Below are positions 1-48,073 of a DNA stretch of 48,073 bases, piece after piece. Positions within the stretch are counted from its first letter, which is position 1; each line of letters begins with the position of its first letter. Origin of the DNA: Bacteroidia bacterium (lineage in GTDB: Bacteria; Bacteroidota; Bacteroidia; AKYH767-A; OLB10); the NCBI GenBank assembly GCA_013001815.1, contig JABDLV010000141.1, forward strand, positions 1 through 48,073, read 5' to 3'. The position numbers and the translations under genes are program-made. The notes beneath the pieces were generated by a model. The model was given only the letters and a program-made list of their open reading frames with translations, did not search any database and had not been told where the DNA came from.

Positions 1-48
1 ATTTTTGACGTTAATTTGACAATTAAATTAAACCAAAAAGCGGAGATA

Positions 49-1311
49 ATGAAAAGACTGATCGTAATTTCTCTTTCTGCACTTATGTTGGCTAGTTGTG
101 GTAATAGCAACAATGGACAATTAGTAGCTGTACAAAAGCGACAAAAATGGTTTCAACCAGACCCTTATGGTATGGTTTACATCCCCTCAGGTTCTTATAA
201 CATGGGTCCTAGTGACCAAGATGTTCCTTATGGCTTAACCAGCCAAAGTAGAACGGTTACTGTGCATGCCATGTATATGGATAACACCGAAATTACAAAT
301 AACGAATATCGTCAGTTTGTATATTGGGTTAGAGACTCCATTGCTCACAGATTATTAGGCGAAGACCATATAATAGAGGAAGGAGAATATGGTGAGCGTA
401 TTAATTGGAGAGAAAAAATTAAATGGGACGATGAGGATAATGTTGAAGTCTTAGATGAAATGTTTTTACCAGAGAGTGAACGGTATTATAAGCGTAAAGA
501 AATTGATACACGTAAACTTAACTTTGAATATTTCTGGATTGATTTAAAAGAAGCAGCTAAGAAAACGAACCGTGAACAAGGAAAAATCGATCGTTCTGTA
601 TTTATTAAGAGAGATGTAATTCCTGTATACCCGGATACATTAGCTTGGATTCACGACTATACATATGCGTTTAATGAGCCAATGACTAAAATGTATTTTT
701 GGCATCCTGCATATGATGATTATCCTGTTGTTGGAGTATCATGGAAACAAGCAAGATCTTTTTGCATCTGGAGAACCCAGTTATATTATGATTATTTGAG
801 AGAAACCGGCTCTGCCATTACCAATGAATTTAGATTACCTACAGAATCTGAGTGGGAATATGGTTCAAGAGGTGGCTTAGAAAACTCTCCTTACCCTTGG
901 GGTGGTCCTTATATTAGAAATAGCCGTGGTTGCTTCTTAGGTAACTTTAAACCAATGAGAGGTAATTATATTGATGATGGTGGTTTTTATACTGTTAAAG
1001 TAACTTCTTATTGGCCAAATGATTACGGTTTATATTGCATGGCAGGTAATGTTGCAGAATGGACCAGCAATGCATTTGATGAAAGCGCATATAATTTTAC
1101 ACATGATTTAAATCCTGATTATGAATACGAAGCAAAAGATTCAGACTTACCAGTTCTTAAGCGTAAAGTAATTAGAGGAGGATCATGGAAAGACATAGGA
1201 TATTATCTTCAAACAGGAACTCGTTCTTTTGAATACCAAGACACCGCCAAATGTTATGTTGGGTTCAGATGCGTTCAAAGTTTCTTAGGTAGAGATAAAT
1301 CTGACTTTTAA
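49..1311 (+). CDS. gldK: T9SS/gliding motility lipoprotein GldK (PorK), FGE-sulfatase (SUMF1) domain
   Basis: Lipobox LASC; FGE-type motifs TEITNNEYRQFV, YPVVGVSW, FRLPTESEWEY, GNVAEW, RGGSWKD, GFRCV; first gene of the K-L-M-N order. ATG at 49 preferred over the ORF-track start at 16. Confidence 0.95.
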   Translation: MKRLIVISLSALMLASCGNSNNGQLVAVQKRQKWFQPDPYGMVYIPSGSYNMGPSDQDVPYGLTSQSRTVTVHAMYMDNTEITNNEYRQFVYWVRDSIAHRLLGEDHIIEEGEYGERINWREKIKWDDEDNVEVLDEMFLPESERYYKRKEIDTRKLNFEYFWIDLKEAAKKTNREQGKIDRSVFIKRDVIPVYPDTLAWIHDYTYAFNEPMTKMYFWHPAYDDYPVVGVSWKQARSFCIWRTQLYYDYLRETGSAITNEFRLPTESEWEYGSRGGLENSPYPWGGPYIRNSRGCFLGNFKPMRGNYIDDGGFYTVKVTSYWPNDYGLYCMAGNVAEWTSNAFDESAYNFTHDLNPDYEYEAKDSDLPVLKRKVIRGGSWKDIGYYLQTGTRSFEYQDTAKCYVGFRCVQSFLGRDKSDF

Positions 1312-1371
1312 TCACTATATTTAATTTTAGAATTCAACTGATTGTTTAACTGAGAAAAAATTTTTAACACT

Positions 1372-2190
1372 ATGGGAATCGCACAAATAACACAAGGAAA
1401 GAAATTTAAAAACTTCATGGCCAAGCTCTATGGATGGGGTGCATCTATTGTACTTATCGGAGCCATGTTTAAAATACAACACTGGAAAGGTGCAGGTATC
1501 ATGCTTGTTGTAGGTCTTTCTGTTGAAGCTATAATTTTCTTTTTCTCTGCGTTTGAACCACCACATGAGGAAGTGGATTGGTCATTAGTATATCCTGAAT
1601 TAGCAGGTATTGATGAGCCGGGACAAGCAAAGAAAAAAATATCAACTGACCCTGTTGCACAGGAGTTAGACAAATTATTAGGTGAAGCTAATATTGGTCC
1701 GGACTTAATTCAAAGCTTAGGTTCAGGTCTTACATCATTAAGTGATAGCACTTCACAACTTTCTGATTTAACAGATGCAAACGTTGCTACAAAAGAGTAT
1801 GTAGATAACGTTAGTAATGCTTCTAAATCAATTTCTGAATTATCAAGTTCATATGCCAATGCATCTAATGCAATGGAAAACTTAAGCTCTGCTTCTGAAG
1901 ATGTTAAAATGTACAATGAACAAGTGCAAAACGCAGGTAAAAACTTAGCGGCATTAAATGCTGTTTATGAATTGCAATTGCAAGACACTAATGAGCACAT
2001 GAAAGAAACATCTCGTTTCTATGAAGGTATTAATGAGTTAATGGGCAACCTTCAATCTTCATTGGATGACACTAAACGTTATAAAACTGAAGTGGGTCAA
2101 TTGGCTAACAATCTTTCTAGTTTAAATACTGTTTACGGCAACATGTTAAGTGCAATGAACGTTAATGTTCCTGCAAACCAACCAGCGTAA
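1372..2190 (+). CDS. gldL: T9SS/gliding motor protein GldL (PorL)
   Basis: YGWGASIVLIGAMFKIQHW and VEAIIFFFSAFEP transmembrane motifs, DWSLVYPEL, C-terminal LNTVYGNMLSAM. Confidence 0.96.
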   Translation: MGIAQITQGKKFKNFMAKLYGWGASIVLIGAMFKIQHWKGAGIMLVVGLSVEAIIFFFSAFEPPHEEVDWSLVYPELAGIDEPGQAKKKISTDPVAQELDKLLGEANIGPDLIQSLGSGLTSLSDSTSQLSDLTDANVATKEYVDNVSNASKSISELSSSYANASNAMENLSSASEDVKMYNEQVQNAGKNLAALNAVYELQLQDTNEHMKETSRFYEGINELMGNLQSSLDDTKRYKTEVGQLANNLSSLNTVYGNMLSAMNVNVPANQPA

Positions 2191-2222
2191 ACTTTTCTAA
2201 CCAAAACTAAAACCAAAGAAAG

Positions 2223-3815
2223 ATGGCAGGAGGAAATTTATCACCACGACAAAAGATGATAGGCTTAATGTACTTAGTGCTTACCGCACTTTTGGCATTA
2301 AACGTATCTAAAGAAATCATAAATGCATTTGTAACCGTAAATGACAGCTTAGAAGCTTCTAACGCAAACATTGAGGTTAAAAACCAAAAGACCTATGCTG
2401 ATTTTGCAAAGGCTATGCAAAATGATGCAGAAAAAACGAAACCATTTAAAGCACAAGCTGATAAAATAAAAACCTTGAGCGACAACATGGTTAAATACAT
2501 TGAAAATGTTAAAACCGAATTAGTAAATCAAGTAGAAGGTGTAGACGAAGGTGGAGAAACACCGGCAATAGCTGATATTAAAAAGAAAGACGAATACGAT
2601 ACATCTACAAACTACTTATGCGGTGAAGATGTTGAGGGTAAAAGTGGAAAAGCTGCTGAATTAAAAACTGCTTTGGAAAAATTTAAAACAGAAGTAATTG
2701 CAGCGTTCGATTCTACTGATGACAAAAATAAATTTAAACCCATTTTACAAAGTTCAATTTTTACTGAAGATCCAGATCCGGAATCAAAGGCATATAAAAC
2801 TGAAGGTAAAAGAACATGGGAAATGAAAAACTTTTATCACAACCCGGTTGTTGCATGTGTTACACTGTTAACCAAAATGCAAACGGACGTAAGAAACATT
2901 GAGTCTGAAACAACCAACTATCTACTTTCATCTATTTCTGCAGCAGATTTTAAATTTGATGCATTACAAGCAAGAGTTATTGCCCCTACAAGTTATGTAA
3001 TGACAGGACAAACGTATGAAGCAGACGTTTTCTTAGCTGCGTTTAGTTCTACAGCAGACCCTGAAATAGTTGTTGGCGGGAACACATTACCAGTTGAAAA
3101 CGGTTTGGGTAAATTTACAGCTAGACCTTCTTCTCCTGGAGTTAAAAAATGGAACGGAGTAATTAAAGTTAAAAAGCCGGATAATACATTTGAAGATTAT
3201 CCATTTGAAGCAGAATATACGGCAGCATTACCAACCTCTGTTGTTTCACCTACAAGAATGAATGTATTTTATATTGGTGTAGATAATCCTGTTGCTATTT
3301 CAGTGCCAGGTGTTGCAAGCAATAACGTAAAACCATCTATTTCTGGTGGTGGCGGAACCTTAAGCCCAGATGGCAAAGGAGGTTTTATTTGTAAAGTAAA
3401 ACAACAAGGAATTGCAAAAGTTTCTGTTAATGCTGTTTTAGATGGCGGTACAAAAAACATGGGAACGCATGAGTTTCGTGTAAAAAGAGTACCAGATCCC
3501 GTTGCAAAAGTTGCAGGTAAAAAAGGCGGTAAAATTGCTAAAAGCGTATTGGCTGCTCAACCGGCTATTATTCCTGTAATGGAAAACTTTGACTTTGAAT
3601 TATATTTTAAAGTTACTGAGTTTGAAATGAGCAGGTTTGGTAAAGGTAGAGACCCAATTACTATCAGAACAAAAGGAAACAAACTTACGAGTGAAATGAA
3701 AAAAGTTATTTCATCTTCCAGATCAGGCGATAAAATTTATTTTGAATACATTAAAGCTGTTGGTCCGGATGGTGCTCCACGAAGATTAAGTAGTGTAAAC
3801 TTTGCGATACAGTAG
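2223..3815 (+). CDS. gldM: T9SS/gliding motor protein GldM (PorM)
   Basis: N-terminal SPRQKMIGLMYLVLTALLALNVS signature; MNVFYIGVDNP and FRVKRVPDP motifs. Confidence 0.96.
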   Translation: MAGGNLSPRQKMIGLMYLVLTALLALNVSKEIINAFVTVNDSLEASNANIEVKNQKTYADFAKAMQNDAEKTKPFKAQADKIKTLSDNMVKYIENVKTELVNQVEGVDEGGETPAIADIKKKDEYDTSTNYLCGEDVEGKSGKAAELKTALEKFKTEVIAAFDSTDDKNKFKPILQSSIFTEDPDPESKAYKTEGKRTWEMKNFYHNPVVACVTLLTKMQTDVRNIESETTNYLLSSISAADFKFDALQARVIAPTSYVMTGQTYEADVFLAAFSSTADPEIVVGGNTLPVENGLGKFTARPSSPGVKKWNGVIKVKKPDNTFEDYPFEAEYTAALPTSVVSPTRMNVFYIGVDNPVAISVPGVASNNVKPSISGGGGTLSPDGKGGFICKVKQQGIAKVSVNAVLDGGTKNMGTHEFRVKRVPDPVAKVAGKKGGKIAKSVLAAQPAIIPVMENFDFELYFKVTEFEMSRFGKGRDPITIRTKGNKLTSEMKKVISSSRSGDKIYFEYIKAVGPDGAPRRLSSVNFAIQ

Positions 3816-3840
3816 CTTTAAGCTCTAAAAAGGGGGAATT

Positions 3841-4695
3841 ATGAAAAAAATTATTTTATTCTTATTAGTTGTATGTTTTGTTGGCATAGACATTAACTCT
3901 GCACAAGCACAAAATGTATTAGATGGTGTTTATGTAAAAGAACATGCTCAATTTAGACGAGTAGTACCATTTGCTCATTTAAGAGAAGCAGATGTGATGT
4001 GGTCTAAAAGAATATGGAGAGTTATAGATTTAGATGAGAAATTGAATCTTCCTTTTAGATACCCTGCAAGTAAGAGTATGGCAGATAGAGCATCATTAAT
4101 TGATGTTATTATGGATGCTGTTGAAGAAGGTACTTTAACTGCATATAGCTCTATTGATGATGAATTTACATTGCAATTAACCAAAGATGAAATTGAAAAA
4201 GTTGGCGGTGCAGGTGTTGATTCTACTCAAATTACAGATCCAGACCCTCCTTACTTAACAAGAGATACTGTTATTAAAAGAGAATTTTCCAGAGATAAAG
4301 TAATTGCTTATCGTATTAAGGAAGATTGGTTTTTTGACAAGCAACGTTCTGTTATAGAAAGTAGACTAATTGGAATTGCTCCAATGATGTATGCCGAAGA
4401 TGACCAGGGAGAAATTAGAGAAGGAAACATTAGAATTCCACTGTTTTGGATATACTATCCTGAAGCAAGAAATATGTTGGTAAATGCAGAAGTGTATAAC
4501 AGAGGAAATGATGCAGAAAGAAGAACCTACGATGATGTATTTCAAAAAAGAATGTTCAATAGCTATATCTTTAAAGAATCTAATGTATTTGACAGAAGAA
4601 TTGAAGAATACAAAACAGGAATAGATGCTTTATTAGAAGCAGAAAGAATTAAGCACGAGATTATAAATCTTGAGCACGATTTATGGGAGTTTTAA
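3841..4695 (+). CDS. gldN: T9SS/gliding motility protein GldN (PorN)
   Basis: Signal peptide; READVMWSKRIWRVIDL, KEDWFFDKQRS, LFWIYYPE, C-terminal EHDLWEF. Confidence 0.95.
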   Translation: MKKIILFLLVVCFVGIDINSAQAQNVLDGVYVKEHAQFRRVVPFAHLREADVMWSKRIWRVIDLDEKLNLPFRYPASKSMADRASLIDVIMDAVEEGTLTAYSSIDDEFTLQLTKDEIEKVGGAGVDSTQITDPDPPYLTRDTVIKREFSRDKVIAYRIKEDWFFDKQRSVIESRLIGIAPMMYAEDDQGEIREGNIRIPLFWIYYPEARNMLVNAEVYNRGNDAERRTYDDVFQKRMFNSYIFKESNVFDRRIEEYKTGIDALLEAERIKHEIINLEHDLWEF

Positions 4696-4714
4696 TACCA
4701 GATAAAACATTTCC

Positions 4715-4749
4715 AGCCCCGGTTTATTTATTTAAATCGGGGTTTTTTT
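4715..4749 (+). terminator. Intrinsic terminator of gldKLMN
   Basis: AGCCCCGGTTTA / TAAATCGGGGTT stem (12 bp with two G-U pairs), 6-nt loop, followed by a T run, 19 nt after the gldN stop. Confidence 0.85.
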
Positions 4750-5155
4750 ATGGGTAATTGAAACGAACCGTTTGAATTAAATTGGGATGTACACTTTTTG
4801 CTACCGGACAATTGAGAGCTGCGGATTCTAATAATTGTTTTTGCTTATCATCCAATGTACTGTTGGCCACATTAATTTCAATTACCACCTCTCCTACCCT
4901 TCTTGGGTTCTGCTCCATTATTTTAGTTACGTCTATGGCAGTTCCATCAATAGATACGCTAAGGTCTCTGGCTTTTATTCCCATAATTGTTACCATGCAT
5001 GTACCTAGAGCTGCAGCCAAGGTATCTGTTGGAGAAAAAGCTTCTCCCTTGCCATTGTTATCTGTTGGAGCATCCGTCAGCAAAACGTTGCCGGATTTAA
5101 TATGGGTTGATTCGCAACGCAAATCGCCTTTATATGTAGTTGAAATTGTGGGCAT
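4748..5155 (-). CDS. OsmC/Ohr (YhfA-like) family protein
   Basis: TDAPTDNNGKGEAFSPTD, LGTCM and CPVAKS two-Cys motifs; ATG at 5155 preferred over 5197. Confidence 0.88.
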   Translation of the reverse strand: MPTISTTYKGDLRCESTHIKSGNVLLTDAPTDNNGKGEAFSPTDTLAAALGTCMVTIMGIKARDLSVSIDGTAIDVTKIMEQNPRRVGEVVIEINVANSTLDDKQKQLLESAALNCPVAKSVHPNLIQTVRFNYP

Positions 5156-5286
5156 TATATATAAAAATTGATTTTTATTAATCTCTAAAATAGGCAAACA
5201 TTAAGCCTTTTTACTGCGTTATTACATTAACACATATTGATTTTAGTAAATTACTCATCACTAAAGCATTATATTCAGCTAATTGT

Positions 5287-5294
5287 TAATTTTG
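5287..5294 (+). promoter_or_regulatory. Bacteroidota sigma-A -7 element (TAATTTTG)
   Basis: Exact TAnnTTTG match 4 nt upstream of the ATG at 5299. Confidence 0.6.
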
Positions 5295-5298
5295 TAGC

Positions 5299-6063
5299 AT
5301 GCAAAAGATTTTTCTTCTGAGTTTAGTTTTGGCTTTGTTTGCCGCTGATTTGTCGGCCCAAACTATTATTGATGAGAATGAAGACTATAAGCCTGTATTA
5401 TATAGAAATGAATACAGCTTTGGATTCATGTTGCATTCAAATGGCTGGGGTATAAACTTTAACAGAGGCAAACATATTACAGGATACAAAAAAAGAATGT
5501 TTGAGTTTGATTTCGTTGGAATGAAACACCCAAAGGAAGTGAAAACGCTTCAAAATGAAAACGCTAAGTCTTATGTGTATGGAAAACTAAATACATTTAG
5601 CATTCTAAGATCTTCCATAGGTGAACAAAAACTGTTGTACAGCAGAAATACAAGACAAGGTGTTGAAGTTCGATTGAATTATGCTGTAGGAGCTTCTTTC
5701 GGGATTACTAAACCGGTTTACTTAGAAATTCTTGTACCAATTGATAAAGTTCAACCTGTAGATACTTTTCCGAGTGCACGAATTGAAGTGCAAAAGTATG
5801 ATCCGGATGAACACTTCACCAATAATATAGTTGGACGTGCAAATTTCTTTAATGGAATTGATGAATTAGATTTGCATCCGGGATTGCATGGAAAATTAGC
5901 TATAAGCTTTGGTTATGGCTATTTAGATGATGATGTAAAGGCACTTGAAACAGGAATGACAATAGATTTGTATCCAAAAGATATTCCAATCATGGCCTTG
6001 ATTGATAATAATTCTGTTTATTTTAATTTTTACTTCAAATTATTGTACGGCCGAAAATGGTAG
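5299..6063 (+). CDS. Hypothetical exported protein, probable outer-membrane beta-barrel
   Basis: Signal peptide ending LSA-Q; alternating aromatic/hydrophobic strands; C-terminus YFNFYFKLLYGRKW. Confidence 0.7.
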   Translation: MQKIFLLSLVLALFAADLSAQTIIDENEDYKPVLYRNEYSFGFMLHSNGWGINFNRGKHITGYKKRMFEFDFVGMKHPKEVKTLQNENAKSYVYGKLNTFSILRSSIGEQKLLYSRNTRQGVEVRLNYAVGASFGITKPVYLEILVPIDKVQPVDTFPSARIEVQKYDPDEHFTNNIVGRANFFNGIDELDLHPGLHGKLAISFGYGYLDDDVKALETGMTIDLYPKDIPIMALIDNNSVYFNFYFKLLYGRKW

Positions 6064-6095
6064 GTAAACCTAACTACCATAATCACTAATTGTAT

Positions 6096-6971
6096 ATGTC
6101 AGAAAAGGAAACAATAACTCGGGAGAAACCTAATTATAAAAAACCTAGTTGGTTAAAAGTTAAATTACCAACAGGTAAAGAATATAAAAAGGTTAGAAGT
6201 CTTGTTAGTACTCACAAGTTGCATACCATTTGCGAAAGTGGCAACTGTCCGAATATGGGAGAATGTTGGGGTGCCGGTACAGCTACATTTATGATTCTCG
6301 GAAATATTTGTACACGCTCTTGTGGATTCTGCGCAGTAGCAACCGGTAGACCAAAAGCAGTTGACTTAGAAGAGCCTAAGCGCGTAGCAGATTCTGTTAA
6401 ACTGATGAGTGTAAAACACTGTGTAATTACTTCGGTAGACAGAGATGACTTAAAAGATGGAGGCGCAAATATTTGGGCTGAAACAATTAGAGAAGTTCGA
6501 AAAATATCACCTGGCACAACTATGGAAACCTTAATTCCTGACTTTAAAGGTGAAATGGAAAATTTACAAATTGTTATTGATGAAGCACCTGAAATTATTT
6601 CACATAATTTAGAAACGGTAAGAAGACTTACTAAACAAGTTCGCATACAAGCTAAATATGACAGAAGTCTTGATGTTTTGAAATACATTTCAAATGCAGG
6701 TATTAGAACAAAATCAGGAGTAATGCTTGGCTTAGGCGAAACCCATGATGAAGTTTTAGAAACAATGGATGATTTAATTAATTCAGGGGTTCATGTTTTA
6801 ACTCTGGGCCAATATTTACAACCCACCCCAAAACATTTAGTTGTTGAAGAGTTTATTACCCCAGAACTTTTTTCAGAGTACAAGGAAATAGGCTTAAAAA
6901 AAGGGTTTAAGTATGTAGAAAGCGGACCACTGGTGCGTTCATCATACCATGCAGAAAAACATTTAGCATAA
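6096..6971 (+). CDS. lipA: Lipoyl synthase
   Basis: [12 protein letters not shown] (CX4CX5C), CTRSCGFC radical-SAM motif, C-terminal VRSSYHA. Confidence 0.97.
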
Positions 6972-6990
6972 TTTTTAATTATTCTTTAGA

Positions 6991-8007
6991 ATGGGTACTA
7001 CAAAAACAGCCATCAATGGCTTTGGAAGAATTGGCAGAGTTACTTTTAGAAATGCGATTAGTAAAAATAATGGCATAGATGTAGTAGCGATTAATGATTT
7101 AACTTCTACTGAAACACTAGCACATTTATTAAAGTATGATTCTGTTCACGGAAAATTTGACGGGGAAGTTTCAGCTAAGGCAAACGAACTAATTGTAAAT
7201 GGAAACCATATACCTGTTTACGCAGAACGCGATCCTGCTAGTTTAAATTGGAGCAAGCATGATGTTGACGTTGTGCTAGAATCTACCGGACTATTTAGAA
7301 CCGAAGAAACTGCTGGCAAGCACTTAGAAGCTGGTGCGAAAAAAGTAATCATAACAGCACCGGCAAAAGGAAACATAAAGTCAGTTGTATTGGGTGTTAA
7401 TGATTCCATTTTGGATGGAAGTGAAAAAATAATTAGCAATGCCTCTTGCACCACAAACAGTGTTGCACCAATGCTAAAAATTATATTGGATCATTGGGGA
7501 ATTGAAACAGCATTCATCACTACCATTCATGCATATACGGGAGATCAAAGATTGCATGATGCACCTCATAAAGATTTAAGAAGAGCAAGAGCTGCAGCTA
7601 ACTCAATCATTCCAACAACAACCGGTGCTGCTAAAGCAGTAACTAATATTTTTCCAAAACTAGATGGTAAAATTGGTGGAGCAGGAATCAGAGTTCCGGT
7701 AATTGACGGCTCACTAACAGACTTAACTATTTTCACAACAAGTCAGGTAACACCAGAAGAGATTAATAATAAATTCAAAAATGCTGCAAATGGTGAATTG
7801 AAAGGAATATTAGAATTTACTTCTGATCCAATTGTATCAACTGATATAATTGGAAATAGCCATTCTTGTATTTTTGATTCTCAATTAACCAGCGTGATTG
7901 GAAATATGATTAAAATAGTTGGCTGGTACGACAATGAAAATGGATATTCTTGCCGTTTAGTTGATTTGGTACAAAAAGTATCAAAAATGCAATCCGTTAC
8001 ACTGTAA
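6991..8007 (+). CDS. gap: Type I glyceraldehyde-3-phosphate dehydrogenase
   Basis: INGFGRIGR, catalytic ASCTTN, TTGAAKAV, WYDNE. Confidence 0.97.
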   Translation: MGTTKTAINGFGRIGRVTFRNAISKNNGIDVVAINDLTSTETLAHLLKYDSVHGKFDGEVSAKANELIVNGNHIPVYAERDPASLNWSKHDVDVVLESTGLFRTEETAGKHLEAGAKKVIITAPAKGNIKSVVLGVNDSILDGSEKIISNASCTTNSVAPMLKIILDHWGIETAFITTIHAYTGDQRLHDAPHKDLRRARAAANSIIPTTTGAAKAVTNIFPKLDGKIGGAGIRVPVIDGSLTDLTIFTTSQVTPEEINNKFKNAANGELKGILEFTSDPIVSTDIIGNSHSCIFDSQLTSVIGNMIKIVGWYDNENGYSCRLVDLVQKVSKMQSVTL

Positions 8008-8767
8008 CGATTTCTGTATTCTCTTTTAGAGAGTTTAACTCTAGCTTTTCTCCATCAAATACAGCATACGTGTAGAAGCTAATCCAATCACCCAAGTTTA
8101 TATAGGTCGAGCCTTGGCCCAAATTCTTGTTGATGGGTAGATGACGATGCCCAAAAACAAAATAATCAAAGTGTTCTTTTTTTAACATGTCTTTGCAATA
8201 GATGTATAACCACTCTTTGTCATCACCTAAATACTTTTCTTCAATTCCAGTTGCACCCCTACTCCTTCTGCTCCAATAATTAGCCAAACCTATTCCAAAA
8301 TTTGGATGTAATCTTGCAAACAGCCATTGGCAAATCTTATTAGCAAATACTTTTTTTATGAATTTATAACCTTGGTCTCCAGGTCCTAAACCATCGCCAT
8401 GTCCAATATAAAATTTCTTTCCTCCAATTTCTCTGGTAATGGGTTCGCGATAAAGTTTAACACCAATTTCTTTTGTTAAATAATCGAACGTCCACATATC
8501 GTGATTACCGGTAAAGTAATGAATGGGAATACCCGCATCTGCAATTTCTGCCAGTTTACCTAATATTCTAACATAGCCTCTTGGAACAACCGTTTTATAT
8601 TCAAACCAAAAATCAAAAACATCTCCCAGAATAAACAGCTCTTCTACATCAGGTAAAATACTATCCAGCCATTCAACAATTTTCATCTCGCGCTCTTTAC
8701 TGGCTTTTTCATTAGGTATTCCTAAATGAAAATCAGATAAAAAATATATTTTTCCTTTGCTAAGCAT
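7997..8767 (-). CDS. lpxH: UDP-2,3-diacylglucosamine diphosphatase (calcineurin-like metallophosphoesterase)
   Basis: SDFHLG, GDVFDFW, GNHD, HGDG, GHRH and NLGDW motifs. Confidence 0.85.
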   Translation of the reverse strand: MLSKGKIYFLSDFHLGIPNEKASKEREMKIVEWLDSILPDVEELFILGDVFDFWFEYKTVVPRGYVRILGKLAEIADAGIPIHYFTGNHDMWTFDYLTKEIGVKLYREPITREIGGKKFYIGHGDGLGPGDQGYKFIKKVFANKICQWLFARLHPNFGIGLANYWSRRSRGATGIEEKYLGDDKEWLYIYCKDMLKKEHFDYFVFGHRHLPINKNLGQGSTYINLGDWISFYTYAVFDGEKLELNSLKENTEIVTV

Positions 8768-11700
8768 CTATTTGAACAAGCTTTTTCTCAGCTCCTGAAT
8801 TCTCAAGCGAGATATTTTTAACTCAAATCTAATTTGTTCTCCAAAATTAACATTATTTGTGTCTAGTGACTTTTTGATATCATCTGACTTAGCCAAGGGG
8901 AAATATACTTTCAAAAAGTTTCCTAAATCCAAATACAATCCCGCATCATATAATATCTTCTCTTCATTGGCTAGCGTATTTCCTGCATTTTCAAATGTTC
9001 CAAAATCTGCAAAAGCCCCAATCAGTTTTAATCCCGGAAATGAAGCATTTAAATTTATTGCTGCCAACCAGTCTCTTGTTTGACCAATAATTGTTGGGAT
9101 TTTAAATGCACCATCATTTAAAACAGTTTGCTGAGACCACAATCCATCGGTCTCTGTTCTACCAAAAAATGCGTTGTCAAATGCATAGTCATTCTTGCCT
9201 TGCCATCCACTTAGTCTAAATCTATAATCGTTCAATTCTGAATCATCAAAAATAAATGCACCTGTAAATATTCTAAAGCCAAATTCACCGGGAGATTTCC
9301 CATAAGTGAAACTTTGCGAAAAAGTTGCACTTAATTTGCTATGCTCTTCACTAAATTCGGAGGAAAACAAAATTTCATATGGATCAAGCACTCGCTTATT
9401 AGAATAGTTATATGATAAATTATATAAGTGATTCCAAACATCAACCTCTTTATAAATGCCATTAATAACATCATAATTAAATTTATTCTTATGAATGCTC
9501 TTATTTTCTAGAACTAACGATTCGTTAATTGAGCTTCTAAATTTCTTTTTTCTAAAGTTGACTTCTACTGATGGATTTACTCTTAAATATTTTTGGTACT
9601 CAGTAGTTGGGTTACCTGCCTCCAATTCTAACTTATTCTTAGAATAATTAAAATAGTCCAACTCTGCATCTAAAACTACAGATTGAATCTTTGAAGATTT
9701 GAAAATAAAATTGTAATTGGTATATACCCTACCAATCAACTCATTCGAGCCAAACCCGTACATTGGGGTAATCACATATTCAAACTTTTTAGTTTGCAAA
9801 AAGCTATTATAGAAAGATGCACCTAAAGACATTTTATCATAATAATTGTAATCTATAGCTGGTGTATAAAATATGGTAGAACGATCAGACCTTTCCGGAT
9901 AGCCAATAAATTTGAAATTTATTTTATTCCATTTTTTAAATATTCCTTTTGTTCTTATGTGATTATCCTTTTCATTTATATCAATAGCTCCTTTATTGGC
10001 AATCATTATTCTATCTGCACTATCAATCAGCTTTATAACTAAAATAGAATCTCCTACGAAACCCTTAGCATATTCCTCATTCACAATTTTATCCTGGTGG
10101 TACTGAGTGATACTTACTGGAACACTCAAGTTTGAATTATTCTTAACTTTTACTATTGTCCGATCATCATATTTCTTAATCCCCTTAATTTTGTAATCAA
10201 CATCTTCCTTTGTATTTAATACATCCTTGAAAAACCAATCTAAATCTTCACCACTGGTGCGTTCAAATACTTTCTGCATGTCCTCAGGATAGGGATGTTT
10301 AAATTTATATTCGCTGTAATATTCCTTCATGCAATTATTAAATGCCTCTTCACCTAAATAATTCTTTAACTCGTACAACAAAGCACCCACCTTCATATAA
10401 ACGACTAACCCATAATTTGCCGAACCAAAATTATCTCCTCTCATATTTGCTTGTTGAGAATATCCACTGCTTCCAACTATGGTGTACAAATATTTGTACA
10501 ATTCCATGTAATTTAATCTGTCTGTATCAAACAATTTTGAAACAATGGGCACAGTACTCATCAAATTCTCATTCAAATTATCATTGGGGTACTTATCTCG
10601 CTTTATATAGTACGTTGCTTCATAATAAGTATTCACACCTTCATCCATCCAGGCATGCTCTCTTTCATTAGATCCAAGTATTCCATAAAACCAATTGTGC
10701 CCTACTTCATGAACAATTACTGTTTCTAAAACATTGGCTGCTCCGGAATTACCAATTACAGTAATGGTTGGATATTCCATACCTGCTCCAGCACTTAATG
10801 GAGCATGCACTGCAGTTACCACATCATAAGGATACTCACCAACATACCTAGAATAATGAATTACACCATCTTTCGCATACGTTGTTGCCTCTTTCCACAA
10901 ATCACGTTCTGTATCCGGAAAAAATGTCCAGGCCGTAATTTCTCTATCCGTTCCGGGCAATGCAAAAACTTCTTTTCCAACGTTAAAATCTTTAGAAGCG
11001 AACCAAGCAAAATCATGAACATTATCTTGAATGTAAGTCAGTGTTTTAAATTCTGAATTGTCTTTCTTAATAAATGTGCTCTTCTCTGATTTGTTTGCAA
11101 TAAGATTTAACCATTCTAATTCATCCGTGTTTTGCAAAACACCGGTTGCTGCAACAATATATTTACTAGGAACCGTTATGTTCACAGTAAATTTTCCAAA
11201 TTCACTAAAAAACTCACCTTGATTTAAATATGGATAGGCATGCCATCCTTTTTTATCATATACAGCCGGCTTTGGATACCATTGTGTTAATTGAAATGAT
11301 TCATTTTTTTGCCCCAATCTTGAAAACTTTGACGATGGTATTTTAACCATAAATGGAGTAGTTATAGTCACTTTTTCTCCTGGAGGTAAAGGTTCTGGCA
11401 GTATTAATTTTGCGATATCAATGTGCTTATTATCTAATTCATGTGAAGCATTGGCTCCGCCCACTTTAAAACTTATGCCATCAATATATCCTCTCTCCAC
11501 TTCTGTTGCAAAATACAAACTGGTATTTCCTTCTTCTAATAACTGTTGTGTTAATGCACTACTTCTATCTCTATAAGCATTCGGCCATAAGTGAAAATAT
11601 AATTCATTCAGTTCAACTTTTGAATTATTCGTATAGACTAATGTCATGTCAGCATTGATGACATTATCAACATCATTTAATTTTACATTAATTGTGTAAT

Positions 11701-11797
11701 CTACGTGCTGCTGCCAATAATCATCTTGTGCAATTATTGAAGTAGAAAAAAGAAGTGCGAGAAATAGAAAGGATGTTTTTTTAAATGAATAAAACAT
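8768..11797 (-). CDS. Exported M1 family zinc aminopeptidase with long C-terminal extension
   Basis: Signal peptide; YWQQ start, GMEYP exopeptidase motif, HEVGHNW...WMDEG (HExxH-x18-E), YMKVG. Confidence 0.88.
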   Translation of the reverse strand: MFYSFKKTSFLFLALLFSTSIIAQDDYWQQHVDYTINVKLNDVDNVINADMTLVYTNNSKVELNELYFHLWPNAYRDRSSALTQQLLEEGNTSLYFATEVERGYIDGISFKVGGANASHELDNKHIDIAKLILPEPLPPGEKVTITTPFMVKIPSSKFSRLGQKNESFQLTQWYPKPAVYDKKGWHAYPYLNQGEFFSEFGKFTVNITVPSKYIVAATGVLQNTDELEWLNLIANKSEKSTFIKKDNSEFKTLTYIQDNVHDFAWFASKDFNVGKEVFALPGTDREITAWTFFPDTERDLWKEATTYAKDGVIHYSRYVGEYPYDVVTAVHAPLSAGAGMEYPTITVIGNSGAANVLETVIVHEVGHNWFYGILGSNEREHAWMDEGVNTYYEATYYIKRDKYPNDNLNENLMSTVPIVSKLFDTDRLNYMELYKYLYTIVGSSGYSQQANMRGDNFGSANYGLVVYMKVGALLYELKNYLGEEAFNNCMKEYYSEYKFKHPYPEDMQKVFERTSGEDLDWFFKDVLNTKEDVDYKIKGIKKYDDRTIVKVKNNSNLSVPVSITQYHQDKIVNEEYAKGFVGDSILVIKLIDSADRIMIANKGAIDINEKDNHIRTKGIFKKWNKINFKFIGYPERSDRSTIFYTPAIDYNYYDKMSLGASFYNSFLQTKKFEYVITPMYGFGSNELIGRVYTNYNFIFKSSKIQSVVLDAELDYFNYSKNKLELEAGNPTTEYQKYLRVNPSVEVNFRKKKFRSSINESLVLENKSIHKNKFNYDVINGIYKEVDVWNHLYNLSYNYSNKRVLDPYEILFSSEFSEEHSKLSATFSQSFTYGKSPGEFGFRIFTGAFIFDDSELNDYRFRLSGWQGKNDYAFDNAFFGRTETDGLWSQQTVLNDGAFKIPTIIGQTRDWLAAINLNASFPGLKLIGAFADFGTFENAGNTLANEEKILYDAGLYLDLGNFLKVYFPLAKSDDIKKSLDTNNVNFGEQIRFELKISRLRIQELRKSLFK

Positions 11798-11802
11798 AAA
11801 AG

Positions 11803-13254
11803 TTATTTTTCAAGTGCATCTTTAACCAACTTATTGGCAATTTTAGGGTCAGCCTTTCCTTTAGAAAGTTTCATAACCTCACCCATAAACAAACCAATGA
11901 GTCCCTTTTTTCCATTTTTATATTCCTCCACTTTGTCAGGAAATTTTGAAATAGCTTGATTCACAAAATCGTTCAATGCACTTTCATCACTTTCTTGAAT
12001 AAGATTCATCTCTTGTGCCAACTCTAACGGATTCTTGCTTTGTTTTTTTATTAGCTCCGGGAATAGTTTTTGTGATGCAACACTAGAACTTACTTTATTG
12101 CCCTCTACCAGTTCTATTAATTCTGAAATGGCGTTAGATGTAATTGGCACTTCACCAACATGCACTCCGTTCTCATTCGCGTAAGACTTAATTGGACCCA
12201 TAATCCAATTCGCTGCAGCCTTATAATTGCTTGTATAATTTAATATTGACTCAAATAGCTCAACGGTTTCCTTACTTTCTGTAATTAAAGCAGAGTCATA
12301 TTCACTCAAGGCATATTCTGAAATATACTTTTTATACAGTTCGTTTGGCAATGCGGGCATCTCAGATTTAATGCTATCAATAAACTCATCACTTAAAACA
12401 ACTGGAGCCAAATCCGGCTCTGGAAAATAACGATAATCATTGGCTGCCTCCTTTGAACGCATGGCAGTGGTAGTACCAGTTCCCGCATCGAAATTTCTTG
12501 TTTGCTGTTCTAGTGTTCCACCCTCATTTAAAACATCAATTTGCCTTACAATTTCATGTTCTATGGCACGCTGCACGTTTCGCATGGAGTTCATGTTCTT
12601 CACCTCTACCTTTGTGCCTAATTCCTTTTGGCCCTTTGGTCTTACAGAAATGTTTGCATCACAACGCAAACTCCCTTCTTCCATATTTCCGTCACAAATA
12701 CCCAAGTATCTCACCAGCTTTCTAACCTCCATTAAATACTGATACGCCTCTTCAGAATTTTCTATTTCAGGTTCTGAAACCATTTCTAATAATGGAACAC
12801 CCGCTCTATTTAAATCTACCAGTGTATTAAATGGATCTAAATCATGTATGCTTTTACCCGCATCTTCCTCCATGTGAATTCGGGTTAGGTTTATATTTTT
12901 TTCTGCACCATTCGCTTTAATGGTGATGTGTCCTTCAGTGCAAATTGGAGTAGTGTCTTGTGTAATTTGATACCCCTTAGGTAAATCAGGATAAAAATAA
13001 TTCTTACGTGCAAATTCATTGTGCCTTCTAATTTTAGCATCAACCGCCAATCCCAATTTTACGGCAGATTCAATTGTACCTTTATTCACAACAGGTAGCG
13101 TACCCGGATGACCAAGTGTAATGGGACTTATATAGCTGTTAGGTGAACCACCATATGCAGCATTATCTGATGAATAAGCTTTGCTATTAGTCGAAAGTTG
13201 AATATGAACTTCTAATCCAATAGTTGCTACGTAATCTATTTTTGATTCAGTCAT
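11803..13254 (-). CDS. gatB: Asp-tRNA(Asn)/Glu-tRNA(Gln) amidotransferase subunit B
   Basis: IGLEVH, RKNYFYPDLPKGYQITQ, HMEEDAGK, LRCDANIS, DYRYFPEPDL, C-terminal Yqey-like domain. Confidence 0.97.
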   Translation of the reverse strand: MTESKIDYVATIGLEVHIQLSTNSKAYSSDNAAYGGSPNSYISPITLGHPGTLPVVNKGTIESAVKLGLAVDAKIRRHNEFARKNYFYPDLPKGYQITQDTTPICTEGHITIKANGAEKNINLTRIHMEEDAGKSIHDLDPFNTLVDLNRAGVPLLEMVSEPEIENSEEAYQYLMEVRKLVRYLGICDGNMEEGSLRCDANISVRPKGQKELGTKVEVKNMNSMRNVQRAIEHEIVRQIDVLNEGGTLEQQTRNFDAGTGTTTAMRSKEAANDYRYFPEPDLAPVVLSDEFIDSIKSEMPALPNELYKKYISEYALSEYDSALITESKETVELFESILNYTSNYKAAANWIMGPIKSYANENGVHVGEVPITSNAISELIELVEGNKVSSSVASQKLFPELIKKQSKNPLELAQEMNLIQESDESALNDFVNQAISKFPDKVEEYKNGKKGLIGLFMGEVMKLSKGKADPKIANKLVKDALEK

Positions 13255-14237
13255 TAAAACGAGGGCATTACCGGCTTATTATCTAAAATTTTGTCAATGT
13301 TAGCCATCACTTTTTCAGTAAGTAAATCACAAACATCTATTGCTCTAATATTTTCTTTGAGCTGACTAATTTTTGAAGCACCCAATATTACAGTACTTAC
13401 GTTTTGGTTTTTTAAGCACCAGGCAATGGCCAACTGTGCAATTGAGATTCCTAACTTATCTGCTAAATATGAAAGCTTTTTTACTTTTAACAATCTGTTT
13501 TTAGTTATGGAATTATCTTTCAGCCAATCAAGTCCTTCAATACTTAAACGAGAGTTTTTGGGAATTCCACTATTGTATTTGCCGGTTAGCACACCACTTG
13601 CCAAAGGAGACCATATTGTTGTTCCTAATCCTACTGTTCTGTATATATCAGAATAATCTCGCTCAACTCTTACGCGCTCAAACATGTTATACTGTGGCTG
13701 TTCCATTACCGGACCAATTAACCCATTCGCTGATGCTACTCTGTGTGCTTCCATAATTTCTACTGCACTCCACTCACTTGTTCCCCAATACAATATTTTA
13801 CCTTGCTCAACCAAATTATGCATAGCCCAAACTGTTTCTTCAATTGGTACATTTTTATCCGGTCGATGGCAATAAAATAAATCTAAATAATCTAATTGAA
13901 ATCTTTTCAATGCTCCATTGCATCCTTCCACTATGTGTTTTCTACTTAAGCCACTTTGATTTGGTTTTGGATCTCCCAAACCAAAAAATACTTTGCTACT
14001 AACCAGGTAAGAACTTCTGTCCCATTTTTTCTTTTTTAAAATCTTACCCATTAAGGTTTCACTTTTTCCACGCGCGTATATTTCCGCGTTGTCAAAAAAG
14101 TTTACTCCCTGATCGTAAGCAAAAGTCATTAATTTATCTGCACCGACTGCATCTACTTTTTTATGAAAAGTTAACCAACTTCCAAACGATAATGCGCTAA
14201 CCTGCAGCCCTGATTTTCCTAATCTTCTATACTCCAT
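13254..14237 (-). CDS. Aldo/keto reductase, Kv-channel beta subunit-like
   Basis: GLQVSALSFGSW, FDNAEIY, YWGTSEWS, WSPLASGVLTGKY; TAATG overlap with gatB. Confidence 0.9.
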   Translation of the reverse strand: MEYRRLGKSGLQVSALSFGSWLTFHKKVDAVGADKLMTFAYDQGVNFFDNAEIYARGKSETLMGKILKKKKWDRSSYLVSSKVFFGLGDPKPNQSGLSRKHIVEGCNGALKRFQLDYLDLFYCHRPDKNVPIEETVWAMHNLVEQGKILYWGTSEWSAVEIMEAHRVASANGLIGPVMEQPQYNMFERVRVERDYSDIYRTVGLGTTIWSPLASGVLTGKYNSGIPKNSRLSIEGLDWLKDNSITKNRLLKVKKLSYLADKLGISIAQLAIAWCLKNQNVSTVILGASKISQLKENIRAIDVCDLLTEKVMANIDKILDNKPVMPSF

Positions 14238-14269
14238 TATTACTATTAAATATTATGGCCATAAAGGTA

Positions 14270-14833
14270 TTAAAGTAATTCTTTTCTTCTGTAACAGCTG
14301 GTAATATGGTCGTTTACCATGCCGGAAGCCTGCATAAAAGCATAGCAAATAGTAGACCCGACAAATTTAAAACCTAACTTTTTCAATTCCTTACTCATTG
14401 CATCAGATTGCTTTGATGTAGCCGGCATTTGAATCATATTTTTCCACTTGTTTACTATGGGCTCGCCATCTACAAATTGCCAAATATATTTATCGAAAGT
14501 ACCATGTTCGGCTTTTACCTCTAAGAATAATTGAGCATTGGTAATTGCACTATTAACTTTCAATTTATTTCTAATAATACCCGCATCTTGCAACAAGGAG
14601 TTTACTTTCTTTTGATTGTATTTCGATATCTTTTTTGCATCAAAATTATCAAAGGCCTTTTTGAAATTTTGACGCTTCTGTAAAATAGTATTCCAACTTA
14701 AGCCAGCTTGAAAAGAATCCAGTAATAAATATTCAAACAATTTTTTATCATTATGGTTGGGTACTCCCCATTCCTTATCATGATATTTAATCATTAGGTC
14801 ATTCCCCAAACACCAGTCACACCTTTTTATCAT
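14270..14833 (-). CDS. tag: DNA-3-methyladenine glycosylase I
   Basis: RCDW, YHDKEWG, FQAGLSW, IIRNKLK, GFKFVG, VNDH...C. Confidence 0.95.
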   Translation of the reverse strand: MIKRCDWCLGNDLMIKYHDKEWGVPNHNDKKLFEYLLLDSFQAGLSWNTILQKRQNFKKAFDNFDAKKISKYNQKKVNSLLQDAGIIRNKLKVNSAITNAQLFLEVKAEHGTFDKYIWQFVDGEPIVNKWKNMIQMPATSKQSDAMSKELKKLGFKFVGSTICYAFMQASGMVNDHITSCYRRKELL

Positions 14834-15563
14834 ATTCACTTAATTTGTTTAGCATAATATTTCTCACTTTGCTTTTTAACTCTTCCATGTTTTCTTCCGT
14901 TAACCCTTTGGTCTCAATAGGCTCACTCCATGTAGCCTTTACAGTACCGGGATACAATTTGAATGGTTCTTTTGGTTTTAAAAACTCACCGGAATTTAAA
15001 ACAGTAATCACCGCAATTGGAGTTTGACTCATTATGGCTAACCTAAATGCTCCATTATGAAATGGCAATAAAGGTTTGTCCGTTTTGTTTCGTCTTCCTT
15101 CCGGAGCAATAAACAATGACACACCATTTCGCAATGTGCTCGCCATTCTTTCCATACTTCTTTTTCTGTCCTCCGGACTATCTCTTTTAACAGCTACATA
15201 AATTCGCTTAAGAACGTATCCGAACACCGGTAATTTCATCATTTCTTCTTTTGATAAAAATTTTAAAGTGTTTTGGCAAGCCATTGTCCAACAAGGCACA
15301 TCTAGTAATGATTGATGATTAGCCACAAAAACATATGTTCTTTTGGGGTCAATGAAATTCTTATTGCTGATTTTCATCTTAACAAAAATAAACGCCATAG
15401 CAGTTCTTGCCCAGTATTGAGATACTCTATGTGCATTTCGCGACAAGTTTTTCTTTGATGATAAGTTTATCACTAAAAAATAAAACACGAATGCCAGAAG
15501 TCCAATTAAACCAAAAGCAATTGCACAATAAATTCTGTATATAAAAAGGAATACTTGCTTCAT
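14817..15563 (-). CDS. plsC: 1-acyl-sn-glycerol-3-phosphate acyltransferase (PlsC family)
   Basis: NHQSLLD (HX4D), PEGRR, GAFRLA; N-terminal transmembrane helix. Confidence 0.85.
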   Translation of the reverse strand: MKQVFLFIYRIYCAIAFGLIGLLAFVFYFLVINLSSKKNLSRNAHRVSQYWARTAMAFIFVKMKISNKNFIDPKRTYVFVANHQSLLDVPCWTMACQNTLKFLSKEEMMKLPVFGYVLKRIYVAVKRDSPEDRKRSMERMASTLRNGVSLFIAPEGRRNKTDKPLLPFHNGAFRLAIMSQTPIAVITVLNSGEFLKPKEPFKLYPGTVKATWSEPIETKGLTEENMEELKSKVRNIMLNKLSEYDKKV

Positions 15564-15711
15564 TAAATTCTGCCGCAGAATTTTAATACATTGAATTACA
15601 ATATATGAATAATTCGGTTTTGAAATGTGTAATACATGTTCCTTGAGAATACTAATTGTTGTTAATTACCAGCACCTAGCTGCTCCAATATTTTCTCAAA
15701 TTAATTACATT

Positions 15712-15719
15712 TACATTCG
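15712..15719 (+). promoter_or_regulatory. Putative -7 promoter element variant (TACATTCG) upstream of eno
   Basis: One mismatch to TAnnTTTG; the same octamer lies upstream of gltA. Confidence 0.45.
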
Positions 15720-15733
15720 ATTAAAAATATTAA

Positions 15734-17038
<1,305 letters not shown>

Positions 17039-17060
17039 CCCCGATATTCTTTTACTAAAA

Positions 17061-17306
17061 ATGGAAGAAAAAAATTCTAATCATTCTGAGGAGCAGGCTT
17101 TAAGCGAAGAAGAAAGAAGAGCTTTACGTAAAGAGAAGCGCAAAGAGTTCTATCGCAAAAAAAGAAAAAGTAAAAGGAAAAGAAAAAAGGCCAGAAAACT
17201 TTTGGAAACAGTAGGCTGGACATTGATAATTATTGCTTTTGTTGTAACCATATTTGTTTTAATGAATGAGCTGGAATTAGTGGGTATGGGTAAGAAAAAA
17301 CGCTAA
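17061..17306 (+). CDS. Small basic single-pass membrane protein, hypothetical (81 aa)
   Basis: ATG after an A-rich leader (ACTAAAA), 22 nt after the eno stop; acidic then Lys/Arg-rich segment, one hydrophobic helix, GKKKR tail; fills the eno-gltA gap. Confidence 0.65.
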   Translation: MEEKNSNHSEEQALSEEERRALRKEKRKEFYRKKRKSKRKRKKARKLLETVGWTLIIIAFVVTIFVLMNELELVGMGKKKR

Positions 17307-17361
17307 CATTCCAGGGTTCATATTCCAATTAAATGTTCTTGAATAATTGCGTGCAAATAGT

Positions 17362-17369
17362 TACATTCG
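17362..17369 (+). promoter_or_regulatory. Putative -7 promoter element variant (TACATTCG) upstream of gltA
   Basis: One mismatch to TAnnTTTG, 44 nt before the ATG; identical to the eno element. Confidence 0.45.
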
Positions 17370-17413
17370 CCTTAGACCATAATTATTGCTAAACTCTCTT
17401 TTTTATATTCAAA

Positions 17414-18733
17414 ATGATAGAACAACTCAAAGAAAAATTCGCAGCAAAGGCTTTACCCCTTAGGGATGAAATTAAAGCATTAGTTAAAGCCAATGGAACG
17501 CATGTTTTGGGTGAATATACCGTTGCTAATATTTACAGCGGAATGAAGGGTATAGTTAGCATGGTTACAGAAACTTCTAAACTTGACCCGGAAGAAGGAA
17601 TACGGTTTAGAGGCTATACCATTCCAGAGTTAAAAGAGAAGTTACCAAAGGCCCCGGGTGGCAAAGAGCCATTACCCGAAGGATTATTCTATTTATTGCT
17701 TCTAGGAGAATTACCATCTGAAGAAGATGTGAAGGCGCTTAGTAAAGAATTTGCAAAACGTGGTGAATTGCCGGCTAGTGCAAAAAATGCCTTAGATAGC
17801 TTGCCAATTGAAACACACCCTATGACTCAATTGAGCATCGGCTTATTGGCATGCCAACAAGACAGTGTTTTTGCCCAAGAATACCGTAAGGGTATGAACA
17901 AGAAGGATTATTGGGAATCTACATTTGAAGATGTTATCAATGTAATTGCCAGAATGCCAAGAATAGCAGCTTACATATACAGAAGAACATACAAAAATAA
18001 TGAGCACATTGATGCCAATCCTGATTTAGATTTAGCAGGTAATTTTGCTCACATGTTAGGTTATAGTGATGATGAATTCAAAAGTTTAATGAGAATTTAT
18101 CTGACCATACATGCTGACCATGAAGGTGGAAATGTTTCTGCGCATACAACCCATTTAGTTGGCTCTGCTTTGAGCGATGCATATCTTTCTCTTTCTGCAG
18201 GATTGAATGGCTTAGCCGGACCATTGCATGGCCTGGCAAATCAAGAGGTGGTTAGATGGATAATGGAATTAAAGAAAAACGTTGGTTCCGACCCTAGCAC
18301 AGAAGACATTAGAAAATACCTTCAAAAAACCTTAGATGAAGGAAAAGTAATTCCGGGTTACGGACATGCTGTGTTAAGAAAGACTGATCCGAGATACATG
18401 GCACAAAGAGAATTTGCATTAGAGTATATGCCAGATGATGAGAACTTTAAAATTGTAGGTAAAATATATGATGTTGCTCCTGATGTTTTAAGAGCTACGG
18501 GAAAAGTAAAAAATCCATGGCCTAATGTAGATGCACATTCGGGTGTATTGTTAATTCATTACGGATTGGTGGAATCTGATTTCTATACAGTTTTATTTGG
18601 TGTTTCCAGGGCTATTGGAGTTTTAACTTCTTTACTTTGGGATAGAGCCTTGCTTGCTCCAATTGAAAGACCTAAGTCTGTAACTACAGAGTGGGTTAAA
18701 TCTCAGGTTACGCAAGAGCCACAACTAAACTAG
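17414..18733 (+). CDS. gltA: Citrate (Si)-synthase, eukaryote-type
   Basis: [79 protein letters not shown]. Confidence 0.95.
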
Positions 18734-18735
18734 AA

Positions 18736-20658
18736 TTATCTTTTAGTAAACCTCACCTGCAAATTATCCATATATAATTTGTGATTACCGGGTTTCCAAA
18801 CATAAATCTTTAGTTCTTCTAAACCCTTCAATTTATTTGGTACAGGATAAGACAAGTAAACCTTTGTCCATTTACCGGGCTCTGTAATAAAGGTTTTAAA
18901 TTTTGTAGAACGCCAAAAAACAGATTTGCCATTTGCTTCAATACTATAAACCAAATCAGCATTAAGGTCTGTTGTATCTTCAACCATTGCCCATAATTCG
19001 CACTGAACAAATACATCTTTTTCTTTGGTGATTTTATTCCAAATGCTTTTAAATGTAGGGCCAAATTCATTTAAGGTATCCATTAATGCAGAGCTTGAAC
19101 CATCATACACTACATCATTAATGATTGAATACTCTCCTTTCAATTCTTTTTCTCCCTCAAAATTATACTCTTTATTATAAAGCGGTTTCTTCAGTTCAAA
19201 TAATGCATCAGTAGTTTTTGAATACAACACCAGGCCTGAATTAAAAAAAGTGTCTCTGCTAACAACAGACGGATATTTACTTGTAATTATTTGCTCTACA
19301 ATTGGTGGATTATTAATTGTTGACCATGCATGCAGAAAGTGAGTAGTATTGCTTGCATCCACTATGCTAGTAAGCTCCTTGTAATGTTTTGGCTCACTTA
19401 TTTTATGCATTTTATAATCCAAATCACTACCTAATTTTTCCATGTAATAATCAATATAAAATGGCGAATGAATATTTATCGTTCTGGTAACATTATCTGC
19501 ACCTAACTCATCACTATAAGAAATTGTTTTTTTGGCTAATGCTCTAAACTCTCCAAAATGCTGTTTATTATAATAGTTGTTTTCTAATATGGTGCTCCCT
19601 AACAATGTCAATGCAAGCACACTCAGCACAATCAAATTCTTTTTATTGAAAACATCTGAAGGAATAAATGAAAACAAGAAGACTAGTAAGAACGGGAAAG
19701 CAAAAAGCAAGATTGAGAATTGCATAACCGGATTTTTAAATATAGAATAATAAAAACCGGTAAAATATAATACAATGAACCAGCAAATTGCAATAGCATG
19801 AAACTTATTCAACTCTAGTGTCTTTCTAAATTTTACAAAAGAGCCAATCAATATTCCAAAAGACAATAAGAAGATTAAGTCTGATTGATTAAATGCATAG
19901 AATAAATACGAACCCAAATAACCTCTTTGAGGTGCCGGCAGCCAACCACCCTCACCACCTACTCCACCTATTTTTAAATGGCCAATAAAAATATTTGCAT
20001 GAGGTAAAAAACCAACAAGCACTGCTATGCCCAACAGCAAATAATTAAACACAGACGTTCTTTTAAAGAAGAAAAAACCGGTTAAGTAAATGATAAGACA
20101 CATTAATCCGGCAAAGTAATGGCTGTATACACAACCCAAAGCAGAAAGCACAAACCCTATTAGCAATAATATTTTTCTCTTTTTATTGTATAAATAGAAA
20201 TCCGGTTTAAATAAATAAATAGTCCAAATAAGTGCAAACAACAAAACGAAAAACAATCCGGGCGAATAAGGCCTGGCTATTTGACTATATAATATTGGAT
20301 ACTGCAAAATGGCAAAAGACAGCGAAGTAAACATTGCAGTATTCGTATTGAACCAAATCTTAGCCAGAAAATATATTAGTGCAACACTCCCTATTCCAAA
20401 TAAAGCAAATGGCAATCGCACTGAAAATTCTCCGTTTCCAAAAATTGCTGTCCAAAAATAAAGCAATAACTGAACACCGGCCGGATGTCCATCAGGCTTA
20501 ATTCCCTTATCGATAACTTCACTAACAGAATTAAACTCTAATCTTGCTAACGCACTTAACTCATCATTTGACAACGAAAATCCTGTCAAAAGAATTAACC
20601 TGAGTGCTGCACCGATAAAAAGTATTAGCCCAAAAAGAATTAAATGCTTCTTATTCAT
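18736..20658 (-). CDS. GT-C fold membrane glycosyltransferase (PMT_2/ArnT/GT39-like) with soluble C-terminal domain
   Basis: SLSNDE after TM1, DGHP, SVRLP, YSQIARPY, YSHY; about 10 hydrophobic helices followed by a soluble region. Confidence 0.82.
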   Translation of the reverse strand: MNKKHLILFGLILFIGAALRLILLTGFSLSNDELSALARLEFNSVSEVIDKGIKPDGHPAGVQLLLYFWTAIFGNGEFSVRLPFALFGIGSVALIYFLAKIWFNTNTAMFTSLSFAILQYPILYSQIARPYSPGLFFVLLFALIWTIYLFKPDFYLYNKKRKILLLIGFVLSALGCVYSHYFAGLMCLIIYLTGFFFFKRTSVFNYLLLGIAVLVGFLPHANIFIGHLKIGGVGGEGGWLPAPQRGYLGSYLFYAFNQSDLIFLLSFGILIGSFVKFRKTLELNKFHAIAICWFIVLYFTGFYYSIFKNPVMQFSILLFAFPFLLVFLFSFIPSDVFNKKNLIVLSVLALTLLGSTILENNYYNKQHFGEFRALAKKTISYSDELGADNVTRTINIHSPFYIDYYMEKLGSDLDYKMHKISEPKHYKELTSIVDASNTTHFLHAWSTINNPPIVEQIITSKYPSVVSRDTFFNSGLVLYSKTTDALFELKKPLYNKEYNFEGEKELKGEYSIINDVVYDGSSSALMDTLNEFGPTFKSIWNKITKEKDVFVQCELWAMVEDTTDLNADLVYSIEANGKSVFWRSTKFKTFITEPGKWTKVYLSYPVPNKLKGLEELKIYVWKPGNHKLYMDNLQVRFTKR

Positions 20659-20693
20659 AAATTAAGTTAAACAGAAATAAATTGAGGTCTAAT

Positions 20694-21461
20694 TTAACAA
20701 TTGTTCAAAGTTCTGAAACGGTTTACTTCAAATAAAGCAATACCCGCAGCAACAGAAACATTCAAAGATGCCGTTTTTCCTGTAATAGGTATAGCTACTT
20801 TCTTATCGCTCAATTTTAACAGCTGAGATGAAATTCCTTCTCCTTCAGAACCCAAAATTAAAGCGGTAGGACTGCAGAAATCAACATTCCCAAAACCTTC
20901 ATTGGATTTCTCTGTGCAGGATACAATTGAATAACCACAATCTTTTAAATGGTTAACCGCATCCAATAGATTACCCTCCTTACAAATGCTCACATTAAAT
21001 ATTGCGCCTGCCGAAGACTTAACAGCATCTTCATTTACTTGAGCAGATTCCGTTTGAGGAATAACAACTGCATCTACTCCAAAACATTCTGCAGATCTGG
21101 TTATTGCACCAAAATTTCGTACATCAGTAACTCTATCTAAAATAAGTATTAACGGAATTTTTCCAGACTCAAACAATTGTGGAACTAAATTTTCCAAGGA
21201 TACATATTCCACGGGAGATATAAAACACACTACCCCTTGATGCACTTTTTTGGTTAATCGATGTAACTTTTCCTGTGGAACACGATTAATAAAAATCTTA
21301 TGCTCCGTTACACATTTCATTAGTTCAGCAATCTGAGGATTTTTTATTCCCCTTTGAATAAATAATTTATCAATGCTTTTACCTGCTTCAATTGCTTCAA
21401 TTACCGGTCTTATGCCAATAATCATGTTCTTGCTCTCAGGTCTGGTTTTTTTGTACATCAT
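20694..21461 (-). CDS. rlmB: 23S rRNA G2251 2'-O-methyltransferase (SpoU family)
   Basis: IIGIRPVIEA, HQGV, LDRVTDVRNFGAI, GSEGEG, SLNVSVAAG. Confidence 0.92.
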   Translation of the reverse strand: MMYKKTRPESKNMIIGIRPVIEAIEAGKSIDKLFIQRGIKNPQIAELMKCVTEHKIFINRVPQEKLHRLTKKVHQGVVCFISPVEYVSLENLVPQLFESGKIPLILILDRVTDVRNFGAITRSAECFGVDAVVIPQTESAQVNEDAVKSSAGAIFNVSICKEGNLLDAVNHLKDCGYSIVSCTEKSNEGFGNVDFCSPTALILGSEGEGISSQLLKLSDKKVAIPITGKTASLNVSVAAGIALFEVNRFRTLNNC

Positions 21462-22702
21462 AAATTCACAATTCTTCCCTTACGCCATGTTTCAACTGCT
21501 TTGTACCACTCAAATTCATATTCAGGCTTACGTACCAATACATAATCATTTGTACTAAAAGGGTTAGATATTTTTTTAAAGGTAAAATTTATTGCAGAGG
21601 TATAGGAAGTATTAGCATAAGTCCACACTTCTGAATCACTGCTTTTGTAAATACCACTAGGAACCCCAAAAACAATATAAATCAACCCTCTATCTGTTTT
21701 CCATCCCTCCAGATATGAAGTAAAAAACTGATTTGAAGTTTGTACCCTGTTGTAATAATTCTTTATCAAAAATCGAGCACGTTCTTTGCTCCCAGCTAGC
21801 TGTAACCAATAGGCATCTATTGCACTTCTTTTATTACTGCTCTCTATTATGTTTTTGTATTCTTCTCTAGTCGTTAAATAACGCAAGGGCTCTAATAATT
21901 GATTTGCCGCTGTTAAATTCGGGAAATCATTATGCAACCTAAATAATGTTACCCCATTTTTTTGCAAAGTGTCTTTCTGAATATGATATATTCCGGGCTT
22001 CTTAAAATTCAACTCACTATTTACTTCAACCGAAAATGTTGAATCGGAAATGAAGCTAAAAATCTGAGCACCTTTTTGCGAATGTGGTGGTGCTGCCAGT
22101 GGAAATCGCCTATTATAATACCTTACCCATAGCCTTTCCGTTTCAGGATTTGCATGACTAACAACAAATGTTTCGTCTGAAGCAATATGGTTTCTGAAAA
22201 GCGGAATATTTGAATCGCTAAGTTTTAAACTAAAAAACTGCGGCAAATTTTCATTCCCTTTATTAATATCTATATAAGAAATTGATTTGCTATTTCTATT
22301 GATATCATAAATAGTAACCTTAATTAAATATGACGACAATGAGGCATTATCAAATTCTATGAAATGATACAAATCCGAATCAGCACCAGGTTTATTTTTT
22401 AGATTATAGTTTTTAGTTAATGTATCGAGTACTACTTTAGACTCGAATGAAGAGTAAGACTCAATTGTAACATCGAAGTTTGCCTCGAATACCTCTTTTT
22501 CCTTCATGTACAACAAATCATTGCTGTCAAATTTAAAATGCAACAATGATTTACCTTCTGAACTATGACTTACTTTAAAACTTGGATTTAAATAACTGGT
22601 ATTTGGCCCATATAAAAATGCCAAATTTCTATTACTAATTTTTGAACTTGAGTAACAGCCACAAAGCAGAAAAACAAACAACAGAAGTATTGTATTTTTC
22701 AT
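21458..22702 (-). CDS. GWxTD domain-containing lipoprotein
   Basis: Lipobox LCGC; EGWKTDRGLIYIVFG motif; ATGA overlap with rlmB. Confidence 0.88.
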   Translation of the reverse strand: MKNTILLLFVFLLCGCYSSSKISNRNLAFLYGPNTSYLNPSFKVSHSSEGKSLLHFKFDSNDLLYMKEKEVFEANFDVTIESYSSFESKVVLDTLTKNYNLKNKPGADSDLYHFIEFDNASLSSYLIKVTIYDINRNSKSISYIDINKGNENLPQFFSLKLSDSNIPLFRNHIASDETFVVSHANPETERLWVRYYNRRFPLAAPPHSQKGAQIFSFISDSTFSVEVNSELNFKKPGIYHIQKDTLQKNGVTLFRLHNDFPNLTAANQLLEPLRYLTTREEYKNIIESSNKRSAIDAYWLQLAGSKERARFLIKNYYNRVQTSNQFFTSYLEGWKTDRGLIYIVFGVPSGIYKSSDSEVWTYANTSYTSAINFTFKKISNPFSTNDYVLVRKPEYEFEWYKAVETWRKGRIVNL

Positions 22703-22708
22703 TTGCGT

Positions 22709-24049
22709 TTAGTCGTCCTCTTCCTTTAACAAACGATTAGTAAGACCTGTATTTATAATCTTAGACGTTTTCGCACCAAGCGTTTTTATTTTTTCAGCTC
22801 TACCTATTAAATTTCCCTTACCAGTAGTAAGCTTATTCATTGCCGAAGAATATCTGTCTTTTGTTTGGTCCATTGCATTTCCAACCTTGATTAAATCTTC
22901 AACTAGTGCTGCTAACTTATCATACATTGCACCACTTTGCCTGGCAATTTCAATGGCATTTTGGTTTTGGTCTTCGTTTCGCCATATATTAGATATGGTT
23001 TTTAAAACAGCCAGCAAAGTAGAGGGAGTAACAATAACTATATTCTTTTCAAAGGCATATTGATAAATTGAATCATCAGCATTAATCGCGCTTATGAACG
23101 CCTGCTCAATAGGTATAAATAGTAAAACAAAATCAAGCGTATTTAAATCATATAAATTCTGATAATTCTTACTACTTAAATCCTTAATATGTTTTTTAAC
23201 GGAAATTAAATGCTCTTTAATAGCAATACTTTTTTCTTCATCAGATTCTGCTCGTGTATATTTTTCATGTGCATTAAGGGAAACCTTAGAATCTATTATT
23301 AAGTTCTTGTCATCCGGTAAACGAACTATCACATCCGGCTGAACTCTATTACCCTCTTCGGTTTTACCACTCACTTGAGTTTCGTATTCTCTGCCCTTGT
23401 TCAGTCCAGACATTTCTAAGACTCGTTCTAAAACCATTTCACCCCAATTACCCTGTGTTTTCATTTCACCCTTTAATGCACGAGTCAAATTTTTTGCTTC
23501 TTCCCCTATAGATTGATTTAATTTCTGAAGATTACTAATCTGTTCCTTCAGAGTCTGATTTTCCCTTATGTTCTCCTTGTGTGTTTCATCAACCTTCTTT
23601 TCAAACTTTTCAATTTTATCTTTAAAAGGACTTAATATATCATTCAACTTAACCTTATGTTCTTCCTGCATCTTCAAGCTGTTCTTACTCACAATATCAG
23701 TAGCAATATTCTTAAACTGCTCTTTAAGCTGAACATGCATCTTATCATATTCCTGTTGCTGTTCTTTTACCCGTTCTTCTATTCCCAAGTATTTACTTTT
23801 CCAGGTAACTAAATCTTGCCCCTGTTCAATATTAATCAATCGTTCTTTCTCCAAGTCCATATGAAATTTATCTAGCTCTTGAAGTTTATCATTAAATTTA
23901 TCGGTTAAAATGTCTTTTTCTTTATCCAACTGCAATACTTGGCTTTCTATTTCTTTGATGCCCTTATTATTTAAAATTTTCATCAGCATCCACATAAATA
24001 GCATACCGCCTAATACGCTTCCAATTATATATATGTATAGTTGTTCCAT
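22709..24049 (-). CDS. rmuC: DNA recombination protein RmuC
   Basis: N-terminal TM and coiled coil; QGNWGEMVLE, PDVIVRLP, IIDSKVSL, DFVLLFIPIE. Confidence 0.95.
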   Translation of the reverse strand: MEQLYIYIIGSVLGGMLFMWMLMKILNNKGIKEIESQVLQLDKEKDILTDKFNDKLQELDKFHMDLEKERLINIEQGQDLVTWKSKYLGIEERVKEQQQEYDKMHVQLKEQFKNIATDIVSKNSLKMQEEHKVKLNDILSPFKDKIEKFEKKVDETHKENIRENQTLKEQISNLQKLNQSIGEEAKNLTRALKGEMKTQGNWGEMVLERVLEMSGLNKGREYETQVSGKTEEGNRVQPDVIVRLPDDKNLIIDSKVSLNAHEKYTRAESDEEKSIAIKEHLISVKKHIKDLSSKNYQNLYDLNTLDFVLLFIPIEQAFISAINADDSIYQYAFEKNIVIVTPSTLLAVLKTISNIWRNEDQNQNAIEIARQSGAMYDKLAALVEDLIKVGNAMDQTKDRYSSAMNKLTTGKGNLIGRAEKIKTLGAKTSKIINTGLTNRLLKEEDD

Positions 24050-24091
24050 GTAATTTGAGAATCTTAAAAATAAAAATAAAAAGTCAATCCT

Positions 24092-25858
24092 CTAGAAATA
24101 ATTTACAATTCCAAAATGCAATTTAGCATCTCTAAAAAATATGGGATTGTTAAATTGTTGGCCAATAGCGTAGTTTAAATTAAATATGCCAAGTTTAGTT
24201 TCAAATGCTATTCCTGTGCCAAATCCAATGGGATTATCATTTACAAATCCCGTTCTAGTCTCGGCTTCGTAATACGCCCCATTAGCAAACAATAAAAAAT
24301 ATGCATTCTGTTCTAATAAGTATCTATACTCTATTGTTAAAATTGAATAAGTTGTGGCCAATATAGATTCCTCATCAAATCCACGCAAAGACTTTAATCC
24401 GCCAATTCTATACAGTTGATTGCTGAAAATATCATCGCCAAGTAAAGCAGCAGAGTTAACACCAAAATTTAAAACATGGCGTTTATAAACATTCCAAAAA
24501 TAATTTGCCTTTAAATTTGCCTGGTACTGATTGCTCTTTAACAACAAACTGTCATATAACTCTTCACTAATTTTAGAATTCTGTTCTATCTTCTTTGTGC
24601 CAACAGCTACACTTAAATCCACCAACCAACCTTTTCTTGGATTAAACTTATAATCCAATTTTTCAATATTTAATCGCAAGCCATAATTTGTATTATTGAT
24701 ATCTGCCCATTCTGGCAAAACAGTTAAAGAACTAAAGTTGCTCGTAGATAGCAGAGTTGAATTATGGTACTGAACAAAAGCCTCTAAATAATTATTACCG
24801 GAAAACACATATTGAACACCAATGAGCTGCTTAAGGTCTAAGTAAGTAGTGTCATGTTTATAAATCTCAAGTTTTGCATCTAAACCAAATGGTGTAGAAA
24901 ATAAAAATGGATAATTCACCTCAACCTCCAAGTTTTGGGTCAACTTACGTGGTTGTTTCCAATGAAATTTTAGTTTTTCACCACGAGAAAATGAATTGCT
25001 CAAAAATAATTTGATTTCACCGGTTAAATTTACTTTTCCACTTTCTCTATCCGATTGCAATCCCAATATGCCATCAACTGAGCTTACACTTCTATCCTTT
25101 AAATACAAATAAACCCTTGCCTTATTGTTTCTAAAGTACACTTGGGTTTCTTTTTCAGAATCAACAAAACTCAGTTCTTTAATTCTATTTGATATTCTTC
25201 GAATAATTGATTCATTATATACATCACCAGGCTTTAAATTCAAATAACTGTAAATGTAATTTTGATTTAATTTTGAGTCCCCTTTTATTACAACACTATC
25301 AATTGTAACCAAAGTATTCTTTGTGATTTGTACATCTGCGTTAAGTTTACTATCAATAAACTGAATATCACTTAACTGAACTTCGGCAAATGGATATCCA
25401 TTATTTTCAAAGTGACTTAAAATATTATCTGATAATTTTTTTAGTCTTGAGGGACTCACACTACGATTTTCATATGCAGATTTATTGATTCCAATTGTAT
25501 TAAATACCTTATCATCTATATTACTCCCCCGAATCACTAGACCTTCATATGACTTACCAATATATAGCAAAGCCGCAGCCGAACTATCTTCCCAATTCAG
25601 AGAATCTATAGAAAATTCTAAATAACCCTTTTCATAAAAATTATTTTGAAGTGTATTAAAGTTTTTACTCAGTGTTATTGAATCACTCAACAAATTTGAT
25701 TCTTTGAAATCATTTATAATTTTTAATACACCTTTCCGTTGCTCCGGTTTGGTAAGTACAATCTTAATTTGTTTATAATTTGATTGACCTATGCATTGGG
25801 AGATGCATGCAAACAAATACACGACAGAAAACAATAGAATAGATAAGGTCCGGCTCAA
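24092..25858 (-). CDS. Omp85 superfamily (BamA/TamA-like) outer membrane protein with POTRA domains
   Basis: POTRA motifs GYLEF and NNGYPFA; barrel loop-6 motif GGLKSLRGFDE; C-terminal HFGIVNYF; TTG start overlapping the ung stop (TTGA). Confidence 0.85.
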   Translation of the reverse strand: MSRTLSILLFSVVYLFACISQCIGQSNYKQIKIVLTKPEQRKGVLKIINDFKESNLLSDSITLSKNFNTLQNNFYEKGYLEFSIDSLNWEDSSAAALLYIGKSYEGLVIRGSNIDDKVFNTIGINKSAYENRSVSPSRLKKLSDNILSHFENNGYPFAEVQLSDIQFIDSKLNADVQITKNTLVTIDSVVIKGDSKLNQNYIYSYLNLKPGDVYNESIIRRISNRIKELSFVDSEKETQVYFRNNKARVYLYLKDRSVSSVDGILGLQSDRESGKVNLTGEIKLFLSNSFSRGEKLKFHWKQPRKLTQNLEVEVNYPFLFSTPFGLDAKLEIYKHDTTYLDLKQLIGVQYVFSGNNYLEAFVQYHNSTLLSTSNFSSLTVLPEWADINNTNYGLRLNIEKLDYKFNPRKGWLVDLSVAVGTKKIEQNSKISEELYDSLLLKSNQYQANLKANYFWNVYKRHVLNFGVNSAALLGDDIFSNQLYRIGGLKSLRGFDEESILATTYSILTIEYRYLLEQNAYFLLFANGAYYEAETRTGFVNDNPIGFGTGIAFETKLGIFNLNYAIGQQFNNPIFFRDAKLHFGIVNYF

Positions 25859-26565
25859 ACCAAAATAGATTTTGCTTTATTAACGGAATTCCAGTCAATT
25901 TCTTGCATTCCATTCTTTCTCAATAATTCATTTGCCTTTGAAAAATGGCCACATCCCAAAAAGCCTTTATGAGCTGAAAATGGAGATGGATGGGTAGTTT
26001 TCAATATATAATGATTGATACCATTAATTAGTTCTTCCTTTGCCTGGGCATACCTTCCCCACAATAAAAAGACAACTCCTTTTTTCTTTTCGGAAATCTT
26101 TTTTATCACAGAATCAGTAAATATTTCCCATCCCTTATTTTGATGAGACCCTGCCTGACTGGCTCTCACGGTTAACGTGGCATTTAATAATAACACCCCT
26201 TGGTCTGCCCAACTTTCTAAATTTCCATGCTGTGGAATATGCATTCCTATATCTGCATTCAACTCTTTATAAATGTTGTTTAGACTTGGTGGAACTTTTA
26301 CATTAGAATTAACAGAAAAGCATAATCCATGAGCCTGCCCTAAACCGTGATATGGATCTTGTCCAAGAATAACCACCTTGACATTATTAAGTGGCGTATG
26401 ATTAAATGCAGAAAAAATAAATTTTCCCGGTGGGTATATAACTTGATTATTGTTTTTTTCAGTCTGCAAGAACTTTTTTAATTCTAAAAAGTAATCCTTA
26501 TTGAATTCTTCTGATAAAGCGTTTTTCCAACTCGCTTCAATTTCAGGATTTATTTTTTCTTGCAT
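25855..26565 (-). CDS. ung: Uracil-DNA glycosylase, family 1
   Basis: GQDPYH, PPSL, GVLLLN, HPSPFS. Confidence 0.97.
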   Translation of the reverse strand: MQEKINPEIEASWKNALSEEFNKDYFLELKKFLQTEKNNNQVIYPPGKFIFSAFNHTPLNNVKVVILGQDPYHGLGQAHGLCFSVNSNVKVPPSLNNIYKELNADIGMHIPQHGNLESWADQGVLLLNATLTVRASQAGSHQNKGWEIFTDSVIKKISEKKKGVVFLLWGRYAQAKEELINGINHYILKTTHPSPFSAHKGFLGCGHFSKANELLRKNGMQEIDWNSVNKAKSILV

Positions 26566-26658
26566 TGCCAAAATAATTATAGTCTAAACTATACATTTAT
26601 TAGGCATAAAAAAAACTCTCAAACAATTAACTGTCCGAAAACAAATAAAAAACAACAG

Positions 26659-28431
26659 CTATTTCTTAGGGGTATAGGTAGTACTCAAAACTTCAAATTC
26701 TGTTCTGCGATTTTTTTGGTGAGCCTCTTCTTTTTCAGCTTCGCTTCCCATTCTACTAATTTCTTTATCGGCAATTCTTAGGTCTTGCTCCCCTCTCCCT
26801 TCTGATGTTAATCTGTCTTCAGGAATTTTCTTAGATATTAAATAATCTACAACCGACTTGGCCCGCCTGTTGGACAATTTTTGGTTATATGGATCTGGCG
26901 CACGTGAATCAGTATGTGCTATTAATTTAATAGTAATGTTTGGATTCTCTTCTAATGTTCTAACTAGATCATCTAATGCAATTTTGGATTCAAATCGCAA
27001 AGTAGCCTTATCTAAATCATAAAATATTTTTGGCAAATCATATTTCTTTCCAACTACAAAAGCCTCCTTTTTAATACGAATTATTTTTTTAAAAGGTGGG
27101 TCTTTAGAAATATCCACATCTTTAAAATTAATCGTCTTTGGGATGTAATCATCCTTCAATGCAGTAATTTTGCATATTAAGTTTGAAGAAATAATATTAG
27201 TCAGTTTTCCCTTGATATCGGTAATACCGCTTGTGCTCCCATCATTACAAGTAGCAATCTTAACTAAAACAGAATCAAGTGGGTTTTCAGTTAAGCTATC
27301 TATAACAGTTATCTCAATAATATTCGGATTATTAGTTCCCTTGAAAAAATAGATGTCGTCATTACCTTTTCCACCTGGACGGTTTGAACAAAAATAGCCA
27401 CTATCACCTTCACTGAAAAAAGTTATTCCAAAATCATCTAAAGGCGAATTTATTGGATCGCCAATATTAACCGGAAAATTCCATTTTCCTAATTCACTGC
27501 GAAACGTCTTATAAATATCTAATCCTCCTAGTCCTTTATGTCCATCAGATGCAAAGTGAAGTGCATCATCAACATTAATAGTCGGAAATATTTCATTGCC
27601 TTCAGTATTTATACCCGGTCCTAGATTTTTTGCGGCACCCCAAGTACCGTCATACAATCTATACCTAACATACAAGTCCATGCCACCTATTCCACCTGGC
27701 ATATCAGAACTAAAAATAAGTCGGTTTCCGTCTTCAGATATTGTTGGGTGAGCACAACTATATTCCGGATGGTTGTATTCAAACTCATTCTTTTTATCCT
27801 TTCTCCATACACCATTCGTTTCAGTGAACGATATTATTATTAAGTTCAATGTATCCTCTGAACTCAAACTGTCATTATTTTGAGTTAAATACATTTTTTT
27901 CCCATTATTAGTGAAGGTTACAACACCATCATGATAATCTGTATTTAAAAGAGAATCTTCAAATATCCATGGAATGCATTTTTCTAAGCTCTCAGGTTTT
28001 GAAAAAGTCTGATCTTCTTTTAGATAACTGCAAAACATATCCATAAGTGGTCTATTATTATTCTTCTTTTGATATTTTATATAATTAGACCTGTTTTTAT
28101 TCGCAGATGCAAAGACAATTCTTGTGCTTACATACTCCTCTGTATCTGTTACAACTATGCTAGGACTAAAGTCATCCTCTTTAGTATTTACACTTATATT
28201 CTTTATTTCATAAGAACCGAAAATATTACTAGCATCATTTTCACCATTAACAAAATCCCCAATTATTTGCTCCTTTGCTTGTAATAGTTCATTAATCTTA
28301 CTTGTCTGCTCTTTTAGTATCTCATTTTTTTTCGCATTAATCTGTTGTGTGATTTGCTCATTACAGGAAAAAGCAAACACAGTTAGTGCTAATACTAAAT
28401 ATTTAAAATATGATACAATTCTGTTTTTCAT
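26659..28431 (-). CDS. PorE-like lipoprotein (PD40 propeller, carboxypeptidase-regulatory-like domain, OmpA_C), lacking TPR; cassette 2
   Basis: Lipobox AFSC; PD40 motifs FSSDMPGGIGGMDLY and SNRPGGKGNDDIY; OmpA HTDSR...LSNRRA...NRRTEF. Confidence 0.88.
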   Translation of the reverse strand: MKNRIVSYFKYLVLALTVFAFSCNEQITQQINAKKNEILKEQTSKINELLQAKEQIIGDFVNGENDASNIFGSYEIKNISVNTKEDDFSPSIVVTDTEEYVSTRIVFASANKNRSNYIKYQKKNNNRPLMDMFCSYLKEDQTFSKPESLEKCIPWIFEDSLLNTDYHDGVVTFTNNGKKMYLTQNNDSLSSEDTLNLIIISFTETNGVWRKDKKNEFEYNHPEYSCAHPTISEDGNRLIFSSDMPGGIGGMDLYVRYRLYDGTWGAAKNLGPGINTEGNEIFPTINVDDALHFASDGHKGLGGLDIYKTFRSELGKWNFPVNIGDPINSPLDDFGITFFSEGDSGYFCSNRPGGKGNDDIYFFKGTNNPNIIEITVIDSLTENPLDSVLVKIATCNDGSTSGITDIKGKLTNIISSNLICKITALKDDYIPKTINFKDVDISKDPPFKKIIRIKKEAFVVGKKYDLPKIFYDLDKATLRFESKIALDDLVRTLEENPNITIKLIAHTDSRAPDPYNQKLSNRRAKSVVDYLISKKIPEDRLTSEGRGEQDLRIADKEISRMGSEAEKEEAHQKNRRTEFEVLSTTYTPKK

Positions 28432-28452
28432 AACAAATGAAACTATACTTAA

Positions 28453-29412
28453 TTAAAAATATCTAATGGATTTAATTCCATAGTCTTTGATAAAATCATA
28501 ACCAAGTGTAAATTCATGAGAACCAATATTGAGGTCGGTGCAATTACAAATATTAAAGTCATAAGAATACCCTAATCTGATTTTAGGCGTGAATTGGTAA
28601 GATGTTAAAAGTGCTATTGCATCTCCGGTTCTATATGAAGATCCAACCCAAATCTTTTTATCTAGTAAAGCATTAATATTTAAATCAAACTCGACAGGAG
28701 AACCATGTACTGTTTTGATCATGATTGTTGGTTTTAATTTAATTTTCTGATTCAAATCAAAAACATAACCTGCAGCTATATAATGATGCCAACTTTCCAT
28801 ATTTACATCACTAACAACTGAATTGTCGCTTAAAGGGTCAATAGCACTTTCAATCAATCTGGGAACAGACCAACCAACATAAAAATTAGATGAGTCAGAA
28901 TAGTAAATTCCAAACCCTGCCCTGGGAACAGATTTACCCGGAGTATCTTCCAAAAATAATGGATCAACCGTTGCACCACCGCAACAATCTAAATCTGAAT
29001 AGTCCTCTTGCAATCGGCCAACACCTCCACTTAATCCAAAGGACAAAATGCTGTTATATGTTACCGGTAATTTATATGCAAATGTTCCATTAACCGTAAA
29101 CAGTTTTGTAATTCCTATTTTTTCATTTAACACAGATAATCCAACTCCAATATTTTTTGATTTAACCGGTGAATGAATAGAAAATGTTTGTGTTTTTGGT
29201 GCACCCTCAATTCCAGTCCATTGATTTCTATACAACAATACGGATGATATAAAATCGTGAGAACCCGCATAAGCCGGATTGATGAACATTTCATTATACA
29301 TATACTGCGTAAACTGCTCATCATATTGTGCACTTGCATTTGATGTTACAAGCACGAATAATATAATTGCGCAAAGAGCAACCTTTAATTTTCCGAATAT
29401 TTTATACATCAT
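28453..29412 (-). CDS. T9SS PorP/SprF family outer membrane protein; cassette 2
   Basis: Q-x4-TQYM...INPAYAG, YRNQWTG, GYSYD, GSHE, C-terminal IRYF; start uncertain (29409-29439). Confidence 0.92.
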   Translation of the reverse strand: MMYKIFGKLKVALCAIILFVLVTSNASAQYDEQFTQYMYNEMFINPAYAGSHDFISSVLLYRNQWTGIEGAPKTQTFSIHSPVKSKNIGVGLSVLNEKIGITKLFTVNGTFAYKLPVTYNSILSFGLSGGVGRLQEDYSDLDCCGGATVDPLFLEDTPGKSVPRAGFGIYYSDSSNFYVGWSVPRLIESAIDPLSDNSVVSDVNMESWHHYIAAGYVFDLNQKIKLKPTIMIKTVHGSPVEFDLNINALLDKKIWVGSSYRTGDAIALLTSYQFTPKIRLGYSYDFNICNCTDLNIGSHEFTLGYDFIKDYGIKSIRYF

Positions 29413-29441
29413 AATTATTTTTTTCAAATAACACATCAATT

Positions 29442-32400
29442 TTATTTTCGTTTTAACAATATGAAACCATTTATAGGCTCACTCCCATCTCCTTTATCAA
29501 ATTCATAATAATAGGTTCCATCATGCAATTCCTTCCCGTTAAGCACAGGTCCGGTATTTGAAGTTCCATCCCATGTATTGTCATATCCAGCCATCTCATA
29601 CACACAATTTCCCCATCTGTTAAATATTCTTAACTCATTCTCCGGATATTCTTCAGCACACTTAATTTCGAGTACATCGCCAATTAAATCACCATTGGGT
29701 GAAAGACATTGAGGCACACATACATCGCAATCACCAGCAACTTTAATAAATACAGTGGCAGTATCACAACATATGGGTATACCGTCATCGCAAATAAGGT
29801 AAACAAGAGTGTCTGGTCCAAGAAAATCAAAAAACGGTATGTAACTAATTTGACCGGTAATATTATCTACAGAAGCTATTCCATTACTCGGAAAGGAAAC
29901 TATGCTTACGGATGTACTATCAACAAAACCATCTACATCAAATGTATCATTCGCTGCTACATTAATATCAATTGCAATGTTCTTATCGGTTGTTACTGAA
30001 TCATCCATCGCAGTTGGGCAATCATTAACTGAATTTACCAATAGTCTCACTGTGGCAGTGTCACAGTTAACAACTAAACATCCGGTATCACACACTGAAT
30101 AAGTAAATGAATCTACACCAAAGTAATTTACTTCAGGTATATAAGTTACAGTTCCCAAAATATTATCAACCGTATAATTTCCTTTTGCCGGAGCATCTAC
30201 AACAACTAAACTTGAGGCATCAATCTTTCCTTCAGGATCAATATCATTAGACAATACAAAAATTGTTACGGGAGTGTCTTCAGCCATACTAGCTGTATCA
30301 TCAATTGCACTAAGAGGCAAATTAATGCAACAATTAATAGTGTCCAATACATTTAATACTAATGTATCAGTACTAATTCCACATTGGTTGCTAATTGTCC
30401 AAACCAGAGTATTAGAACCTGTTGAAAGACCGGTTACCAAAGTAGTAGCGGAATTTGTATCAACAATCATAGCATTACCTGAAATTACCGACCAAACTCC
30501 GTTCTCTCCAGCACCTGGTGCATTAGCACTTAATGAAGTTGTAGTTATGGTATCGCATAATAATTGATCCGCACCGGCATTGGCTATTGGAAGTGGACAA
30601 GACAAAACGGTCAAAATTACGTTTGCCGTATCACAACATACCGGTAGTCCGAAATCACAAACCAAATAACTTAATTGATCATTGCCAATAAATCCTGAAT
30701 TTGGAGTGTATGTGATTTGCCCTGTAATTGGATTTACAGTGGCGACTCCATTTAATGGTCCTGATATAATTGCAACAGAGGATGAATCTAAACCATTATC
30801 ATCTGTATCATTTGCCAATGGATTAAAGGTTATAGCTGTATTCTCCAATGTAGTATCACTATCTGAAACTGCCTGTGGGCACTGATTAACTATAGGTAAT
30901 GAATCTACAACTATGGTAATATTTGCTGAATCACAACACACAGGTAATCCAAAATCACAAACTCTATAACTTAATAGATCATTGCCTACAAAACCAGCAT
31001 TGGGAGTGTATGTGATTTGACCGGTAACCGGATTTACAGTAGCTACGCCATTTATAGGTCCGGATAGAATAACAACAGATGATGGATCCAAACCATTATC
31101 ATCTATATCATTGGCTAACGGGTCAAAAGTGAAAGTTGTATTCTCTAATGTAGTATCGTTATCTGCAACTGCATCTGGGCATTGATTTCCTATTATTATA
31201 GAATCTACTACTATAGTTATGATTGCAGAGTCACAACAAATCGGCATTCCAAAATCGCAAACCGAATAACTTAATTGATCAGTACCCACAAAACCTGCAT
31301 TGGGAGTGTATGTGATTTGTCCCGTAATTGAATTTACTGTGGCTACTCCATTTAAAGGTCCCGCTAGTATTGCAACAGATGAAGGATCTAAACCATTATC
31401 ATCTGTATCATTTGCCAATGGATCAAAAGTGAAAGTTGTATTCTCTAATGTTGTATCAAAATCTGCAACTGCATCTGGACATTGATTCGGCATAGGTATA
31501 GAATCTACTACTATGTTTATGATAGCAGTGTCACAACATACCGGTAATCCAAAATCACAAACCAAATAACTTAATTGTTCATTGCCAACAAAACCTGTAT
31601 TTGGAGTGTACGTAATTTGACCGGTAACCAAATCAACTGTTGCTGCTCCATTAAGAGGTCCTGACAATATTACAACAGATGAAGGATCTAAACCATTATC
31701 ATCTGTATCATTTGCCAATGGATCAAAAGTGAAAGTTGTATTCTCTAATGTTGTATCAAAATCTGCAACTGCATCCGGGCATAGATTATCTATAACTATA
31801 GAATCTACAACTATTGTTACGTTGGCTGAATCACAACATACGGGCACTCCAAAATCGCACACTTTATAACTTAACTGATCAATACCAATGAAACCTGCAT
31901 TTGGTGTGTATGTTATTTGACCGGTAACCGGATCAGCTGTGGCTACTCCATTTAATGGCCCTGATAATATTAGAACTGATGATGGATCTAAACCATTATC
32001 ATCTGTGTCATTGGCTAATGGATTAAATGTGAAAGTTGTATTCACTAATGTTGTATCACTATCTGCTACTGATTGTGGGCATTGATTAACTGCAGGATCT
32101 ATAGTTATTACAACAATTGCTGTATCTGTTCCACCATTGCCATCAGATACTATATAGATTAATGTATCCACCCCAGTAAATCCAGTGTTTGGAGTGTATA
32201 TCACAGAGTCTCCATTTGCCACAATTGCCGTTCCATTATTTGGTCCTGAAATAATTGTGGTTACTAGTGGATCTCCATCCGGGTCTGTATCATTCGCTTG
32301 TACATTAATTGTAACTGGAACTCCTACATTCGTTGATGCAGTGTCATCTATTGCAATCGGTGGATTACCTCCTCCAACTCCTACATTTATTGTTACAACT

Positions 32401-35045
32401 GCAGTATCCAATCCACCATTCCCATCTGACACTACATAGGTCAATATATCAGTTCCAATAAATCCTGGATTCGGAGTGTACACGATCGAATCTCCGTTTA
32501 ACACCGTTGCTGTGCCATTTAATGGTGGGGTTAAAATAGTTGTAACTAGCGGATCTCCATCCGGGTCTGTATCATTGGCTTGTACATTAATTGTAACTGG
32601 AACTCCTACATTCGTTGATGCAGTGTCATCTATAGCAACCGGTAGATTATTTCCTCCTCCAACTCCTACATTTATTGTTACAACTGCAGTATCCAATCCA
32701 CCATTCCCATCTGACACTACATAGATCAATATATCAGTTCCAACAAATCCTGGATTCGGAGTGTACACGATCGAATCTCCGTTTAACACCGTTGCAGTAC
32801 CATTTATTGGTGGAGACAAAATAGTTGTAACTAGTGGATCTCCATCCGGGTCTGTATCATTGGCTTGTACATTAATTGTAATTGGAACTCCTACATTTGT
32901 TGATGCAGTGTCATCAATCGCAACCGGTAGATTATTTCCTCCTACAACTTCTACATTTATTGTTACAACAGCAGTATCCAATCCACCATTCCCATCAGAT
33001 ACAACATAAGTTAATATTTCTATACCTATAAATCCAGGATTCGGAGTGTATGCAATCGAATCTCCGTTAAGCACCGTTGCAGTACCATTTATTGGTCCGG
33101 AAATAATTGTCGTTACTAATGGATCTCCATCAGGATCCGTATCATTGTTTTGTACATTTATTGTAACCGCTGTTCCTTGTGTTGTTGATACAGAATCATC
33201 TATAGCAACCGGTGGATTATTTCCTACTCCTACATTTATTGTCACAACAGCAGTATCTAATCCACCATTCCCATCAGATACAATATAGGTCAATATATCA
33301 GTTCCTAAAAATCCAGGATTTGGAGTGTATACAATCGAATCTCCATTTAACACTGTTGACGTACCATTTATTGGTCCGGAAATAATTGTTGTTACTAATG
33401 GATCTCCATCAGGATCCGTATCATTGTTTTGTACATTTATGGCTATGGCAGCTCCTTGTGTTGTTGATACAAAATCATCTATAGCAACCGGTGGATTATT
33501 AACTGAATTTACAGAAATAAGAACCATTGCAGTATCACAGATTGGAATGGTATTACAGATTACATAACTAAAACTATCAACCCCACTAAAATTTTGATTT
33601 GGTGTATAAGAAATTAAACCGGTTACATTATTTACAGTTACTGTACCATTCAAAGGACCTGAGCTTACGGATAAAGATGAAGTATCAATACTATTGTTGG
33701 GATCAGTATCATTATTAAGCACAGGAATATTAACAATACCTCCTGCATTTACCGAAACAAAATCATCTACTGCATTTGGACCTTGAATACCTCCGGTTGG
33801 ACATATATTGCCATTATCATCAACAAAACCTATTACTAAAAATGTTCCATCCGTACTGTTTTGATCTGGATTTGGATACGAGCCTAAATGTCCAAAATCA
33901 CTTTTTGTTGCATTAATGTTATTTAAAATGTCATCGGAACAACTTGCATGTATATTTGCGTCTTGATTCCCGTTAACTAAAAAATACCAGTCATTTCCAA
34001 TGTTGCCTAAGTTAATCACTAAAATATCTCCAGGATGTGTATTGGTATTGATATAAGGATTAGTTCCACTAGAATTGGGGCCAACACTAACAGTAGCACC
34101 CGGAGGTCCATCATAAATAACGGTCATTTCAACAATTTTCCCATCACAATCACATGGACAAGGAGGCAAGGGAAAAACCGAACCACAACTATTGGGTTGA
34201 CTAAAATCACTTCCACATGGACCTAAAGTATATCCTTCAGATAATTTTTTGCACAAATAAGATTCTTTTACGCATTTCTGAGTGCCATTATCACACATTA
34301 TAATCTTATCTGGATATGAAGGGCAAATAAGACTTACAACTGTAACAGTATGATTTGCGGTAGCTGTTAATCCATTTGCATCTGTTACCGTAACGGTATA
34401 AGATGTGGTTGCTGTTAAATTTATCGCAATGTTTTGAGTAGTAGCACCATTACTCCATAAAAATGAATATGGCGGAGTGCCACTTGTAACTGAACTAGTA
34501 ATAATTGCTGAAGCAGCACCCAACAAACCATTAATTCCACCTGCAGGACAAATATTTCCTTTATCATCTTTATATCCAATTACTAAAAAAGTACCATTGT
34601 TATTGTTCTGATTAGGATTTGGAAAATTTCCAAGACTACCAAAAGAACCATTAGTTGAATTTACGTTATTCAATAAGTCATCAGAACAACTTGTATGGAA
34701 TTGGGCATCAGATGAACCATTGACTGATATGTACCAATTGCTACCTATATTTCCAGCGGCAAGAGATAATGTATCACCTTGTTGTGTATTATTAAATGTT
34801 AATACCGGATTGCTTCCACTAGAATTTGAACTAACTTCAACTGTGGCATTATTCGGCCCGCCATAAATTACTGTTATATCAATAATTTTACCATCACAAT
34901 CACAAGGAGGTGGCCAATAGCCAACTTCTTGATCAGGACAAACACTAATAACCGGTACTGGAAGATTCCCACTACTTGTGTAACCAATTTGGTTAGTACA
35001 AATAAGAAAAATAAAACAAATGAAAACTGAATAAATACGTGCCAT
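29442..35045 (-). CDS. 1867-aa T9SS cargo adhesin (adhesin 2): Cys-rich N-terminal domains, SprB-like repeat, about 13 tandem-95/Big_9-like repeats, type-B (CHU_C) CTD
   Basis: Signal peptide; GTPPYSFLWSNG...YTVTVTDANG; ND-D-DGD / YTPN repeats; CTD SPNGD...IFNRWG..VY...WDG...GTYYY; directly upstream of a PorP/SprF gene. Confidence 0.92.
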   Translation of the reverse strand: MARIYSVFICFIFLICTNQIGYTSSGNLPVPVISVCPDQEVGYWPPPCDCDGKIIDITVIYGGPNNATVEVSSNSSGSNPVLTFNNTQQGDTLSLAAGNIGSNWYISVNGSSDAQFHTSCSDDLLNNVNSTNGSFGSLGNFPNPNQNNNNGTFLVIGYKDDKGNICPAGGINGLLGAASAIITSSVTSGTPPYSFLWSNGATTQNIAINLTATTSYTVTVTDANGLTATANHTVTVVSLICPSYPDKIIMCDNGTQKCVKESYLCKKLSEGYTLGPCGSDFSQPNSCGSVFPLPPCPCDCDGKIVEMTVIYDGPPGATVSVGPNSSGTNPYINTNTHPGDILVINLGNIGNDWYFLVNGNQDANIHASCSDDILNNINATKSDFGHLGSYPNPDQNSTDGTFLVIGFVDDNGNICPTGGIQGPNAVDDFVSVNAGGIVNIPVLNNDTDPNNSIDTSSLSVSSGPLNGTVTVNNVTGLISYTPNQNFSGVDSFSYVICNTIPICDTAMVLISVNSVNNPPVAIDDFVSTTQGAAIAINVQNNDTDPDGDPLVTTIISGPINGTSTVLNGDSIVYTPNPGFLGTDILTYIVSDGNGGLDTAVVTINVGVGNNPPVAIDDSVSTTQGTAVTINVQNNDTDPDGDPLVTTIISGPINGTATVLNGDSIAYTPNPGFIGIEILTYVVSDGNGGLDTAVVTINVEVVGGNNLPVAIDDTASTNVGVPITINVQANDTDPDGDPLVTTILSPPINGTATVLNGDSIVYTPNPGFVGTDILIYVVSDGNGGLDTAVVTINVGVGGGNNLPVAIDDTASTNVGVPVTINVQANDTDPDGDPLVTTILTPPLNGTATVLNGDSIVYTPNPGFIGTDILTYVVSDGNGGLDTAVVTINVGVGGGNPPIAIDDTASTNVGVPVTINVQANDTDPDGDPLVTTIISGPNNGTAIVANGDSVIYTPNTGFTGVDTLIYIVSDGNGGTDTAIVVITIDPAVNQCPQSVADSDTTLVNTTFTFNPLANDTDDNGLDPSSVLILSGPLNGVATADPVTGQITYTPNAGFIGIDQLSYKVCDFGVPVCCDSANVTIVVDSIVIDNLCPDAVADFDTTLENTTFTFDPLANDTDDNGLDPSSVVILSGPLNGAATVDLVTGQITYTPNTGFVGNEQLSYLVCDFGLPVCCDTAIINIVVDSIPMPNQCPDAVADFDTTLENTTFTFDPLANDTDDNGLDPSSVAILAGPLNGVATVNSITGQITYTPNAGFVGTDQLSYSVCDFGMPICCDSAIITIVVDSIIIGNQCPDAVADNDTTLENTTFTFDPLANDIDDNGLDPSSVVILSGPINGVATVNPVTGQITYTPNAGFVGNDLLSYRVCDFGLPVCCDSANITIVVDSLPIVNQCPQAVSDSDTTLENTAITFNPLANDTDDNGLDSSSVAIISGPLNGVATVNPITGQITYTPNSGFIGNDQLSYLVCDFGLPVCCDTANVILTVLSCPLPIANAGADQLLCDTITTTSLSANAPGAGENGVWSVISGNAMIVDTNSATTLVTGLSTGSNTLVWTISNQCGISTDTLVLNVLDTINCCINLPLSAIDDTASMAEDTPVTIFVLSNDIDPEGKIDASSLVVVDAPAKGNYTVDNILGTVTYIPEVNYFGVDSFTYSVCDTGCLVVNCDTATVRLLVNSVNDCPTAMDDSVTTDKNIAIDINVAANDTFDVDGFVDSTSVSIVSFPSNGIASVDNITGQISYIPFFDFLGPDTLVYLICDDGIPICCDTATVFIKVAGDCDVCVPQCLSPNGDLIGDVLEIKCAEEYPENELRIFNRWGNCVYEMAGYDNTWDGTSNTGPVLNGKELHDGTYYYEFDKGDGSEPINGFILLKRK
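30610..32090 (-). repeat. Five tandem 300-bp (100-aa) coding repeats, each with four Cys
   Basis: Matching blocks at 30781, 31081, 31381, 31681 and 31981; 31373-31475 is identical to 31673-31775. Confidence 0.92.
32095..33510 (-). repeat. Five tandem ~279-285-bp Cys-free coding repeats
   Basis: Recurring NDTDPDGDPLVTTI...NGDS..YTPN...SDGNGG.DTA units. Confidence 0.9.
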
Positions 35046-35438
35046 AATTTCTTTGTTTCAACCCTAACATTAAATTATTGTTCAATCAACATATTTTTAA
35101 TAAAAATCATTTGAGATTGAAAGAGAAACTAATTCTCTCAAAACCAAATAATACTAAAAACAGAAAAAATCTAAATTTTCCGGCCCACGAAGATTATATA
35201 GCTGAAAATCGAACAAAGAGGATTTAGCAAGATTTAATCCGCATTTCAACTATAATTTGCAAGCTAACAGGTTTTCAACAAAACAACAACTAAATTTCCA
35301 TCAAGGCTAATTCAAAATCTCTATAAAACAATGTATACAATTGAAAAACAGAAATGTAAGCCAAATCACCGTACACAGAGTTATTAACAATTTTTGGCTA
35401 AATTTTTTGTTGAAATAGAATATTTTACAAAAAGTCAC

Positions 35439-35466
35439 AAAAAAAGCCCTGTATTTCTACAGGGCT
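35439..35466 (-). terminator. Intrinsic terminator closing cassette 1
   Basis: Minus strand AGCCCTGTA-GAAA-TACAGGGCT then T6, 20 nt after the PorE-like stop; perfect 9-bp stem with a GNRA loop. Confidence 0.92.
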
Positions 35467-35486
35467 CAAAACATATTTAAAGGTTT

Positions 35487-37661
35487 TTATTCAACCGACA
35501 AAATTTTAAATTCTGTACGCCTGTTTGCTTGGTGTTCGGCTTTACTACATTTTACACCGTTACTACATTGGTTAGTTAACACTTTTTCACCATATCCTTT
35601 GGCTACCATTCTCGAATTAACTATGCCTTTGGATACCAAGTATGCTACGGCAGATTTAGCTCTGTTATCAGATAGTCTTTCATTATAAGCATCACTTCCT
35701 CTACTATCAGTGTGTGATCTTAATTCAATTTTTAAACCAGAATAATCATTCATGGTTAATACAAGCTTATCTAATTCAATTGCTGCGTCAGGCCTAATGT
35801 AATATTTGTCTAAGTCATAATAAATATTGTCTATTCTAATAATATCTCCTACGCAAAACATCTCTAGATTTATTGCGAATTCTTTTTCCCCAATTATGTT
35901 TTTAGTTGATATAAATTCTTCATTGGATGTACATCCATCTTTTACTCCCACAATTTTGTAGTCTGAATTTGGCAATAGATCAAAGTGGTATTTGCCATCC
36001 GGGCCTGCTGTGTATTCTCTCACAGAATTATCAGATGTATTTAGTAAAGTAATCTTAACAACAACGTCTTTCATTGGTGCACCATCAAATTTGGTACTAA
36101 CCGCACCACTCACAGAAATATTTGCAACTTTTTCTAATGGAATTTTAATAAAGGGTTTATTATCTCTATCATATTCTGTTGAAGCAAGAGAAGCTATGCC
36201 TTCTTGATAACCCTCTTTGTTAGCTTTGAAATCGAAATTCTGATTTAATTCAACTTCTTTAAATACTTTACCATCTGTTCCTGTAGTTAATCCTTCAGTA
36301 TTTGAAACATTCTCTACAATCTGAACCAATACTTTATCTAGTGGCTCGTTGGTCTCTTTATCATAAACCAACACTTCCAAATTAACCGGCATGTTCAATC
36401 TTTCAAATGCATAAATATCATCACCTCCCTTACCACCTGGTCTATCAGAACTAAAATACCCTCCATCATTATTAGAGTTTAAAATGATTCCAAAATCATC
36501 ATATTTCGTGTTAACCGGATTTCCCACATTAACAGGCGAACTCCATTCACCCGAAGTATTTCTTATAAAATAATTGTCTAATCCACCCAAGCCTTTGTGT
36601 CCGTTAGAAGCAAAGTATAGTGTTTTGTCATCATGCAAAAAGGGGAAAATCTCATTTCCTTTTGTATTAACTTTTGGACCTAAATTCACTGGAAGCCCCC
36701 ATCCGCTTTCTGTTCTCTCACATACATACAAATCCATACCACCTTCTCCATTTGGCATATCAGAACTAAAATAAAGCTTAGTCCCATCAGCAGAAACTGC
36801 CGGATGTGCCATGTGATAATCATGGTTGTTGTATTGAAATTCCACAGGATTTCCCCATCCAGTTTTATTTTTATGTGAAGAGAATATTTTCAATTTCACA
36901 ATGTCTCTTTCACTTTTATATACTTTTCCTTTGACAATATTATTTCTGGTAAAAAACATTGTATTACCATCTCCGGTAAATGTAACAGCTCCATCATGGT
37001 ACTTGGTTTGAACAGATTTTAGAAACAACTCAGGATTAGAGAGCTCATGTTTTTGCCCTACACTAAAATAAATTTTACTAAACGGTTTATCGTTCCAGGC
37101 ATGATTGTATTGCACAAAACTTTCATTAACCCTATTGGAAGCAAATACAAGACCCTTTCCATATAGTGTTGGACTAAAATCATCCTCCTTTGAATTAATC
37201 TCTAAGTTTTTAATGGTGTAAGAATCTTTATTAGCAAAGAAATTATCTAAGTTCTTAATTGACTCTACAAAAATTCCACCTCGTTCATCTTGTGCTTGAG
37301 AAGCACTATAAGTATCTAACCAAGTTTGTGCTTGCTCATACTTTCCATTTCTCATTAATGCTTGTCCGTAATACAAGCGATTAATTGGTTTTGCATCAGG
37401 CAATTTTACCACCTTGGCATACCATAATTCTGCTTCTTCACTTTGATTTGTTAATCTATAACAATCTGCAAGCCTTGACAATACTTCAGTATTAGCAGAA
37501 TCTTTACCAGCCACCATATTGTATTTTTCAATAGCTTGGATATAAGCCATTTGATTATACAGTTTATGTGCCTGGTAGGTTATTGGCTTGCTGCATGAAA
37601 ACAGAAACCCAATTAATACCACTACTAATATTTTCGATTTAATTACCATTTGATTATTCAT
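35487..37661 (-). CDS. PorE-like lipoprotein (TPR, PD40, two carboxypeptidase-regulatory-like domains, OmpA_C); cassette 1
   Basis: Lipobox LFSC; TPR LADCYRL...AELWYAK...YGQAL; PD40 motifs; HTDSRGS...GYGE...NRRTEF; ATG at 37661 or 37649 preferred over 37733. Confidence 0.92.
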   Translation of the reverse strand: MNNQMVIKSKILVVVLIGFLFSCSKPITYQAHKLYNQMAYIQAIEKYNMVAGKDSANTEVLSRLADCYRLTNQSEEAELWYAKVVKLPDAKPINRLYYGQALMRNGKYEQAQTWLDTYSASQAQDERGGIFVESIKNLDNFFANKDSYTIKNLEINSKEDDFSPTLYGKGLVFASNRVNESFVQYNHAWNDKPFSKIYFSVGQKHELSNPELFLKSVQTKYHDGAVTFTGDGNTMFFTRNNIVKGKVYKSERDIVKLKIFSSHKNKTGWGNPVEFQYNNHDYHMAHPAVSADGTKLYFSSDMPNGEGGMDLYVCERTESGWGLPVNLGPKVNTKGNEIFPFLHDDKTLYFASNGHKGLGGLDNYFIRNTSGEWSSPVNVGNPVNTKYDDFGIILNSNNDGGYFSSDRPGGKGGDDIYAFERLNMPVNLEVLVYDKETNEPLDKVLVQIVENVSNTEGLTTGTDGKVFKEVELNQNFDFKANKEGYQEGIASLASTEYDRDNKPFIKIPLEKVANISVSGAVSTKFDGAPMKDVVVKITLLNTSDNSVREYTAGPDGKYHFDLLPNSDYKIVGVKDGCTSNEEFISTKNIIGEKEFAINLEMFCVGDIIRIDNIYYDLDKYYIRPDAAIELDKLVLTMNDYSGLKIELRSHTDSRGSDAYNERLSDNRAKSAVAYLVSKGIVNSRMVAKGYGEKVLTNQCSNGVKCSKAEHQANRRTEFKILSVE

Positions 37662-37683
37662 GGTTGTTCTTTTTTTAAGTTTT

Positions 37684-38640
37684 TTAGAAATATCTAATTG
37701 ATGAAATACCTTTTTTCTTGAAGTTAAAATCATATCCTAAGGAAATTTCATGTGAACCCGAAGTATGGTTACCTATATCCGTTATTGTATAATCATATGA
37801 ATATCCAATCCTAAATTGTGGTGATACATTTAAGGAACTAATTAATGCTATAGCATCACCGGTTCTATAGGAAGCACCAACCCAAATTATCTCGTTTATT
37901 AATGCATTCACATTAAAGTCCCATTCAACTGGAGCCCCAAATACTGCTTTAGTCATAATGGTAGGTTTAAGTTTTAAATTTTCTGACACAGGAAAAACAT
38001 ATCCCGCAGTAATATAATTGTGCCAGTTTTTTAAATTGACTTCATTGTTCACCTCAAAGTTATTTGTAGGGTCAATAGAACTTTCAATTAACCTTGGAAT
38101 TGACCATCCAACATAAAAACTGGGCTTCTGGTAATACATTCCAAAACCAGCCTTAGGAGCCATTTTGGTTGGAGTATCTTGCATAAATAAAGGATCAATA
38201 TTTACCCCATCCACAGGTGTTAATTCAGATAAGTTTTCTTGCAAACTGGTAAATCCACCTTGCAGTCCAAAAGAAAGAATTGCATCGTCACTAACCGGTA
38301 ATCGATAAGCATATGTACCCATAACAGAAAACTTTTTGGTTACCCCAATTTCTTCATTCATAATCGACATACCCAAACCAATTTTTTTCTTTTTTAGAGG
38401 AGCATGTATTGTAAACGTTTGCGTAGTAGGAGCTCCATCAATACCAACCCATTGGTCTCGGTAAAGCGCGAAAGTAGAAATGTAATCTCTAGACCCGGCA
38501 TACCCAGGGTTAATGAACATTTCATTATTCATATACTGCGAAAACATAGGATCATACTGCGCATTTGCATCTGACTTCGTCAGACAGAAAATTATACCTA
38601 TGAACATTACAATTTTTAAACTTCTTTTGAACTCTTTCAT
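37684..38640 (-). CDS. T9SS PorP/SprF family outer membrane protein; cassette 1
   Basis: ANA-Q signal cleavage; FSQYM..INPGYAG, YRDQWVG, GYSYD, GSHE, IRYF. Confidence 0.94.
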   Translation of the reverse strand: MKEFKRSLKIVMFIGIIFCLTKSDANAQYDPMFSQYMNNEMFINPGYAGSRDYISTFALYRDQWVGIDGAPTTQTFTIHAPLKKKKIGLGMSIMNEEIGVTKKFSVMGTYAYRLPVSDDAILSFGLQGGFTSLQENLSELTPVDGVNIDPLFMQDTPTKMAPKAGFGMYYQKPSFYVGWSIPRLIESSIDPTNNFEVNNEVNLKNWHNYITAGYVFPVSENLKLKPTIMTKAVFGAPVEWDFNVNALINEIIWVGASYRTGDAIALISSLNVSPQFRIGYSYDYTITDIGNHTSGSHEISLGYDFNFKKKGISSIRYF

Positions 38641-38680
38641 CTTTTCTTATTTATCAATTAGAATTTATTGATTTTATTCT

Positions 38681-41600
38681 TTACTTACGTTTTATTACTA
38701 CAAATCCGGCTTTTGATTTATTTCCATCTCCAAGATCCAACACATAGTAGTATGTTCCATCCGGTAAATCATCTCCAATAACCAGTAATCCTGCATTGGC
38801 TTTACCATCCCAACTGTTATCGTATCCTTTCTTCTCGTACACTACATTACCCCATCTGTTGAAAATCTTCAATACATTGTTTGGATAATTTTCTATTCCA
38901 TCAATAACCCAGAAATCATAAATTAAATCACCATTCGGGGAGAATGCATTCGGAACAAACACATTTGTTTCTATTACAGGAAGAACATTAATGTAGATAG
39001 TGGCAGTATCACATAAAACAGGACTACCATTATCACATATCACATATGTGATACTGTCAATTCCAAAGAAATTCGGATTAGGAACATAGGTAATAACACC
39101 TGTAATTGGGTCTACTGTGGCAGTTCCATTAGTAGGACCTCCAATTATATTTACCGTAGTTGGATCAACACTACCATCAAGGTCATAATCATTTCCATCA
39201 ACAGTAATGTCTTTAGGACTTCCTTGCTGTGCCATAACAGTATCATTAACCGCTACAGGTGGGTCATTCACCGGCAATACAGTAATAATTACTACAGCTG
39301 TATCGCAATATATTGGAGTTCCTAAGTCACATATTACATAGGTAAATGTATCTGTTCCAAAGAAATCCATATTAGGTATGTAGGTAATTGCACCCGTAAT
39401 TGGATCAACAATCGTCATACCATTATTTGGACCACCAATTACTGTAACTGACGTTGGATCAATATTACCATCTGCATCAAAATCATTTGACAATACAGAA
39501 ATGGTAATAGGTGTGTCTTCATTTGTAGTATCTGCATCATCAACCGCTATTGGAGGATTATTAACAGCCCCAACAGTTATAAATATAGTTGCAGTATCAC
39601 ACAATACAGGAGCTCCAGAATCACAGACCACATACACAATTGTATCAACTCCGTTAAAGTAAGGTGCAGGTGTATAAGTGATTTGACCAGTAACAGGATC
39701 TACCGTTGCAGTACCATTATTTGGTCCGCCAATAATACCAACAGAACCAGGATCAATTCCACCCTCTATATCTGTATCATTCACCAACGGATCAATTACA
39801 ACAGCAGCTCCCTCATTTGTATTAACCGTATCATCAACTGCCACTGGTGGATCATTAACTGGATTTACAGTGATAATCAATAATGCTGTATCGCACAATA
39901 CGGGTGCTCCGGAATCACAAATCTGATAAACAATGGTATCAACACCATTAAAGTTGCTATTTGGGGTATACGTAATATTTCCAGTAGCTGCGTTTACAAG
40001 AGCTGTTCCATTATTTGGAGCAGATATAATAGTTACAGATAGCGTATCAAGGTTTCCATCTAAATCAGTGTCATTTGTTGATACTGACACAGTGATAGGG
40101 TTGTCTTCATTAACGGTAACAGCATCATTTACTGCAATCGGTGGGTCATTAACAGGAAGCACATTTATATATACCGTTGCAGAATCGCAGTATATTGGCA
40201 TTCCAGTATCACAGAACTGATAAACAAGAGAATCCACTCCATTAAAGTTTGGATTTGGAGTATATAAAATTTCTCCTGTAACAGTATCTAATACAGCTGT
40301 ACCATTCAACGGCCCACTCACTATAGAAATTGAAGAAGTATCTATATTATTATCCGGATCAAAATCATTTGACAGTACAGAAATTGTAACAGGTGTGTCT
40401 TCATTTGTACTAACCGTATCGTTAACCACAACAGGTGGTACATTGCTTAATGTAACATTAATTGTAACTACAGCAGTATCGCAGTAAACCGGAAGTCCTA
40501 AATCACAAACTACGTAGGTAAACGTATCTATTCCACCAAAGGTCAATGATGGAGTGTATGTTACATCCCCTGTAATTGGGTCAACGGTTACAGTTCCATT
40601 AGTAGGACCATTAATTACATTTACTGATGTGACGTCTATATTACCTTCTACATCTGTGTCATTGGCAAGAACTGCAACAACTATTGGTGTGTTTGATAAC
40701 GTAGAGTCAATATCATCAACCGCTATAGGTGGATCATTCACCGGAATAATATTTATAACTGTGAATGCTGTATCGCAATTACCAAGTGAATCACAAACAG
40801 AGTAATAGAGCGTATCTAATCCGTTATAATTTGTATTTGGTATATAAACCAAGCTGCCATCAGCTGCTAAAGTGGCTGTTCCATTACTTGGACCTCCAAC
40901 AACTGTAACAATCAATGAATCACCATTAGGGTCATAATCATTAGCTAATACATTTACATAAGCAGTATCTTCTTCTTGAATATTCACTTGCTCATTAGAT
41001 GCAACAGGCCCTATATTTATTATAGGTATAGTTACAGTTACAAGAGCAGTATCACACAATCCAGGAATTCCATTATCACAAACCATGTAGTAGAATGAGT
41101 CAATTACTGAATTTACCCCTGTAAATGGAGTATAGATTATTGAATCACCGTTTAATACTGTTACAGTTCCGTAGTTTGGATTCTGAATTACAAATGTTGA
41201 TAATGTATCACCATCCGGATCAGAATCATTAAACTGAACATCAATTATAGTTGATGTATTTGGAGGAGTAATCGCTGCATCATCATTTGCTATTGGTGGG
41301 TCATTCTCATTTTCTATAGTAATCACCCAAATAGATGTGTCACAATAAACAGGAACTCCCGCATCACAAACCACATAAGTGATTGTGTCGTACCCAAAGA
41401 ATCCGAAGTTTGGTAAATAGGATGCAAGGCCGGAAGCTGAGTTGATGTTAGCAAGCCCATTTGACGGACCACCAATCATGGTTACTGTTGCAATATTATT
41501 GTTAGGATCTGTATCATTTGCAAGAACATTTGTACTCACAGGTATATTTTGATCTGTTGTTGATGTATCCATATTAGCAACAGGTGGAAGATTAATAAAT

Positions 41601-44600
41601 CCAACCAGTATGCTTACGGTGGCAGTGTCACAATAAATAGGTGTGCCATTATCGCAAATTACATATTGCAAGCTATCAAGACCATTGTATCCGAATGTTG
41701 GACTATACAATATATTTCCAGTACCTGGCTGAACAAATGCGATTCCATTTGATGGCGCACTAATTATAGTAATGGAGTTTGTATCTAAATCCATCTCAGG
41801 ATCAATATCATTTACTATTACAGCAATGGTATCAATCATATTCATGGCAACAGTTACGGTATCATTAACAGCAATTATTGGTGAATTAACCGGAATTATT
41901 GTTATAATTTGCCAAGCAGTGTCACAATTAATTGGATAACCAGTATCGCAAATAACATATTGCAATGAATCTAGTCCATTGTAATTAGTATTTGGCGTGT
42001 AAGTAATATCACCTGTAATTGGATCTACAGCAACTGTACCATTCAAAGGTAAAGTGCTAACAGAAACACTGGTGATATCTAAATTGCCATCTACATCACT
42101 ATCATTAGTTGCTGTAGCCAAAATAACTGGCGTATTCTCATTTGTTGATGCAGTATCTACAATAGCTATAGGTGGATCATTAACTGGTAATACATCTATG
42201 ATTACTATTGCCGTATCACATAAACCTGAAGAATCACAAGCCAGATACGTTATGGTATCACCTCCATTGTAGTTTGCATTTGGTGCATAGGTAATCGTAC
42301 CATCGCCATTGTTTATAGCAGAACCATTACTTGGTCCGCCAATTATCACCACACCCATAGAATCACCATTTGCATCAAAATCATTTACTATAACATCAAT
42401 TGTTCCAGTAGAGTCTTCAGATACCGTAAGATTATCATCAACTGCAATTGGTGGTAGATTAGTATTTGGTACTATTACATACACGGTTGCAGTATCACAT
42501 CCCTGAGGTACACCATTGTCGCAAATAACATATACAATTGTATCAATTCCACTTAAGAATGTAACATTAGGAGTATACACAATACTATCTCCATTACTAA
42601 CTGAGGCAACTCCGTTAAATGGGCCTGAAATTATAGTAGTAGTCAATGTATCACCATCTGGATCTATATCATTATTTTGTACATCAATATTTACTGGTAC
42701 TCCTGGGTCAGCAGTAGCATAATCATCTACAGCTATAGGATCATCATTAATTGGATCAACTATGAACAAAATAGTAGCTGTATCACAGTATACAGGCATT
42801 CCGGTATCGCATATCACATATACAGCACTATCCAAACCACTGAAGTCAGCATTTGGTGTGTAAGTAACCTCACCTGTTGATGAATTAACAGTTAATATTC
42901 CATTTACAGGTAGTGTTATAATATTGATACTACTAGTATCTAAATTATTGTCAATATCAATATCGTTTATTATAATACTTGCAGTAACAGAAGAGTCTTC
43001 ATTTACTGAAATAGTATCATTCACGGCAATAATCGGATCATTAACCGGAATTACAGTTATAAATATGGTAGCAGTATCACAATATATCGGCATACCTGAA
43101 TCACAAACTGAATACACAATGGTGTCCAATCCAACAAAGTTTGCAGTTGGAGTATAGCTTATGTTTCCAGTAATTGGATCTATCACAACACTTCCATTTG
43201 AAGGACCTGAATTCACAGTGATACTTGCAGGATTGATATTATTATCAGGGTCGATATCATTTACCGAAGGATTGAATATAACAGCAGAGTCCTCTGCTGT
43301 TGTAATCATATCATCAACTGCTATCAATGAGTCATTAACATCTATTACATTAATGATTACAGTTGCGGTATCGCAATAAACCGGTATTCCAAAGTCACAT
43401 ATCAGATAATCAAAGCTATCCAAACCAACATATCCGATACTTGGGGTGTAGGTCACAATTCCTGTTATAGGATCTACACTTACAGAACCATTCGAAGGAT
43501 TTGTTATCACCGTTACACTTGTAACATTCAAGTTTGAATCCACATCATAATCATTTGCAGGTACATTTATAGCAACCGGAATATCTTGATTGGTTGCTAC
43601 TGTATCATTTATCGCAACTGGTGGGTCATTAGCAGGAGTAACAGTAATAGTTACAACAGCTGTATCACACAGTACCGGTATTCCATTATCACAAACTACA
43701 TATGCAAATGAATCAACTCCATTAAAGTTGGCATTTGGTGTATATAGATATGAACCATCACTATTTAATACTAGCGTTCCATTAAACGTACCAAATACCG
43801 GAGTGGTATTTACAAATAAAGAATCTCCATCCGGATCTGTATCATTAGATAACACAGTGAATCCATTTAATGGGGTATCTTCAGAAGTACTTGCTGCATC
43901 ATCAACAGCCATTGGGTTGAAGTTTATATCCAACACATTAATTAGCACTAAGCCGGTATCGCAATAAATTGGAATTCCTTGGTCACATAACACATAGTAC
44001 AATGAGTCCATTCCCACAAAGAAAGGATTAGGGTTGTATGTAAGAAGCCCGGTAACAGGATCAAATACTGCTGTACCATTATATGGACCCATTATTACAT
44101 TTACACTACTTGAATCAATATTGCCGTCTACATCAATATCGTTAGCCAAAATCGCATAGGATACTGGTGAGTTTTCTGTTGTAGAGGTAGAATCCATTAT
44201 TGCAATAGGTGGATCATTAACCGGATTAACAGTCATATACACTAGAGCAGTATCACAAGCATTAAATGCATCACAAATAATATAAGTCAAAGTATCAAAT
44301 CCGTAAAAATCCGGATTTGGAACATAGGATATACTGTCTCCATTGATTACAGTTGCAGTACCATTCACACTTGGAACTACAATTATGGTTAACAATGAAT
44401 CTCCATCAATATCAAAATCATTTGCTTGAACATTTACTATTATTGAATCATCTTCATTTAACATCACGGTATCATTAACTGCAACCGGTGCATCATTTAC
44501 TCCACCAATATCAATATATACGAATGCTGTATCACATGCCGCAAAAGGATCGCATATTACATAAACTAAAGTGTCAAATCCGTTGTATGAAGGATTTGGT

Positions 44601-47600
44601 GTATATAATATACTGTCACCATTAAGAATACTAACTGAACCATTTGAAGGTCCGGATAAAACAGTGGTAGTTAACGTATCTCCATCAATATCTGTATCAT
44701 TCAATTGTACATTTATCACAACAGAAGAATCTTCAGGTGTTGCAGCTGCATCATCAACCGCAACAGGAGGATCATTTACTGGCAACACCGTTATTATTAC
44801 GGTTGCCGAACCTGTTGCACCATTTCCATCATCAATTAAATATACTAGTGTATCAGTTCCATTGAAATTTGGATTTGGAGTATATAATATTGAATCACCA
44901 TTTACAATCGAAGCAGTTCCATTAGATGGTCCGCTAGCTATCAAAACTGTAGTAAGTGAATCTCCATCAGTATCAAAGTCATTAATTAGTACATCAACAT
45001 AAACTAAAGAATCTTCATTCGTTGTTGCAGAATCATCAATAGCAACAGGTGCATCATTGATCGGATCAACTGTTATGATTACCGTTGCCGTATCCGTGCC
45101 ACCGTTTCCATCTGAGATTACATAAGTTAATGTGTCTGTACCATTAAAGTTGGCATTCGGGGTATAAGTGATTGAATCTCCATTTACCACTACAGCAGTT
45201 CCATTGCTTGGTCCGCTTAATATTGTTGTTGTTAATGCATCGCCATCTAAATCGGAATCATTTGATTGTACATTTACCGTTACAGGCGTATCTTCATTTG
45301 TTGTTGCTACATCGTCCAAAGCAACTGGAGCATCATTAATTGGTAACACATTGATAACCACAGTGGCTGACCCTGTTGCTCCGTTTCCATCATCAATTAC
45401 ATATACCAAGGTATCCGTACCATTGAAATTTGCATTTGGTGTATATAATATTGAGTCACCATTAACTATGATAGCACTACCATTTGATGGACCACTTGCA
45501 ACCAAGATAGTCGTTAATGTATCTCCATCAATATCAAAGTCATTGCTTAATACATTCACATAAACCGGTGTATCTTCATTAGTAGTTGCCATGTCATTCA
45601 CTGCAACAGGAGCATCATTAACTGGCAATACAGTTATTATAACAGTTGCAGAACCAGTCTCTCCATTACCATCAGAAATTATATAAATTAATGTATCAGT
45701 TCCATTGAAGTTGGCATTCGGAGTATATAGTATTGAGTCCCCACTTACAATAGCAACACTACCATTTGATGGACCACTTGATATCAAAATAGTTGTTAGC
45801 GTATCTCCATCAATATCAAAGTCATTGTTTAACACATCAACATAAACTGGTGTATCTTCATTTGTTATAGATGAATCATTTACAGCAACCGGTGGATCAT
45901 TAACCGGATTAACTGTTATTACTACGATTGCCGTATCAGTACCGCCATTACCATCCGAGATAACATAAGTTAATGTGTCGTTTCCGTTGAAGTTTGGATC
46001 CGGTGTATAGGTGATTGAATCACCATTTACTACTACTGCCGTACCATTGCTTGGTCCGCTTAAAATAGTTGTAGTTAATGCATCTCCATCTAAATCAGAA
46101 TCATTTGCCTGTACATCTACTGTTACCGGAGAATCTTCATTCGTAGTGCTTGTATCATCTACTGCTACCGGAGCATCATTAATTGGGTCAACAGTTATTA
46201 CAACTATTGCTGTATCGGTTCCACCATTACCATCTGAGATAACATAAGTCAATGTGTCGTTTCCATTGAAATTCGGATCTGGTGTATAGGTAATGGAATC
46301 TCCATTCACCACTAACGCTACACCATTGCTTGGTCCGCTTAGAATCGCAGTTGTCAATGCATCTCCATCTATATCAGAATCGTTTGCCTGAACATTTACA
46401 ACTACCGGAGTATCTTCATTTGTTGTGCTTGCATCATCAACTGCTACAGGAGCATCATTAACCGGATTAACTGTTATGACTACGGTTGCAGTATCAGCAC
46501 CTCCGAATGGATCAGTTATTATATACACAAGAGTATCAGTACCGTTAAAGTTAGGATTAGGAGTATAACTTATTGAATCACCATTTACTACGCTAGCAAT
46601 TCCGTTATTTGGACCGCTTAATATAGAAGTTGTGAATGGATCTCCATCAACATCTGAATCATTTAATTGAACATTTACAACTACAGTACTGTCTTCATCC
46701 GTATTAGTATTATCATCCAATGCAACAGGAGGATCGTTTGTACCGCCAACATTAATTATAAATATAGCCGTATCACATAAACCACCCGGATCACAAACCG
46801 AATAGGTTATGGTATCTAAACCGTTATAATTCAAATTGGGACTATACTGTATAGAATCACCTACTAATATAGCAGTACCATTCGCTGGACCACCAATAAT
46901 TGAAGTGGTTAATATATCTCCGTCCACATCTGAATCGTTTCCTTGAACATTGTATGTTACCGGTGTGTCCTCAGGGGTAAGGGTACCATCATCCAATGCT
47001 ACCGGTGCATCGTTAATTGGGTCAACCGTGATTACCACAGTTGCCGTATCCGTACCGCCATTGCCATCCGAGATAACATAGGTTAAGGTATCCGTTCCAT
47101 TAAAGTTCGGATCCGGAGAATAGGTGATGGAATCTCCATTCACCACTACTGCTGTGCCATTACTTGGTCCGCTTAATATCGTAGTTGTTAATGCATCACC
47201 ATCCAGGTCAGAATCGTTTGCTTGGACATCAACCGTTACAGGAGTGTCTTCATCTGTTGTATCTGCATCATCAACTGCAACCGGTGCATCATTGATTGGG
47301 TCAACGGTGATTACTACAATGGCTGTATCGGTTCCACCATTACCATCTGAGATAACATAGGTTAATGTGTCTGTACCATTAAAGTTCGCATTCGGAGTGT
47401 AAGTGATTGAGTCACCATTTACCACTACTGCTATACCATTGCTTGGTCCTGATAATATGGTTGTCGTTAAGGCATCGCCATCTAAATCAGAATCATTTGC
47501 TTGTACATCTACAGTTACAGGAGTATCTTCATCTGTTGTTGCTGTATCATCTACTGCTACAGGTGCATCGTTAATCGGATCAACAGTTATGATTACCGTT

Positions 47601-48073
47601 GCCGTATCCGTACCGCCATTGCCATCTGAGATAACATAGGTTAATGAGTCTGAACCAATAAAGTTCGCATTCGGAGTGTAAGTGATTGAGTCACCATTTA
47701 CTACTACCGCTGTACCATTGCTTGGACCAGAAAGAATAGTTGTTGTTAACGCATCGCCATCTAAATCAGAATCATTCGCTTGTACATCTACAGTTACAGG
47801 AGTATCTTCATCTGTTGTTGCTGCATCATCCACTGCAACCGGAGCATCATTGATTGGGTCAACCGTGATTACCACAGTTGCCGTATCGGTTCCGCCATTT
47901 CCGTCTGAGATAATATAAGTTAAGGTATCGTTTCCATTGAAGTTGTCATTCGGAGTATAAGTGATAGAATCACCATTTACTACTACTGCTGTGCCATTAC
48001 TTGGTCCGCTTAATATCGTAGTTGTCAATGCATCACCATCCAGGTCAGAATCGTTTGCTTGTACATCAATTGT
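38681..48073 (-). CDS. Giant T9SS cargo adhesin (adhesin 1; >3100 aa, 5' end outside the window): about 32 tandem-95/Big_9-like repeats plus type-B CTD
   Basis: Frame is open to the window edge; NDAPVAVDD...ND.D.DG...YTPN repeats; CTD VPNAFSPNGD...IFNRWGNVVY...WDG...LPDGTYYY. Confidence 0.94.
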   Translation of the reverse strand, partial: TIDVQANDSDLDGDALTTTILSGPSNGTAVVVNGDSITYTPNDNFNGNDTLTYIISDGNGGTDTATVVITVDPINDAPVAVDDAATTDEDTPVTVDVQANDSDLDGDALTTTILSGPSNGTAVVVNGDSITYTPNANFIGSDSLTYVISDGNGGTDTATVIITVDPINDAPVAVDDTATTDEDTPVTVDVQANDSDLDGDALTTTILSGPSNGIAVVVNGDSITYTPNANFNGTDTLTYVISDGNGGTDTAIVVITVDPINDAPVAVDDADTTDEDTPVTVDVQANDSDLDGDALTTTILSGPSNGTAVVVNGDSITYSPDPNFNGTDTLTYVISDGNGGTDTATVVITVDPINDAPVALDDGTLTPEDTPVTYNVQGNDSDVDGDILTTSIIGGPANGTAILVGDSIQYSPNLNYNGLDTITYSVCDPGGLCDTAIFIINVGGTNDPPVALDDNTNTDEDSTVVVNVQLNDSDVDGDPFTTSILSGPNNGIASVVNGDSISYTPNPNFNGTDTLVYIITDPFGGADTATVVITVNPVNDAPVAVDDASTTNEDTPVVVNVQANDSDIDGDALTTAILSGPSNGVALVVNGDSITYTPDPNFNGNDTLTYVISDGNGGTDTAIVVITVDPINDAPVAVDDTSTTNEDSPVTVDVQANDSDLDGDALTTTILSGPSNGTAVVVNGDSITYTPDPNFNGNDTLTYVISDGNGGTDTAIVVITVNPVNDPPVAVNDSSITNEDTPVYVDVLNNDFDIDGDTLTTILISSGPSNGSVAIVSGDSILYTPNANFNGTDTLIYIISDGNGETGSATVIITVLPVNDAPVAVNDMATTNEDTPVYVNVLSNDFDIDGDTLTTILVASGPSNGSAIIVNGDSILYTPNANFNGTDTLVYVIDDGNGATGSATVVINVLPINDAPVALDDVATTNEDTPVTVNVQSNDSDLDGDALTTTILSGPSNGTAVVVNGDSITYTPNANFNGTDTLTYVISDGNGGTDTATVIITVDPINDAPVAIDDSATTNEDSLVYVDVLINDFDTDGDSLTTVLIASGPSNGTASIVNGDSILYTPNPNFNGTDTLVYLIDDGNGATGSATVIITVLPVNDPPVAVDDAAATPEDSSVVINVQLNDTDIDGDTLTTTVLSGPSNGSVSILNGDSILYTPNPSYNGFDTLVYVICDPFAACDTAFVYIDIGGVNDAPVAVNDTVMLNEDDSIIVNVQANDFDIDGDSLLTIIVVPSVNGTATVINGDSISYVPNPDFYGFDTLTYIICDAFNACDTALVYMTVNPVNDPPIAIMDSTSTTENSPVSYAILANDIDVDGNIDSSSVNVIMGPYNGTAVFDPVTGLLTYNPNPFFVGMDSLYYVLCDQGIPIYCDTGLVLINVLDINFNPMAVDDAASTSEDTPLNGFTVLSNDTDPDGDSLFVNTTPVFGTFNGTLVLNSDGSYLYTPNANFNGVDSFAYVVCDNGIPVLCDTAVVTITVTPANDPPVAINDTVATNQDIPVAINVPANDYDVDSNLNVTSVTVITNPSNGSVSVDPITGIVTYTPSIGYVGLDSFDYLICDFGIPVYCDTATVIINVIDVNDSLIAVDDMITTAEDSAVIFNPSVNDIDPDNNINPASITVNSGPSNGSVVIDPITGNISYTPTANFVGLDTIVYSVCDSGMPIYCDTATIFITVIPVNDPIIAVNDTISVNEDSSVTASIIINDIDIDNNLDTSSINIITLPVNGILTVNSSTGEVTYTPNADFSGLDSAVYVICDTGMPVYCDTATILFIVDPINDDPIAVDDYATADPGVPVNIDVQNNDIDPDGDTLTTTIISGPFNGVASVSNGDSIVYTPNVTFLSGIDTIVYVICDNGVPQGCDTATVYVIVPNTNLPPIAVDDNLTVSEDSTGTIDVIVNDFDANGDSMGVVIIGGPSNGSAINNGDGTITYAPNANYNGGDTITYLACDSSGLCDTAIVIIDVLPVNDPPIAIVDTASTNENTPVILATATNDSDVDGNLDITSVSVSTLPLNGTVAVDPITGDITYTPNTNYNGLDSLQYVICDTGYPINCDTAWQIITIIPVNSPIIAVNDTVTVAMNMIDTIAVIVNDIDPEMDLDTNSITIISAPSNGIAFVQPGTGNILYSPTFGYNGLDSLQYVICDNGTPIYCDTATVSILVGFINLPPVANMDTSTTDQNIPVSTNVLANDTDPNNNIATVTMIGGPSNGLANINSASGLASYLPNFGFFGYDTITYVVCDAGVPVYCDTSIWVITIENENDPPIANDDAAITPPNTSTIIDVQFNDSDPDGDTLSTFVIQNPNYGTVTVLNGDSIIYTPFTGVNSVIDSFYYMVCDNGIPGLCDTALVTVTIPIINIGPVASNEQVNIQEEDTAYVNVLANDYDPNGDSLIVTVVGGPSNGTATLAADGSLVYIPNTNYNGLDTLYYSVCDSLGNCDTAFTVINIIPVNDPPIAVDDIDSTLSNTPIVVAVLANDTDVEGNIDVTSVNVINGPTNGTVTVDPITGDVTYTPSLTFGGIDTFTYVVCDLGLPVYCDTAVVTINVTLSNVPPVVVNDTVSTNEDTPVTISVLSNDFDPDNNIDTSSISIVSGPLNGTAVLDTVTGEILYTPNPNFNGVDSLVYQFCDTGMPIYCDSATVYINVLPVNDPPIAVNDAVTVNEDNPITVSVSTNDTDLDGNLDTLSVTIISAPNNGTALVNAATGNITYTPNSNFNGVDTIVYQICDSGAPVLCDTALLIITVNPVNDPPVAVDDTVNTNEGAAVVIDPLVNDTDIEGGIDPGSVGIIGGPNNGTATVDPVTGQITYTPAPYFNGVDTIVYVVCDSGAPVLCDTATIFITVGAVNNPPIAVDDADTTNEDTPITISVLSNDFDADGNIDPTSVTVIGGPNNGMTIVDPITGAITYIPNMDFFGTDTFTYVICDLGTPIYCDTAVVIITVLPVNDPPVAVNDTVMAQQGSPKDITVDGNDYDLDGSVDPTTVNIIGGPTNGTATVDPITGVITYVPNPNFFGIDSITYVICDNGSPVLCDTATIYINVLPVIETNVFVPNAFSPNGDLIYDFWVIDGIENYPNNVLKIFNRWGNVVYEKKGYDNSWDGKANAGLLVIGDDLPDGTYYYVLDLGDGNKSKAGFVVIKRK
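47000..48073 (-). repeat. Tandem 279-bp (93-aa) near-identical coding repeats
   Basis: Period of 279 nt visible in the DNA and in the shadow ORFs at 47124, 47403 and 47682; related copies near 45100 and 45950-46450. Confidence 0.92.

What the first reader, a model, noticed from the sequence alone, without database searches (positions are those of the whole stretch)
28453..29735. Coordinated cysteine gain in the CTD and its cognate PorP in cassette 2: a possible disulfide or metal-based cargo-shuttle specificity code
Seen: the cassette-1 CTD (NVFVPNAFSPNGD...DGIEN...WGNVVY) and mature PorP1 contain no Cys. The aligned cassette-2 CTD has five (GDCDVCVPQCLSPNGD, IKCAEE, WGNCVY). PorP2 has four, in two segments: DLDCCGG (28981-28986; PorP1 ELTPVDG) and NICNCTD (28540-28548; PorP1 TITDIGN). 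Established: type-B CTD proteins need the co-encoded PorP/SprF-like protein (SprB/SprF paradigm). Inference: these segments are surface loops, and CC plus CNC form inter-loop disulfides or a Cys4 metal site. The odd Cys count in the CTD might allow a covalent or redox-controlled cargo-shuttle link that keeps the two paralogous systems insulated. I do not know of a described example.
Basis: partly seen in the sequence, partly recalled or inferred. Interest (0 to 1): 0.75.

Follow-up and report, generated by a model that had tools for sequence, protein, structure and literature searches.

The report
Cysteine patch at cargo–carrier docking face
One of two neighbouring type IX secretion adhesin cassettes carries unusual cysteines on both its cargo signal domain and its outer-membrane carrier, at spots predicted to touch, so the cargo may be tied to its carrier by a disulfide bond.

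Summary
Mature PorP2 has four Cys (CC at 28981-28986, CNC at 28540-28548) and CTD2 has five; PorP1 and CTD1 have none. Both genes are bona fide PorP/SprF and type-B CTD members, in adhesin/PorP/PorE-like cassettes.

New evidence:
- A complex model (ipSAE 0.81, best control 0.01) puts both PorP2 Cys loops and three of the five CTD2 Cys in the docking interface.
- C1773/C1796 match an ordinary intradomain staple of type-B CTDs.
- CC is invariant in a small PorP clade of single origin. CNC is labile (0, 1 or 2 Cys among close relatives), so a fixed CC+CNC unit is not supported.
- The sister lineage's probable cognate CTD keeps Cys at the same two interface positions (13 and 51).
- None of 130 other cargo/carrier pairs has Cys at any of these sites.
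- In those 130 pairs, PorP position 153 and CTD position 13 are the second strongest co-varying pair of 28,324. In cassette 2 both are Cys.

Best reading (about 0.45): a carrier–cargo disulfide, C153–C1776, made by thiol-disulfide exchange. It would parallel the published SprF–GldK link but sit on the cell surface. Intrachain-only disulfides remain a serious rival. No coordinates or wet data were available.

The parts
28453..29439 (-). PorP2, a PorP/SprF-family outer-membrane carrier of cassette 2. The likely true start is the ATG at 29409, and the mature protein begins at about Q38.
   Evidence: PF11751 E 7.9e-76. TIGR03519 269.8 bits against a cut-off of 90.55. AF2 model with pLDDT 78.5. Foldseek hits to FadL and to PorV 8gl6_F, TMq 0.60. 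The start is judged from relatives.
28981..28986 (-). Vicinal Cys152-Cys153 (DLDCCGG) in predicted surface loop L3 (residues 146-168).
   Evidence: Searches give the residues. They are invariant in 7 of 7 clade members. Residues 150-153 are in the predicted interface, and 150/151 touch CTD position 16. Position 153 co-varies with CTD position 13.
28540..28548 (-). Cys298-Asn-Cys300 (NICNCTD) in predicted surface loop L7 (residues 297-305). The two Cys replace a family-conserved Thr/Ser and a family-conserved Leu.
   Evidence: Searches give the residues. Residues 298-303 are in the predicted interface. In 130 family pairs, position 298 is T 65 / S 37 and position 300 is L 99 / I 17. The loop is labile among relatives.
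29445..29756 (-). CTD2, the type-B (CHU_C) sorting domain plus linker, the last 104 aa of adhesin 2. Cys lie at domain positions 10, 13, 17, 33 and 51, which are residues 1773, 1776, 1780, 1796 and 1814.
   Evidence: PF13585 E 1.2e-24 and TIGR04131 54.4 bits against a cut-off of 35. AF2 model with pLDDT 91.2. Positions 13, 17 and 51 are in the predicted interface. Positions 10 and 33 match the common staple.
29442..35045 (-). Adhesin 2, 1867 aa, a tandem-95/Big_9 repeat protein. It has 57 Cys (3.05%) and seven vicinal CC.
26659..28431 (-). PorE-like OmpA-family protein of cassette 2 (PD40 plus OmpA_C domains). It lacks the N-terminal part seen in the cassette-1 copy.
   Evidence: PF00691 and PF07676. 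NF052230 PorE at 330 bits, below its cut-off of 600, matching profile positions 146-608.
37684..38640 (-). PorP1, the carrier of cassette 1. It has no mature Cys and carries V at position 153.
38681..48073 (-). Adhesin 1 (5' end outside the window) with CTD1. It has no Cys in the CTD, F at CTD position 13, and 0 CC in 3130 aa.
35487..37733 (-). PorE-like protein of cassette 1 (TPR, PD40, CarboxypepD_reg and OmpA domains).

Best explanation
SHOWN. Cassette 2 is an ordinary three-gene unit: a type-B-CTD adhesin, its PorP/SprF carrier and a PorE-like peptidoglycan anchor. What is unusual is a lineage-specific set of cysteines on the two faces that are predicted to dock.

INFERRED MECHANISM. CTD2 sits on the extracellular mouth of the PorP2 barrel. 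Its first strand (positions 13-17, holding C1776 and C1780) lies against loop L3 of PorP2 (holding C152 and C153). The position pair PorP-153 / CTD-13 is a partner-discriminating contact throughout the family: hydrophobic with hydrophobic, polar or basic with acidic. In this clade it has become Cys/Cys.

I think the most likely working is as follows.
1. C152-C153 is oxidised to a strained vicinal disulfide during carrier biogenesis.
2. After export, the thiol of CTD C1776 attacks it.
3. The result is a carrier-cargo disulfide (C153-C1776) that locks this non-mobile, wall-anchored adhesin to its own carrier and not to the paralogous one.

This is the chemistry published for SprF CxC with GldK Cys343, moved to the cell-surface side and to the cargo.

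Other cysteines: C1773-C1796 is the ordinary intradomain staple. C298, C300, C1780 and C1814 are later, less constrained additions to the same interface. They may add a second link or local disulfides.
For: 1. Family and architecture are established.

2. Complex model.
- ipSAE was 0.81, 0.80 and 0.81 in three runs, against a best control of 0.01.
- That mark was reached by 116 of 157 solved complexes and 2 of 215 mismatched pairs. The counts hold only roughly, because my own alignments were used.
- The runs agree in at least 91% of contacts, and partner pLDDT is at least 79.
- The interface lists PorP2 150-153 and 298-303, and CTD 13-17 and 45-52.
- PorP 150/151 with CTD 16 are among the lowest-error contacts.
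- All seven loops in the interface are odd-even strand loops, opposite the termini, so they are on the surface side.

3. Covariation in 130 other, Cys-free pairs.
- (PorP 153, CTD 13) ranks 2 of 28,324 inter-protein position pairs by APC-corrected MI.
- It ranks 7 with 91 representatives below 80% identity, and 42 with 63 representatives below 65%.
- The pairings are chemically sensible: Q-D 20, I-I 10, H-F 6, Y-E 5, R-E 4, F-F 4.
- It is the top partner for each of the two positions.
- 11 of the top 50 MI pairs fall in the predicted interface, against 3.7 expected. These include (150,17), (152,15) and (162,17).
- Cassette 1 has V/F at this pair.

4. Conservation.
- CC is invariant in 7 of 7 clade members down to 53% identity.
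- The clade has a single origin: 93/81 support, and 94% of bootstrap trees need one change.
- Adhesin P0128 shares the contig length 56,253 and the source label of PorP P0012. Its CTD, and fragment P0125, carry Cys at positions 13 and 51, plus 26.

5. Rarity.
- 0 of 130 pairs have Cys in PorP loops 146-168 or 297-305, or at CTD positions 13, 17, 26 or 51.
- Only P0125, of 149 CTD representatives, has them.

6. Two of the seven clade PorPs (P0007, P0008) have three mature Cys, an odd number that cannot all pair within the chain.

7. Precedent. A strained CxC donor disulfide in SprF is attacked by a partner thiol (PMC12635249, sections 6, 7, 8 and Discussion read).
Against: - No coordinates were available, so no S-S distance was measured. 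The interface comes from one prediction method, and the tool itself warns that a pass is not proof.
- MI is inflated by shared ancestry. Several top pairs, such as (254,43), (313,70) and (315,11), lie outside the predicted interface.
- The Cys co-occurrence goes back to a single ancestral event, so it is one data point.
- The neighbourhood of P0012 and P0128 is inferred from equal contig length and source name. It was not seen directly.
- In the sister lineage the CC sits two residues further along the loop.
- The whole adhesin of this clade is Cys-rich, with recurrent vicinal CC: 7 in adhesin 2, 6 in P0128, 0 in adhesin 1. CTD Cys gains may therefore be part of a cassette-wide trend.
- With the last repeat counted, local Cys numbers are even: 8 here and 6 in P0128. 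All could pair within the cargo chain.
- Cargo folds in the periplasm, where a free thiol could be oxidised before export.
- Across 130 pairs, Cys counts of partners do not correlate.
Confidence: 0.45

Rival explanations
1. Intrachain disulfides only. The vicinal C152-C153, C298-x-C300, and the CTD Cys (paired among themselves or with the extra Cys of the last repeat) each close within their own chain. They stiffen and reshape the docking surfaces. Pairing with the carrier stays non-covalent, and the Cys contribute to discrimination only by shape.
For: - The local motifs CC, CxC and CxxxC can close on themselves.
- Cys counts are even when the last repeat is included: 3+5 here, 3+3 in P0128.
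- C1773/C1796 match an intradomain staple: 32 of 32 representatives with Cys at position 33 also have one at 10-11.
- Periplasmic oxidation normally makes intramolecular bonds (Discussion of PMC12635249).
- Loop-B Cys come and go among relatives at 77-83% identity.
Against: - P0007 and P0008 have three mature Cys.
- It does not explain why both partners turned exactly the co-varying contact pair 153/13 into Cys.
- It does not explain why these positions are never Cys in 130 other pairs and 148 other representatives.
- Conserved vicinal disulfides are rare (recalled, not tested).
Confidence: 0.3
2. Metal clasp. Thiolates from both chains (for example CC or CNC of PorP2 with CxxC, C1773/C1776, or C1780 of CTD2) bind a shared Zn or Cu ion at the interface.
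For: - CxC, CC and CxxC motifs face a common predicted interface.
- Adhesin 2 also carries CDCDGK motifs.
- Inter-protein zinc clasps built from CxC plus CxxC are known elsewhere (recalled, not tested).
Against: - The site is extracellular, in organisms from aerated beach-sand metagenomes, where thiolates tend to oxidise.
- The number of available Cys differs between lineages (2+3 against 4+5), and loop B is labile.
- No His or Asp pattern was examined.
Confidence: 0.07
3. No pair-specific role. The Cys in PorP2 and CTD2 are by-products of a cassette-wide enrichment of Cys, serving another purpose such as adhesin cross-linking, substrate binding or stability, or they are nearly neutral.
For: - Adhesin 2 and P0128 have 3.05% and 3.15% Cys with 7 and 6 vicinal CC. 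Adhesin 1 has 1.34% and 0 CC.
- There is no general correlation of Cys counts between partners.
- Loop-B Cys are labile.
Against: - CC is invariant across the clade in an otherwise variable loop.
- All four PorP2 Cys fall in the 49 of 292 residues listed as interface.
- They replace family-conserved residues: T/S 298 and L 300 in PorP, L 51 and G 17 in the CTD.
Confidence: 0.15

Closest known systems
Type-B CTD substrate with cognate PorP/SprF-like shuttle (SprB/SprF, Fjoh_3952/Fjoh_3951 and others; PMC12618676 outline and passages read; PMC9143113 passages read)
   Same: - The gene order is adhesin then PorP-like gene.
- The CHU_C/TIGR04131 signal and the PF11751 barrel are both present.
- A high-confidence predicted cognate complex is obtained. 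The paper reports AF3 ipTM above 0.8 for cognate pairs; here ipSAE is 0.81.
- Paralogous pairs coexist in one cell and need discrimination.
   Different: Neither paper mentions disulfides ('disulfide' occurs 0 times in each). Here both partners carry clade-specific Cys at the predicted contact.
SprF-GldK and PorG-GldK disulfide coupling (Liu et al. 2025, PMC12635249)
   Same: - A PorP/SprF-family carrier uses closely spaced Cys.
- A strained donor disulfide made during biogenesis is attacked by a partner thiol, giving a load-bearing intermolecular bond.
   Different: - There the CxC is in the periplasmic C-tail and the partner is the track lipoprotein GldK.
- The C-tail of PorP2 (IKDYGIKSIRYF) has no Cys.
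- The CC and CNC of PorP2 are in predicted surface loops, and the proposed partner is the cargo CTD.
- The motif here is CC as well as CxC.
PorE-PorP-PG1035 complex of P. gingivalis (Gorasia et al. 2022, PMC9143113)
   Same: - A three-part unit is present: type-B cargo, PorP-like barrel and PorE-like OmpA protein.
- The authors propose that non-mobile type-B cargo is tied to the cell wall through PorP-PorE.
- Both cassettes here have a PorE-like gene.
   Different: - Anchoring there is described as binding.
- The PorE-like proteins here score below the NCBIfam PorE cut-off.
GhpA grappling-hook protein of Aureispira (PDB 9flp and others)
   Same: - Its C-terminus is the only solved-chain sequence match to the type-B CTD profile (E 4e-20).
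- It has Cys near CTD positions 12 and 33, like the common staple.
   Different: It has no Cys at positions 13, 17 or 51. No carrier complex was examined, and I saw only the sequence alignment, not the structure.

Membership tests
PorP/SprF family (PF11751, TIGR03519) | Profile match above the curated cut-off over the full length | tested here: met
   PorP2 scores PF11751 255.6 bits (cut-off 22.3) and TIGR03519 269.8 bits (cut-off 90.55). PorP1 scores 278.5 and 287.2 bits.
PorP/SprF family | FadL/PorV-like 14-strand outer-membrane barrel | tested here: met
   The AF2 model has pLDDT 78.5 and a strand pattern compatible with 14 strands. Foldseek best hits are FadL (E 1e-09) and PorV chains 8gl6_F and 6h3i_F (TMq 0.60).
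PorP/SprF-like cognate shuttle | Encoded directly downstream of a type-B CTD gene and predicted to bind that CTD | tested here: met
   The gap is 2 nt (29439 to 29442). Complex ipSAE is 0.81 against a best control of 0.01. This is a prediction, not a binding assay.
Type-B CTD (PF13585 CHU_C, TIGR04131) | C-terminal profile match above the cut-off, ending at the protein's C-terminus | tested here: met
   CTD2 scores 86.6 bits (cut-off 27) and 54.4 bits (cut-off 35). CTD1 scores 105.1 and 65.4 bits.
PorE (NF052230) | Full-length match above the NCBIfam cut-off, with TPR, beta-propeller, CRD and OmpA_C domains | tested here: inconclusive
   Scores are 330 and 394 bits against a cut-off of 600. 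PD40 and OmpA domains are present in both copies; TPR and CarboxypepD_reg only in the cassette-1 copy. I therefore call them PorE-like.
SprF-type twin-cysteine track coupling (Liu et al. 2025) | Cys-Xaa-Cys in the periplasmic C-terminal tail after the last strand | tested here: not met
   The tails after the last strand, IKDYGIKSIRYF (PorP2) and NFKKKGISSIRYF (PorP1), have no Cys. CNC lies before the last strand in loop 297-305, on the side that binds the CTD.
Disulfide-linked cargo-carrier pair (proposed here) | A DTT-sensitive covalent adduct, or S-S distance compatible with a bond | not testable with these tools
   No tool returned coordinates. Only interface residue lists were available.
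Common type-B CTD intradomain staple | Cys at position 10-11 together with Cys at position 33 | tested here: met
   CTD2 has C at positions 10 and 33. Of 149 representatives, 32 have Cys at 33, and all 32 also have Cys at 10-11. The bond itself is inferred.

The most novel reading that the evidence does not exclude
The cassette is a thiol-based, covalently closed load chain. The vicinal-CC repeats of the adhesin are reactive disulfides that bond to substrates or to each other. The CTD is disulfide-locked to the carrier's vicinal CC by exchange at the cell surface. The carrier is tied to peptidoglycan by the PorE-like protein. The 153/13 contact would then act as a programmable code whose Cys/Cys setting gives an orthogonal, covalent pairing that insulates paralogous T9SS cassettes.
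Probability: 0.15. Interest if true: 0.85.

Novelty: new variant of a known kind. Interest (0 to 1): 0.6.

Why it matters
How type-B T9SS cargo is held on the cell surface, and how cells keep many paralogous cargo/carrier pairs apart, are open questions. Paillat et al. [quoted passage not shown]

This locus contributes two things:
- A candidate partner-discriminating contact (carrier loop L3 position 153 with CTD position 13), supported by covariation across 130 pairs.
- A natural case in which that contact is Cys/Cys.

The second point makes a covalent cargo-carrier link directly testable with the same NEM-trapping gels that revealed the SprF-GldK bond. If confirmed, it would extend disulfide coupling in the T9SS and gliding apparatus from the periplasmic track to the outer face of the cell.

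Tried and rejected
1. Reading the cognate CTDs of the closest CC-bearing PorPs (P0006-P0008, P0013, P0014) was not possible.
- Their contigs are short and not in the collections I could fetch.
- The search for related loci returned nothing above 47% identity in genome contigs. In metagenome contigs the best was a 57% PorP1-like hit.
- The genome search over 61 relatives and over 83 genomes of the family, queried with P0012, found no closer copy.

2. A short-length search with the 152-aa tail found only two proteins.

3. A PDB sequence search with the PorP profile gave only designed Kelch-like proteins matching a 28-residue stretch. These hits are spurious.

4. Laying public contigs gave little.
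- Identical pieces occur in four beach-sand runs of three studies.
- The two divergent contigs do not settle the Cys codons. One covers 28646-28803, which holds no Cys loop. The other covers 29441-29618 and shows no listed difference at 29604-29606, but that place is within 14 nt of the contig end.

5. The parity ('odd Cys') argument was dropped once the CC of the last repeat was counted.

6. A general link between Cys count in the carrier and in the CTD was rejected: Spearman -0.10, p 0.25, n=130, and relatives are not independent.

7. The pair (PorP 300, CTD 51) is each position's best or near-best partner, but only weakly: ranks 741 and 2088 in the reduced sets. I do not rely on it.

8. The first look-up of earlier findings returned nothing.
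Full report
WHAT IS THERE

The window (contig C124 of a 2.69 Mb, 266-contig assembly) carries two tandem cassettes on the minus strand.
- Cassette 2: adhesin 29442-35045, PorP2 28453-29439, PorE-like gene 26659-28431.
- Cassette 1: adhesin 38681-48073 (5' end outside the window), PorP1 37684-38640, PorE-like gene 35487-37733.

Both PorPs match PF11751 and TIGR03519 far above cut-off. Both adhesin tails match CHU_C (PF13585) and TIGR04131. The third genes have PD40 and OmpA domains and resemble PorE, but score below its curated cut-off. The gldK-gldL-gldM-gldN genes lie at the other end of the window.

THE OBSERVATION

- Mature PorP2 has four Cys: CC at 28981-28986 and CNC at 28540-28548.
- CTD2 has five: residues 1773, 1776, 1780, 1796 and 1814.
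- Mature PorP1 and CTD1 have none.
- Against 130 other pairs the background is 0.17% Cys in mature PorPs and 0.93% in CTDs.
- No other CTD had three or more Cys.
- The true start of PorP2 is probably the ATG at 29409.

WHERE THE CYSTEINES SIT

An AF2 model of PorP2 has pLDDT 78.5 and resembles FadL and PorV. By strand parity, residues 146-168 and 297-305 are loops on the side opposite the termini, which is the cell-surface side.

A complex prediction of PorP2 (37-328) with the last 104 aa of adhesin 2 gave the following.
- ipSAE was 0.81, 0.80 and 0.81, against a best control of 0.01.
- That mark was reached by 116 of 157 solved complexes and 2 of 215 mismatches. The counts hold only roughly, because I supplied my own alignments.
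- The runs share at least 91% of contacts, and partner pLDDT is at least 79.
- The interface lists PorP2 150-153 and 298-303, and CTD positions 13-17 and 45-52.
- All four PorP2 Cys and three CTD Cys (positions 13, 17 and 51) are therefore in the predicted interface. Positions 10 and 33 are not listed.
- PorP 150/151 with CTD 16 is among the lowest-error contacts.

This is a prediction, and no coordinates were returned, so no Cys-Cys distance could be measured.

WHICH CYSTEINES ARE ORDINARY

Among 149 CTD representatives from a 1.84-billion-protein library:
- 32 have Cys at position 33, and all 32 also have Cys at position 10-11.
- CTD2 C1773/C1796 fit this common staple.
- Only one representative, P0125, has Cys at positions 13, 26 and 51.

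EVOLUTION

Of 122 aligned PorPs (PorP2, PorP1 and the 120 best of 2,322 hits), eight have the loop-A CC: PorP2, its own duplicate entry P0005, P0006-P0008 and P0012-P0014. In this set, 79 have no mature Cys.

The seven distinct CC bearers form one clade, sister to the Cys-free PorP1 group. Support is 93/81, and 94% of bootstrap trees need a single change. CC is invariant in the clade.

Loop B is labile.
- P0006, P0012, P0013 and P0014 have no Cys there.
- P0007 and P0008 have only C300.
- PorP2 has both C298 and C300.

A fixed CC+CNC unit is therefore not supported, and P0007 and P0008 have an odd number of mature Cys (three).

On the cargo side, P0128 is an adhesin on a contig of the same length (56,253) and the same source label as PorP P0012. 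P0128 and fragment P0125 carry Cys at CTD positions 13, 26 and 51. Positions 13 and 51 are thus shared with CTD2. The neighbourhood of P0012 and P0128 could not be checked directly.

RARITY AND WHAT THE CYS REPLACE

I compiled 130 unique, complete CTD/PorP pairs: 73 from genome contigs, 14 from related genomes (one of them, L103, from an unpublished genome) and 43 from metagenomes.
- None has Cys in either PorP loop or at CTD positions 13, 17, 26 or 51.
- The Cys replace conserved residues: PorP 298 is T/S in 102 of 130, PorP 300 is L/I in 116, CTD 51 is L/I/V in 103, and CTD 17 is G in 90.
- Cys counts of partners do not correlate (Spearman -0.10, p 0.25). There is no general Cys code.

COVARIATION

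In the same 130 Cys-free pairs I computed APC-corrected mutual information for all 292 x 97 inter-protein position pairs.
- (PorP 153, CTD 13) ranks 2 of 28,324.
- It ranks 7 with 91 representatives below 80% identity, and 42 with 63 representatives below 65%.
- It is the best partner for each of the two positions.
- The pairings are sensible: Q-D 20, I-I 10, H-F 6, Y-E 5, R-E 4, F-F 4.
- Eleven of the top 50 pairs lie in the predicted interface, against 3.7 expected (p about 9e-4, not corrected for relatedness). They include (150,17), (152,15) and (162,17).
- Cassette 1 has V/F at this pair. The third cassette of the genome has W/E. Cassette 2 and its sister lineage have C/C.
- MI is inflated by shared ancestry, and some top pairs are outside the interface. 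I treat this as good but not conclusive support for a direct 153/13 contact.

MECHANISM

Liu et al. (PMC12635249; sections 6, 7, 8 and the Discussion read) showed three things.
- SprF, a PorP-family carrier, has a CxC in its periplasmic tail.
- The two Cys form a strained donor disulfide.
- GldK Cys343 attacks that disulfide to give a load-bearing intermolecular bond.

PorP1 and PorP2 lack Cys in that tail, so they are not members of that coupling class.

By analogy I propose the following, at about 0.45 confidence.
1. The vicinal C152-C153 acts as the donor.
2. CTD C1776 (position 13) attacks it after export.
3. The adhesin becomes covalently locked to its own carrier.

Gorasia et al. (PMC9143113, passages read) proposed that cargo with a PorE-like neighbour is non-mobile and wall-anchored. 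A covalent link would fit such a load-bearing role.

Rivals:
- intrachain disulfides only (0.30)
- a metal clasp (0.07)
- a by-product of cassette-wide Cys enrichment (0.15)

The last rival rests on a real finding. Adhesin 2 and P0128 have about 3.1% Cys with seven and six vicinal CC in their repeats. Adhesin 1 has none in 3,130 aa.

PRINT STATUS

Three literature searches were run.
- 'type B CTD' with 'PorP': 31 papers.
- 'type IX secretion' with 'disulfide' and 'SprF': 8 papers.
- 'T9SS' with 'disulfide bond' and 'carrier protein': 4 papers.

They turned up only the SprF/PorG-GldK work. The two type-B shuttle papers do not contain the word disulfide. Supplementary figures of PMC12618676, which hold the AF3 models, were not seen.

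VERDICT

This is a new variant of a known kind of system, and it is directly testable.

Noticed in passing
window 16-4695 (+): gldK (FGE-sulfatase fold, lipoprotein Cys in LMLASCGN), gldL, gldM and gldN form a row at the start of the window. The core T9SS/gliding motor-track genes therefore lie about 22 kb from the two adhesin cassettes. This GldK has several Cys, and I did not map them to Cys343 of F. johnsoniae.
   Followed up: partly
window 29442-35045 (-), adhesin 2; also protein P0128: The Big_9/tandem-95 repeats of adhesin 2 carry a recurrent C-x7-CC-[DE] motif with three Cys per repeat. There are seven CC in all, plus CDCDGK motifs near the N-terminus. The lineage-B adhesin P0128 has six CC, and adhesin 1 has none in 3130 aa. 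This is a cassette-wide vicinal-cysteine signature of unknown role.
   Followed up: partly
window 26659-28431 (-) versus 35487-37733 (-): The PorE-like protein of cassette 2 (590 aa) matches only positions 146-608 of the PorE profile and lacks the TPR and CarboxypepD_reg hits of the cassette-1 copy (748 aa). The start of the cassette-1 copy overlaps the end of PorP1 by 50 nt, so its true start may lie further downstream.
   Followed up: no
window 29407-29439 (-): The listed TTG start of PorP2 is probably wrong. Relatives P0006, P0008 and P0012-P0014 start at the Met that aligns with residue 11 (ATG at 29409).
   Followed up: partly
own genome G000: C11:15213-16148 (-), C11:39917-40993 (+), C79:6459-7520 (+): Only five PorP/SprF paralogues were found in the 88%-complete assembly, against about 21 type-B CTD proteins. 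None has a SprF-like CxC tail. The C79 copy has two Cys 11 residues apart in its C-tail (DCRPRKRRTRVIRCPQF).
   Followed up: partly
own genome G000: C210:3445-5532 (+), C8:8896-11997 (+): Two orphan type-B CTDs, with no adjacent PorP, carry a CxC just before the domain plus one Cys near position 33 (CTC...HAC and DCNC...SNC). Three-Cys CTDs therefore exist without a Cys-bearing neighbour carrier.
   Followed up: no
L084 (G051:C36:242783-246727): A PorP relative (47% identity) has Cys at aligned positions 34, 117, 243 and 277. None is in loops L3 or L7, and position 34 is probably in the leader. Its cognate CTD has only the common upstream Cys. This is a counter-example to any simple rule that a Cys-rich carrier goes with a Cys-rich CTD.
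   Followed up: partly
window 28440-29800: Contig pieces identical to this stretch occur in four laid beach-sand metagenome runs from three studies. Five other runs hold part of its words.
   Followed up: partly
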